Origin: Catajapyx aquilonaris
Taxonomy: Eukaryota
Length of the DNA stretch: 64,000 nt
Assembly: GCA_000934665.2 (NCBI GenBank)
Contig: JYFJ02000031.1
Span: 62,001-126,000 of the forward strand
Reading direction: 5' to 3'
The position numbers were made by a program, and so were the translations under genes. The notes under the pieces are model-generated. The model worked only from the letters and a program-made list of their open reading frames with translations. It made no database searches and was not told the origin of the DNA. Within the stretch, counting starts at the first letter, position 1. Every line of letters starts with the position of its first letter. Of this stretch, positions 1 to 64,000 are shown piece after piece.

Positions 1-1511
1 CACATGTCCACTTAAACGGGGTCGCACGTTCCACGCATTAATTACAACCTAACAATGAAATGGGTATTATAGTCAGTATCCTCTTAAACGGCTATTTTCA
101 AGTGTAACTAATAATAAGCTAGTAACCCGATAGTCTGTCGAAATGAAAAGCTAAAAAAAACAGTGAAAGCAGCGAGAAGGCGCCTGCCTGAGCGATAATG
201 GCGGCTCAACAAGTGGGCGAGATCCGACCCCCACCTCTCAACCCTTTGGCCCCCGCAGCATCCCAAATCCCCCTGCCAACCATCAGGGAGACTAGCCAGA
301 CTCTANGGGGGGGGGGGGAACGGGTTTTTTAGCCAACGGATATGGCGATTTTTAATTATAGCTGGCGAGATGAAAAATTATTTACTGGCGTGGGTAGCTA
401 GACCTTGTGGATGCAACATGCGAAAATCGGCCAGATGCATACAAATTTTTAATAGATAAATCAATTTAAACAAAATAAAATTGGTATTAAGAGGGGGCGA
501 AAGTGCGGGTCCAAGGACGCCATTTGCTAAAGCGATACGGAATCGTGACGCGGCACACTAATGGATCCCAAAGGATGAATCAACAAAGCTTAGTGGAAAC
601 AGCGTACCAGGTCGATGGTAAATCCGGAGCAAATTCATATTCCGACATTTTGTCGGGGTGTATAGTTCAGGGACGCTACCGAGTGAGGGCGCTGCTCCTT
701 TTTTTTAAAGCAGAAAACTGATGACTACCTGACGAGGCTAGGGTTTTTAAAAATTCGAAACGACTTCTCTCACCTAGCTCCCGTCTGGGCTTTATAGCCT
801 AGCTTGGTTGTATTCATGCTCGCAGCGAAGGGTTTTCTAAGGCTTCCAAGAGTGCTCGCCGTTTCTCCGGAGAATATGGAAAATGGAGAGGGGGGGGGGG
901 GGTTAAATTACAATGACATTTTTAATGTCGTGGGGAAAATATCGTCTTACCTAGTCTTGGGCAGGATTGGATCAAATTGGTGTAGTTTTTTTTCTCTCCA
1001 GGCGTCCGGATTGGGCTGACCTTTATGCGCTTCCAGTTGACTTTTACAGTGCCGAATGGGTGTAAAACGCGCAGTGTAAATAATGATTGTCGTTTTATGC
1101 GTTTTCAAATGAGCCCAACCGATAGTTGCGAATAACTATCGTGTCGACGCATTTGTTTATACGAAGCATAGGGGGGGTGGAGGAATGTGGAATGACCTAT
1201 TGGCGACCATTAATGATCCCTTTTACTGCCTACTTAAGTTAGAACTACCGCTTGCTTAGGTTTCCATGCCCAGTTCTGGCTCTTACTAACCCGCATAATC
1301 GAGTGTACAGTATATCGCGCTAATTAGAGGCTTAGGGAGTTACTTCCCCCTAAAGTTTCTTCAACCTAAAGCTGATGCTTCAAACTTCCTTCTAACCCTA
1401 TACAAGCTGTTCCACGTGCAGAGTCAAGATGGGGAAATTGACCCTCAGCCTCACTCTTCTTCAAGAAGACATGACCATGGAGGAAATGCTGGAAGATGTA
1501 TACTGTACGTC

Positions 1512-1625
1512 CCTATCTCCAAAACTATAAGGGTGAAAGTCGCGTGCAGGCCCTGCACTTATCCCCCCTGGCCCAGGGAGGATTAGTGCATGCGACTTTC
1601 ACCCTTACTAGTTTTGGGAGATAGG
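1512..1625. mobile_element. Palindromic (fold-back) MITE-like element
   Basis: Left arm cctatctccaaaactataagggtgaaagtcgcgtgca nearly matches the reverse complement of the right arm tgcatgcgactttcacccttactagttttgggagatagg. The inner arms tgcacttatcccccctgg / ccagggaggattagtgca also pair. Confidence 0.7.
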
Positions 1626-3598
1626 CTGTATATAGCCAGTTGCCTGCTTGTTTCGTGGATAGCAAGTTAGAATCAATATGTTAGGGGTGGTGGATGCTGA
1701 GAGGCTCTTGTCTGTTTTTATCAGGAGCGACAGCTTGAGCCCGGCCTGTCATTTCATTTCCATACAGGATCTTTGCCTTCAGCACCTTTTTCCCTATTTT
1801 GGACACTATCTCTAGGCCATGTGTGCGGTACAGGCAGAGTACGCGGTTCGATAACGGCCGTGAGAATCGCGGTCGGTGTGAAAACCCCTGTATCCGCTGG
1901 TGAAGGTCGAGAGATGCAAAGTGCGCCACAATGTCTAGGTGGCCCCGGACGCATATTAGAGCAAACGAGTGTAATCAGTGGGTAATCAGTGGTGACGAGT
2001 ACAAGATACCATGCATATCTGGCTCGATTAGTAGTGTCCACTTGAGATTTTGATTGGTGTTGGGGGTGAGTTGAGACCGGTAGTTGCTATTCTGTACCGT
2101 GGAGTCGAATCTATAGAAAATGGATTTGGAAAGAGGGCTTGGGAGTCGAAATCAGCGCCCCCCCCCCCCACCCATCTCTCTCCACTTTCAACAAATGGCA
2201 CTGGACGTGACTAGAATCATAGACTGCGTAGATACACACATTCGCATTTTTTTGTACGGCCCTCCCGGAGCAAATGGGCCATCTGCAAGGTTCTTCGTGA
2301 CCGCAATGACTAATAAGCGTGTAACCGGAGTTATGCAAGTGCATATGGATGCTTTGGTGGAGGGAGTGTTGCTCTGGATCGGGTGACCTCACCGCGTGGG
2401 GTGACCTCCTGGGTTGAATTACCTCTCGGATGATCAATCACACTTTGCTGAGTAATCCCTGGCTTAAAAGTTGGGGGGGCCATCGAGTAATTAATGCTCC
2501 GAAATTAGTCAGAAACACTAGGCACCTCCCTTGGTGTTATATACCCATTGTGGTGCCAATATTATCCGAAAGTACTAATAAAACAACGAAATATAACTAA
2601 TATACTTGCATAGCTATAATATGGTAACCGAATGTAGCTAATATAAACATAAAATTAACTAATTATTTCAATAAATTTTAATATAATTTTAAAACACCGA
2701 ATGTGCCTCCTACAGGCCCGTCAGTAGATGCCACTGGCCTTTAGTCTCCTACAGACGATACCATCCGTCCAAACTACTCCCAATCTGTTTCCCGCTTCAT
2801 AAAATTAAACCTCCATATTTTTTTATTCCAACCACTCTCAAGTTGAAAAAATAAATTGAATCTCACATGATTCGTTGCAGACCATACCAGCTTAGCTACG
2901 CGTCTTGCCCGCCTTACAAGACACTATATCCGGGGTGNAAATATAGTTCCGTGGTTTGCTTCCGAATCACATGAAAAGGCTATCCGGCTCAAGGGTGGCC
3001 CCCGGAAGAACGAGTCGAAAATTATAATAAAACGGAGGAGAAAAATTGGCATGGGTGGGCCTTGGACCGGCCCATTCAGGACTCAAGTCACGAAGCTGCC
3101 AAGACTTGGATTTTTATGCCTGGGTTGTGTGGTGGTGGTGGAGGAGGAGGAAGGTGGAATAGTTTGTAGGAGAACCGAGGAGAGAAATATCTAGGATAGC
3201 TTCTCCATGCCATTCATCACCCGCTCATTGTGCGGCCGCACCTTCAATCTGCAAATCGATATGGTGGCCCGTATATAGGGGCGGGGTTCTTTGCCTCAAA
3301 CTTCCGCTCGTCATTTCCTCCCAGGAAGCCCGAAGATCGGGATACGCCCCTGCTGGAGTGATGAATGTCTTTTGTAGTAGGAAGTGATCCTGGCCAAGGG
3401 AGTTTTCGTCTTATTCTCCTGTGGGGGATTCCTGCTGGATTTACGGCCTCGAGGCCTAGAACTGCTAACGTCGGTGTCCGGAATTGTGCGGTTCTGCATG
3501 TTGGTGTCCGGATGTCTGTCCAATGGTGGGGAGGAGTTAAAAGAAGCTAGGACCAATCGCGGCCATTGATTGCACCAATCGCGGGGCCTGTCATCCAT

Positions 3599-4005
3599 GA
3601 ATATCGATACATCACGAAAATATCAATACATCACCAAAATATCGAACAGTACGGAGATATCGATATATTACAGAAAGAAACATCGCTACATCTGTGAGAT
3701 AAATATCGATACGTCTAAGGAAATATTGATATGTCACAAAGATTTATCGATACATCACTGAAAAATTTATCGATAGCGCGCAGAAGGAAATATCGATATA
3801 TGACTGAGAGAAACATCGATACGGCACAAAGTAATATTGATACCTCACGGAAGGAAATATCGATACATCGCAGAAAGATTTATCGATACATCACTGAAAA
3901 ATTTATCTATACCTCGCAGAAGGTAATATCGATATATGACTGCCACAAAGTAATATTGATACCTCGCGGAAGGAAATATCGATACACCACGGAAAGAAAT
4001 CGATG
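3599..4005. repeat. Degenerate tandem array of ~22-bp units with (A/T)ATCGATA core
   Basis: About 19 recurrences of atatcgatac/ttatcgatac/atattgatac variants at ~20-28 bp spacing. Confidence 0.85.
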
Positions 4006-6699
4006 TCCAGTCTGTCCAGAGAAGGTGTGCAGGGAGGAGTTACGAGGAGCCACGGCCAATTACATCCGAGCTGCGCACACTAAGAGGGTATATCGCAGCC
4101 AATCGCGCGACATTGGTACCCTGAAAGCGTCCATATGCATGAAAAATGGGTATAAAATGTCCCGTTTTGAGTTTCAAAAACTGTTCTACACGAGCGGAAA
4201 GCATTCAGTCAAATCCGGACTATGAATCCTTAGATAAACATGGCATGTCAGTGCCATCTCTGCTCCCTTTCATGTACTACACAAGCCCTCATCAATCACA
4301 GGGTTGGAGCCCTAGCTAAAATCAGGGGGGGAAGAGAGGCGGGCCTGTAGTATGCAAATCTCACGTGTCGCAATGGAGGTGGTGACATCTGAAAGGACGT
4401 CGCGCACGTGACGTTCATCGTCAATTATTGTCACATCCAGCCAATAAACTCGCTCGGATAAATAGTTCAGCATTCCTTTCCTGTCAGTTCGTGCTGCCAA
4501 TCTTCGGAAGCAATGGTGGATTTGAGTCCCCCAGGAAATAGGAAGAAACACACCATTTGGATTCCCCCGGACTCATTGCCTTTGGGGGTCCTCCTGAGGT
4601 CATCTTGAATGTCACGTATTGACTTTCAATTGTGTGACGTCAATGTGACACTCCCTAGACATGCATATAATTTGGCCAGACGAGGATCTGGCAGGGTTGT
4701 TGACTCGACTGTTGACGGCATGCCAAGTTATTCCACAATTCGGGTCAACAAATGCCATGCTCGCGTTACCACCAAATGGCACGATGTCACATTCGCCAGG
4801 TGATTTTTCCTGGTCGCACAACAATGAGCATGTCAAAATAGGATGCCGTGTGCGCACCACCTCCAGAAAACTGTTAATACCAGTTAATAAAATAATTTTT
4901 TAAACTGGCTGGCCCAAGCATTGCAGTACTTCTTCAAAGGCTAGCAGTGTTGCCATTTCCATCATCATCCGGTACGTCTTATGCGATCACAACTCGAGCA
5001 CACAGACGAACGAAAGCTATTAAGGCGCAAACATTTCCCCAGTAATGAGCTCCAGATAGGATCGGAGCTTTATCATCTTCCTGAATAATACACCGGAGTT
5101 TCTCTCTCCAAGCCAACCCCCTCTGGTTGTACCAACTTATTTCAAAAGCCGAACATTAATAGCCATTTTTATACAGGGGGGTTTGTTAGATGGACATTTC
5201 TAGAACCCCCGAAAAACGTCATTTCTGGAACCCCTGAAAAACGTCAACGGCCTTCTGTGCATGATCCTCCTGGTGGCCTGAATATAACCGTCGTCAAGCA
5301 AAGCACTTGCCTCTCTTATGCAAATAAACTGCTGTTTAAAGGGCAGTAAATTTGGACGAGTTGGCGCTACCATGCTATAACGGTAGGGAAATAAATGGGA
5401 GTCGAGAACCCCCTCAAAAAGGAGGGGGATTTCTACAACAATCAATTGTGGTGACCACCGATTTTTCTTGCTATTCATCCATAGGGGTGACTTCAACGTC
5501 TTTAGAATATTTGAGTGGCGTCAGTCACGGATGACGTGTCGTTCTTAGAGTCACGATAATCATTAGCGGTGTGGGCATTGGGTTAATAGCGGTGCTAAGG
5601 CCTGTCGGTGACATGGCTTCATTCATTTGCGAGAAAGTTTTGCGAAGAACAAGTTGGACCGGATGTCTTAAGGGAAATCGGTTTGACGCAATGGTTACGA
5701 TTTCGCTGATTTTAGGGGTCAAATTTTGCGTAATACACAACAATGCCCACCTAGTATACAGGAATTATTGCATAGAGGACGTTGGATTCATCAACAAAAC
5801 TACTTTATAGCGAGATTAAACCTGCTATTAACCATTTACAACAGAGTAATTGCTACGCTTCTTACAGTGGTCGTGAGCATGACCGTGACCGCGAACGATA
5901 CGTGAGGTTGGCCTCGCTTTTTTTTCACGGGCCGTGAGCAAGGCAATGCAGAAACTTTGTAATACCTGGTACAAAATTCAGCGAAACATGACACCGCCAG
6001 TGTCGATTCCACACCAATCGGCGTATGTTACATTATTATGGCCGCACAATCAAATTACCCATACCCAACAATGCAATTATGCAGTCAAGTTGTCATGTCT
6101 CCTGTCCCTTCAGACGACCAGTTTCGTCCGATTGCTTCCACTGGCTGTGCAGAAAAATGGCGACCTAGACCCTCCGAAAGCCTTGCCCTTGTTTTTGAGG
6201 AATTTTTTCGCGGCTTTCACTTCACGGCGAACCCCGCGAAGTGTCACCGGTTGCGACACCGCGGCGACCTTGAGCGAAGCCGAGCGTTAAAGATGGACAA
6301 AAGAGAGCTGCAAGAGGACGTCGACATTCGTCCCTGAGCTCCTTCAACAGTGGTCATTCCGCCTTGGCCAGACCTCTTCGTGATCCGTGGGAGGGGTTCA
6401 TACCTTGTATGCACTGTTGCCAAATCAGCTGGCTGTATGTCATTCGGTTATCTGTCCCGAGGGGAATTGCAAATATGGAATTTCCGTGTCTGCCTCAGTT
6501 TTATACATATGGAGCGAAAGATACAGGAATTTTCCATTTTTATTTTCGCCTCCGCAAATATGGTCCGGAGTACTGTACAGCGACAAGTATGTGAGGCCTT
6601 TGAGAATTTTTTCCGCTATAAGTTGACAAGCACAAAGCAAGAATGCAATAGTAGCGGGGGTAGGTGCTGGATACCTGGCGGGGATCAATTTTGAACATC

Positions 6700-7312
6700 G
6701 TAAGTTGCGAGGGGCGTGGCTAGCATCTTTGCGAAGAGTTGTGCGACCACATTATTAGTTAACCTCCAGCCCCTTACAACTTTATGGGCTGGCAGGAAAT
6801 TAACCCAATTGTGTGATCACATTATGATCTATTCTGCCTTAAATGATCATGGAAAACCGCCTCAATTTTATTGTTATTAATTTCATTAAATTTGTTGCAT
6901 TAACCTTCCAGAATCTAGCAGTTTGCGATGGGCGGGGTCAGCAACTTGCGCCCTCCAGTTCGTAATAGGGCCAAACGTGACCAAATGGTGATACACTATC
7001 ACCTATTGTATGAATTATATTAGCAATCACATCATGATATAATCTGCCTTAAATTGTCAGCGAAAATAACTTGTTGCTAATTCTTTATTTTAACATAACC
7101 TTCCCGAACGTAGCAGTTTGAGATAGACGTGGCTTGCAACTTGCGACCCCCAGTCCAAAATATAGGGCCAGACCCGGCCAAATTGACCTTTTGATATACT
7201 TGGCCGGATTGTAGCAACTTGCGATGGGCGTGGCTAGCAACTTGCGACCCCCAGTCCAAAATAGGGCCAAACTTGACGAAATGGACCTCTTGATACACTA
7301 GTCCGGATTGTA
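6700..7312. repeat. Degenerate local repeat (~95-bp unit), probably a transposon subterminal repeat
   Basis: The motif tagca(g/a)(t/c)ttgcgatgggcgtggctagcaacttgcgacccccagtccaaaatagggcca recurs at ~6917, ~7110 and ~7211, with a related fragment at ~6703. The array ends at an n (7315). Confidence 0.65.
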
Positions 7313-8245
7313 AGNTCCCAATGAGCATAGTAAAATGAAAGCAAAGAGTTCCAGCCAAAACAAACTTCCCCCCTAAAGAGCCGATGGCTGATAACGGGGT
7401 ATGAATTTATTTTTTATATATATGCACTCCTGGAAAATCTCCGGGAAATTTCTCCGGGCTTAATCTTGAAATCAGCACTTGGATGGTGCCAATCTTGCTG
7501 TACGTGGAAGAGGAGGTACAGGGTGTGCGGATTTTTTTTTCTTTATAAGGCCGGGGATTATTCTTCGGCTGAGTGATTCGCACCTGTATAATCTGCGGGG
7601 TTCAAAGACCCGTACTCTGAGAAGATGAAGAAGGCGGGGGTTTCCTCCAATCGGGGCTCAGGGCCGTATAGTGACGTGTAGGTATGATGACCCTGACTCT
7701 GAGAAATTTTTTTTATACGATTCCTCTGGGCAAGGCATGCACAGGAGGGCATTGGCGCCGGAAAAAAGTGATTTCGGGAGTTTGCATCGTACAAGAGGAA
7801 CATCGTTGCCATGATTGGGGGACAGCCAACGATAAAAATGTATCTGCAACATTGTGGTCAATACATATTGAAGGCAGGGGGGTTATGAATATCGTGCACA
7901 TAATGCTTCATGTGTACATTCTTACGGTGGTTCCATCTTTTATGGTGGGCAACATGTTGACCCCGGAAGTGTCCTCCAGAACAATAGTATAAGGGTGTGC
8001 CTAGTGGGGCAACGAACCCTGGCTGGCTGGCCCCGGGTCGGCCCTCCTTTTGCCTCTTAGCAATGGTTGAAAAGGGGAGCCAGTCAGGCGTCGCCCCTGG
8101 CAACCCACAGGGAAAATGAGCAGACTTGCAATTGGAGTCGATGATGGCTCGGGGAAGGAAGATGCCCTTTGTGCAAAGCGCCATTCCTCAACGACTAGAA
8201 CCGGTTCTACTACCCACAGATCACTACTTCATTTCCTACAAGGTG

Positions 8246-8690
8246 TACACTCGAGGAAAAGAGTAAGGTAGCAGACCTGAAGATCAAACTAACTTACTCA
8301 TCAGGGGGGTAGTTTGATCTTCAGGTCTGCTACCGTACTCATTTCCTAGAGTGTAGAGTCGGTTAAAGGAGTATCTTACCAGTACCAGACCAAGAAATTA
8401 GCCTCTAACAGAGGTGCTGCCTGGGTCTGGTCTGGTAAGATACTCCTTTAACCGACGCTCCACTAGCAGACCTGAAGGGAAAACTAGCCTCCTCATCACT
8501 ACTCATGAGATAACCTCCTGAGACCCAGAGTACAGTATACTGTACCTTTGTTTTTGGTTTTTTTTACGCGTTTGAGTTAGTCAAAAGGTGCTGGAAAAAA
8601 CAAAGGTACAGTATACTGTACCAGGGGTCTCAGGAGGATAAAGGAAGGGTCACCTCTCTTGGAGGCTAATTTTACCTTCAGATCTGCTAC
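8246..8690. mobile_element. Cluster of adjacent/nested hairpin MITEs
   Basis: Inverted-repeat pairs: 8246-8355 (tacactc...gatcaaacta / tagtttgatc...gagtgta); 8358-8456 (gtcggttaaaggagtatcttaccag / ctggtaagatactcctttaaccgac); 8515-8638 (cctcctgagaccc...ctttgttttt / aaaaacaaagg...gggtctcaggagg). The last lies inside 8464-8689 (tagcagacctgaagg / ccttcagatctgcta). Confidence 0.8.
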
Positions 8691-11009
8691 CTTCCACATT
8701 TCCGGCATATTTGTGCCGATTGTAATGAACATCCCCGTGTAAGCCCGTATCAACGCCTGGCCATTGCAAATTCGGATGGGATGACAGCCAGGTGATGGAT
8801 TGACCAAAGACTTATAAATCAAAAAGGATTGGCACGATGTGCCATGACACTGTCCAATTATTGGGTGTGACATGTTTTCGGGGAATGTTACATTCGGATT
8901 TGGCAGGACGTGGGGAATCTTGGGCGAATCTGGTTGGAGATACCCTGGAGGAAATCATAAAATCAAAATCAAAAATTAGCATTAAATAATGATACGGTAT
9001 ATAGAATTGGCTTCAGTCTGTGACTCTGTCTGCAGTAGTGTGCCATTTATGTGAGACACATGGTACTACATACACCAGGGGATGAAAATTCTTACAGACT
9101 TCATGTACTGTGGAAATGACAAATTAGAGCGGTCTCCTTTAAAATAAGTGGTTCCCGCCTCCTTTTCCTCTCTGCCACAATTCATCACGATTCGTGCAAA
9201 TCCCATAATAGTCCCTGGCTATTAAACCAGCTTTTTTAGGCATTACATAAGTGTCGTCCCCGCCTATTATCATGAAAGCCATCCGTTGGGTAAATACCAC
9301 TGGAGACAGGCTGTGTAGATAGGTTTTTAAAAATCCAGGTTGGATATTAAGCAGCCGGAAACTTCTGACATGACCTAAAAACTTGGTTTTAAAGTTTTAA
9401 AAATGGGACAAATTTTTTGGTTCATACCAAGGGCGCGTCCCCTATTCATGCACTGCGCTGGCCAAATTAATGAGAGCCACTGGTGATGTCCAATTAGCAG
9501 AAGAGGGTGCGGCACTTTTTTTTTTTTTGGAAGGACTGTACTTGCCTGAATGCTCATCTCAGAAGTGCACATATTGGGTATGTCCTCCAGGGTGTATTCC
9601 TGGTTCAAAGGCGCTTGGCTGAAGGGTTATGGGATCCAGCGCTGCATCGACTAGTAAAATGTAGTGTGCCACTGGAAAGGTGAAGCTGAAAAAAGACATT
9701 GAAATTTTGAGTGTCGATAAGCCCATAGCTGGTAGACACCTGTGTGCAAAGTGCCCTATTCTTTCCTTTTTAGCCATTTTTTGGGGGGAAAGAGTAGTCA
9801 ATATTGATGAGGGTTGTTCGATTCGCATTCCCCATTCCTGTATGCAGAATTAAAGCCTTTCAGAGTATAAATTGTCAGATGGATAATCAATTCTGGCGGG
9901 ATTGTCAAAGCTTGACGTGGATGGAATGCGTCGCTATTATATTGCTATTAAACTGGATCATCTCCAAATGTGCTCATTAATTGGGCTGCAGTGGACTTCA
10001 TTTGAGAGCAGACCGCCGTGCCGAGTTGTTCTTAAAAGAACACCCAGAGCGTGCTGTGGTCGTTGGGATAGATGCACCAGTAATTAGCATGGAGTGAATA
10101 AACATGGCGTAGATAACCTACAGTCTGCAGCATGCAATGCGGTAAAATGGGTGTGGTGACCGTGCTCTGCTTATAATTCAGTAGATGGTGAGCTTTGTTT
10201 CCAGGATGCATTTATTCACATCATTGGCACCCTTTGCAGCCAGAAGCCAAAGGCTGGACAATGGCGCTTACAAAATTTTTTTAATACCCTGCAGCTCAAG
10301 GCAAACTATTGAGGCATCAACTCGTTTTGTGGACAATGCATGCCCTAACTAGCCCATCTGTTAAAACCTGAGCACGTAACGGCGTATTTTTATGCGTAAG
10401 CCGACATCATGAGAACCAATGTTGGTGCCAATATCGTTGTCTCCCTCAAAATGGGTGTAAAAAAAAGGGCCTGTGCACACAGTATTGGAACCTTTGCAAT
10501 CAATGAATAGCCGACACTAAAAACTTCTGCTGACTTGCCGTGTGCCGCAACGACTAGCTTGGGCCATAAAGCAGGCGAATAATATATTTTCATCTGTGTA
10601 CACAGCCCATTCCCGCAGCAAAGCACAATGTTGACTCACCATGGATCCTTTTGCATAAATATGCTGAAGTTCCACATCAGAGGCTGGAACCTTTCCATAC
10701 AAATGGAAAACACCAGAGATAACAGCTTCTCACAGTCGATGCCTCAACACGTTCTTTGAGCTGCAAATACACACATGCGATGAAGGGGAATATATTAGTA
10801 CTCTCAACACTCACTTCTGTAACTGAAGCTCTCAAAATATGAACTGGGTCGGAGGCTTGTTTTGGACGATGCAATTATTTTTGTTACTAGTCGACAAGGG
10901 TTGGCCACTACTCGTAATATTAAGCTATCAAACTGGGCTGTCACTACTGCACGATATAAATACAATATTGTTGACTAGTGCATTAACAAATTACTTCCTT
11001 TCTCAACAG

Positions 11010-14000
11010 GAAATTCGAGATGCAGTTCGAAAACTTGGCTACGCTCCACAGAGCATACAGTTTCAGCCTGGGGCTGGTTTGGCCAGAGTGAGCCTTGAGC
11101 GTCCAGAAGTTCTGGAGGACTTTGACCCACAGGTACAGGTGCAGCTGTAACATTATGCCATACCTGGTACTCATTGCAGCCTTTTCATGACAGGTTCCGT
11201 TGATGGTACGTGGCCAGCGGGCCTCTGCCACAGCCTCTGCGACAGAGATGCTACTCTGTGTTGCACGCCTTCCACCTCGCCTGCTTCCGGAGCAATTCTC
11301 TGCCCTGGTCGGAGCCTACGGGGATGTCTGTCGGTGCTTCCTAATGATTAGTGAACGCACAGGTGAGCCTTGATTGGTTGTACATGCAGAGGCTGGAATA
11401 ATGAAAGTTTATGGCGGAATGAGCTGCACAATTATAATTTGATTAAGTTACCTTACTATACTTTGTTGATTGCAGGAGACAGCAAAGGGTATGGTTTCGT
11501 GGAGTATACAACCAAAGAGGCAGCCCTCCAGGCAAAGAACTTGCTGGACGGCCGCATCCTGGAGGACCGGTTACTGGTGTGTGACTGGCTGGACTCGGGT
11601 CACGTGACCCTCCGCTCGCTCCATTCTAAGTGCCTCTACGTGGAGCACCTGCCTCGGGATTACCGAGACATGGGAGAGTTCAGGCGGATCTTCAGTACTG
11701 TGGTCAATCCGCCATATTGCCAGGTGAGTGCTACGCTTGTTTCTGTACAAGTAACTCCCCCAACACTCTTCACAATGTACAATTTTGTTGCCTAGATTGC
11801 TCTGAGAAACGGGTGTCCCCAAGACTGGGGTCTGGTGGAGTTCAACGGTGCTGAGGATGCCGAGCTGACCCAGCAGGAATTAGACAGATTCCGCCTGAGA
11901 GGCCAGCACCTAAGGGTCTCATATTATGTGCCAGGCGTGAGAGCCATTAACCTGTACCTGAAGCTCCTTAATGACAATGTGAGTTTTTCAACATGACTCT
12001 TCTCACGTCAGGAGTTTTGAAATTTTGACTTCCAGTTGTCTTTTCATCTCTCTTTCTCTCTGTCCCTCCTGCCTCTCTTCAATTCTGTGATTTTTTCATT
12101 ATCAGTGTGTATTGTTGACGAGTCTCTTGGCTGCAGTTCTGCTGAACTGGGGTAAAAGTGTCTTGCACCGATTGAATGAGAGATATTTCCTACTTTTTAC
12201 CTACAGTCGGATTACTTATGTTTGGTAGCAATATCCATTTTATACACATTTTTTTGGACATACAGTACTCTTAAAAGTGGGGCGTTGGCATCAGCCTCGA
12301 TTTTCATGTGAGCACGAGTACTTTTTGTTAAACCTGAACGTGACAGCCTCATACAGAATGATACCAATGATATGTAGATTGCTGGATGTGTCCTGCACAT
12401 TTGTAGTTCAGTACAGTACTGGTAATTGCAATTTGTTGCATTGTGTCAGATAATTACAGCTATGATTATTGACTTCTAGCATGTGGTTGAGCTTAACAAA
12501 GCACAGAATAACAATGTGCTATGAAACACCCGTCTCGTAATGACTGTACCTTATTTTATTCCGTCTGAGTAATTGGTACAGTACTAGTAATTAGCAATTA
12601 TTGAATCATCGGACAGGTAGCTGTTAACTTTTTTACAAACTCATCTGAAAGCATTGTAGAGACATTACTTTCATTATGCATGACCAGTCGGAAATTGCTT
12701 GAAGGGCCTGAAATTTATTTTCAAGTATGTCACTTTGAAGAGTTACATTCTTCGTATGTAAAATATGTCCCTTTTCTTATTCGTCTGTCTTTAGGTTGGG
12801 TGAACAGGTCACTGCTCAGTGTCCTCTGCAACCTTCCCTCTTCCGAGCTGAACCAAGTTAAAAAAAAAAAACGAGTGTTTAGTATACTTTTGTGCCAGTG
12901 AATTACTGGTCAATTTACTAATTGAAACGAATAATAAGCCTAACAACTTGCTCCAGCTCCACATACCTACCTGTTTTTTGACTATTTGATGATTCGCACC
13001 TTACTCCTCACTTGCGTCTTTTTGAAGTACAAATCACCACCCGCTCTGATTTGGCTTTCTCCTCCCATTTTCAAGCAGGGCAACAAGGGGAAAACGGCTC
13101 TCTTGCCTGACCCCCCACCACCAGCCGTTTTTCAGCAGCTGCAGAACCTGGCCAAACAAAACCCAGTCTGTAAGTGTGGCCACCGGCACTGCCTTCGGCC
13201 TTTCTTCTTTCTCCTCCGATACTTCTCTCTTGACCGGCCTCACCTCAAACCTTCCTCTGCTCCCGTCACTTCGTTAACCGTTGGACCAATTATTGTTTTG
13301 CTTCTTTCTTCTGCTGATGCTTCTCCACTCTATCTCGGTCGTGTAAACGTCTCTCTCCACCTCCTTTTGGCCGTCCTCATGCTGTCGCTGCCATGGATGC
13401 TCCTGTCAGGAGCATGCATTGCTGAAGAATGCTATACTCTTTTTGTGCACTGTTCATGTATCACATACTTCTTGGGCATTTTTATAACGAGGTCTAATCC
13501 TGCTTCGGAATGCCGCTAACTTGATTCCTCTCCTACAGACTGGGTCTTAATACCGGTGCATGCCAAATTTTTTTTTGTGGACATCAAGGATCAGCTTTCA
13601 TATTAGGAGCTGTGGAATCAGTTTCTAACAACTGAGTACTTATGTAAATTAAATGTAATTCGAGTTTCAATACTGCACGTGTCGATTACTACCACATGTC
13701 AGTCAAATAATATTTTAGTAACATTACGTGACAATGGATTGATTTTCATGTGATCAATATTCTCAAATTCATACATCAATCATCATTGACGCACATGTCA
13801 GGGAGAAAATAATTTCAATTGTTTCAGATTTGTAATCCATGCTTCAATAGTTGTTAGTAACTGCTTTCACACCAATTTCAAAGGTAGTTCAATTCTGGGG
13901 ACAGCATCAGAATCACTGGCACATAGATCCCTAATTCTGTCTCTTTGAACACTTCCAGTTGCCCAAAACTTGCAGAACATCATCTTGTCTCACATACAAA

Positions 14001-15331
14001 ACCTCCAGAGCGGGATAGGTATCGAGACTGGTGCAAAGCGGCCAGTTCAGACGCCGCCTCCACAGCCACCGTCTGCCCAGGGCAAATGCAATGGGGGAAA
14101 CCAAGCTCCCCCACCCCCTCCGCCACCGCCTCCCCCTCCACAACATCCCAGTAATGGAATGCATCACCATATGACCCATCACATGGCACAAAATCCATAC
14201 ATGGCTACTCCGCCTTTCCCGAAACCACCGTCACCTGGTGCCAATGCAAATGCACAAGCAGCATTTGTGCTGCTTTTGGCAGCCCAAATGCAAGCGGGAG
14301 GCATGGGGCACCACTCGGCTGCCCTTCTAAACAACCCGCAGGTGATGGCTACACTCCAGGGAATGGAGAGGCAACAGGGTCAAGTACAACCAATGGGACC
14401 TCCATCCCCAGGGGGGGCTAGGAATGGCTACAAGAATGGGTATCCAGATGCACGATCACCTGGGCCACCTAAGGTGAGAACAGAACTGGAAAACAATGCC
14501 TTGTGTTTCCGATGAAATTAGTGTAATCATTTCTGAATCCTTCAGATGCCACTACTACCCAATCCAAATGGGACTGAGGAGAATGCGGAGGCCAAGAGTG
14601 CTTTAGGCCACCTGGGAACAAGTCCGGAGCAACTGGCTCTTTGGGCTGCCTTGCTGGCCTCCCAGCAGGATAAAAAACCACCAGTGGCCACTGCGACTAA
14701 ACTGACTTCAAGCCCACCCCCAGCCCTCCAAGAGGCGTTGGACCGCCTTCTGGGAACCCTAGCGGCAGTTTCCAATCCTCAAGACCAACCATCAGTTGCC
14801 CCTCCGCCACCCCCGCCCCCACCGCCTCCTCCTCCTCCACCACCACCCCCGCCTCCACCAGCCATGGCCCTTGGGTTCCCAATGGCGGCCATGCACTCCC
14901 CACTGGCTGGCCTGATTCTCCAAGCGGTGAACCAGACCCCACCTCCGACCACGCAACATCCGGAGACCCCAACGAGCTCCCGGATAATGCGTGCCGTCCC
15001 TCCTCAATGGCCTGGATTATTTTTGTCCCCACCGTACGTGACGCCGGCAGCGAGAATGCAACCTCCGCCGCCTCCAGCCATGTTCCCACCTGGTTTCTGG
15101 AACCAGCCGAGCTTACTGGCAGCAGCCATGGCAGCTGCTGGTCAGTCCCCAACCCAAGGACAGATGATGGGTGCAGGGATGACCACCCCACCCATGGGAC
15201 AGAAGAGGAAGGTGAACCACATCCTGCCCAGTCCCGAGCCCAGCCCAGAAGGCGATTACATTGGGCAGCACTCACAAGGGATAGGGGGGCACTATGCCGA
15301 CTCCTACTTCAAGAAGAAGAAGAAGGCGTAG
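11010..15331 (+). CDS. RAVER: Ribonucleoprotein PTB-binding (RAVER1/2 family), 5' exon(s) not located
   Basis: GT-AG exons 11010-11132, 11194-11362, 11476-11723, 11796-11978, 13079-13169, 13959-14473, 14546-15331 splice in frame. They give tandem RRMs (LLCVARLP...[38 protein letters not shown]...HLRVSY), a Pro-rich middle and the RAVER C-terminal signature [32 protein letters not shown]. Confidence 0.93.
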
Positions 15332-18302
15332 AAAATGACATAGGAGAGTCCCACAGGCAGTTTTTTTTTCCCGTTAACGGAAGGGGTATTTTATTGCGTA
15401 ATTGCAGGATGATTGAAGGGGTGCCATGAGATGGACTGAAGGGTGTTTTGGAATGGCTTGGAACTATTTGCATTTATGATTGTACACACTTTTGTGTTCC
15501 AAATGTGACATGAAATAAGACTTGTCATATCAGACGTAACTTAAAACATTCAGTGTGCAATGGAATCTGGAACCTACTCTAGGTACAAGTCCAAAATACC
15601 CTTCGCATTACGGCTATAACCGGTTAATCCATTTTCAATCTTAATAATTGGGCACTATGGTTCTGAGTATAACTCCAGTACTTGACAAGTGTCACCTCGA
15701 CATTATTACGCAAGATCCGTCTTCATGGCACCTCTCAGGTAACAACTTCTTCCAAGTTGTTCTTCGATCTCCTGCATGGATAGTAACTTAACTGCCCTAC
15801 AATCTCGCCCAACTCCACCCGAAAGCACAACGTATCAACTGAAGCTTTCAGGTGGACCAAAACAGTACATAATTAGAGGGCAGCGACTTATTTACAAAAA
15901 AAAAATGTCCACTGCATTCCAAGCTGAAGTTTTGGTTGCAGACATTAACCTTTAGAGCATTTACGCACTCAAAAAGGTGTCGAGACAACAAAAAAAAATA
16001 ATTTAATCGTTGAAGCCTGCTGCTCCCAAAGTGCCTTTGGTTATTTTCGCTGCATTTCTTTTGCCAGCTTTACGCCTTTGTTACAAGCAGAGCATCAGAA
16101 AATAAATTTTAAAAAAATAGTGTGGTGGGGGAGGAAAAGCAAGTCATGCAATGTCCAAAAAATGCTAATCGTTATAATGCAAAAGGGTTGACATGTCGCC
16201 ATGGAATTCCTCTTTTAATCCTTTCTTTTTGTACCTGTTTCGAGGAGGTGTATTTTACTACTGAGTGTTGTAACCCATATGGGGAAATGCATGGGTCTCT
16301 TTTATACCCACATACAAACTTTGCGCATTGTGCTGTAACCTTCAATTGACTATCACTTGATAATGGCGACTTGCAGAGGAGTGAGGGAAACGGAGCGAAA
16401 AATTGCAACATTAACAATTGGACAAGAGAAAGAGTGGTATCCGCTGACAATAATTCCCAAAAGGCTGTCATCTCGTACCTTTAAACAAAAGAACCAGAGA
16501 ATCCCCTCGAGTCACCACCTAGGCTATGTTTTATAAGCACATGAAGGTAGTTATAGTAAATTGAATACCTATATATTATCTGACCACGTGCCTACCTTTT
16601 AGGGTATNCCCCCCCCCCCCCCCCTCCCAATCCTCCTCCACTTTATAATGAAAAAAAAAATTAGCCCGCAGTCACAACAATGTGAGATAGGCAAAAGGTC
16701 TTAAAAACTGAACACGTGGCACAAAAAGGCATATATTTAACCACCTAATAACCATGTGTGTGAGTTAGTATGGTCGTGATGGATATTGTAGTTGGGGACA
16801 TGGCAAAAGCTAATATATTGAAATGACTCCCCCTCCCCCCTTTGGTCCATAGGAAAGTAACAAAAAAAAAAAAGAAAGGGAAAAAGCAAGGAGTTTGTGC
16901 AGAGCAGTTCCTAAGACCCCCCAAAAATAATAGGAAAATATTAATAAAATAATAATAAATCAGTCATAGTTTTATATCTGGGGCAAAAGAACCAGGGATG
17001 CAACCTCTTCGATCCCTATAGTTAGCTTTTTAATTTATGTGACCTCTTTTTCTCTCGTAGCGAACAAGGCTCCCGGTGTGTCTCCAAAAAAAATTATGTG
17101 GGGGAAATGATGTAGCCCTGAACTTAACAAAGAGTTTATATTTTGACAACAAGTGACCCCCTGCCCCCGCCCCTCCCACCGCTTCTCATTCGCACTTCTC
17201 ATTCCATGTGACTTGTTCTCAGGTTAATTTATTACGGCAGTAGTCGGGGAGTTGGGCTTGGGGGTGACGGGGAAAAAACGCAAGTCGTTGAGAACAAATC
17301 TTCACTTTCTTCCTTTTTTTGATATAGGGAATTTTAAAAAGTAATGTAAAATGGGGGGTGCGGTTGGGTGCCTTCAGTTTCCGCTTCTGTAAAAGTATAA
17401 CACACCCCTAATCATTGGTATCTCGCAGTAACTTGGTAAACGAGGCCGTTTTTTGTAGCCTGTCGTCGCCTTCCCTTCCATAAACTTTTGACTTTTCGTA
17501 GACATAGGTTTCCATCTGAACCATTCCATGTAGTGGTCATAAGGATATATTTAAGTAAACAATGCAATGTTGGTTTTTTTTTGTCTGTTTTTGTTTTCTC
17601 ATCTTTTTGTTGGTCCCACACCCCATGTGGAAGAAAATCATGTACTGCACTGCTTTTTATATACATATGTATTCCTATATACTGTATATATACCTGCATA
17701 CAGTGTTTGAAAGAGTACTTTTGTTTTTAATTATTACTCCTGGAGGATGCAACATTAAAAAAAAAATGCATGTAAGACATGAATGAAATGATTAAAGGCA
17801 TGTGGCCTACTTGTGGCACATTTGAGTCCAGTTGGTTTTCCTTCTTTTAAATAGCAATGAGGCAGGTTAATCCCGCAGCTGCTGCTTTATTAATTATTAC
17901 CGTCCATCGAGATATGTAAGCAACAGTCCCCAAAGTGGCAGCATGAGAGGTAAATTTTACTTGCATTAGAGAAAAATTGAAATACCTATCCCTGGTTGAG
18001 GGCTGACATTCACACGAGAGAACTTCGCAATGACACACTCCCTAACTACGGTACTGCTTCCTAATGAAAAAGGTGTAACCACAACTCCTTCGAGTACAAA
18101 AATACTTCGCAGCTGCATAACTCTACGCATTCCAATAAACAGAAATTTTTAAGAACCTGCTGGAATATTAATTATCTTTTTTTTTCCGCCTATGAGTAAA
18201 CAAAAGCCACAGTCACCATCATCGGAATAATTCACAATGAGTCTTTAAAAAACCATATCCACCCTATTGCCCACTCACACAAGTTCGTCATTTAACATCC
18301 TT

Positions 18303-21300
18303 TCACTTCGGAGCATCGCCTGATCCCTCTGGAGCGGAATCGTCTCCTGGTTGATTGTTGGGCCCTCCTCCATTTGGATTTCCAGCTCCACCCATCTGCT
18401 GTCTGAGTTGCTCCACTAGCTGCGGATTGGCCGACTGCATCTGCTGCGCTAGGTGTTGCCCCCTGGAAGTGCAGTTGCAAAGTACTAGTGGTTCCAATGG
18501 GCCAAAGGGCTCGCAAATTACGTAATGATCCTAAAATTTCGCACATTCTAATCAGTTGCATGCATCTAGAGTGAAAATCAGCACGTGAAAAGGCATTTAG
18601 GATGATGCAATGAGAAAGATGGGGTGACAAAATTACAACAGGTAGGCCTAATTACCTATTTACACATAAGCAGGATGTGACCTTTATGGTCAGTGCCAAG
18701 CCTATTTGCAACAAGAACCAACATTTTCGACTGGACAACAACTTCCACTTTTGTCTAGGTAATATGTGTTTGCTCTTCCTGCAAATTAGTGGCAGTCCCC
18801 ACAACCTGGGGACCTATTAGGGTGGCAACAGGTCAAGTCACTTCCTGAATATTCCATCCCACCATGAACTACTAATTCTCCAGGCACCGTTGCTCACAGG
18901 CATTCAACTTGACCCAGAGGAGGTTCTGTTGCAGACTCTGCATTCTCCTCTGCAATCTTTCCCCAATGCTCTCCAGCACAGGTCAGTTCGCAGTTGCTAA
19001 TACACTCAACACCAGCCTGACAGGCATGACCCATGGATATGACCCTAAGCGTAATTCCTGGAGAACCTTCTTCAAACACTGCGAAAAGGTTATTAAGAAT
19101 TCAAAGTACATACGCTTGTAGAAGAGCATCCATACTGTTCCCGCCTTGATTCATGTTGCCTGCCATAATGTTGCTCATCCTGTCAAGTAACGGGCTAGGT
19201 TTTAAAGCACAAAAGGAAGCTGTGTCGGTTAACGTAATGCTAGCGGTTTCCTAGTGAAACCAATGGACAACATATCTAAAGTGAAGCCTTAGGACCAATA
19301 CACAATGTAACAATGTGTCAGTTTTTTTTTTCCTTTTAAACATCCGAATTTGTAGTTTCCCTATGCCATGAATGTGTCCATGCCTTAATTTACAGAAAAT
19401 CTATCCGTGTAATACTTTGAAGAACATTCTAAGTCACATCTAAAAACAATTTCACAAAACTGGTCTATCATTACACAGTGTATGCGGTCCAGGGGGAAAA
19501 TAACTATGCCTAAATCAATTACAAGATGAGTAACAGCAAATTAACGTAATGTGAATTGTGTTTCCAGAAACGGCAACTTCCGCTATGTTTTCCCCCTCCC
19601 TCTCAGGCTTCAAAAGTGAGGTTAATGGTGTCCTCCTACCAAAAATGGCACATATGTACATTGCAGTAAGATAGTATTTCCTACTAGTTGTCTGCCCCAA
19701 ATGACCTCATTGAATATGCAAATGTGACTTTAGTAGGACACCATAATCTGGTACCAAATGTAATAAAAATAAAAGACTCTTACACTTGCTGCATGTTGGG
19801 ATCAGTGAGCAGCTGAGAAGCCATATTCATAAAGGACGGGTTGGACAATAACTTGTTGAGGTCCATCCCAGGAAGACCACCTGCAGCTCCTCCACCTCCG
19901 CCTGCCCCTGCCCCACCAGCCCCTCTGCCGAGCAATCCTCCCAGTCCACCCAAGCCACCAAGGCCTCCCAGTCCACCCAACCCAGCAGCGCTCCCCGAGT
20001 TACCAGTTGGGTTCTGCAGGTGCGTGTCAGCAGCCTGCAGTGAGTTGCGGTAGCTCTCGTTGTTGGGCTCCATTTGCAGAGCCTTCTGGTAGCAATCACG
20101 AGCATCCTTGTATTGATTCATGCTGGCATAGGCCAACCTGGAGGAAAAAATTTAGCAATAAATAGCAATTCTGCCTTTCTTTCACGCAGTTTTAAATCAA
20201 GGCTCAGAGTTGAGAAGAGTGATTATTTTCTCTAAAGGCATACCATGCACAACATAAGCAAAATGCCAGACAGTCCTTTGATGTTTGAAAAGCAGGTGCA
20301 ACCACACAAATCTGTTAACAATGAACTGAGGCGCTCAGAGGAAAAACGGCATATCCCAACCGGAGTTCATTTTGAGAACAACGGCTTTTTGTGTTGCAAG
20401 TGAATAGGATTTTCCATTGCGGACCAATTTTACAAGTGGAATATGAGAGCTTTGGGATATCCCTATTTATTTTGGACTTCAGCACCTGATAGGTAGATGG
20501 CAGGAGAGTACAAAAGCACTACAATCTCAAAATTGGAAGTCGGTTGGGATATGCCTCACCACCCTGTTCGAACAGGGTGGTCAGAAACTGGTGCACTCTA
20601 TCAATTGTACATGTGAGTTCAATGCATTAGAAGAGCCGCTAAATTGACACTTGTGGAAGTTCACACACCTCTCTTGACAAGAAGTGTTGTCATAAGTTGT
20701 TACACATACATACCCCATCCTGCCATATGCCTTGCTGTATGACGGGTCAATTTTCAGTGCCATCTTGCAATCCTCAATCGCATCCATTGGCTTTCCAACC
20801 TGGTTGAGGGAAGCCGCTCGGTTGCAGTAATACACTGCATTCCTTCCATCCAGCTGGATTGCCCTGGAAATACACATTATGTAATAACAGTATCCTTTCC
20901 TTTCAAAAATATTCATTGCCATATCAAGAACATCCTGGTACTGTATCATCAAATTTGAATAAAATTGCTAAGGTCTTTTACATTTGAGTCTGCTTGAGGC
21001 CACACATATTACAGATCTATGCACCATTGCTTTCTTGGAGTAAAGAAGCCAACAGGCATTAGACACGCAACAGCTACTGTAACTGTTTAAAAAAATAATT
21101 AATAATTATTTATCAGCTTGTAACTCAACAACTCTATTGCTAATCTTGTTCATGTTACGAGGTCCCCGGATATCCCAGATGCTCACATTACATGATAGGG
21201 ATTTTATGTCCACCACAATCAATGCAATAAGAAGCTTGATTTCATCCTCTTGCATGCGTGCTGCATGATTTTAGAACCAGCGCAATGCAAACCTATAAAA

Positions 21301-22743
21301 CTGAGTTTTACCACTGCTATCCTACCATCAGACACTTGGATTTCACTTGTATCACACCCCAAGACCTTCAGTTAATAAAAAAGCTTAGATTAAAAAAACA
21401 CACAGTGTGCAGATGTGATCTCCCCTTACCTAGTGTAGAATGACAGTGCTTCTTCATACTTGTCTGCCCTCATGCATGTATTACCCTCCGCCTTGAGCCT
21501 TTCTGCCTCAGCCTTGTCTTCTTCGGATGGTTCTGGTAGAGGCTCAGATTTCTGCAAGAGAATAACTGCCATCTCAATATCGCTTGTAAAACTCCCAAGT
21601 AATACACTAGCATTTCTAATACCAATCTTCTTAATGGTCACGAAGTTGATTCAAAACAATTAATGCTGCTTTAAAATTTATGGTGAAGCTACACTAATAA
21701 CACCTGCATAATTAAACCTGTTACATGTGAGCAACATTTGTGGTGTGCACTGGCCAGCATTTCATTAAATTAGTCAACATGGTCTATTGACACCTAGTCA
21801 CTAGACATGACCTTTCATGTCATGGAGTGAAAGGATGAAGTTCATGATCAGCCCCAGCAACTCCCTCCCCATTTGCATGCGCTTAACAGGTCTCTACCAC
21901 CCCGGATTTGAAGCTTCTGGCGCTCCACTGTCACCTACCGATTCGGGCGGCTGGCGGAGAACTGTGTGAATGTGCTGGGGAAAGAAAGGTTTGGGTTGGT
22001 TCAGAAGGTGTCCACCTGAATCCCTTGGTGACAGTGGGGTGACGATGGAGTGACTGCAGCGCCAAATCCGGGGTGGCGTAGACTCGTTAAGCACACAGTA
22101 CAGTCCTTAAACCAAAGACGATCTGACGTCACGTTCAGCTCTGCCTCCACCCAGCTCTTCCCTCTTCTCATGTCCTTGAATTGCTCTGCAAGCGTATTAC
22201 TGTGCAGGCTCACAAAACACGGCTGGTGTGACGTCAGATCATTCTTTGGTTTAAAGCAACGGTTCTTAACCAGGGGTGCGCGGTGGCTCCTCTGGGGGTG
22301 CAGCCACCCCGGACTCAGTCTAACTATGAACTTAATGAATCATGGGGTGCGACGAGGACCAACTGTCTTCAAAGGGGTGCGGAGGCCAGAAAAGGTTAAG
22401 AACCCCTGGTTTAAAGGACTGTAGTCCCCATAAGGCGAGGGTATGAGTTGCGAGGGGCTGCTCATGATCACTTTTGGTGTCTCAACCGCATTCTTCAAAC
22501 GCTATCCCTCATCCCAAACCTAAACCCCACTACGCTTACCACCCTGAGTCCATCAGCGAACACCTCAGTGAGCGCCTTCCCACAGTCCATCAACGCATCC
22601 TGCTGCCCCACGCCAAACGCAGACTCCAGGCACTGCACAGCCACCTCCAGGCTCTCCTTAGCATCGGAGGTCAGCTGTCCAGCCTCCCTCTGATCATTCA
22701 GAAACCGGATGATGGACACCACCAGCCTCTTAACATCCGACAT
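18303..22743 (-). CDS. SGT: Small glutamine-rich TPR co-chaperone (SGTA/SGTB)
   Basis: Exons 22743-22540, (optional 21974-21939), 21551-21430, 20863-20714, 20137-19784, 19179-19114, 18462-18303. N-terminal dimerisation domain (KRLVVSIIRFL...ESLEVAVQCLESAF), three TPRs (AERLKAEGN; NAVYYCNRAA; YSKAYGRMGLAY) and C-terminal GQHLAQQMQSANPQLVEQLRQQM. Confidence 0.95.
20348..20555. mobile_element. MITE with ~30-bp imperfect terminal inverted repeats, in SGT intron
   Basis: ggcatatcccaaccggagttcattttgaga versus tctcaaaattggaagtcggttgggatatgcc. Confidence 0.6.
22257..22408. mobile_element. Non-autonomous hAT (Charlie/MER5-like) MITE in SGT intron
   Basis: TIRs caacggttcttaacc / ggttaagaacccctg flanked by a perfect 8-bp duplication gtttaaag (22249-22256 and 22409-22416). 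An 8-bp TSD with CAG-type termini is typical of hAT. Confidence 0.85.
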
Positions 22744-23366
22744 CCCGCTACCGTTATAATTTAATCCGCTGCAAGTAAATGCACAGTCAGTACTGTTCTA
22801 AAAGTGAGTCCAGCTGTTTATCACTCAGCCCCGGAGTGCAGTGTGCCTTCATGCCTGTGCCAACTCACCTGTTCTATGGAACTCCCTGCACCCTTCCGAA
22901 TATCAGGATCGACCCTGGGCGAGCGCGGGGCAGTGCGGTCCTTCCTTGCAGCAGGCAGTGGTGAGAGGCCGCTGGACTCACGCCACTCATGCAGATTCCT
23001 CTCCTCATCCAAGGTAATCACGTTGCAAGATGGCGGCCTCGAGGAGTCCTTGCCGACTCCTTGCCCTACACTAGGGCCAGGTGGCAGCACAGGGCCAGGA
23101 GAGCAAATCACGCCGTATGGATTTGAGAGGAGGTATTCCAGGCATTTGGGATTATGGGAGGATAAAATACCGGGGACTCAAGGCAGTTGAACCCACGCAC
23201 ACTATTCGGGGGTTCAAATATTTATTGGGAGGTGGATTTTATCTAAGCAGGAAGCGGCCCATTTGCTGGGCATGCTGGGCGTTAGATAACGATAGTCACC
23301 TGTGCTAGCCCCTTTATTAGTATACAAAAACTAGTGAACCAGTTTGCCAAAATTTGGCAGTACTCA

Positions 23367-23567
23367 TACGCTATTTCTCTCCATCGGATGTTTGGCCCAT
23401 TTGCCGATTTACCATGTAGTATTATTCTTCGCGCATAGATGGCGCACCATTCCTCTGGACACTGCTGCCACAAGTCCTGCGAGAGATAGTGGTACCAAGA
23501 GCTAATATTAGCTCTTGGTGGTACTAATCAAATCGGACAAACATCCGACGGAGAGAAACAGCGTATT
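23367..23567. mobile_element. MITE with ~38-bp terminal inverted repeats
   Basis: tacgctatttctctccatcggatgtttggcccatttg versus caaatcggacaaacatccgacggagagaaacagcgta. A related half-arm occurs at ~58333-58365. Confidence 0.7.
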
Positions 23568-25305
23568 AGAAGAAAAATGAGCAATTTTTAATGCCAAAAA
23601 CATTATGTACCGGTAACTAAACAGAACGTCAGAACGGATATGAGAAGAAGCAAAAAAAAAACACACACAGATACGACCAAGAGTGATACGACTTATGGCA
23701 ATTTTTTAACGAGCGCAACTGAGTGCGCACCACAGTTAGCGCAGCCTGCACGGTTGACATTNGGGGGCATCTACGTTTGCGACGTTGCCAAAGCTATGGA
23801 ACGAATCTCAGAGGCTACGGGTATGAATTTGGCGCCTGGGGAGTAACTCTGGCAACGTTGTTGTCAGAACGGAGCTGCGCGAGTGTGGGTGCGCACTCGG
23901 TTGATAAATCTAGTGGTCTAAAATTGAACTATAACATCCATCCGGAACAAACAAGTGCTGATTGAACATGCCAAAATTGTTGAGAGGCTGAAACGTACGG
24001 GCTGACAAGAAACTAACGTGTACTAAAACGCAGTTTCCTTTATTTGATATTGCGTTGTAGACGTAAAATCAAAGTACAATTCACCTGACGTAGCAAAACA
24101 TCTTGTTTTTTTCAGCCATTGTCCTGGGTGTTTGCTAAAAAAAATTATTCGCATTGCCATCTTATTTAATGCATCGCTAATAAGCAAGTACAGACCTAAT
24201 TCAAAAAAAGCTGGTTACCATTGCGGTCCGGTGTAGAATAGCAATGCAAATTTTTTTTCACGAGTACATTATTTTTTTAAACTTACACAAACACTATTTT
24301 GGTAACATTTAGTTTGTACTGTCAACAACTACAGGGCGGTCCATTTCTAGTGCCGCTGAACTTTGAGCCAAAATTTGGGTGATCTCCCACACGTTTATCA
24401 CTGGTGAAGCATGACTCAAGCTGTGTTTTTTTTTTAATAATAAATTATTTTAAAATTAAGGCCCTACAATATATTGTACGCCACATTATAATTTAATAAG
24501 CTTTTTTTAAGCTAAAAGCTGCAATTCCCTATACAACGCGCTGCAAGTCTCAATAACATTGGTAATAAAACCAATAATAATTTAACATGATTATGTTACA
24601 ACTTATTACATGTTTTTTAAAAGTAATCTCCACTTTCATTCAAAGAGAATGTATATTTAGATGTAAATATATTGTTCACTGTTCTTATTCGATGCAGAGC
24701 ATAATAAGGCCACTCTATCGGTCATAATTAACTTTTTAAATCCCGCGAATAATTTATTATTATTGTTGGTAACTTGAAACATCTCAAAAAATATATATAC
24801 ATTTTTTGTCGTCAATATTATGATATCCGCAGCATGTGAACTGTTACGTTCTCTCGTCATGAAAATAACCCGTCATTATTTGCCAAGTACAAGTGAACGT
24901 TCAAGATGGAAGGTGGAAAGAGATTACAATATTTAATCTTGGGATGAAGCTACATTTAGTTTTGCATAGGACGGTTCCCAAGAAACAACAATGAGGAATT
25001 GTTGCAAGTTATATAAAATGTAAACATTCATTTGATTTGCGAGTGGATGAAAATTTGCAATCAATGAAAATATATGCTGTAGTTGTTAGACAACCTGCAT
25101 TGCTCCATCTTATTCGTCGTGTAATTCTCCATTACGAATGAAAAGCTCGCTTTTTCTGATAGTCAGTTATTTGGGCAGGGGTATGAGGAAAGGGAAGCCT
25201 ATAGAAAAGAGCTCCGCTTATAGTTATTGCATTCAAAACCTGATCGGCCATTGGAAATCGATGACAAATTGAGGGGATAATCTCTTTTGTTGTGGGAAAG
25301 CCTCC

Positions 25306-25309
<4 letters not shown>

Positions 25310-25362
<53 letters not shown>
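25310..25362. repeat. (TA)n microsatellite
   Basis: Pure TA run seen directly. Confidence 0.97.
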
Positions 25363-25366
<4 letters not shown>

Positions 25367-25913
25367 AAATGTTGCACTGCAAGGTGTGTGTGTGTCTGTG
25401 TTTGTTGACATCGCGTTGGTCCCACATTACGTCCGTAATATCCATTCAAATGTGAGAGATTCGATCAGGGAGATATGAGCCCAACTTAATATTGCCATAA
25501 ATTCCTGTATTTGGAGTTTCTGCGCCTCATACGCTTAAACGCTGAAAAGTGCCAAGTGTATCGGTATGTTCACACTGAAACTTCCAAACTTTAGTAGCAA
25601 CGTATATAGGGAAGCATGGTCGCATGTGTCGTTGTAGCAATGAGCGAAAGGCATGTCGAAAGATCAAGCAGAAGCCCGGCCACAACAGGAAGGGACTTAG
25701 GAAGCTTAGCAGTCACGTCAGAAATTAAAAAAGTTCCAACTAAGCCTCGGTCGCACGACCAGACGCAAAGCGTCTGGTCGTGCGACCGAGGCTCAAATCG
25801 CGAGGGCGTAAACAGGCCTCTAAAGATGGTAGTTTCCGGGTTGGTCGTGTGAACACTCAGCGTTTCGGTGTGGAGCAGAAACTCCTTCTTTGAGACATTA
25901 CTAACGATATTCG

Positions 25914-28566
25914 TTAAGGAAGGTCATGGTCGCCGATGACCAGAGGTCTAGGTATGGGGATAGGTCCGGCCATACTGTAGTAGTACACGTCCTTTCCTCT
26001 AGTCTTGTCGTCCCACGAGAGTCTGATACCATAGTTGTGCGCTTGGAACTCCCTCCTGAGTTCACGCAACTCCTGCTTGGACACAGGCCACTGGGACAGC
26101 TCTCCAAGCCAGCAGAGTCGAGGGCATGAGTCCACCAGGAGACGGGCACTGCGACGGGTCAACTGGCAGCCCTCGTCCATCCAGAGGGCTTCCAGTTGAG
26201 AGAAAGCGGGCTTGGGCACCTCTGTTGTTGATGTGGATGTGGAAGAAGTGGCCGCCGAAGACGATTCGGAAGTGGTGGAGGCTGAAGAAGAAGTGGTGGC
26301 GATCAGGATGGCCAAGTCCTCATCCTTCAGTCCGACCCCGCTGCCAAACAGGGACAGTCGCACCAGGGAAGGGCATAGAGGAAGCAGGCGTTGGACCAGG
26401 TCGCGGGTCAACGGCACTGTCCACTTTAAGGCCAGCTCCTCCAGCATTGGAAAACCCACGGATGGATGGTGGTGCTCGCTGTCGTCCATCTGGAGCCGGA
26501 CGTTGGAGTACACCATGCGGGTCAGCTGAGGACACTGGGTGGCCACCAGCCACAAGTCCACCTTAGGACACAACAATTGCACGATTTAGTTAACAAACAG
26601 AGATGGTTCAGTGTCCACTTACCGCCAGTATTCCAAATCGGCTCTCAAAGTTGGCGACAATCTCCAGGCAGCGAAGTCTGGAACCCATGGCCCTCAGGGC
26701 TGGAGCCAACTCTCCGCCTCGTCCCAGTTCCACCAACCGGAGGCTTTGGAGACTATTCAGTTCGGATAGTTCTTCCAATGTTCCTTCCTGAGGGTTCTGA
26801 AGCCGGAGTTCCTTCACTGCAGGACACAGAGCACGTATCACCCTCATCCTCTCAGGTTTGGTCCAGGTGTCGCACACAACCTCCAGACGACACGGGGTCG
26901 GTTCCACAGATGTCTCCATGCCTAAAATGAAACCATGAGCTTTACACATGTCGAGCCAATATGGTACAACAGTGATGATTGCACGTACACTTTTCATACA
27001 TGTTGTATATGGACTCGCCGGTGTATGGGTAATGCGGAAGACCACGAAGTCGCAGAAGAGACTGCAGAAGCATGGCCACCACCCCAGCCGGAACAGGATT
27101 GAACTGGAACCGTTCGTGCTCCACGTCGCTCAGTGTTAGCACTTCCATGGTCTCGCAGCATGGATTGCGTCGTCGTATGTCCTGAAAGAAAGGTGGTAAC
27201 TGTCAGACCAGTACCACTCTCTGGTTGAAGCAACTGACCTCTTCTTCGTCTGGATCGAGGAAGCACAACCTCTGGAAAGCCAAGTCTAGCAAGGCATAGA
27301 CAGCCGCGTCCTGAAGACAACCACCGACGTCCAAGCGGGCCAGACAATGGCAGGATCGTCCAACAGCCCCCAGAACCTCGTCCAATCTGCACGGGACAGA
27401 CAAAACCAAGTGCCTCAGTTGCCTCGGTGGCCATAGGATGACCTGAAGAGCAGCGGTCCATGCTCCTCGACCTCCGAAGTGATCTTCGGCGTGGAAGGAC
27501 TCCAGGCCCTCGCCGTGGTCAGCCAGACTCTGGGCTAGTGGCGCCAGCACCACATAACCCAAGGAGTGTCGCAGGGTCAGCTTCTTGACCCTTTTGTCAA
27601 AGAAGAGGCTGAAGGCGGCGTAGTGGATACCCTCGTAGTGATTTCCAAATCGCTTGGCTTCAGACAACACTGCTTCCAATAGCTCTTCACATAGAGCAGG
27701 CAAAAGAGCTTCCTCCAGTTCTCTCCTGGTATGCAGAATAATATCGCACACCAGCAGGCTATTGGCTGGAAAATAGTTTAAAAATGGTCAGGAATGACAC
27801 TTTTGTTGCATATATTTTCCCATGCAAATAATGCAGCACGAAAGGTGTCTTAACGATCCTGGCCATGCAGGCCGGTTTCCAAGAACTAAAAATTGTTGGC
27901 GTGTCATAAGGACACCTGAGACCAGAGCAGGTAATTACATTTTTGCAATGACAATATTACGCCCATTTTCATTACATGTATTAAAACGGACGAAAATGAA
28001 CTGGACCTCAGCATTTCCAGATCGAATATCTCACTGCAGTACATTTGATTGATTAAAACCTAGAACTGACTTTTTGATGGGGACCGCTTGCCAACTGGAC
28101 GACCTTCTAATCATTTGTCAATTTCTTCAGTTTAAAAAACCCGTTTTTAAGAGACTTGTTAGTATGGCAACTGAAGCGTAATGTGCCCCATTGTCCCAAA
28201 AGGTCAGGCATTGTCATAAAAAGGTCGATGTCTTTGCCATTTTACAATCACAAGCCACACCCAATAAGACTCACCTGGAATGCTCTTTTGGCTACTGTCC
28301 GAATCCGACCCAAGTGTCTCATGGTATTGGAAGTAGCTGCTGTCCTTCTTAGCCTTTGAGAAGAGCCGGAAGATCCTCTTTTTGAGCCTGGATATGGAAA
28401 ACTTGCCCTTCTCCTTATGGAGCGACCCGTGGGATTCCCTTTGCCACCGATACGGATTACATTCCTCACACTGCTGCACATGGTCCAACAAGAATGCCTC
28501 TAGTCTTTCCCTGACAAAACTAAGGGCCAGGGTGCGCAACTTGGGCGCCGGAGCCCTCGGAGACAT
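25914..28566 (-). CDS. Uncharacterised leucine-rich-repeat (RNI/AMN1-like) protein
   Basis: Exons 28566-28275, 27765-27239, 27181-26989 (donor tentative), 26921-26623, 26561-25914 join in frame. Repeated Cys-containing LRRs (SCHCLARLDVGGC, LCPAVKELRL, QCPQLTRM, LCPSLVRLSL, SCPRLCWL). Confidence 0.78.
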
Positions 28567-29238
28567 CCTGGCCTTCTTATTGCCCACAAGCACACATCTT
28601 CTTTGAACAAACCAAGCCTGTCCCAAGCAGGCGTAATGGATGTAGGCCAGCCGTGTCTATAGCCCAGAGGTCCTATCGACCGTCTATAGCCAAGGCCGCA
28701 GAGGAGTTGCGCGGTTCTGCAGACAGAAAGGGTCTGCTGCCAGAAAAGGTCCTCAGGATCGATCCCAAAGCCCACACATACACGCCACCTTTGGACGGGT
28801 AGCAACCAGGCACTCACGCCATGTGGCACCCACAATAGACGGTGGTCACAAGAAATTGCAATTAGAGGAGTCAACTAACCTGCCACACTTTTTCGGGGAC
28901 TATTGATTTCAACTGCCACTCCCCACACCGATAAAAATGTTTCCTCGCCTGATTTCGTGCAACAGGAATAACAGAAGTGGGATTCAATCCGTGCTTTTCA
29001 TGTAAATGAATAGGACACGGGTGTACAATAAAGCACTGCACACGCACACATTGTCGCAATGCTATTCTTGTAAAGTTGTAAGGCATGGCATGACCACAAT
29101 TGAACATTGTGTTGGGAGGACTTTGACTTCATATCGAAGGAACAGTGCTTAAGACCACAGCATGATATCAATTTATTAAATGTTGGTATAGGTTAACTGG
29201 AATGTTCAAGAGGAATGAGCATTCCTGTGGGTCTCCTC

Positions 29239-32200
29239 TCAGTCTTCTTCGTCAGAAGATTCGGATATGATGACCTCGATTAGGGGTCGTCCGCCCTGAG
29301 AGTAAAATGTGTCAAGACCATTCAATCATGCGAATCCCAGTTTACTTACATGTTGACATCGAGTGATCTCATGCACACTCAGGACCTCGACCTCGTCTTC
29401 TCCAGGCACCAGAGCCTGGTCCGATTCAGACTCATTTGAAACCATCTTCAGGAGAGGAATGGTCTCCTGCATCTCACCCCGGTCCTTCTTCCCAAAAATT
29501 GTGTCTTCATTCTCCAGTTCCTTGTGATCGGTAAAGACCTTGGCTCGGATCAGAGGTATCCTCTCCGAATCTTCAGAGGAAGACAAAGAAACACAACTCT
29601 CCCCTGATGTGTTAAGAGTGGACCGAGCATCCTCGAAGACGTCGTCGGACATGCTAGCACAGACGTCAATCTTCACTTCCTTTTCCCCCAGGTCTATGCC
29701 TGAGAGGCCAACTTGAAGGCTAAGCTCGTCCACTTCCGTTGCTTCTGGTCCACCGTCAAATTCAAGCTCTTTTGATTCTGGTCCGCTATGAGAAACACTC
29801 ACAACGATGTTGACTTCCTCATCGTCGTCCGGTTGTCGTTGAGTTGTTGGCAGCTTCACATCCTCAGAGCTACAAAAAATGACGTTTCATATTGGGAATA
29901 TCACGAAATAATATTGTGCACATGCCTGTCAGAATCCTTCGGTGTGTCCTCATTTTGCTCGCTGTCTTCCTGCTGCTCAAGTTCTTCCCACAGTTCGTCA
30001 TCTTTGACCTCCCCGGCGGCTTCCATTTCTTCTATGGTCGGCTTCTTCTTTAGTTTCAAAAGGGCTGTAAAAATGCCAGGTAAGAGTCATGCACTTTGAG
30101 AGTGAAATGTAGGTTTCCAAAGTACCATTGACGCTGTCCATGATTTTCCGGCGCTCTCGGGCGTCCCACTCGCACTTTGCTTTCTGTTCGGCTTCGACAC
30201 CCCCTTCGCCCCTGAGGCACAAAAATTTCAAATGACACTTATGGATACGGCATGGAACATAAAGCGCAACCTACCAAGCGTCGATGCACACCCTTTCACG
30301 TGGAAAGACAGGCCGGTCGTCCAGGTACGTGAGTTCTCGCTGGAGAGGAAAATAATTTCATTTTTTTTCCTTCGAATGCATGTTTCTACGCGACGGAGTT
30401 CAACAAAGCAAATACAGCAGTGTTCCAACTGAAATGACGAACTGACATGAAATGAAACTTACGCATTCGTATATCACTTTTTTCCGGTAGTATGGCATGT
30501 CCTTGACAACAGGATTGCCTTGCAGGTAGAGCACGTGAAGAGCTGGCATTTTACTGAACACCTATGAAACAGGGCACACTTTCATAACTTGTTTCCACCA
30601 ATTATCCTGAACAATTATACCTCAACGACTCTCGGGTCTTGCAGGCGGTTGTGTGACACGTCCAGCACAGAGAGAGTTGGGCACTCCATCAGATGCTCCA
30701 CATCTTCGTACGTACGCAAGTAGTTGTGGCTGATCTGAAGCGTAGTCAGGGAAGGAAGGCAGCCTAAAAGAGGTTAGCAGTTAATTACTATGAACAATGA
30801 TGTCAGCGAAGGAAATCATTACTCAGGTTATCAATGGTGCTGAGGGAGTTGTGGCAGACGTTGATTGTGTCTAATTTCGTCATGTGAGCCAGGTTCTGAA
30901 ACTTTCGAATCAGGTTGTGGTGGAGATACAAGCAGCGCAACTCCAGCTGCTTGTCCAAGTTTGATATTTCCACCAGCCCGTTGCACTCTAGCCACAAGCA
31001 GCGAAGACCAGTGTATTCCTCCAGATTCTCAATTATACGGAATCCTAAAAGCAAGGAAAGGTGAGGGTCAGTGAATGCGTGAGATGCTGCATGTGAATAT
31101 ATACGTCACCTTTGTAATGCAAGTACAAGACGTCATTTAGGTAAGGAGTGCTGTACAACTTGTGCTCCTTGCAATGCTTCTTTAAGAATCGCTTGGTGAT
31201 TCTCGGACCTCCGTGTTCGTCGACCTCAGGGGATGGCGGACGTAGCCAGTTGTCTATACCTATGCCCTTGGCGATTTCCTCCGCGACAATTTCTTCTATT
31301 GTCTTGTCCTCCTCGTCTTTCTCAGCTTCTGAGTGATCGCCTGAGGGACCAGTCGACGAAAGCTCTTCCTCTGACTTCACATCTGCGTGATCCTGCTCCG
31401 ATTCTTGCTTGGGAGTGAAAGTGGCTTCTGCTGGTTCACCAGTACCTTCTGTACGAACCTCGCACATTTTGTCCTTCTGCTCAGCTTCATGCCTCTCCTC
31501 CGCAGCAGATTCACGGATATCTCTCAACGTTGCCCTGCCAGACTCTTCACACACTGGCACGGCCGTACCTCCTGTACCTGAACCTTCTGTAAGAACCTCA
31601 CTGGCATTGTCCTTTTGCTCAGCTTCATGCCTCTCCTCTGTAACGGATTCATGAACAGCTTTCAATGCAGGTTCGCCAGGCGCTACACACACTGGCACTT
31701 CCTTATCTTCTGTAAGAACTTTGTCAATGTGCTCAGCGTCATGCTCCTCCTCTGTGGCGGATTCTTGGAAAGCCTTTGTTGCTTTCTTTGAATCATCAGT
31801 GTTCTCTTTACACACAAGTTCTTGAAAGGCAGAATCTGGTTCCTCCTTATCAACAACTGTTGGTTCTTCATCTACATGATCGCACAAAATCTGGTCTGCG
31901 GGATGCTCAGTTTCCTCCCCATTGGGTTTGTCTACTACTTTGGGACTGTTATCTGACTCATTGGAAGCAGCCTTCTCAGGACTGTCTGTCTGATCTTCAA
32001 AATCTTCAACAGACGGTTTCATCTCAATCACACCGGCACTGCAATCTTGGACATCAGCTGCAGAGCTGATTGCCCCACATTTAACTTCATCACTTGGCAC
32101 CTGATGAAGGTTTGATTCTTCTTCACCCTCCACGTCTCTCCTTTCTGAATTTTCGCATACAGTGACGTCCCTCTTGCTGCTATCAACATCGGCGGTATCA

Positions 32201-35058
32201 TGTTCCACCTTCAGTTCGTCTGCTTCTTTGGGAGTGTTTTCTTTCTCTTTGGAAACAGCCTTCTTATCATGACTGTTTGTCTCATCTCCAAGATCTTTGT
32301 CTGAAAACTGTTTCGTCTCAGTCACATAGGCACTGCAATCTTGGACATCAGGCACAGAACTGTTTGTCACACATTGCACATCACCACTTGGCACCTGAGG
32401 AAGGCCTGATTCTTCTTCATCCGCGCCTTCCACCTCCACATCTCTCCTTTCTGAATTTTTGCATGCAGCTATGACCTGTTCGCTGTTCTTAATAGAGGCG
32501 ATAAGCTTTTTCAGACAACATTCCAAACTGTTGTCTTCCCTACCTCCCGGCTCTTCTTCTGCAGATCTTTCGGGCACATCTGGACATACTGCTCCAGAGC
32601 CCCCAATGCACTCGCACTCTTCAGGCGAACACGTGGCACCAAAATAAGACTCCAGCTCCCGAACAAGTTCATCAGCTGAGTCGTTCAACCTCTGCCTTTC
32701 TTCCGGAGAACGACCATGAAACGACAAATCTCTTTCGAAACTTTCGTCGACTTCATGCAAGGCAGGTAGGGGTAGACGCATCGAAGGCGTCCGTGACTTC
32801 AGAGACGCCTTTACATTCGCGGTGTTCTCATCATGAGTGCAGATCCTCAGCACCTCCGCCACAACATCACCTCCAGACGGTATTATTGGTCCATCTCCCA
32901 CCATTTCATCCGCATATCTCACGTCGCGTCCTTCTCCGCCGGTTGGTCCGGCATTGTCTCCAGATCCCAATGTCAACAGGTCCTCCGTTGATAACGGCGC
33001 GGGAATGTACGTGTCCAAAGAGGAGTCACCATCGGATGACAAATCATCGTGGGGGTCCATTTCTGTCCAGCCATCTTGAAAATTCCTCCCATTTTCGCCA
33101 TCGAGTAAGGACTCAGAACTTTCGGTGGTCCAGGTGGTAACGCTGATGTGCGACGACTCGCTGGAAGTGTTTGTGTCGCCCGAGGAGCTCTCCAGATCAG
33201 ACTCACTCTCACAACTCTCATCAGATTCGTCGTTTGGTACCCTCACTTCGCCTTCGCTGTACTCCGCACTGCTTGGCGATTTGTCAGGCGAAGGTGGTTC
33301 GCTAACGCCACTGTTATAATCACTGCCCATCTGGCTCGAATTAGACACTGAGGTATACTCCGACTCGGGAGTGACCGCATGATCCGAATCAGAAATGGTC
33401 ACGTATTCAGAATCGTTGTCTTCGACTTTCATTTTGATTGCGCCTTGGCTGTCACTTGGCTGGTCCTCCCAACTACAATCAAGGTCCTCTGACACATTTT
33501 CTTGGCCAGTTGAAGCAGAACCATTCGCATCCTTGGGATGTCTCGTTACAGGCTTGCCACTTGTCTCACCTGTCCGATAACATCTGAATTGACCTGTTAG
33601 ATGATCCAGTATCTCTTCACCATCCTGGATCAACCGAGTCGTACTCGGAACGTCATCGTCTTGGCTGATGGTCTCTGAATTATTGCCACATGTGTTACCA
33701 GTTGCGCCTTCACTTTCATTAGGTTGATCCTCCTGGTTCGGATCAAACGTTTTCGATTCAGTTTCCTGAACGACTGAAACTGCGCCATTTACGTCACTTA
33801 GGCCTTCGATGTCTTCACCATGTTGACCAGTCTGCTCATTCAAGTCAGGGAACTGCGTGCCAACATCCGCACTGACTGAAGAAGTTGCCAGAGTTTCACA
33901 GACTTCTTCTCCATGACCTGAACAACTTTCGACAGTCGTGGTTCCAACACCAGGAGGAAAAGGAAGAAGTAGCAAGTCTCTTAAGCCCACTGAACGATTT
34001 TCGGGGGTCATGTCTTCACCACGTAGCTCAGATTCTGTCTCTAAATGTGGAGTAAGATTTCTATGCCATGCTGGATCGCACAAAATTGGTGCATACTCAG
34101 TGGATGACACCTGTTCCAATTCAGGCAGTGGTGCATCATTTATCTCATCATTTACTTCTGGATAATAATCTTCACATACTATCCACCTATCACCATCTCC
34201 GGGAATACTTGGACGCGGATGCATGAGCATAGCTGAAGTCGCTGGTGTAACTACCTGCGCCATTCCATCCCCACAAACAATGCTTACCTCTTCTTCAGAA
34301 GGACTATCAGGAAGAATCACATGCATAGACTCATTGTGATACGGCAAAAGCAGTAAGTTCCTCAGGCCTACTGAACTATCTTCGGGAGTCGTGTCTTCAT
34401 CTACAAGGTCAGGCACTGAATCTGATGGCGAAAAATGTACAGCACGATGTCCATCCCTTTGATTGCAGAAAACGTGCACACACTCAGTGGATGAAACCTG
34501 TTCTACTCCAGGTAGGGATGGATGCCTTAGTTCAACATCCAACTCTCCTTCACTCTCTTTAGGAGGATATGGAAGCAACTTGCAAGGAACTGAATAAGGC
34601 TTTTCATCTCCTCCAACAGTCTCATTGCCTTCTTCAGGAGGATAAGGAAGGAGCACATCCGAAGAACCTACGTGATCAGGCAGAAACAACAGGTTCTCCA
34701 GGGCTTTTGAAAGATGTTCGGATGTCACACCACGATCAGTCGTTGATTCTGTCACGGAATGCAGAACACGCTCATTCTCATCCCGTTGATTGTCCACCAC
34801 CTCAGTAAGTATCTGTCCCTGCCCAACTGCTGAATTCATTATTTCATCAGGCTCTTCAGTCGACTGCTGAAAATCTTCAGCTCTACCTATCGTCTCAGGA
34901 GCTCTTGGACGCTGAAGGAAGGCTGCTGCTTCAGTCGACTGCCTAAAATCTTCAGGGTCCTGACTGGAAAGGTTCTCACCTGCAGCCTCTGGAAAATCTC
35001 TCTCCTCCTGCTGTATATCGCTGCTAACTTCAGGAGGATAGGGGAGCAGTGAATCCAT
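29239..35058 (-). CDS. DNAAF1: Dynein axonemal assembly factor 1 homolog (LRRC50/ODA7) with very long acidic N-terminal extension; start codon uncertain (35058 or further upstream within the ORF reaching 35214)
   Basis: A ~4-kb open exon ends at 31110 ([34 protein letters not shown]). Then exons 31044-30823 ([22 protein letters not shown]), 30763-30621, 30561-30463 ([10 protein letters not shown]), 30339-30275 ([14 protein letters not shown]), 30211-30126, 30064-29926, 29869-29350, 29295-29239. Confidence 0.88.
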
Positions 35059-35699
35059 AGCCTTTGGTATATCCTTGGCACGCCAGAACGCACATACACC
35101 TGCGCCCATTTCATGAAAATGTGTTACAGCGCGCTCCTGCATTTCAGAACACAAGGAGCAAATAAATCTAACGCGTCTGTGACTTGCAAAACATAAATCG
35201 CTATAGAAAACCAATTAACTACAGTAGCCTACAGGATACGGGAAAAGGGCACGCAAACAACCGGAAATTTACTAGTAGCTTGAGCATGCCAGACACTTTG
35301 TCACAAATGACTATTTCTTATGTAAACAAATTGTTGTGAATGAAATTAATGTGCGGTATTTGGCTCATTTCAATCTCGGTGTTAGGCTTCTTATAAATGT
35401 CATTTGTGTGTAGGAGTCAATTAATTGTTGTCGGCAATACATATCAACAATCTGTTTTAAATTTATTGCCGAGCAGAATGACGATCAGTTGTTGAAAATT
35501 ATTGTTCAAAACGGTTATACTTCCCATCAGCACAATGCTCCCCGTCAATTACTCTCATTGCCCAACAATTATTCGTAGCAATAACCAAACCGACACACAA
35601 CGTATGTACCACGCCCTAGTCCAGGCCCACCCCGAATTCAAGCAATCGACCATCCAAAACAAACATTCAAAAAAACACACACGGAAGCACAAAAAAGTT

Positions 35700-36361
35700 C
35701 GACTCACCTGTTCAATAATTTTCCAAAGGCTTAGGAACCATTTGTTTACAAAACTTGAACCGCCTGCAAAGTTGCCAACAGAACCAGCAACCAACACTAC
35801 CGGTTTGTATTTTTTAAAAATTTACTGGTGTACTGTATACATGGTTATTAATTTTTTGTACGGTATGTTCTTTTTATATATATAAATCAGGTGGTTTGTC
35901 AGCGTGGACCAAAAATGGCGGCCCCTATGCGTCCAAACATGGCCGCCGCATTTTAACCCCAAATTTATTAATAAAATCATGTATTATTTCAGCTCAATAT
36001 TTAATTCCGTTTTAAACCACACTATATCCTGGCTTTATATGCAGCATGGCATCATCGCGCCGTGATACGGCAACGCCGCTGTGTGGGTACAAAAAAGAAA
36101 AAAATCGTCTCCCCGCCCGCCCAGTGCATAGCGGATTTCTGCTTTTTCCCAGACACACACACACACACAGCTGTGCCGTCCTTGCGTGTCGGTTCGCTCC
36201 TTACACCATCAGCAGAACAACTAAAAGTCAAACCCGCAAAATATTCTGCAGGATCGCCATTAGTTGAGTGCCAAGAAATCCGCGTGCCAATTTGGCGAAA
36301 ATATTTGTGCGCAGGAAGTGTGCAGTTGTTTTCCTGGTTATGATATGACGCGATAAGGAAC
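35700..36361. promoter_or_regulatory. Probable shared/bidirectional promoter of DNAAF1 and RAB11FIP
   Basis: Head-to-head genes; minus-strand donor (CAG|gtgagt) near 35706 suggests a DNAAF1 5' exon; YY1/Pho-type motifs aaaatggcgg (~35912) and aacatggccgcc (~35936). Confidence 0.5.
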
Positions 36362-39300
36362 ATGATGCTGTCCAGGCAGTCACCAACACACGTCCAGGTC
36401 ACAGGTAAGTGTCACCAAAATGGCAAACCACTTTTTTTTCCCCGGGTGTGCAAGTGTTTGGCAATAGTCCAACCCTTTTGTATGGTAATTTTTTTTAAAC
36501 ATGCGAATACACCCTGTACATTATTCATTCCCTCACCATTTTTGAGAGCCATTTTTAGAGGAATTTCACCCTCAGGATATGTTTCATGGGGATGGGTTTC
36601 GAAGGGGAGAGAAGGTGGCGCCGACATGGATCAGCGATTTGCCACGTTTCACCATGGATTTTAATGATATACCAAAGGGAATATATGAGCAAAAAAATAT
36701 ATCAGCAGTAACTGTCTATATATGAAACAACATATGTGCAGATGTACGTTGTTTTTTTATATAAAAAAATTGATCAACCTGCTGGTTGCTGGAGAGGACA
36801 ATTTCTTAAAAACCCGCAGAAGTGCCTCCTTCTTAATTAATCGACACTGAAATCATCCCATCTGTGAAGATTAGAGGTGACGAAAGGAATTAATGTCGAG
36901 GTCGAAAAAGTCGCACGCGTGATAACAATAGGGGCCCTTGATCCTATTTTGAATCACCTTTTTTTTTAAAAAAAAATAATAATTTAATGGTAAATTTTAC
37001 AAGCAAAACTGCATCTTTTTGAAACTACTGTACATGACATTTTGACCTGTAAAAAAAAAATGCGATGAATTTTAGTGCAGCGTACATTGCCACACATATT
37101 TCGGACAATGGAATATTTGAAGGTCAATCGTGAAATTCCAGCTCACGTATCCTTTCCAAAAAGTGTATACAAACAATAAAAAAAAGTTATATGCTGAGAG
37201 AATTTGTGCAATATTCCCGTTGGTTTTCCTCTCCTGACATAACGGGATTTTTTTTTTTCTTTTCTTTTTTTTTTTTAAAGGAGGAGGATCCCTACTGACC
37301 GGGGCCAAGGAACTTGTATGGCTTGTTCCTCCTAAGGAGAACACTTGACATGTTCTTCGACATTCATGGACATAAGACCATTGACTCAGAGGTTAAAGTT
37401 CTAAAGATTATTTTTCTGACGACCGATGATAGCGTGAAGAAAGGAAGTTGAGACATTGGTATGCTTGAGAGATCATGACAAGTTGCATATTTCTGCAATG
37501 TTCATGCATTGTTGGGTTTTATTACATGCCAGAATTTTGGATGGTTAGAAATTTCGGTATAGGCAGAAAAATATTCAACCGCATTGTACGAGCTCTAAAA
37601 AATTCAGGTCATAACGCCGGGTTTGTTATCCGGAGAATCATATTGTAACGAGGACGTTCAAACATATTGGATTTTTGCAGGATCATGTTGGATTAAAGTG
37701 AGCAAATATTTTCCCTTCCAGTTCAGAGAGCCAAAGGACTGCTTATCAAAGGAAAACATGGTGAGTGGTGCTGCCAGGCTGCTTCCAGCATATGAGGACA
37801 TGCCTCGGATATTTATGGTTGTATTGTTGCAGGGACTAACGATGCGTTTGTCACTATTGCGTTGGGGAAGGAAAAATTCCAGACGTCGGTGAAAGAGAAG
37901 GCAACGGACCCTGTAGACTGGCAAGAAGAATGTGAATTGTGAGTACGCAGCCAGCAGCCCTTTCCCAAAGAGGGGCTCGTGCTCTTGTCCCACTTACTAA
38001 CCTGCACTTGTGATTTACTCTGGCAGGGCCATCCCAAAGCAGGGCAACACTGCAGAAATTACCCTCACGGTGCTGCATAGAAATTTCCTGGGTGTGGACG
38101 AGTTTTTAGGGATGGTGAAGATACCCTTGAGCGACTTTGATACATATGACCGACCACTAAACAGGTGTGGCTTTCTGTTGAGTTTACTAATTATGGACCA
38201 AAATTAGGTGCTAATTGGTGGTTGTTTTTAAAACAGAAGATACACGCTGCAGAGCAAGCCTGGAAAGGAGAAGACCAAGTACCGAGGAGAGTTGGATGTG
38301 CGGGTGGCCTTTAGCACTAAAGCGGGCAGTCTTAATGACCTCAGCAAGAAGGAAGGTCATAAAGGATCTCTTAGTCACATATCCCACATGGCGCAATCTG
38401 TTGGTACGATATGTTGCTTCTTCACCGCCGACTATCCCTTTAATATGGAAATGGCCTGCTGTTGTTATGTTTCTTGATAAGATGTGCCGTCGTCTGTTTC
38501 ACGAAGGCTGGATTAAATGCGTCTGCATGATACATCCTAACGTAGTGTTACAAGGAACAATCATGAGTTGTACGAGGTAGAACTAAGTCAATTAAATTTC
38601 CACAGGTGGCAGTCTCTTGAGTTTGGGAAGTAGAGAAGGCAAATCCTTAAAGAAGCTAGCCAAGTCTGTTGGTAAGTTGTTTGAAACAGGAAGTTTGCAT
38701 GCTCTGCCACTTTTGTCAAACTTTTAACCCCCTTTGTTTCCTTCAGGCAATAAAGTTGCTACCTTGCCCCATCGAGGGAAAAAGAAGAAAAAGGATGGGA
38801 ATCTTCCAGGTGAGGGCTTCCAAACCATAATGGAGAGGAGATCCGGACAGAGCCCTGAAGAGGCAGATCCAGGTGTCATAAGTGAAGGAGAAGACGATGA
38901 TGACTTCTGCGTAGGTTTTTCCATTTCTCAGGGCACTGTAAAAACCCATTTTTCTTGTTTGGGATATTCTCAGTCTACATATTGCTCATATAAGAAGCAA
39001 AGGAAGCGAAGGAAATTAAAATGTAGTATTACAGCAGAATTCCTATCACCTGAGAATATTTAAGTCAAAGCAAATTACAACATAGGTTGGTCACTATAAA
39101 ATAAAAGAAGTTCAACTTTCTTTCTATGTCTATGTCTCAAGGTTCTCCAAGAACCAGGCTATTGAAAATAAAATGTTAATAACCACACTCATTGAGAGGA
39201 AATTTTTACAGCACACATAGCTGTTAAGTCGGAGTTCTTTGTAGCAACAATTTAAAAGATAATATTTTTCTTGCAGTTTGAGGAACTATCCCACAAGAGC

Positions 39301-41287
39301 TCGGGTAGTTCCCTGGCTGCGCCGCCAACGGGCTTGGATGGCTCACTGGAAGACTTGGCAGGAGGAGAGTTTCTGCGCAAGAATTATTCCACCCCACCTG
39401 CCAAACCAGTGAGAAGCCAGCCGCAGCCACCTCCACCCGTGCTGGAGCCCATGGATGAGTGGGAGGCCAAATTGTTTGGCATCCCTGGAAACAAGGCGGG
39501 AAGCACCACAGTCACACCTACTGCCATCACCACGCCACGGCCCAGAGATCCATCGCCACCACCTGCCCCAAGAAAGGAGGAAACAAACCATCATCCAGTG
39601 GTGTCGGAAATCCTGCCACCCAGACTGAACAACGGGGATGGTGCGATTTATGAAACACCCGTCAGGAAGGAACACCCAGAAGAAGTTGAAAAGCCAAAGA
39701 AGAAGGAGGGGATAGGGAAGAAGATAGCCCACCTTGCCAACAGTTAGTAATTCACATTAAGGACACAATTATAAATTGTCTCATTTTACACCCTTTCTGT
39801 GACCTGAATTTCTGTAGTTTATTTTTGCATAGAGAATTTGCTGTTAGGATTCCCCAAATTGTACACTGCCTTATATTTTCCTAGTGATTCCTGTTGGGCT
39901 TTATTAATGACTTCAGCGGCTGGTGCATCAACACAAACGATAGAAAATCACCAATTACGTATAGGTATTCACAAACTGTAATCAGTGATTTTCTCCTTAA
40001 TTTGAGTTGATACAACCAAGCTTTAAACATTTCAGAGAGTAAAAATGTCTTCTTGCATAACTGTTACGAATGTGTAGCCCTATTAATCTGAATGTTGCAT
40101 TAAACAATGAATAATATTTTGTGATCAAGCAATGAATTAGCATAAAGCTGCGTTTACATGCGAGGGATTTGATCAGCAAGATTGCATCGCTGAGCGAAAG
40201 CAGCGAAAGTAACAATCGTGGCAACAACATATTTTCTCTCTAAACAATATATTGGTCTCATTGCTGCAACATTGCTGATCAAATCGCTCGCATGTAAATG
40301 CTGCTTTAAGCTTAAATGTTATTCAAATTGACAGTAATATTGAAGCATGAAGGTGTTAACCTGCATTCTGATAGTAAGGCATTTTCTCTGACATTGTTTC
40401 CTACAGTTCATTAGCATACCAAATATGCTCATCTTTCACAAATAACCAGCAGGGCTAATCCACTCAATAGGAGGTGGAAGTGCTAACACACGCCCCATAT
40501 TAAACGGTCACATTTGGAATCAGGGGAATTGAGACTAATATATGCACAGGGCTAGCGTTGCATTAATGCTGTAAGTGCCCACCACACATTAGTACCAGTG
40601 GTGTGGGACCCATAAAAAGGTGTTTGAGAAACGCCAACCTTCAGCAGCCTTTAATTATAATAGCCTCCCTTAACGCTTTTTGCTTTTTCTCCATTTTGTA
40701 AGGAACGGGAGGCAGTTTGTTCGACCTCCCATCGGCAGGGAAAGGTAAGCATAACCTTGCACTTTCTGTCATGGTTGCTGCCTCAAATTCATTGGCATTT
40801 CAGCTGCCAAAGATAGCCAATGTTATTGATTCCCTTCCAGCATCGAAGCATTTGGAGGAGCCCAAGACACCGTGGACTCTCCATTCAGTGGTGTCTTCCC
40901 CTGGCCAATTGTCTTCAGAAGTTAAACGAGTGGTGGAGGGCGGGGAAAATACGGATCCTGTGTCTTCGTCAACCTCCAGGCTGCCTGGAGAACTCCTCAG
41001 GAAGTTTGAGGGCAGATCAAGGGAGGTGAGTTACTTAGATCTGATCATGAGGAGTAGATTGCAGTGGGGTAAACTGCTCACAGGGATATAATTGTAATAT
41101 TTCATTCTCCATGCAGGATCTCATTGAGATGGTGTGCCAACTACAGGGTTCGGTAGATCAGCAGTCGCGGAAGGTGAAAGACTTGGAGGAGTACATAGAC
41201 AGTCTCCTCCTCCGGGTGATGGAAACAACACCTAGGATCCTCCAGAATCCGTATGTCGCTCACAAGCCACCCCCAACCATCAAGTAA
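36362..41287 (+). CDS. RAB11FIP: Class I Rab11 family-interacting protein (Rip11/RAB11FIP1/2/5-like)
   Basis: Exons 36362-36404, 37722-37760, 37833-37938, 38027-38164, 38237-38403, 38606-38671, 38747-38910, 39277-39742, 40703-40744, 40841-41025, 41117-41287. N-terminal C2 domain (SPTHVQVTVQRAKGLLIKGKHGTNDAFVTIALGKEKFQTSV) and C-terminal FIP-RBD (VKDLEEYIDSLLLRVMETTPRIL). Confidence 0.93.
40143..40308. mobile_element. MITE, Tourist/Harbinger-like, in RAB11FIP intron
   Basis: taaagctgcgtttacatgcgagggatttgatcagcaa versus ttgctgatcaaatcgctcgcatgtaaatgctgcttta; TAA/TTA flanks. Confidence 0.7.
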
Positions 41288-44200
41288 GCCGTGGTTGTTA
41301 GGACAAATACTGTATTGATTTTGGCCCAAAAGGCTATTCAGCTTGTGCCTGAGGCATCCGATTTTCGGGCTGAATGAAGTGCAGCTCAAGGACAAGTTGG
41401 TGAACTGACTCAAACGTGCCTGTTACTAACAACCTACTAATTACTTATTGCCACTGACTAAACCTTACTAACATTTCACGCTTATTTCATACTGAGCCCG
41501 AAAGTCTGAATACCTTAGTACTCAGACCAGCACAAACTCCACAAGTGTCCGAGTTAGCAGCACACCATATTTGCCATACTTATGCATGCAATCTTAGGAA
41601 TCTGTGAAAGCGCAACTACCTTGCCTTGGTGTTACGAGTGGGACTAACTGAGAGAAAAAGGTGTAAAGCTAATGGCACACCCTGTTACAAAGGCATTCAC
41701 AAATTCATTTTTATATTCCCTCCCACTCCACATCTACTTGACTACGACATTTAGGTCCACTTTCTACCAGGACTGCCACATCCTCTGAATGAAAGCGATT
41801 GAGTTTTTGCCACAACACACAGACATGAGAAAGGTAAAACATTTCAGCCCCAACGTAGCAACAGTACGGAGTGATTTGTTCAAGTTGGGTGATGGTTTGT
41901 GGTGGCTGGGCTCATGAGCACTCTTCATTCTATCATGCTTCCTCTTGCTTTATAGTCTTTTTCACCTACTGCAGATGTGCACAACTCTTCCGAATGCTTA
42001 CAGGTTTTGTAAAATTCCTAGCCATGTTACACTTGATGGTTTGGTTGCTTCACACCAGTATGTCCGAGTGATTTTTTCAGTGATGTCATGCTGTGTGGTT
42101 GGCTGGTGGCATAGCACAGTAGATTGTGCAACCATCCATGACGTTGAAATTTACATCCAAAAGGCATTATCAAAAATGTCAACGACACTACACCATGGCA
42201 TCATTGAGGCATGTCTCTCATGAGAGACTGATACACAAGCATTATTTTCCTCTCCTTTTCAGGCATGGCTGATGATGGTGCTATCAAGGATATCCATTGG
42301 CTTCCAGATAGGAGCATGAAAAATCTCGAGAGTACTTGCTCACAAAACAATATCATATAAAATATGGCAATCACTACAGAGCTCATCCTAGTTTTATATG
42401 GAAAATATTTGTGGCTATATGCATATGTGAATAGTATTTTCCTTGTGAATTAATATTGCTTAAAACTGAATCTCTTTGTTTTGGGTCTAAAGTCTCATCG
42501 CAACAGCAGGTTTGTTACTTACAGGATGTTATTACTGGTACCTTTTGTTGGGATGCTAGGATTGTTGCAATAACAGAATTTCAATGATGTTAACAGATGT
42601 ACTTATATGATATTAAAATGCAAAATAAACATCATGAAGTGTATTTGTCTGACACATTAGTAGTGTAGGAATGTGTTTGACTTCATGTAACATGTGATCC
42701 TGCAATGTGCAATAGGCTGGATGTTGCACAAGTAGCTTGCAATTGAGTGTTCCCCATATCCTCAGGAGATAGCAGCCATACAGTATAATACTGTAATTAT
42801 GTACTTGGTTATTTTATATCAATTTTTTATTCAATATAACTTATAACTTATATTTAATATTTTCAAACTACAGATAACTGAAACTGTGCATATTTGAAGG
42901 GGGATACTGGAGACTTGGAGAGTACTGCAGACATAGCAAGCATGGCTGTGAGGAAATCTAGTTTTCCATGTTAGTTGATTAATCAAATTTCATGGCAGTA
43001 GACACTCTACTACCCACATCAACAGTAAATTCAATACTTTCTTCCTGATACAGAACTTTCTGCAGTTGGAAAAAAAAAAACACTTCCTGAATGCTTGCTT
43101 GCTTTTTATTTGATTTTATTGCAGCCTTCAATGGATGAGTTAATTTTTCTCTGAAAGTCCTCTTATGAAGTACTGTACCAAGGTTGGGAGGTGACTTGGC
43201 AGAAGTTGTGTTACTACTCAATTTTCAGTTTGAGTAGACGACAGAGGAACGTACAGTAGGCCTAACAGTTATTTTATGGTTGTCTTTGATGGCTGATGAT
43301 ACTCGTAAGATACAAATAAAAAGGTAGAGCAATTAATGTTTTAACCACAAGGTCTTAATTTTCGTGTGCCTGCACTGGAATGTTTTCAAATGTGCGTGTA
43401 TGCATGCTCACCTACAAAATATAAGCCATTTTAGAGGTGATATTGCAATAGCAGAAATAAACAAAATAATGTGCATTGTTAAAATTGTTAGCCTGGATTA
43501 TTAGAGTAGCAGTAAAATTCATTTACTACAAGGTGCAGGAAACATAGTCACTTCCTTCATATGGCTTATCTACTGATCTGACTGATCAAGAGTTATAAAC
43601 ACTATGTTATGGTATTTTATCGCTTGAATATTTACCAAGAACATGCCCCAGTGTCAAGGATTCAAGGACCAATTTTCATTTACCCTTAGAAGGTGGGTAT
43701 AACTGCAACATCATAATAGTTCAATGTATTCTTTGCCTTGATTTCAATCACTTCAAAGAGGGTGGCATAATTATTTAGGACCACACCACCTCTGAGGTCC
43801 AGTGGATCAGGAAGAGGATATTCCCATATTGCAATAGTTTCTAGGGGATTGTGTAGTTTTCCCATTCCTACCAATGTCGATCATCATTATCACTGAGTAC
43901 AATATTAATCAAGACTAGATATGAAGTCACAATCCCTCAGAGACTACATGTCTATCGCCAGGTATCCAATTACTGTGTTAGAATTATTTAAAATATCATA
44001 CTCCTTAAATTTGACACATTCAGAAATTGGTGGCTTATACCATGTACTTCAGTGTGATATATTTCCACAGGGACATTTTTTGTCTTTGTTTGACACCTTA
44101 CAGACCAATATTCTCTGTCCATTTAATCTCATCAAACAATATTGTAGTTTGAAGATAAGTCCAGCTTATCTCTGACAAGGAAATGTGATATCTTTAATCT

Positions 44201-45953
44201 CCTGCCTGAGTTTATTCCTCTAATGATAAGTCGAGGCTAGGCCTTCATCGTCATTACTCATAATCACGAAAGGTGAGTTCATCAAGTACTATGGCAAAAT
44301 AACACTGTTGCTACTCCAGCTGGGAATAATGTCATATATGGGAACATCAACCTCAGCCAGCTGCCACAAAAAGGGTTGAAACATATGGCTCACATATGGA
44401 AAGGGTTCGTCACTACTTGTTCGAAACAGATGCATATATTCTTTATCATTCTAGCTATTGTCATTTTATCCTTGGCAGGAAAAAAATGTCAATGTAGAAA
44501 ATAAATACTTGGGCTCTATCACTTGCGCACGATATAGCCTACATTCATTTCAGAAGGTTTTTCATGTCTATCAAGGTCTCGTTTTTTGAACAACCAACTC
44601 ATGCGCGAGTTGCACACCACGAAGGGCAACACCGCGGACTGTTGTGGTGTAAAGGTCCATTTCACAAATGTATTGTGAAAATATCATTGTCTGCCTGCTA
44701 CCAACTGTGCACGGGGTTTATTCGTGCCCTAAAACACACAGGGTGTCAGTGTTTTAGGTTGACTTTGTCTGATGCCCACATAATTTATACTCACCCTTGA
44801 GATGAGTTGTCACTATACAGTATTATACACCCTGTAAACATAGACCTTACTAGGTCTATGCCTGTAAATACGTAAGCCAGTGGAGTATGAATTATTTATT
44901 ATGCTGATTACGAGCGAATAGTCAATTATTGGCAAGTCTGTTCGTAAGGTGAGGAGGAAAAAACTGCTGGCCAATTTTCCCCCAAAACCTGTTTTCTTGG
45001 CTTTCGCACCGTCATTTATAATACGTTTGACGGTGTATCAATCAGGAAATGAAGTTCATTCATACTGGTCCGTCACGTAAACAAACCCATACAGGCCCTA
45101 GGGGTGCTCTAGAAATGCCAGCCCCTATTCATACTTCCCAGTTTCCAACAATAGCCATTCATTAGGCATGAGCTGGGTATTTTGATGCATATATTATACC
45201 GACTCATATATGTTTACAAACATTATTTTTATTGCCGCATTAAATAATTAGTTACCTGCCCTAATTTTGTTTGATATGGCCAGCAGTAAAACTCCTAGTA
45301 ATTGGTGAAATTCGCTCGGCTATTAGTCGATCAATTCTTACTTTCCGAACCTGGACTTTTGCATTACGTATTAACGCGACACCGAAGGTCAAGCGTATGT
45401 TCAAGCAGCAATATTCCACGCCAGCCATGTATTACATGCCTAAAGATATCCCCTTAGCGATAATTCGTAATATGTTTTGCTCCATTGAAATCGCACCCAA
45501 TGGGTCAAGCTCTACTTGCTAACACGTCACAAAATCTGTCGCCAAGCAAGCAGTACCAATTATACATACGTGGCTCCAATCCTCATCGAGAGGGGATGAC
45601 CAATGAAAAGAAGAAAAGGTTCCTCCTTACAACCTAGCTCATCGCGTCTGGCCCTATAATGCTTTATAGCCGTCCTCTCTTTTATCGCCATGTAAAACTG
45701 GTAACCCAAAAGATCCGCATTCCGACAGAATAGTAACAAGTTGAACGCCCTCAAACTGCACCACATGCTGTTGCCAGGCGGAATCGGCTGCATGGGAAGG
45801 CTTGGGGGGTCCTCTTATTGTTCAGCGCAAGTGGAGCATGCCAAAGTCAAGACAATTATAGCGACATGCTACTATGTATACTGGTGGCATACCAGGTACT
45901 GGTGCACTGGAGTTCAAGAAGAGTTTATACCCCCAGCAACCACGTTCAAAACA

Positions 45954-46056
45954 ACAATAATCACATGTGGGTAATATATGGTGGACAAATAAGTGTGCTA
46001 GTACACGTGTGTACTGGCACACATTTTTGTCCACCATATTACTCACATATTATTGT
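45954..46056. mobile_element. Palindromic hairpin element
   Basis: acaataatcacatgtgggtaatatatggtggacaaataagtgtgctagtacac pairs with gtgtactggcacacatttttgtccaccatattactcacatattattgt. Confidence 0.65.
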
Positions 46057-47018
46057 GGTAAATGGGGTGAACGCTTATATTATTAGCATTTGATGTTCAA
46101 TGATATACATTATTACCTGTGTGTCCAGACCCTGCATGTTCAATGGACTGTGAATCAGTGCCCACATTACACATATTAAACCAATCGCTACTATTATTTT
46201 CAGACTATACCCACCCTTGTACCTTTTTCTTCAAAACGGGTTGCTGGAGTAAACAAAGCTCAACTTGTCCCCCTCCAACCCACCCTGCATGGGTACCAAA
46301 CTTTGCACCAAAAACACTCAAAATGTATCAAAACAAACTACTTTTTTCTCTCTCTTTTATTCCTCGAGTTTATCACACAATTTTTTCCCACATTCGCACA
46401 TGACGGGAACAATTAACTCAGAGATAAGCAATCCTTTTCGGACGGAGTTGCACACACACACACAAATCCAGTTCAATGTTCGGGAGTCCGCACCAAAGTT
46501 GGCAATATTGTTAATAAAATCTGTCATGAAAGGAACTGCACGGCTGAATATCGGCTTGTTGTCACCAGTCCATCCAAACGATCGGGAGGGTCCGCCTGGA
46601 ATGTTGTAATAAATATTAGCAACCAGAAGGTTATCAAGTCGAACACTTCGTTTTTTTTTTATCCATCTTAAAAGCTGGTCATGCCCTTCATTTTCAAGGT
46701 TATCAGCAAGTCTTCAAGTCCATTTCACTACCTAACAATGTGTCTGCACACCCACGTCATAATATTAACGATAAAAGCCTGCAGGAAGCTACAGACAAAT
46801 AATATCTAACTGCTACGCAGGCGCTTTGGCTCTCCAAGGACGTTTTACCCAACACAAACAAAGCACTTTCTCTTCAAGATAAAATGCGACAATGGCACTG
46901 GCTACTTACATCCTAAGGATATGAGCAATTTAATATATTTTATTATTTATTTATTATTAAAATTATAAACAATACCTGTAGTGTCACAGCCTGTAGTTGG
47001 CCCCAGGAGCAGATGTGT

Positions 47019-47282
47019 TCATTCCTTGTTGTTGTCAGCCTTACTCTCGGCCTTACTAGTGGTCTCCTTCCCTGATGAATTGCTGCCAGTTGATTCCTTC
47101 CTCTTTCTCTCAGTGTTCATCAACTTGGTGACTATCTTTCGGCTATGTCCACTCGGGTCGTGATGGTTGCTATGCTGGTCCACCTCCTTCTTGGACCTCA
47201 TCTTACCGCTATGTCCAGTAAAGATGTGCTTGTCATGGTCAAAATTGTAATGCTCGTACTCATCGAAATGGCTCTCAGACAT
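47019..47282 (-). CDS. NUPR1: Nuclear protein 1 (p8/NUPR1), intronless, 87 aa
   Basis: MSESHFDEYEHYNFDHDKHIFTGHSGKMRSKKE...NHHDPSGHSRKIVTKLMNTE is the arthropod-type p8 domain. The true ATG is at 47282, inside the longer track ORF. Confidence 0.92.
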   Translation of the reverse strand: MSESHFDEYEHYNFDHDKHIFTGHSGKMRSKKEVDQHSNHHDPSGHSRKIVTKLMNTERKRKESTGSNSSGKETTSKAESKADNNKE

Positions 47283-50200
47283 GGCTCCTTTTGTTGTCTC
47301 TCTCTGTAGACCTCTCTCTTGGCAATAAACTTGTTCCAGGTGCTGCTTCGGGCTTTTTAGACTCACTGTGTGAGGGGGCAGCTTGCCAGACCGTATGTGG
47401 CTAGCTGATATAGCGAGGTCGCTACATAGGCGGAGGGGATTCTGATTGGCCAGAGGCTTTTGTGGTGCAAGTGGGGGGCTACCATTGGACAGAAAAGTCA
47501 TGTGTAACCTTTACTGTGGGTGACGAAGGACAGTCCGCAGTAATGTACAGAGTTACGTCATGTTTAGATGGGGTTGACATTATTTTTATGATGAGCGGTT
47601 GCAATATTTGTCACGTGATGTCTGGATACAGCAGATGGCGTTGCTTGCTTATACGTGAGGCATATGTGACGATATACAGGTTATATCGTGTGTACGTAGT
47701 AGCACGTGTGCTATGATAGATTGGAGAGTTTGGAGACAAATGATTTCGGAGTATTGGCCGTCCTTAGCCCCGATGTGAAGTTGGGTGCAAACGTGCAAAG
47801 ACGTAATAAATTGAATGAAATTACCATACGCTAACTTTTTTCACGCCTCAAGTGAAGGTAGAATATTCTCTGCTAATTGTAACAATACATAAGTAATAAA
47901 TAAATAGTAATAATTCTTATTGTTGCTATATTACACTATTAAAAAGTTTGAGACGTCTAGGAGCGGAAAATATGGTAAACAGAACCAATATCTTCGACTC
48001 ACGATTTTTCTTCATATAGTTTGGTTTACCCCGTGCTGGACCATAAATATATTTATATAAATATCAGATATTTGAATTTGCCCATATTTTAATCTTTGGC
48101 TATGAGTCAGTTAACTTACATAGATATTAATATCCATGTGATTATTTATTGTCTGTTTACATTTTTTTTACGATTCATGCTTGGGACGTCAGAGGTCAAC
48201 AAGGTTTTTCCATTTTGCCCAATTAAATCCCTAATTAAATCGCATTTCTTGATATGTACAAGTAGAAGCACAGCCAATGGCATGAGTAAGTCTCCAATAG
48301 TCATACAGCATAATTATGCTCAATAACAATAAGCAACTTTGATCCAAAATATAGACTACTAATAATTTCAGCTGACGTTACAGGCAGCCAATTAATCTGA
48401 GACTCCAGGTCGGGAAGTGTGATAAACAAAACGACGTCACTGGAGCACCGTTTATTGCTGATTTTAATACCCTGACATATGGGTCAGAAAATCTCACCCC
48501 CAACTGCAATGCACCACACTATAAAATTAAGAAACTCTTCTGAACACCGGTATCATGAACCACTATTTCTCAAGCACCAGCATGACATCTCAGAAAAATG
48601 AAGAAGACGCGCAGTGCCCTCCAGAGAGTCGTGACCACGGGTCGTGACCCAACCCTAGCAGTACATTTTATCGGTCAAACTGTGCAATCTCACCCAGTCT
48701 CAGGCCTTGGCTACCTACAATGCACTGTCAGCAGGAAAATGCCAGAGCAAATAATATTTTTGCGAGAAAAAATTCCCTGAGCTGTGCAAACAATTTCTAC
48801 AGCGCCTCGCGGGGGCTATATAAGAAGGCGGTAAAACAATTTTGGGCACTATAAAAAAGTGCATAATGCGATCCTGAAGTGTAATGGCCGGCCACAGACT
48901 GAGGGGCTTCTTGCATGGCTGGAAGGCTGGAAAATTGGGACCACAACCGTGACCCATTTATAAATGAGCCACATGCACAGTATTATATCTTTGTGAATAT
49001 TTTGTGAGGCGCATATGTAACTAATAAATATAAAAATTTAACTAAGTCATTTTGCATACTAGTAATATACAGGTATAAAAGCTAGACCAAAACTAACCCA
49101 GAAATTAAAGGAAGTCTGCTTGAGTAAATAATAACTAATTACAAATATTTATATTCCTGGAATGTGGGGAATACATTATGTCTAATTTTAGGCGGAAACA
49201 TAATTTTAGTTGAAATTAAGCGGTTTCATGCCCAATGCGTTTGTGTTCTTTTGTTCAAACATTTATTACTGAACTGTGCACAAACACCTGATGTACGGCT
49301 AATTACCGCATCTATGGAATTATTGTGTACCAACTCACACATTGCCGACACGCACTAATGTTATGCCGAAGCATGACTCATGAATAATGTAGATATTGTA
49401 TATTTTGCACTCGCGTCATAACTTTTTTTTAAACACTTGCAGGATAGCATGCACTTTGGGCTTCATCGCATGCATTGCATACCATGGCGGTATTCAGCTT
49501 CGCATGTGATACGTAGATCATGTGCACGTTTTATGTGCCTAGTACATAGTGACGTAGCCCTGCCATAAAAGTATCAAAGGCATTAAAACATTTTAACGCT
49601 TCATGTCCGAGAGAATGACGTGCTAATAAATATCTGCGGCTGGTCATGCCGATAATAAACCTGCTGCGTGCGATTGGCATGTAGTACTCCACTATTGCAC
49701 CAACTTGCGCGTATGTATTCACACCATGTGTACTGTGTCATGTACTGTACTTCCCCGTACAACATTTGCAACATATTTCGCTAGAGCATGCAATTGCGGG
49801 AAATGCGGGCTGATCAGGAAATATGTCTCTAATCAGCTGCTCATAGTGGCATGCACAACAATGTTGCGAAACACTTCGTCAAAATGTGCAATATCTCTGA
49901 CAGGATTCATATACCTGTAGATAGAGACTTGATAAGCAACCTAGAATATACATTACGGTACATACAGACACAGGTCAAAAGCAAGCGCGTCTAGGCCTTC
50001 CCGGCCAAGAGAGAGCAGACATCTTATCATGTCTTTGGCACAAATAGTTCACAGTTTTAAGGTAAATAAATTCAGATATCGAGTCATACTAAAAATGCTG
50101 CTGAAAACGCACAGTCAGGCTCCTTTTTACCCGCCAAACTTTGTGTATCATAATAAATCGATTGCCTTCCCTGTAAATTCCTGAGGTCCCAAGGGGCATC

Positions 50201-51210
50201 CTACAAAAATATTTTCAACTGCCCACTGCATATGACCACAATAACGACGGGCATTGATTGTCGGAAACGGGAGGAAACCCACGTGAATACGGAGAGAACC
50301 ATCGCAACTAATTTCAGTTTGAGAAAAATCCTCCGTCCGATCCATGGACCGCGAACTCGTGACCTCCGAGGTGCGGCTTGTGGTCTTATCCCCCAAAAGT
50401 TTGAACAATGTTTTATTCGTACCGCGGTTTTAAAATCCCATGACGACACTACGTGCATACGTGCATCTGTACAGTACATTACACGTCATTCGTACAACAC
50501 AACCCAATTTTACCTTAGGCCATGCTTTTACTTTCTAGATCTGATCCACCGTGATCTGGTCTTTTGCGGCATATGCCAATAACAATACGCTCATATATCG
50601 CCAGCCGCGCCAGCAAATTGCGCTGAGTGTCTGACACATGGTATCGGTGCTCCCTGCCCTGGTGCACTTACTTCATAAATCAGTGTGGATACTGCCCTCC
50701 TTCATTTCCTGTCGATGGTCGTCACAAATTCCTCCCTGAAACTTCCCCAAAAAAGCACAAACACTTCACAGGTGACACAGGAGCACATCGCGCCAAGTAT
50801 CCGACATGTTTACAAGTTGCCAGATCAATTCGTCCGAAGACGTAACCTTCACCGGATCGAAACTAAATTAGTTAATGAATACACTTATGGAAGAATAAAT
50901 AAATACATTGTTAATTAAATTTTATTTATGCGCATACTATTATTTACACATATTTAGCTTGTCGTAGTTTAATTGCAATCTGGCTACCTGAAATCAAGAT
51001 GGCGGCTCACACGACGCAAAAAGCTACGCAAACAACGTGGTGAGATAATTGCAATCAGTTTTAACGAACTTAAATGTTCTGGATAGCGTGTACTAATTTA
51101 TATTATTGCAGGATTGGCTGGTGAACACCCCCATCTAGGTTTTGCAAGCTTGGGAACGTGTTCCATCGACTGCTACGGTATTAATGTATTGAGCGTATTA
51201 ATCCGTCATC

Positions 51211-53891
51211 ATGCAAGTGCTGGAGGCCAACAATGTGAAGATTTACAACCTGAGTTCAGGGAAGTCCCTCCCCGATTGGTTGTCTGACCGCAAGCGAAGG
51301 AAGCTCCAGCAGCAGGATGTGGACATACGGAGACGCATTGAGCTCATCCAGGACTTTGAGATGCCTGGGGTCAGCTCTTGCGTGCAGTGCACCCCAGACG
51401 GGCAGTACATAATCGCCACCGGGATCTACAAGCCCAGGGTTCGGTGCTACGATGTCAACAACCTGTCCATGAAGTTTGAGCGATGTGTTGACTCGGAAGT
51501 TATCACCTTCCACCTACTTTCTCAGGACTATTCAAAGATGGTCTTCTTGCAGAATGATCGGTAGGTCTTGGTTTGGTGTAGGTACGTAGCGAAGCAGACG
51601 TGCTTGAGACATGGTCACAACAACAGGGCATGACCCTGCCTCATTTGTGATCTAGTCAAGTGCATACGTCATGCCTCAAGCACATTGGCTCCTCACAATC
51701 AGTGGTAAAAGGCACTTGTTGTAGCCCAGTTTATACATAGTTTATACACTAAAATGATTGCTTAGAATCCAAACAAGGCAAAAAAATTTATAAATTAATG
51801 CCTAATGCTTTATCAATTTCTTCAACCAAAATGAAAAATTGTTAATTGAAAGATGGCTGAATCACTCACAGACACTGCCAGTTTCTATTGTACTACTGTC
51901 ACACGTACGATAAAGTGAAGATGATGGTGGCTGCTCATTTGTAATGTGCCATATGTTCACAAACCCTTTCATAACATTGCAGATATGTTGAGTTTCATAA
52001 CCAGAATGGCCGATATCATACCCTACGGATCCCGAAATTTGGGCGAGACATGGCCTACCACTCTGCCTCCTGTGACTTGTACCTGGTTGGTGCCAGTCCA
52101 GAGGCCTACAGACTCAACCTGGAGCGAGGGCAGTTCCTTTCACCGCTTCAGACAAGTGCTTCAGCACTGAACACCTGTGCTGTGAACCCTGCTCACCAAT
52201 TGTTCGTGTGTGGCACGGCTGAGGGCAAGATCGAAGCTTGGGATCCTCGGACTCATCGGAGGGCGGGTATCTTAGATTGTGTTGCTGGTGAACTTGCTGA
52301 TATGGTGGACATGACGGAGTTACCTTCTGTGACCTCAGTTGCATTTAAAGATGGACTAATCCTCGGGGTTGGAATGTCAACTGGACACACAATGCTGTAC
52401 GACATACGTGCATCATCACCTTTAATAATAAAGGACCACATGTATGGGCTGCCCATTAAGAACATGGCATTTCATCCCTCACAAAATCTGGTTCTGTCTA
52501 TGGATGCACGTGTTTTAAAGTTGTGGGATCAGAACACTGGAAAAGCATTCACGTCAATTGAATCCCAAAGTGACTTAAACCACTTATGTCAGGTTCCAGA
52601 TTCTGGACTCATTTTTATGGCCAACGAAGATCGCAAGATTTTGACTTATTACATCCCTTCTTTGGGTCCAGCCCCAAGGTGGTGCAGCTTTTTGGATAAC
52701 TTAACAGAAGAACTAGAGGAATCTCATATCGACACAGTTTATGATGATTACAAATTTGTCACTCGCCATGAACTCGATGAACTTGGACTTTCCCATCTGG
52801 TGGGAACTGAGTTGCTGCGTGCTTACATGCATGGCTTCTTCCTCGATATGCGCCTTTATCGAAAGGCTAAAGCCATAGCTGATCCGTTCGACTTTGAAGC
52901 CTACAAAAAGAAGAAGATTAAGGAGAGGATTGAAGGAGAGAGACGTGGACGCATTCGGAAGGTGGAGGTTGAGCTGCCCAAAGTTAACAAAGAACTGGCT
53001 CGAAATCTTATGGAGCGGGAACAGGAGGGAATAGGAAAGAAAAAGAAGGAAGCTGCACAGCTGCTTAAGGATGACCGATTCAAAGCAATGTTTGAGAACC
53101 CAGACTTTGAGGTGGATCAAAACACACCAGAGTACCGTTTGCTACATGCCGCCAATGAAGCGAAAGGGAAAAAGAAGGGAAAGAGGGTAGAGATTGTGGA
53201 AAAACAGCCAGTACGAGAGGAGGAAGAGGAAGTAGAAGGGAAGCCTAGCTCGGAAGAAGATGAGGAAGACTCCAGTTCGGATTATGACCAAGAAACAATG
53301 GAGGAAATAAAGAAGAAACGCAAGTTAATTCGAAAAGAAGGAAAGGCCAAATATAAGGAGCCGAAGTTGTATGAGCTGCATGAAAACCAGAGTCTGGTAA
53401 GAATTGCTCTTTGTATTTAATTGAAAATGTATGAAATTAACTGCTGTATTTTTCTTAAATGTATGTTGCTCGGAATTGAATTTTTTGAACCATTAATTAA
53501 TTAGACCTGGTTCTGACTACCGACATTTACTGTCGTAAAGAATAATTTAAAACCAGTTCTCAGTGATAAATTTGACCATCTGCAAAGTTTGGCCTTGAAC
53601 TGTTATTACTGTACTCACATTTCTTGGTTCCTCCTGTTATTTCAGGCATCCAGAAAGAAGAGTAAAGTGAGTTTAGGTGAGCGGCTGAAAGCAGAAGTAG
53701 GTGAAGCCAGTGATGTCATAGCATCGACATCTGGGGATCGCGAGATGACGTTTGAGTTGCAGAAGAAGGGAAGGAGTCGAGACCTGGAGGAAGCCGCCAG
53801 GCAGCATCGCCTGGAAAGGAAGAAGGTTCGACGTTCTGCTGGAGCACTTTTGGGAAGGCCCAAGACATTAAGAGGACGAAGAAGATTCTAG
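51211..53891 (+). CDS. NOL10: Nucleolar protein 10 (Enp2 homolog)
   Basis: Exons 51211-51560, 51983-53396, 53646-53891. Motifs NNVKIYNLSSGKSLPDWLSDRKRRKL, IELIQDFEMP, YYIPSLGPAPRWCSFLDNLTEELEE, LLRAYMHGFF, and NUC153-type DDRFKAMFENPDFEVD. Confidence 0.97.
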
Positions 53892-54337
53892 TAACATGAC
53901 TTTTTTTTTAAATACAAAAAACCTTTAATAAATTTCTCTCCTGTTGAAAATAAACATATTTTCTGTCAGTAGAAGTTGCTTTTACCTGAATAGATGAATT
54001 TTCTCTCTCCAGTATAGCCTGGCATATGACTTCAATATGTGCCAGTGCTTACAGTGACTGGTGAAGGAGGCACCTTCAGTAGTAAATATCTAATAAATGC
54101 CAGTCCTCCTATGAGTGAGTACTTCTCACAAGTTTACAGCACATGCACTTGGGCTTCCCTGCTGCAGCATATAAAAGTTACATTTTAAAAGTTGTGCAGG
54201 CTTGTAGTCGGTTGCTGTATGCTAATAGCATATTCTCAGGTGGTTTTCACCAACCTAGACGCATGCAAAAATATGCAGGCTGCCATTTTTAAAAAATGGT
54301 CACAATTATTACAGGACTAGCACTGAGCGTCATGTCT

Positions 54338-57300
54338 TCATAACGATGTGGTAATTCCCTTTCCGTTTTCTTCTGATAATGTCAGCTCAGTTATCAGAAG
54401 TGCTCGTTGCTTTTCTGTTTGTGGCGTCAAATTGGCTGTAAGACCCAGCTTTATTACCTGTTCAGAGAAATATAGGAACATATATTATGGTATGACTGTT
54501 TCATGAAGAGGAATGGGAGGAACATTTACCTCCCGCAAGCTTCCGGGTGTTGTGCAAATGTAGTATATGGCATATCCAGGTATCCACATCATGGACGTAG
54601 AACTGAGTAAGAATCCAAGCATTTCTCCCCACCAGGGATATTGGTAGTCTCGTCCGTAGCGAATGGGCTCGTATTTAACGAAGTAAAACAAGAAAATAAA
54701 CTGCAAAAAAATCATGAATCTTTCCACTGCCATGTAGCCAATGCCATGATCAAGTAGCCATGACGCGTCATTTCCATACCACCATAAATGCTGGAGCTGC
54801 AAACATCCAACAAAAAACGAGTAACTTTGGAGGCTTCTTCCCCAACATGCTTTCTATGCATTTAGAGAACTGTTTTGGTCCAAAAATCCACATGATTCCA
54901 ATGGTCTGGAAAAAGCAGGCCCACAGGAGTGACATCCCGCTTGCTCCGTAAAAATCAAAGAGTTGGAATATGTACACGCCACCCTGAAAGTAACGGCAAG
55001 TCACGCAATGTGTGCAACTACACATTATGCAGTCTAGAGTCTTACTTCTGTGACCATTGGCAGTGCAAGGAGCAACATGACGATGCACACTGCCAGAGTG
55101 AACTTTGGCCTGTGAGCCTGGAGCTTATCGGACCAGTTGTCCACCATACCTATCACGAAGGATTCCACCCCGCAAAACTGGCTGTCGATGCCCAGTGTCT
55201 ACGAGGAATAGCTCTTGGAACACAAAACAAATCATTTTGCAATCCCCAGCAGAGAGCCTTACCAGCAACATAAGAAAGAAGAGTGCGGCCCAAACCACGG
55301 CTCCAGGCAACTGCAACACCACTTCAGGGTAGACCAAAAAGGCCAATCCAGGTCCACTTGCAACCACATTGCCCACGCTTACTCCAGCCCGATGGGCCAT
55401 GTGACCCAAAACGCTGAAGGTCAGCAAGCTGGCCAGCAGCGAAGTCGTGGTGTTCACGCAGCACACAATAATGGAATCGCTGCGATAGGGAGACATTATT
55501 ACACGGGAATGTCCCAACATGTTTCCAACATTTCAGCTCGCAGGTTACACCCATCATTTGGTACAATTTAGTAAAGCCGCAGAGGGATAGCTGTAATCAT
55601 AGGCTGTAAAAGTTCATAAATATTGTTGCTTAAAATTGGCCTGGTATTTGGCAAAAAAAAGATAAATATATTATTATGTGATGTAAGCTCACAGTCTGAT
55701 TTTCCAAATGTATTCCAACTGTTTCAGTTAATTGTATGGGACTAATCTGCTTATTTTTCAGAAGTTCATTTTTTTATTTTTTTTTATTTTTACAACATTT
55801 TCAGCAGTTAAGAATATTAGCTAAAAGGTATATGAAATTGAACTTGCATCTTTTTACAGCACCGCACTATGCGTCTAGCATCCTAAGGTCAACCGTTAAC
55901 TACAGATGGATCCAAAAACTATTATTTACCGGAAACAATTGTGGTGAAACTTGTTGTATGATCCCAAAGCCAGCAGCGTCCCTATTCCAACTCCATATGA
56001 AAAAAATATCTGAGTCCCACCATCAACCCAAGGCTGAGCGGTCAACAAAATGCTCCAGTCCGGGGTCACCATAAATGCAAGCCCTGCAGAGACAAAAGCA
56101 GGTTAAACACATGTAGTTTACAATTCCCAGAAGCAGTGAAAGTGAGGAACATCTGAAGCCGTAAAATAATCAACTTTGCTTTCTGCATCTCATATCAGTC
56201 CTTTTTCTCCATAGAGACAATGTACTATACATTCCTAGATATTTTTTTAAAAGAAATTTGTACAAACTGCAACTGCGGAAGTTGTACACATTGAAACTGA
56301 TTAAGCAACACTGCGAAATATAAAGCCCAATAAAGCACTTACATGCTTTCTGATTCCACCAATTGTCGGCCCTTTTTGTGAGGCACATATACAATATCTA
56401 TAAGGAAATCAATGATCTTGAACTCCTCCAGTGTGAAATGGAATCGTTCATCCGAGTCCAAGTTACTCTCATTTCCACTTTTGTTTTTACCCTCACCATC
56501 GCCTCTCTCGATCGGCCCGATTTTGTAGACATGTCGGTATAAAAGAAAGCCGGATTCACTTTCCTCAGCAGAAGTACACATCAAGCAGATCGAGAAGGGC
56601 TACAGACTTTAATCTTCCAGACTACCATGAACAAGCTTGTGGTAAGTATGAGAAATCAACAAAAAAGCCTTATCTGCATTTACTTAATGGTTATTATGTT
56701 GGCAGATTTTTCTGGTGCTGACCACTGCTGTCGTGCTGCTCACTTTGGAGGTCAGTGCAGGAGGAGGTCACAAGAAGGGCAAGGTGGAGTACAAGTACAG
56801 CTTTGGCATCAAGGGAGAGGAGAAGTACCATACCAAGAAGGGCAAGGGTGACACCAAGGCATACGGATACGCACATGTCAAGGGAGAGGTACGGAGCATA
56901 TATGGTCGGTGACAATACAGTGAGCTAACATTTGCTTCTTTCAGCATAAACACGAGCATGTGGAACCAGTGATCGTGGAGATCAAGAAGAAACATCACGA
57001 CGATGATTAGTACCACAGCCAAGCTCTTCTAGTCTTTCCCTCCAATAAAAAATCGCTTATTTTTTATAATATATTCTGGTGCTAAATAAATATTATGCCA
57101 CCCTGTATGCAAGTGTTTCACTTTCGATACCACGACATACAATACTGTAGTAACATTCTCTTGAAAATTTAAACGACAAGCTACATGCAAGGTTACATGT
57201 GAACGAATTAAATTTAAATTGTAGCAAACTTATCAGAATATTACAGTCACCTTGATGAATGTTGGCCTACCTTCTTACAGGTGTCCCAATGACACACAAC

Positions 57301-60300
57301 AATGCCTGATGATGAATAGGTCTATTTTCAGTTATTATAAACGGGACATGTTACCACATTTTTAGCAGCATATGATTGGAGGCAACCACAATCAACAATA
57401 AACTGCACCAAATCAGAAACAATAACATTGGCGACAGAAATGTGAGCATTATTCAGGGTACACTGAATGACCTGGAACCTCCCACAGAGAGTACTGTTGT
57501 TTTCGTTCAAAACCATTCACAAAAGAAAGTGAAAGATTGAACTCCTTGAACCTATGGAGTAAAAGCAAAAGAGGTTTTGCTCGAAGAAAGTTGATCTGCA
57601 ATTACAGGCTGGACCTGCTAAGTCGCTAATACGCATTTACTGTGAACTGTCTGTCAAACTATATGATAGATACCAAAGAATGAGGCTACCAAAGGTCAGG
57701 CTTCTTTCCTGTCGTTGCCATGGCACGTTCTCTTTAGCGCATAATTTAATTTTTTTGTGCATATAGCGTGATGGATGCAGCCCTAGTAAGTGACCTGGGG
57801 GTTTGCCAATTCTTTGAGGAAGTTCGGATGATTAATTGATTGATGGGATGGGCGTGATCGGATCATAAGATATGCAAATCAATGTGTACATAAGGCAGGC
57901 CCATTGTGATTCAATTGTAGGTTCATGGTATAGGGAGTGTGAAGTAGTTGATTTACAAGTATAGGACTGGTCGTTATCCATGGTTATAAATTAAGCAGGT
58001 TAATCCAATTACGACCATTTATGCGAATTTATTGGAAGGCTGGTTTGCATGCAGCGTAAGAAAAAATGCACATGTTGATAAAGAAACTGCAGCAGTTACA
58101 GCAACTGTTACTGTCAGTGGATCTGATGAAAGTGCAGAACAATTTTATGCATTCTGAGAGTCATGATACGGAACACATGAGTCTATAAACTTTAACCAGA
58201 ATGATTCAATTATATTTCTATGACTTCAATATTTTATCCGATTTTATCCTGTCCAGTTAGCCTACACCATAACAACAGTATCAGCTAAGCTGATCATGAC
58301 TACACTACTGTACCAGTCGGACTCGGTCAAATAATATGCTTATTCTCTCCGTCGGATCTTTGCCCTACCTGATAATATCGCTTATGTCTCTCACCACCTG
58401 AGTGTGGCAGGAGTGTGCAGAGGAAGTGTGCACCATCTATACGTGACGAATAGTACTAAGTGGTAAATCGGAGGTGCATTTCATCAAAGTTGTTTGATTG
58501 TCACTGTCATACTGATCATGCCGAATTTTGGCTTATCAATATAAATCACCAATATCAAAAAATTCATACTCATCACCTCTTAAGAACTTTCCTGAGACAT
58601 TGTTCCTTATTGCAGGAAGTTACCCCTAGTTACGTAATCTTCACGTATTTTAGTCGGTTACGTCGTCTTATGGGGCCGTCACTATAGCAAAATGGTTTAG
58701 TGCACTAATAAAAGCCAGAATTTTTTGGGGTCCAAACTGCTGTGGAACCATGATGGGTGAAAGCTGTCCAGCCCCTCCCATCAGCCATCATCCCAAAAAT
58801 TCGCACCTTTTCTCCGGAAGTATTGTACACCAACAGCTTCTGGTGTACTGTCGATATACACCTCTCCCCTCTGACTATAAAAGCTTGTGGAGCTGAGGTT
58901 CCTGGCATCATCACCCTTTGGGACAGCTTGTCATCACAACCTCAACTGAAAGCTCCTCAACCACTGAAGACAATGAGCAAGCTTGTGGTAAGTTGCAGCA
59001 TCATTTTAATTGTTGGGCAGACATTGTTGTGATGCATTGTGTTGTAGATTGCACTTGCGGTTGTTTCGTTCGTGGCCGTTGTGTGGGCCAGTGGAGATCA
59101 CGAGGACAAGTACGACTACAAATGGGGCACAAAGATCTCGGGTCATTACCACGACAAGAAGCACAAGGGTCATGCTGAAGCGTACGGGAAGGTCCACGTC
59201 AAAGGAGAGGTAAGTTTGTCTTTGGGTCGTTGGTGTTGTACTACAACGTACGACAACGTTGGACACTCTCTGATTTTGTGAACTCTACAGGACAGTCACA
59301 AGAAGGCGGAACCGGTCATCGTCCACGTTGAGAAGAAGAAGAAGAAGCATCACCACGACGACGATGGAGGCGACGACGGTGGAGACGAAGGTGGCGACGA
59401 CGACGAGGGCGACGATTAGGCTTTCTGGCACCATGACAACGAGAGGTGAAGACGACGAAGGTGGCAACGACATCCAAACGGGGGACAAAATAATATTGCT
59501 CAAATATCATAACAATCGCAAATAAATGATCATGATTATGCATCCCCCTTCACCAAAACTTTGCCGTTTTCTTTCCTCCCGAACTATGCTTTCTGATATA
59601 CTGGAAATTGGTAGATGTGACACATACATCGGTCATAATAGAAGGGAAGCAAATTATCTGCGACGGTCACGCGCCTTTTCACAAAATGAAAGTGACCATT
59701 TGATCACTCTCGTACAACAATTTTGCAATGGAAACATATCCGTTACGTATATATAAGAAGCCAGGACAAGCACACCCTTAAAGTCATACAGACCACGACA
59801 CGACGATGGCAAAGACTGTGGTAGGTGTGTCACTTACTTAGTATATAGAGATACATGGTGATTGAGAAGATGTTACGAATTGTTCACTCCAGCAACTAAT
59901 TTTAAAAGATGCAACCAGTGACCTGATTACTGATTGAAACAGGTTGCTACGTTTACTTAATATTAGTCATAATATTAAGTTATATTTATTGTTTACCTGT
60001 TTGTTAAAATTGGCATGTTTATTTTTAGCAGTACTTTCAGTATTTAATTTCTATTAATTACGAAAGAGTGGAATGGCAATATGTTGTGGATTTAATTCAT
60101 ATTACCCATTCTCAATTCATGCAAAAGCTCAAAGTTGTGGTTAGTTATAACACTCAAGAAGTAAATAGAAATAACTTCAATATTTCAATTAATTATGCTC
60201 ATTTCGATCAGGTTATCTATGAGTTTAATTTCACTTAAATTGAGTTCATTTTAGGTAAAAAATTGATTGCTGGAGTGAACAATCCAATTTTCTTCTCCTA

Positions 60301-63300
60301 TATTATTGGGGACAGTCTAGTGATGACGATATTGTTACATTCCCAGATATATGTTATTCTCCTGGCTTCAGTAATCGTTTTGTGCAACTGCGGGTATCCT
60401 GGTGTCCACACCAGCAAAGTGAAGTACGAGTACTCATATGGCACCAAAGTGGAGGAGCAGCACCATGGGAAGCCGAAGGAGGGAGGGTACAGCTACACTC
60501 ATGTCAAAGGAAAGGTAATCAGAGTAACACACTGCTACGCCCTCATTAGCAACACCTCTCCAAATGCAAACGACACACTTATTTCCTGATTACCTGTAAT
60601 TTATGGCTAGCACTCTTGGTACTATCGGTTCTAGGGGGAAACCCGAAAAAAAAAAGTTGAGTCGAAGTAAATACAGTGATTAGTAAAATTACCGGTTATG
60701 ATAGCAAAGCACGGACGGATATTCCGGCTCATTAACGACAAGAAAAAGTTGAATAACTGGTTGGATATGGAGTGAAACCTTCATTCCCTAGCCCAAAAGA
60801 AGAAAATAACGTTACGATCCATTTTTCAGACCGAAGATCATTATGTGGAGCCTATCGTGATCACGCTTCATCAACCTCACCACCATCAACACTTCAGAGG
60901 TTACTGACACCTTCAATCGCTCCCACCTGTATGATATCAAGCAAATAAAACGTGTATATACCAAAGTGAAAACGTCTTTCTCTAAATGTACTCCAATCAC
61001 ACTCTAACTTAGACCTGGTTTCATGTTCCCCCAAAGGAAAATCATTGTGTTTGATTGCCTAGTGTGCATAATTAATTTTCCTTAATTTTCGTTCGTACAA
61101 CGGGCCCTTAGAATGTTCACAAATAAATTTAATGATATGAAATTATATTTCTTTATATCGTATTTTTTTAAACAGAGCAGACACTATGTTGTGCATCAAA
61201 TAGACTTTTTTTGAAACAAAACGACAATCGAAAAAACCCAAAAAAGGGCCCGCGATATCAACCTGAAGAACATAAATCACCAGGAGAAAAGGATAATTAA
61301 ATTATTTCAATAAAAAGTAGGCTACCGTACAAATATTCCAATTCTAAAAAATTATGCATAAAAATTTAAACTACACTTCAAAACATAATAATTCACTATG
61401 GTCCGGTTGCATAGCCTGTAGTAAAATATTCAGACTGGAAAGGAGCCAGAAGAGTTTGTTGAAGTTGTCAATAACGTTTCAATATTAATTACTGAAAACA
61501 ATTAATGTCAAACTCTCCTGGCTATTATCCAGCTCAAAATTTTACCACAGGTGCAACAGGGCCTTAAATCACTAAAAAATTCATGCATCTCATAATTAAC
61601 GAGCCATATCCTTTTGTTGATGTTAATATGAGATTTAATGTTTTCGTTTAAAAAAATTGAGACGATATTGAATTTCACTTCAATTCCAAAAAAAATTTGA
61701 GCGACATGGTACATAGTCATGATTCGTATTAGAGATGATTAGAGAGTTATTTACCACCATTAAAAAAATCTATAACGTGCACTGAGGTCACCCCCTATAA
61801 AACAAAGTGAAAACCCTTGGTTCATTTCTTCCTAACGAATCACCCCCATCCTTATGGGTCACTGGTGACCAATGTTCCTTTCGAGTACAACGACCAACCT
61901 CCTTGTGCTTGCAGCTAGGGAATGACCCGGATAATACTACGTTTTTATAAAGCACAAGTGGAGTAAAAAAGAAGCAAATTTCTTCTTTCTTCTTCTACAC
62001 CACAACCTCTCCCAGCCCAATTCCCAACTGGAGGTGCCGGCAGCCGTGAAAGGTTTCCTGCCCATCAACCTTTATCTCTATCAGAGAGAGAAACGGTGTG
62101 CTGCAACCCGTGCAAGAAAGGTGCAGGATATATAAGAAGCCGGTCAAACCACAATCAGCACACACTCAAGCTTCGACCACTCCCAAAGGCAGAAGACATC
62201 GACAATGGGCAAGTCTGTGGTGTTGCTGCTGTTGGCCAGTCTGGTCGCCTTGACCTTAGCTGGAGACCACGGAGGAGGAGACTCCAAGTTCGAGTACCAG
62301 TTTGGACACAAGGTGGAGGGACACTTTGAGGACAAGCATCATAAGGGGTATGCGTCTGGATACGGACACACGCACGTCAAAGGAGAGGTACGGATGCACA
62401 TTGTTCATGTATAATGTACCTGATGTTCGCACAGGTCTACTGGTTTTTCCCAAACGAGCTACGCATGTACCGTTGGTAGCCTGATTTTATTTCAAGGATA
62501 CTGGCACCTGTTGTATGGCCTTCACGACATACAATCTGGTTTAACAAAGAGTCAGTTCCTGGTAGTCAGATGGCTTCCGGAGCTCGTTCGTTTGGGTTCA
62601 CGTTTGGTCGATGTGGTTAGGATACACCAATCAACCAATAACTACAATTTCCAAAAGATTTGAGTGTGGACCCGGCTGTTTCTAATCTCAGTTTTGATTG
62701 TTTCAGTCGAGCCACGTGGCTGTTGAACCTGTGATTGTCCACGGCCATGACCATCACGGGGGTGGTGGAGGCAGTGGTGGTCATGGCGGTGGTGGCGGTG
62801 GTGGAGGCGGTCATGGTGGTGGCCATGGCGGCTGGGGGGTTTTTGACGGAGGCGACCATTACTGGTGAGCATACATGTTTAGTGGATATTCATGGATCAG
62901 GACAAGTATCGCCGCCTGGCGGAGCGTTTCACTTGCTTCATGTAAAGGAAAAGCTCCGCAAGGCGGCGATACTTGTGGGTATCCATGTATTTCCACCACT
63001 GCACTGTACAGGTTGGTTCAAACGGACGTGGTTGTGGTTGGGGATCAACCAATCAGCAATTTCGATCCGTGTGAACCCAATTAACACGTCAATTACATAA
63101 CATCCTAATTGTACATTTCAGAGTTCACCATCATTCGTAGAAGCTTCTAATCCAATTTTCTTCAAATGCCGCCAAAGAGTTGTACGTGTGGATGTGGTTA
63201 TTAATAAATGTTGATTTTTACACCTATTTTGTTGTTTGCTAACTTACCTTCAGATGCTCCCTCTAATGTTACACCTCTAATTAGCAGTATTACGATCGGG

Positions 63301-64000
63301 ACGTATGGGAATATCGCGCTGAACCAAATTATCTGTAAGAAATTACAAATTGTTAGGTACCTGCACTTGACAAAAAAAATGTAACTGCAATTTGGTGCTA
63401 AGTACTGAACCTTTGCGCTGTGATGAATTCCTTTCCAGACGACAAAATACACGATAATCCAAGCTAGGATCAAAAATCCAGCCAGATGCCATTGAACTTC
63501 GCCAATTTCAGTCAGTCCAGAAGACATTCCTAACACTCTTCGCCTGCGAAAAACACACGGTGTTATTAAACCACTTGTTGTGACAAGCATTGAATGGTTC
63601 AATGATAGATACTTGCTCCCAAAATTCTTCGATGGGCGACCTAAAGTCTGACGAAGTTCCATTTGCGTGTTCATTGTGCAGAAGAGTACTGTTGAAATCT
63701 TGGCATCTGGGTGTGTTCCACGTGTTGTCTGAAATAAATATGTATTATTGCTTAATTACTGTGGGTACTATTATAGTGCGCAACTTACTGCAATGAGCCC
63801 AAGGAAGGGCTGGCACGCGTGTAAAAGTACACATCAAGTAGTATAAAGTCCAGGCGACAATTACGATGTAATACACATCTTCTAGGAACACCATTGTTAA
63901 AGATGCGTATCCCACACCTGTAATATTCAACGCTGTTATTATTGTTGGTTTCTTTTTAGTGTTATTCGAAGCTTACCTTTGAGAATGGGGCAGAATTGCC
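54338..64000 (-). CDS. SLC6 sodium:neurotransmitter symporter (GABA/taurine/creatine-transporter-like), 5' part beyond window
   Basis: Exons >=64000-63977, 63917-63789, 63728-63617, 63543-63411, 63332-63248, 56083-55930, 55479-55263, 55198-55046, 54983-54780, 54700-54530, 54457-54338. Motifs CPILKGVGYA, LPWAHCNNTWNTPRC, EEFWERRVL, RGVTLEGA, WVDGGTQIFFSYG, ALGSYN, SGPGLAFLVYPE, LGIDSQFCGVE, GGVYIFQLFDFY. Confidence 0.95.
56538..56570 (+). promoter_or_regulatory. TATA box + Inr-like element of nested gene A
   Basis: TATAAAAG at 56538, followed ~28 nt later by TCAGCA; ATG at 56627. Confidence 0.7.
56627..57010 (+). CDS. Nested small secreted His/Lys-rich protein, paralog A (87 aa)
   Basis: Exons 56627-56641, 56706-56888, 56945-57010 (phase-0 GT-AG introns): MNKLVIFLVLTTAVVLLTLEVSAGGGHKKGKVEYKYSFGIKGEEKYHTKKGKGDTKAYGYAHVKGEHKHEHVEPVIVEIKKKHHDDD*; AATAAA at ~57044. 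Confidence 0.88.
58973..59419 (+). CDS. Nested small secreted protein with Lys/His and Asp/Gly tail, paralog B (101 aa)
   Basis: TATAAAAG at 58876; exons 58973-58987, 59048-59209, 59291-59419: MSKLVIALAVVSFVAVVWASGDHEDKYDYKWGTKISGHYHDKKHKGHAEAYGKVHVKGEDSHKKAEPVIVHVEKKKKKHHHDDDGGDDGGDEGGDDDEGDD*; AATAAA at 59521. Confidence 0.88.
59806..60907 (+). CDS. Nested small secreted His-rich protein, paralog C (86 aa)
   Basis: TATATAAG at ~59750; exons 59806-59820, 60347-60514, 60830-60907: MAKTVIYVILLASVIVLCNCGYPGVHTSKVKYEYSYGTKVEEQHHGKPKEGGYSYTHVKGKTEDHYVEPIVITLHQPHHHQHFRGY*; AATAAA at ~60944. Confidence 0.85.
62205..62868 (+). CDS. Nested small secreted Gly/His-rich protein, paralog D (~114 aa)
   Basis: TATATAAG at 62129, TCAGCA at 62155; exons 62205-62387 and 62707-62868: MGKSVVLLLLASLVALTLAGDHGGGDSKFEYQFGHKVEGHFEDKHHKGYASGYGHTHVKGESSHVAVEPVIVHGHDHH(G-rich with His)WGVFDGGDHYW*. 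The terminal TGA overlaps a possible gtgagc donor, so the extreme 3' end is uncertain. Confidence 0.85.
62882..62996. repeat. ~115-nt imperfect hairpin immediately 3' of paralog D
   Basis: gtggatattcatggat...acaagtatcgccgcctggcggagcgtttc pairs with gaaaagctccgcaaggcggcgatacttgt...atccatgtatttccac. Confidence 0.8.

Follow-up and report, generated by a model that had tools for sequence, protein, structure and literature searches.

Lineage-restricted families of low-complexity secreted proteins are commonplace in arthropods. A classic nested gene, the pupal cuticle protein gene of Drosophila, lies on the opposite strand of an intron of Gart. In Drosophila, genes nested in introns make up nearly 10% of the total according to one study (PMC3814207), and according to another, long introns are the typical insertion site of short young duplicates (PMC5174743). 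A characteristic trait reported for the genes of insect cuticle proteins is a phase-0 intron within the first few codons of the signal peptide; it falls between codons 4 and 5, and in Tenebrio either there or between codons 3 and 4 (PMC1626468). Among the 88 Drosophila genes reported in this peak of intron positions, 38 encode cuticle constituents and only 4 are otherwise annotated (PMC1626468). TcCP30 of Tribolium, in which 21% of the residues are His and 16% Gly, is described as a low-complexity cuticle protein of the non-R&R type that laccase 2 cross-links (PMC4440208). Cross-linking through histidine has also been reported for His-rich cuticular proteins (PMC8062583).

Here, we describe four genes (A-D) nested in one intron of an SLC6 gene, in a window of 64 kb (the whole stretch of DNA that was analysed). 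In a NOL10 tree, this window falls within Pancrustacea (SH-aLRT 98), but not among the pterygote insects. The explanation that we tentatively prefer, with slightly less than an even chance of being right, is that A-D are real, separately transcribed protein-coding genes forming a lineage-restricted family of secreted, Cys-free matrix proteins rich in His, Lys, Gly and Tyr, which arose by old tandem duplication within the SLC6 intron. The features of the locus are the following:

55932..56083, minus strand: host SLC6 exon downstream of the long intron (SNF positions 232-284, E 1.2e-17; borders placed by eye)
56084..63247, minus strand: long intron of the host SLC6 (SNF family) gene, 7164 nt, at SNF positions 231/232
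63248..63331, minus strand: host SLC6 exon upstream of the long intron (SNF positions 204-231, E 2.2e-07; borders placed by eye)
56538..57049, plus strand: gene A, 87 aa; exons 56627-56641, 56706-56888 and 56945-57010; TATA 56538, AATAAA 57044
58876..59526, plus strand: gene B, 101 aa; exons 58973-58987, 59048-59209 and 59291-59419; TATA 58876, AATAAA 59521
59748..60949, plus strand: gene C, 86 aa; exons 59806-59820, 60347-60514 and 60830-60907; TATA 59748, AATAAA 60944
62129..63208, plus strand: gene D, 114 aa; exons 62205-62387 and 62707-62868; TATA 62129, first AATAAA 63203
59879..60283, no strand: pair of 25-nt inverted repeats, 92% complementary and 355 nt apart, within intron 1 of gene C
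62882..62996, no strand: 49-nt inverted repeat, 84% complementary, with a 17-nt loop, 14 nt past the stop codon of gene D (presumed 3' UTR)

The host gene is identified by minus-strand ORF pieces that are collinear with the Pfam family SNF (PF00209). These pieces match SNF positions 80-124 and 153-218/204-231 before the long intron, and positions 232-284, 283-357, 357-407, 388-475 and 471-523 after it. Read directly from the minus strand, the long intron has a GT donor (63247-63246) and an AG acceptor (56085-56084). The original prediction had set this intron of 7164 nt against introns of 59-450 nt elsewhere in the gene, and the remaining gaps between SNF-matching pieces (at most about 440 nt) agree with this contrast. 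It had also placed the four genes antisense inside this single intron. Indeed, A-D are on the plus strand, opposite the SNF exons, and their spans from TATA box to AATAAA (56538-63208) all fall within 56084-63247. Like the nested genes of Drosophila, A-D are short whole genes on the opposite strand of one host intron and are functionally unrelated to their host. They differ in that a whole tandem family of four genes shares the intron, and in that the copies are old, as judged from saturated dS, rather than young.

The four paralogs are arranged head to tail, with 86-114 codons and intact frames in every copy, and all seven of their introns have GT-AG borders. Each of the four genes is interrupted by a phase-0 intron following HVKG[EK]. 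In A-C, a second phase-0 intron follows codon 5 (M-x-K-x-V), an addition to the gene structure given previously, while D has no intron in its signal peptide. This codon-5 intron is required because exon 2 contains no in-frame ATG ahead of the hydrophobic core. A plus-strand TATA box lies 56-97 nt 5' of the ATG in each gene, for a background of about 0.77 per kb per strand. The stop codon is followed by AATAAA after 33 nt (A), 101 nt (B) and 36 nt (C), the nearest AATAAA of gene D being 334 nt past the stop, at 63203. The features first noted for all copies (TATA box, signal-peptide-like start and phase-0 intron after HVKG[EK]) are thus present in four out of four, and A-C also have the AATAAA that had been attributed to them. 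We rejected a single large gene with four repeated modules, since every unit has a separate ATG, signal peptide, stop codon and TATA box, and A-C a separate poly(A) signal as well.

Intron 1 of gene C is 526 nt long, against 60-64 nt in A and B. The pair of inverted repeats that it contains resembles the insertion of a small transposon, and such a putative insertion would account for this length. At gathering thresholds, Rfam gave no match in the whole 64-kb window. Counts of kappaB, GATA, FTZ-F1 and EcR half-site motifs upstream of the genes were at background and do not discriminate between the functional readings considered below. No motif of the FTZ-F1 type, a moult regulator, was found in the upstream regions of A-D, which counts against a cuticular function.

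We compared the core exons by BLASTP with the complete set of six-frame ORFs in the window (2743). They match one another with E values from 1e-3 to 4e-13, the best unrelated ORF having an E value of 0.73, and within the window an HMM of the family finds just the four copies. Judging from these matches, the paralogy is not due to chance. In the six pairs, dS is saturated (1.1-2.2) and dN/dS ranges from 0.26 to 0.48. Similarity between copies is left only in the exon, start-codon and TATA segments, the introns and spacers being no longer alignable. The two-fold codons of A-D end more often in G/C (127) than in A/T (53). This ratio is 104:99 in NOL10 (p 1.6e-4 vs. A-D) and 51:53 in the host SLC6 gene (p 3.7e-4). 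The GC3 of A-D reaches 0.57-0.70 in an intron of 35-39% GC. Because similarity is limited to coding, start and TATA segments, dS is saturated, dN/dS is low and G/C-ending codons are enriched, we infer that A-D are old, selected coding genes. The gene models, the dN/dS values and the matches between core exons thus bear out the earlier description of four intact, co-oriented and old paralogs under purifying selection. That A-D are relics without expression, or functionless ORFs arisen by chance, is in our opinion very improbable: despite saturated synonymous divergence, all four copies have kept their frame, TATA box and start context and all seven splice-site pairs persist, dN/dS is well below 1, and the codon bias is opposite to the AT-rich surroundings.

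All queries for homology, family and structure were single exons of 53-61 residues. With E values up to 1, Pfam assigned no family to the four core exons or to the last exon of D. This includes PF00379 (Chitin_bind_4, the Rebers-Riddiford consensus of CPR proteins), and the lack of a chitin-binding or other cuticle domain at this threshold counts against cuticle proteins. The alignment of core exons was searched against 5.8 billion clustered proteins, and no homolog was found either among 24 candidates of 29-107 aa or, with E values up to 10, among 5821 candidates of 108-2000 aa. A profile search of 1.84 billion representative proteins gave 0 matches at E values up to 0.001. In the PDB, the profile search (E up to 10) returned only ASH2 SPRY chains with E values of 0.21-1, which we took as chance matches. 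A scan of metagenome contigs yielded 290 pattern-matching stretches, none of them confirmed by tblastn, and a full-text search of the literature for short motifs of the family retrieved nothing related. For exon 1 of D, the nearest clusters in the ESM Atlas score 0.78-0.82, below the 0.9 line and at a level that shuffled sequences reach one third of the time. All these clusters are arthropod, with His-rich and pupal-cuticle-like proteins among them, and we consider them a weak lead only toward cuticle. Nothing usable was obtained with the mature part of exon 2 of A, and Pfam gave no match to the cuticle-associated families to which the Atlas pointed (Retinin_C, PF04527, and DUF4779, PF16009, with feature scores of only 0.78).

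With these single-exon queries, blank results in Pfam, the PDB, the protein sets and the metagenome contigs agree with the earlier statement that A-D cannot be assigned to a known family. The same results argue against a characterised family that the searches would have missed, which we regard as improbable. Such a miss would nevertheless be favoured by the limitation of the queries to single exons and by the length of the profile: with 59 positions, we estimate that about 40 bits or more would be needed to reach an E value of 0.001 in 1.84 billion proteins. Moreover, the closest NOL10 in the libraries is only 55-63% identical, so close relatives of the species are absent there.

The predicted proteins share one layout, a signal-peptide-like N-terminus followed by a Cys-free and very hydrophilic mature part of about 60-95 residues. 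In the N-termini, Lys occupies position 3, and residues 4-16 include a hydrophobic stretch of 12 residues whose mean Kyte-Doolittle value is 3.0-3.2. Small residues then precede a conserved G-x-H, whose G and H are invariant in the four copies, right after the hydrophobic region. The core of about 50 residues, in which aromatic or aliphatic positions alternate with charged ones, contains in order Y-x-[YFW]-G-x-K, Y-x-x-x-HVKG[EK], EP[VI][IV]V and a His cluster. AlphaFold models the core exon with low confidence (mean pLDDT 61.9) and places a single hairpin at 36-42/47-53. After the core comes a low-complexity tail that differs in each copy. The mature protein of A is Lys-rich and basic (pI 9.25), with a short basic/acidic tail. 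B (Asp 20%; pI 5.7) has a poly-Lys tail that becomes acidic and Asp/Gly-rich, C is Tyr/His-rich with a His/Gln tail, and D (Gly 36%; pI 6.2) has a Gly/His-rich tail. Overall, the mature parts contain no Cys, 13-17% His, up to 24% Lys and up to 36% Gly (11-16% in A-C), with GRAVY values from -0.97 to -1.90, and Arg is absent from the translations of A, B and D. A neuropeptide precursor was rejected, since dibasic sites with Arg are absent and conservation extends over a block of 50 residues.

The closest analogy for A-D is with histidine-rich cuticular proteins of the non-R&R type that are cross-linked via histidine. Like TcCP30 and CPH proteins as described in the sources cited above, they combine a signal-peptide-like start, i.e. 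a predicted secretion signal, with a Cys-free, polar and His/Gly-rich mature sequence that has no chitin-binding consensus, and acidic to basic variants occur in one genome. A-C have an intron inside the region coding for the putative signal peptide, close to where typical insect cuticle genes have theirs (PMC1626468). This intron lies between codons 5 and 6, one codon downstream of the published position, and D has none. In addition, A-D are half the size of TcCP30 (60-95 mature residues against about 150), use Lys and not Arg, and have a conserved, structured-looking core rather than pure low complexity. No sequence similarity between A-D and TcCP30 or CPH proteins was found, the likeness to these proteins as they are described being one of composition and gene layout, and the host is not an insect according to the NOL10 tree. 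Among the candidate roles suggested earlier (hardening of cuticle or mouthparts, adhesive or silk-like secretion, metal-binding immune peptides), circumstantial evidence (arthropod host, intron within the signal peptide, His content) nonetheless leans toward cuticle or matrix.

Composition alone suits antimicrobial or adhesive proteins equally well. The main rival explanation is that A-D are host-defence or metal-handling peptides of haemolymph or epithelia, either antimicrobial or sequestering Zn, Cu or Ni. A tandem, TATA-bearing cluster encoding small, charged, Cys-free proteins with a predicted signal peptide would be consistent with defence, as would the Gly/His tail of D. The invariant G-x-H beside the cleavage region could also form an ATCUN-type amino-terminal Cu/Ni site, although by the -3/-1 rule, applied by hand, X-X-His would be at the mature N-terminus only in D and possibly in A. 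Linear glycine-rich antimicrobial families are known in crustaceans, e.g. the armadillidins (PMC5031766, PMC7017220). Compared with the descriptions in these sources, A-D are likewise small, predicted to be secreted, Cys-free and lineage-restricted, and Gly-rich sequence with interspersed His is found in the tail of D. In contrast, A-C are not Gly-rich (11-16%), the four proteins share a core that is not based on Gly, and two members, B and D, are acidic to neutral and not cationic; composition and pI thus differ from the Gly-rich repeated motif and cationic peptide of armadillidins. Moreover, kappaB-like motifs are not enriched within 500 nt upstream (0-1 matches vs. 0.2-0.4 expected). A conserved core of 50 residues with strand-like alternation is also unusual for linear antimicrobial peptides, and we consider a defence function unlikely.

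A-D might also contribute to a secreted product such as an adhesive, cement, silk, eggshell or gland secretion, in which oppositely charged Lys-rich and Asp-rich members, rich in Tyr and His, would assemble outside the body. Richness in Lys, Gly, Tyr and His recalls the adhesive proteins of mussels and tube worms, the family includes both a strongly basic member (A, pI 9.25) and one with a poly-acidic tail (B), and the codon bias suggests high expression. However, the repeat architecture typical of such proteins is absent, A-D are very short, and single exons retrieved no homolog in the protein sets searched. We find this reading still less likely than defence.

If A-D are matrix proteins, as we prefer, epidermal or gland cells would secrete them into an extracellular matrix, most likely the cuticle. 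The core, predicted to form short beta-strands, would pack on other matrix components. The abundant His residues, along with Lys and Tyr, would react as nucleophiles in quinone cross-linking or coordinate metals as ligands, and the divergent tails would set the charge and possibly bind mineral or metal. A bolder and rather improbable extension is that the Tyr/His/Lys core of about 50 residues constitutes an undescribed extracellular binding module of a crustacean/basal-hexapod lineage. Its tails (poly-Asp/Gly, Gly/His and His/Gln) would target calcium mineral or transition-metal/quinone cross-links as a hardening toolkit, and antisense nesting would tie the transcriptional bursts of A-D to repression of the SLC6 host gene.

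A-D match no known family in our searches, while nesting and this kind of protein are both common in arthropods, and the family opens no new class of biology. The locus is a clean case of an old tandem family kept in a single intron, useful for the study of transcriptional interference between nested and host genes. If expressed, A-D would add to the secreted repertoire of a poorly sampled pancrustacean lineage a family that homology-based annotation cannot detect. With one conserved core and four different tails, they would then provide a natural series for the tuning of His-rich matrices by cross-linking and by metal or mineral binding.

The nested genes lie in a minus-strand SLC6 transporter gene; between 54485 and 63972, its ORF pieces follow the Pfam SNF (SLC6) profile in collinear order. 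The match to profile positions 204-231 stops at 63248 and the match to positions 232-284 sets in at 56083, which places a host intron of 7164 nt exactly where the original prediction had it; the remaining gaps between SNF-matching pieces are all about 440 nt or less. Plus-strand ORFs within this intron were spliced at canonical sites, giving four complete reading frames, genes A to D:

56084-63247, minus: host SLC6 intron; donor GT 63247-63246, acceptor AG 56085-56084, read from the sequence
56627-56641, 56706-56888 and 56945-57010, plus: exons of gene A (87 aa)
58973-58987, 59048-59209 and 59291-59419, plus: exons of gene B (101 aa)
59806-59820, 60347-60514 and 60830-60907, plus: exons of gene C (86 aa)
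62205-62387 and 62707-62868, plus: exons of gene D (114 aa)
59879-59903 and 60259-60283: inverted-repeat pair in intron 1 of C, 25 nt each, 92% complementary, 355 nt apart
62882-62996: inverted repeat of 49 nt, 84% complementary, with a 17-nt loop, starting 14 nt past the D stop

All seven introns of these genes have GT-AG borders. As had been proposed, a phase-0 intron follows HVKG[EK] in each of the four genes. Genes A, B and C have a further phase-0 intron, absent from the original prediction, following codon 5 (M-x-K-x-V). The resulting 15-nt first coding exon is required because exon 2 has no in-frame ATG before the hydrophobic core; in a repeat search, its DNA was 92% identical between A and B and 71% between A and C. 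Gene D encodes the same N-terminus without this signal-peptide intron. In A and B, intron 1 is 60-64 nt long; in C it has 526 nt, and the inverted repeats inside it are probably a small or miniature transposon insertion that enlarged it.

The four-gene family is real and old. In a BLASTP search against the complete set of 2743 six-frame ORFs from the window, the core exons matched each other in 12 of 12 directed pairs (E 1e-3 to 4e-13), while the best unrelated ORF reached E 0.73. A family HMM recovered only the four copies within the window (next match E 0.25). Of the 65 columns of the core alignment, 12 are invariant; these include the HVKG block and a G-x-H that immediately follows the hydrophobic region. 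The last exons have E-P and a His cluster in common. The claim of four intact, co-oriented paralogs is upheld by complete frames and mutual core-exon matches. That the cluster is old and selected was likewise supported by Nei-Gojobori estimates for all six pairs, with saturated dS (1.1-2.2), dN of 0.41-0.66 and dN/dS of 0.26-0.48. In the repeat search, the copies resembled each other only at the exon with the start codon, at the donor junction of HVKG and, for C and D, around the TATA box; introns and spacers showed no similarity.

Codon usage also sets these genes apart. Their two-fold degenerate codons end in G/C 127 times and in A/T 53 times; the corresponding counts are 104:99 for NOL10 (Fisher p 1.6e-4) and 51:53 for the host SLC6 gene (Fisher p 3.7e-4). 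Their GC3 is 0.57-0.70 versus 35-39% GC in the surrounding intron. Every ATG has A at position -3, and the predicted TATA box was found on the plus strand 56-97 nt upstream of all four. By our own estimate, chance is very unlikely to have placed all four boxes in this way, given a background of about 0.77 sites per kb per strand. The sequence directly after the TATA box is common to A, C and D. The AATAAA signals announced for A, B and C lie 33, 101 and 36 nt past the stop, respectively. As the first one of D comes only at 63203 (334 nt past the stop, beyond the 49-nt inverted repeat), this hairpin may form part of the D 3' UTR, which may stop about 40 nt short of the host SLC6 exon.

Genes are densely packed in the window, which is part of a eukaryotic genome, and other genes and frames were recorded in it:

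11367-11795 and 13949-15331, plus: long Pro-rich open frames (uninterrupted Pro runs of about 25 residues) downstream of an exon with an RRM; probably all parts of one gene for an RNA-binding protein whose C-terminal half is proline-rich
19780-20967, minus: TPR-repeat exons (TPR match tested), then a Gly/Leu-rich and Gly/Ala-rich stretch; resembling a small glutamine-rich TPR co-chaperone
29326-29886, minus: open frame of 186 codons without match
31045-35214, minus: one open frame, 1389 codons long, acidic and rich in Ser, Glu and Asp, without Pfam match
47019-47510, minus: ORF with a strong Pfam Phospho_p8 match (DNA-binding nuclear phosphoprotein p8 / NUPR1-like; E 3e-27)
51202-53891, plus: NOL10 (nucleolar protein 10) gene, with Pfam Beta-prop_NOL10_N, NOL10_2nd and NUC153 and one very long exon (481 codons)

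NOL10, which is convergent with the host SLC6 gene and downstream of it, was used to place the lineage. A quick maximum-likelihood tree combined the window NOL10 with 34 of 120 listed NOL10 hits, picked to span phyla and to include the top unnamed hits. The window fell inside the Pancrustacea clade (SH-aLRT 98), outside pterygote insects, adjoining Orchesella and Artemia (SH-aLRT 91). This single-gene placement on a long branch suggests an arthropod host, probably a crustacean or a basal hexapod.

Relatives of the family were then sought with single exons of 53-61 residues. These queries matched no Pfam family, gave only chance matches among PDB sequences (E 0.2 or worse), and retrieved no relative from a 5.8-billion clustered protein set (near and longer lengths), from 1.84 billion representatives scored by HMMER or from JGI metagenome contigs. 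Among 2736 hits, the best NOL10 matches were only 55-63% identical to the window NOL10, so the species and its close relatives are absent from the searched libraries and the lineage is poorly represented there. ESM Atlas neighbours were sub-threshold (0.78-0.82) and all belonged to arthropod clusters, including His-rich and pupal-cuticle-like ones; a second Atlas query gave no match. The family, which the original prediction could not assign either, matches no described one as far as exon-level searches can see.

The expected signal-peptide character was supported by hand assessment: in all four N-termini, residue 3 is Lys, a stretch of 12 residues averages 3.0-3.2 on the Kyte-Doolittle hydropathy scale, and small residues precede the conserved G-x-H. 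Cleavage was placed by hand near residues 19-24. The predicted mature parts (63-94 residues) are Cys-free and contain 13-17% His. Lys accounts for 24% of A and 19% of B, Asp for 20% of B and Gly for 36% of D, and the pI is 9.25, 5.70, 8.19 and 6.21 in A to D, respectively. AlphaFold2 on the core-exon alignment gave a low-confidence model (mean pLDDT 61.9) with the signal-peptide helix and one hairpin (residues 36-42 and 47-53).

Composition alone suits defence peptides or adhesives equally well, and two results speak against cuticle: single-exon queries matched no cuticle domain in Pfam, and no moult-regulator motif stands out upstream of A-D. The favoured prediction is nevertheless a secreted matrix protein, most likely cuticular, in which His, together with Lys and Tyr, would serve for cross-linking or metal coordination, because the NOL10 tree makes the host an arthropod and because A-C carry a phase-0 signal-peptide intron. 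An intron of this kind, placed a few codons inside the signal peptide, is described as a recognised hallmark of insect cuticle protein genes; the 88 Drosophila genes in the intron-position peak comprise 38 cuticle constituents, 46 unannotated genes and 4 of other function (PMC1626468). The intron of A-C lies one codon further downstream than the position given there. This reading also rests on known His-rich, non-R&R low-complexity cuticle proteins cross-linked by laccase 2 through histidine, such as TcCP30, reported with 21% His and 16% Gly (PMC4440208); lepidopteran scale proteins are reported with 6-45% His (PMC8062583). Promoters with a TATA box, a tandem arrangement and biased codon usage would fit abundant, stage-regulated structural genes. 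More speculatively, a calcifying crustacean could use the acidic Asp/Gly tail that B carries to bind calcium or mineral.

It is common in arthropods for a short gene to sit in a long intron, mostly antisense to its host; the classic case is the opposite-strand cuticle gene in the Gart intron. Nearly 10% of Drosophila genes are reported as nested (PMC3814207), and long introns as the typical insertion place of short duplicates (PMC5174743). Compared with known nested genes, the present case is slightly unusual in that a whole four-gene family, old by its saturated dS, has been kept in one intron. By sequence its proteins form a new family, and they are of a familiar type.

Follow-up and report, generated by a model that had tools for sequence, protein, structure and literature searches.

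The window analyzed here (the whole stretch of 64,000 nucleotides) harbors four intact genes for predicted secreted proteins of 86 to 114 aa, designated A to D, which lie antisense within a single intron of an SLC6 sodium:neurotransmitter symporter gene (Table 1). PF00209 matches were obtained on the SLC6 exon upstream of this intron and on one further downstream exon. The nesting of A to D inside this gene is probably incidental.

In all four genes, a TATA box lies 58 to 97 nt upstream of the ATG, the predicted product begins with a hydrophobic N terminus, and the introns are GT-AG and phase 0. Three of the four share a specific layout: downstream of the TATA box, the first coding exon measures 15 nt, and the intron after it is phase 0 and falls within the predicted signal peptide. 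The intron following the KG[EK] motif occupies an identical place in every gene, and the Glu of EP[VI][IV][VI] is always residue 7 of the last exon; the hairpin described below and the EPVIV segment are encoded by different exons. The tails differ: the product of A is Lys-rich (pI ~9.3), that of B carries a Lys/His run followed by an Asp/Gly tail (pI ~5.7), and C and D end in His-rich and Gly/His tails, respectively. His makes up 12 to 17% of all four mature chains. Gly accounts for 11 to 16% in A to C, whereas in the mature chain of D it reaches 37%, with His at 17%; overall, B and D are acidic. No tRNA-like gene was found in positions 54000 to 64000, and the four promoters showed no enrichment of kappaB, FTZ-F1, GATA, E-box, or two other motifs.

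Table 1. Features of the SLC6 intron and the four genes within it (window positions)
Feature	Position	Strand	Details
SLC6 intron	56084..63247	-	7,164 nt, GT-AG; flanking exons join in frame
Gene A TATA box	56538..56545	+	
Gene A, 87 aa	56627..57010	+	exons 56627-56641, 56706-56888, 56945-57010; polyA signal 57044
Gene A hairpin core	56790..56888	+	residues 34-66
Gene A EP[VI][IV][VI] segment	56960..56977	+	last exon
Gene B TATA box	58876..58883	+	
Gene B, 101 aa	58973..59419	+	exons 58973-58987, 59048-59209, 59291-59419; polyA signal 59521
Gene B hairpin core	59111..59209	+	residues 27-59
Gene B EP[VI][IV][VI] segment	59306..59323	+	
Gene C TATA box	59748..59757	+	
Gene C, 86 aa	59806..60907	+	exons 59806-59820, 60347-60514, 60830-60907; polyA signal 60944
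Gene C hairpin core	60425..60514	+	residues 32-61, shorter by three residues
Gene C EP[VI][IV][VI] segment	60845..60862	+	
Gene D TATA box	62129..62136	+	
Gene D, 114 aa	62205..62868	+	exons 62205-62387, 62707-62868; leader intron absent; polyA signal 63203
Gene D hairpin core	62289..62387	+	residues 29-61; inside the AlphaFold2-folded stretch 62262-62387
Gene D EP[VI][IV][VI] segment	62722..62739	+	

The shared core and its predicted hairpin

An earlier sequence-only reading had proposed that the four proteins share a core of about 50 aa. The motifs that it quoted for each protein are present where it placed them, and sequence comparison confirmed that the common core is genuine, with a length of 44 aa (41 aa in C) rather than ~50. 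The mature cores encoded by exon 2 have 10 invariant columns and a mean column identity of 63%, and their Smith-Waterman scores exceeded those of all 2000 shuffles in each of the six pairs. In the same six pairs, pN was lower than pS (0.29 to 0.39 versus 0.47 to 0.68), with only 21 to 24 synonymous sites to draw on. The core is free of Cys, as proposed, and so are the entire predicted mature chains, with cleavage sites placed by eye. The GxYSY string attributed to the core occurs in C and is missing from the other three proteins.

The same reading had also suggested that the core is a long, amphipathic beta-hairpin turning at Lys/His residues, to which a third strand is added and which may self-assemble; structure prediction agreed as regards the hairpin. 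AlphaFold2 folded the core stretch of D into a long hairpin with strands at residues 11 to 23 and 28 to 40 (pLDDT 69; pTM 0.29, from an alignment of 11 sequences and the part encoded by a single exon) and not into a disordered chain, the outcome that had been named as speaking against the idea. These 13-residue strands alternate strictly between polar and apolar residues, so that in A to D one face is aromatic/Gly and the opposite face Lys/His/Glu, with 0 to 2 charged or His residues on one side and 7 to 11 on the other (permutation P ≤0.005 for each protein). A four-copy prediction of the D core, made without the alignment, scored 0.23 and 0.20 relative to a mark of 0.32 and was counted neither way.

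Relatives in this genome and searches beyond it

Beyond the window, we found the core in eight further genes of the same genome, most with Pro-Val-His repeat tails, and a weaker link to about 52 Gly-rich genes (subfamily III), whose domain is predicted to be a four-stranded meander. This spread is new here. The link of subfamily III to the window core remains weak (strand 1 only; hhalign P of 0.007 against A to D alone and of 1e-4 with subfamily II added). A complete lack of conserved homologs, which would have told against the core, was therefore not what we found: homologs exist, all of them within this genome. The tails of gene E and subfamily II carry Pro-Val-Val-His-Lys repeats, with 33 Pro-Val-type units in four relatives, and those of subfamily III Gly-Tyr/Gly-Leu-Gly repeats; such tails are of the cuticle type. 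The EPVIV segment resembles the Pro-Val repeat of gene E in position. The idea that it represents one copy of the relatives' repeat gained no significant support from shuffles, with counts of 938, 805, 2314, and 401 out of 5000 (P of 0.08 to 0.46), and the segment may instead be the suggested third strand.

The genome also contains at least 66 matches to PF00379, the Rebers-Riddiford (R&R) domain of CPR cuticle proteins, and among the 66 listed, none lies on the window contig as a neighbor of A to D. Elsewhere, family genes occur on 3 of 32 CPR-bearing contigs versus 0.24 expected (P of 0.002, or 0.04 if the expectation is tripled), and two members are located 1.2 to 2.3 kb from a CPR gene; this co-location concerns subfamily III. 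At about 65 genes, a family that Pfam does not detect may be comparable in size to the CPR matches listed.

No homolog was found outside this genome, by searches that are insensitive and in databases that sample this animal's lineage poorly. Word-seeded searches returned none among 24 candidates of 29 to 107 aa for the A-to-D core alignment, a range that leaves D, at 114 aa, outside, and none among 5159 candidates of 84 to 2000 aa for the subfamily III alignment. Three HMM matches among 1.84 billion representatives were dismissed as repeat artifacts, being proteins of 795 to 1056 aa without the motif pair; this search would miss relatives as distant as subfamily II, which reaches 30.8 bits locally versus 35.7 bits for the weakest match reported. 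Of the 133 and 427 pattern matches from metagenome scans, not one was confirmed as a relative. Neither the scanned exons of A to D nor the cores matched Pfam, known cuticle-family domains included, and no significant match was obtained among PDB sequences. Atlas neighbors were arthropod proteins, partly cuticle-named, with scores of 0.78 to 0.82 that serve as a lead only. Foldseek gave no significant match for the models, and VIA-align gave nothing at a Z of ≥8, which does not by itself establish a new fold. The subfamily III model reached a Z of 7.1 with complement and gasdermin pore chains (rmsd of 1.2 and 1.7; 47 aligned residues), a value in the range of a common arrangement. A description of the family was not found by motif or topic in the literature searched, with subscription journals and supplements outside the scope; tables of unclassified cuticle proteins could hold members.

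A candidate cuticle family and its alternatives

Considering these data, our preferred reading, which we hold with moderate confidence on sequence grounds, is that A to D make up one tandem subfamily within a bigger family of secreted structural cuticle proteins that is undescribed, restricted to one lineage, and devoid of an R&R domain. It is suggested by the gene layout, the tail types, and the proximity of some relatives to CPR genes, and also by an arthropod host with many CPR genes, the His content, the absence of Cys, and the amphipathy of the hairpin. Both CPR loci inspected in this genome have the same TATA/short-leader layout as three of the window genes. In Drosophila, 88 signal-peptide genes have their phase-0 intron at position 5, and 38 of these are cuticle proteins, versus 2.8% overall (PMC1626468), and in Anopheles, first exons measure 3 to 36 nt in 86% of intron-bearing CPR genes, although the same source notes short leader exons beyond cuticle genes (PMC2259329). 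Counted against this reading are the missing CPR neighbor of A to D and the restriction of CPR co-location to the weakly linked subfamily, as are the lack of a known cuticle domain, leader exons that are not cuticle specific, the low pTM of a hairpin modeled from 11 sequences, and the failed EPVIV-repeat test.

Kinship with CPR proteins, as highly diverged half-R&R domains, was suggested by the likeness of the core to the first half of the R&R motif, and this explanation is now largely refuted and highly improbable. The C-terminal part of the R&R consensus, G-x8-G-x6-Y-x-A-D..G-[FY], is visible in our R&R control alignment and, by eye, absent from all four gene models, in line with the sequence-only reading. 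The aromatic triad Y/F-x-Y/F/W-x-Y/F (as defined in PMC2259329) is present in A, C, and D, with B having Trp in the last place, and both window motifs outscore shuffles on R&R domains, yet they fall at scattered and inconsistent positions, which argues that the likeness reflects a generic YxYxY strand. In scans of separate exons, PF00379 matched none of the four exon-2 peptides at E values up to 10, none of the four last exons, and none of 11 cores, whereas 20 of 20 R&R domains from the same genome were matched. An HMM-HMM comparison likewise pointed to no relationship: hhalign, run against R&R domains of this genome (20 of the 66 listed matches), assigned probabilities of 0.68% over 5 columns and 0.71% over 8.

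By analogy with the Nereis jaw protein Nvjp-1, A to D may instead be structural parts of another secreted material, such as silk, glue, an egg or spermatophore coat, or a gut lining, that hardens through His-metal binding and beta-sheet assembly. Nvjp-1 contains 27% His and 36% Gly, becomes rich in beta structure as the pH rises, and assembles into amyloid-like fibrils in the presence of Zn (PMC9999432). Although secreted, Cys-free polyampholytes rich in His, Gly, and Lys, a D chain close to Nvjp-1, and the window contig without a listed CPR match would suit such a material, the resemblance is one of composition and not of sequence, and the cuticle-type layout, the repeat tails, and the relatives' CPR neighborhood fit epidermal cuticle better; we consider this explanation unlikely. 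Still less likely are antimicrobial or membrane-active peptides, Cys-free and Gly/His-rich like attacin or diptericin, whose amphipathic hairpin would insert into membranes and oligomerize into a barrel. The size of 7 to 10 kDa, the Gly content of A to C (attacins have 10 to 22%; PMC6267271), the alternating strands, and weak Foldseek rows that often name pore stems (E ≥2, for the hairpin) are compatible with such peptides. However, those fold matches fall short of significance, Gly/Ala residues make up most of the apolar face, which has a mid-strand Glu in A and C, two of the proteins are acidic, and no exon or core matched attacin or diptericin in Pfam; the absence of a kappaB-like site from the four promoters is a weak point, as background means are 0.2 and 1.6.

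For the preferred cuticle reading, we propose a model for how such proteins might work. First, they would be exported via the signal peptide suggested by N-terminal hydrophobicity. The core would then adopt its long antiparallel two-stranded hairpin, predicted with medium confidence, in which the sequence places the aromatics of strand 1 opposite Gly/Ala/Val of strand 2, with Lys/His/Glu on the other face. Since two strands alone cannot bury such a face, the hairpin probably lies flat on a partner, which may be a chitin fibril or another copy, and its free edges could join neighbors into a wider sheet. If His-rich insect cuticle proteins are taken as the analogy, the Lys/His face and the His-rich tails might be where quinones cross-link or metals bind as the material hardens. 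The last exon, which varies from basic or acidic to His-rich or Gly/His-rich, might tune that material.

A bolder extension, doubtful as a whole, sees in the hairpin the smallest unit of a novel type of exoskeleton module that is independent of R&R and peritrophin domains. Such units would polymerize by joining at their edges, giving a beta-sheet one layer thick whose aromatic/Gly face lies on chitin and whose Lys/His face is available for cross-linking. In A to D, the two motifs would pair inside a single chain, while in the four-stranded relatives both would be outer strands and could pair only between chains. In that case, a self-tiling module of two, three, or four strands with exchangeable tail exons would underlie about 65 cuticle genes in one lineage.

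Counted by species, insects account for ~89% of curated cuticle-protein knowledge (Cuticulome preprint 10.64898/2026.10.18.759974), and the exoskeletons of noninsect arthropods may be made from families that escape every profile. As a 33-residue, Cys-free, two-faced hairpin is easy to synthesize, chitin binding and self-assembly are directly testable, and the hairpin could serve protein materials as a design element. Should it be no more than one further low-complexity cuticle family that evolves fast, annotation is what is gained.

Comparison with known systems

Like A to D, CPR proteins are secreted and Cys-free with an aromatic, beta-rich core, and their genes share the TATA box, the short phase-0 leader exon, tandem arrays, and low-complexity flanks. 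They differ in having a 64-aa domain, versus a 33-aa hairpin, and the YxAD..GF half, and the two sets show no sequence or profile match. Dense Pro-Val repeats connect the relatives in this genome to the CPLCP family, which is characterized by high PV/PY density (PMC10138643) and three conserved motifs (PMC8062583), whereas each window protein contains a single PV or PI and lacks PY. The retinin domain (PF04527) of CPLCA is unmatched in A to D, and the Atlas score of 0.78 is a lead only. CPG proteins, defined by several GGYGG or GGxGG repeats together with homology to lepidopteran CPGs (PMC10138643), resemble the Gly-Tyr/Gly-Leu-Gly tails of the relatives, but GGxGG repeats occur only in D. An ordered beta module such as that of A to D is not among the features listed for these three families in the relevant passages of PMC10138643 and PMC12426002. 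The His-rich cuticular proteins of lepidopteran scales, such as BmorCPR152, contain 6 to 45% His and cross-link with laccase and catecholamines (PMC8062583); A to D share their His richness and are likewise candidate substrates for such cross-linking, but the scale proteins are mostly RR-2, and A to D have no R&R domain. Nvjp-1 of Nereis virens is also Gly/His-rich and Cys-free, with Tyr flanked by Gly, and D comes close to it in a comparison of composition only; it differs in being an annelid protein of 32 to 40 kDa that at pH 5 consists for the most part of random coil and turns.

The genomic arrangement has a parallel in Drosophila Pcp, a pupal cuticle protein. Its gene lies antisense inside an intron of the unrelated gene ade3 (Gart) (PMC3160391), just as A to D lie within SLC6, but the window holds four paralogs in one intron, and they belong to an unrelated family.

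A common core in four nested genes

The four small predicted secreted-protein genes A, B, C and D lie on the + strand within one intron of an SLC6 gene, antisense to it. Such nesting has precedent in Drosophila, where Pcp lies within ade3 and nested genes make up about 6% of fly genes, according to the portion of PMC3160391 cited here. Gene models give products of 87 (A), 101 (B), 86 (C) and 114 aa (D), and each gene has a TATA box, a hydrophobic N-terminus and a polyA signal. The first coding exon is 15 nt long in A, B and C. These three have a leader intron that is shared by most of the subfamily II and III genes inspected (candidate relatives elsewhere in the genome) and missing, probably through intron loss, in D (62205-62387) and in another candidate relative, gene E (L001:4983-5159).

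Features of the window
Feature	Position	Strand	Remarks
Host intron of SLC6 gene	56084-63247	- (SLC6 gene)	7,164 nt; GT-AG; flanking exons join in frame
NOL10	51202-53891	+	ordinary neighbour
p8/NUPR1-type gene	47019-47510	-	ordinary neighbour
LRR-containing gene	25914-27787	-	ordinary neighbour
Open frame, 1389 codons	31045-35214	-	single; without Pfam match

The first AATAAA 3' of D is at 63203, about 45 nt from the SLC6 intron donor site and on the opposite strand. The predicted 3' UTR of D also holds a palindromic repeat of about 120 bp (62882-63005; -73 kcal/mol, z -10) that looks like a MITE; it is dispersed in the genome, with 80 matches when both strands are counted (40 of 155 candidates scored) and copies of 72-93% identity, the self match excluded.

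The sequence-only reading had proposed a conserved core common to the four proteins, and our data confirmed it: each of the six pairs scored above every one of 2000 composition shuffles, and the mature exon-2 parts have 10 invariant columns. pN was below pS in 6/6 pairs, on few sites. The core runs from motif 1, [YF]-x-Y-x-[FWY]-G-x-K, through EP[VI][IV][VI] (44 aa; 41 in C) and includes motif 2, [GA]-Y-[GS]-x-x-H-V-K-G. In all four genes a phase-0 intron immediately follows KG[EK], and the final exon carries EP[VI][IV][VI] from its residue 7 onward.

The amphipathic beta-hairpin suggested earlier was also supported by prediction. From the 42-aa mature exon of D and an alignment of 11 rows, AlphaFold2 predicted strands at 11-23 and 28-40 joined by a charged turn of four residues (mean pLDDT 69, pTM 0.29); no significant fold match to this model was found. 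The two-faced pattern is evident at the sequence level: in the modelled register, A-D and E have 0-2 charged or His residues on one face and 7-11 on the opposite one, and permutation of the face hydrophobicity difference (20,000 shuffles) gave P values of 0 (D), 5e-5 (A), 0 (B) and 0.005 (C). Strand 1 contributes aromatic residues to the apolar face and strand 2 contributes Gly, Ala, Val and Thr, with aromatic-Gly cross-strand pairs at two positions (10/11 and 9/11 sequences) if a symmetric-turn register is assumed.

Relatives within the genome and the host lineage

Gene E, on contig C1774, has the same hairpin, beating 2000/2000 shuffles against each of A-D, and an exon of Pro-Val-Val-His-Lys repeats. 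Subfamily II (seven matches, six in its alignment and one near-duplicate left out) is probably kin of A-D. Its proteins keep motifs 1 and 2, add a third segment like motif 1 and mostly end in a repeat exon as in gene E. The profile comparison with A-D gave a P of 6e-4 over 36 columns, although single-pair tests against one member were weaker, with 6-373 of 2000 shuffles reaching the score. One subfamily II gene (L017:1369-1743, - strand) has tandem seven-residue units like motif 1 within its core exon, which suggests that sheet growth by repeat expansion is possible.

Subfamily III, for which 52 of 55 matches lie at E <=0.013 and some near-identical copies may be allelic, is plausibly kin as well. 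It has a 47-aa domain, modelled by AlphaFold2 as a four-stranded meander (pLDDT 90), followed by Gly-rich tails. Its link is weaker than that of subfamily II and in hhalign covers strand 1 only, with a P of 1e-4 for A-E plus subfamily II and 0.007 for A-D alone. With subfamily II included, the motif-1 profile falls at the start of the domain in 13/16 and the motif-2 profile at its end in 14/16; from A-D alone, the motif-2 profile does so in 4/16. Subfamily II and III genes form repeated convergent pairs at C541:62000-84700 and on C5359 (L014-L020, L023), the pair being duplicated as a unit. At C473:39500-49499 (L066), four divergent subfamily III genes with very unlike tails stand in tandem, one being a 416-codon frame with Arg/Gln/Glu/Pro repeats.

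The genome (286 Mb; the window is C11:62001-126000) yielded at least 66 Chitin_bind_4 (PF00379) matches in a profile search, which makes the host an arthropod. Some of its Rebers-Riddiford (R&R) domains look RR-1-like when judged by eye against the RR-1 pattern. The RR-1 type was reported absent from chelicerates in the cited part of PMC4244043. The NOL10 protein encoded beside the cluster has at most 66% identity to any of 120 matches listed, and a 50-row tree built from the query and 49 of these matches, none labelled myriapod, places it outside the winged-insect clade, grouped with Artemia, Orchesella and insects at weak support (86/93). As no close relative of the lineage is among the NOL10 matches listed, the meaning of missing homologues is limited; searches outside this genome, which are insensitive to distant relatives, found none. 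We found no description of the family in the literature covered by our search, and the hairpin module appears undescribed.

A probable cuticle function and its alternatives

Indirect signs point to a cuticle function. The leader-exon layout is that of both CPR loci inspected, CPR genes being those that encode cuticle proteins bearing the R&R consensus, and it fits the published pattern as far as the cited excerpts describe it (PMC1626468, PMC2259329). Family genes occur on 3 of the 32 contigs with CPR genes, whereas 0.24 would be expected, a figure that uses estimated sizes for six small contigs and a CPR list that is a lower bound; the distances are 1.2 kb (C567), 2.3 kb (C9023) and about 130 kb (C8). 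However, this co-location concerns subfamily III, A-D have no CPR neighbours, and neighbour scores from Atlas, which serve as leads, are below 0.9. We infer that the aromatic/Gly face of the hairpin would lie on chitin or on another copy, that its free edges would extend a sheet, and that Lys and His would be available for quinone or metal cross-links.

That A-D are simply diverged CPR proteins is very improbable. The R&R resemblance noted earlier held for the aromatic triad, present in 3/4 of A-D, but not as homology: separate exons of A-D had no Pfam match, 11 cores had none beyond E 0.07, PF00379 matched 20/20 control R&R domains, and hhalign of the core against these controls gave a probability of 0.7%. 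Both core motifs outscore shuffles on R&R domains, at scattered positions. The likeness is a common alternating strand pattern. A-D could instead be components of another secreted material, for which the Nereis jaw protein Nvjp-1 offers a working model in the cited section of PMC9999432; given the signs above, we regard this as unlikely. Membrane-active antimicrobial peptides, as treated in part of PMC6267271, are a still more doubtful identity.

On the cuticle reading, the kind of protein is already known, namely, a lineage-restricted secreted low-complexity cuticle protein. The indirect signs of a cuticle role also include the tails of family members, which are of like type to those of the low-complexity cuticle protein families CPLCP and CPG, as portrayed in the cited parts of PMC10138643 and PMC12426002, and the His content of A-D, which lies within the range given for cross-linkable scale proteins in an excerpt of PMC8062583.
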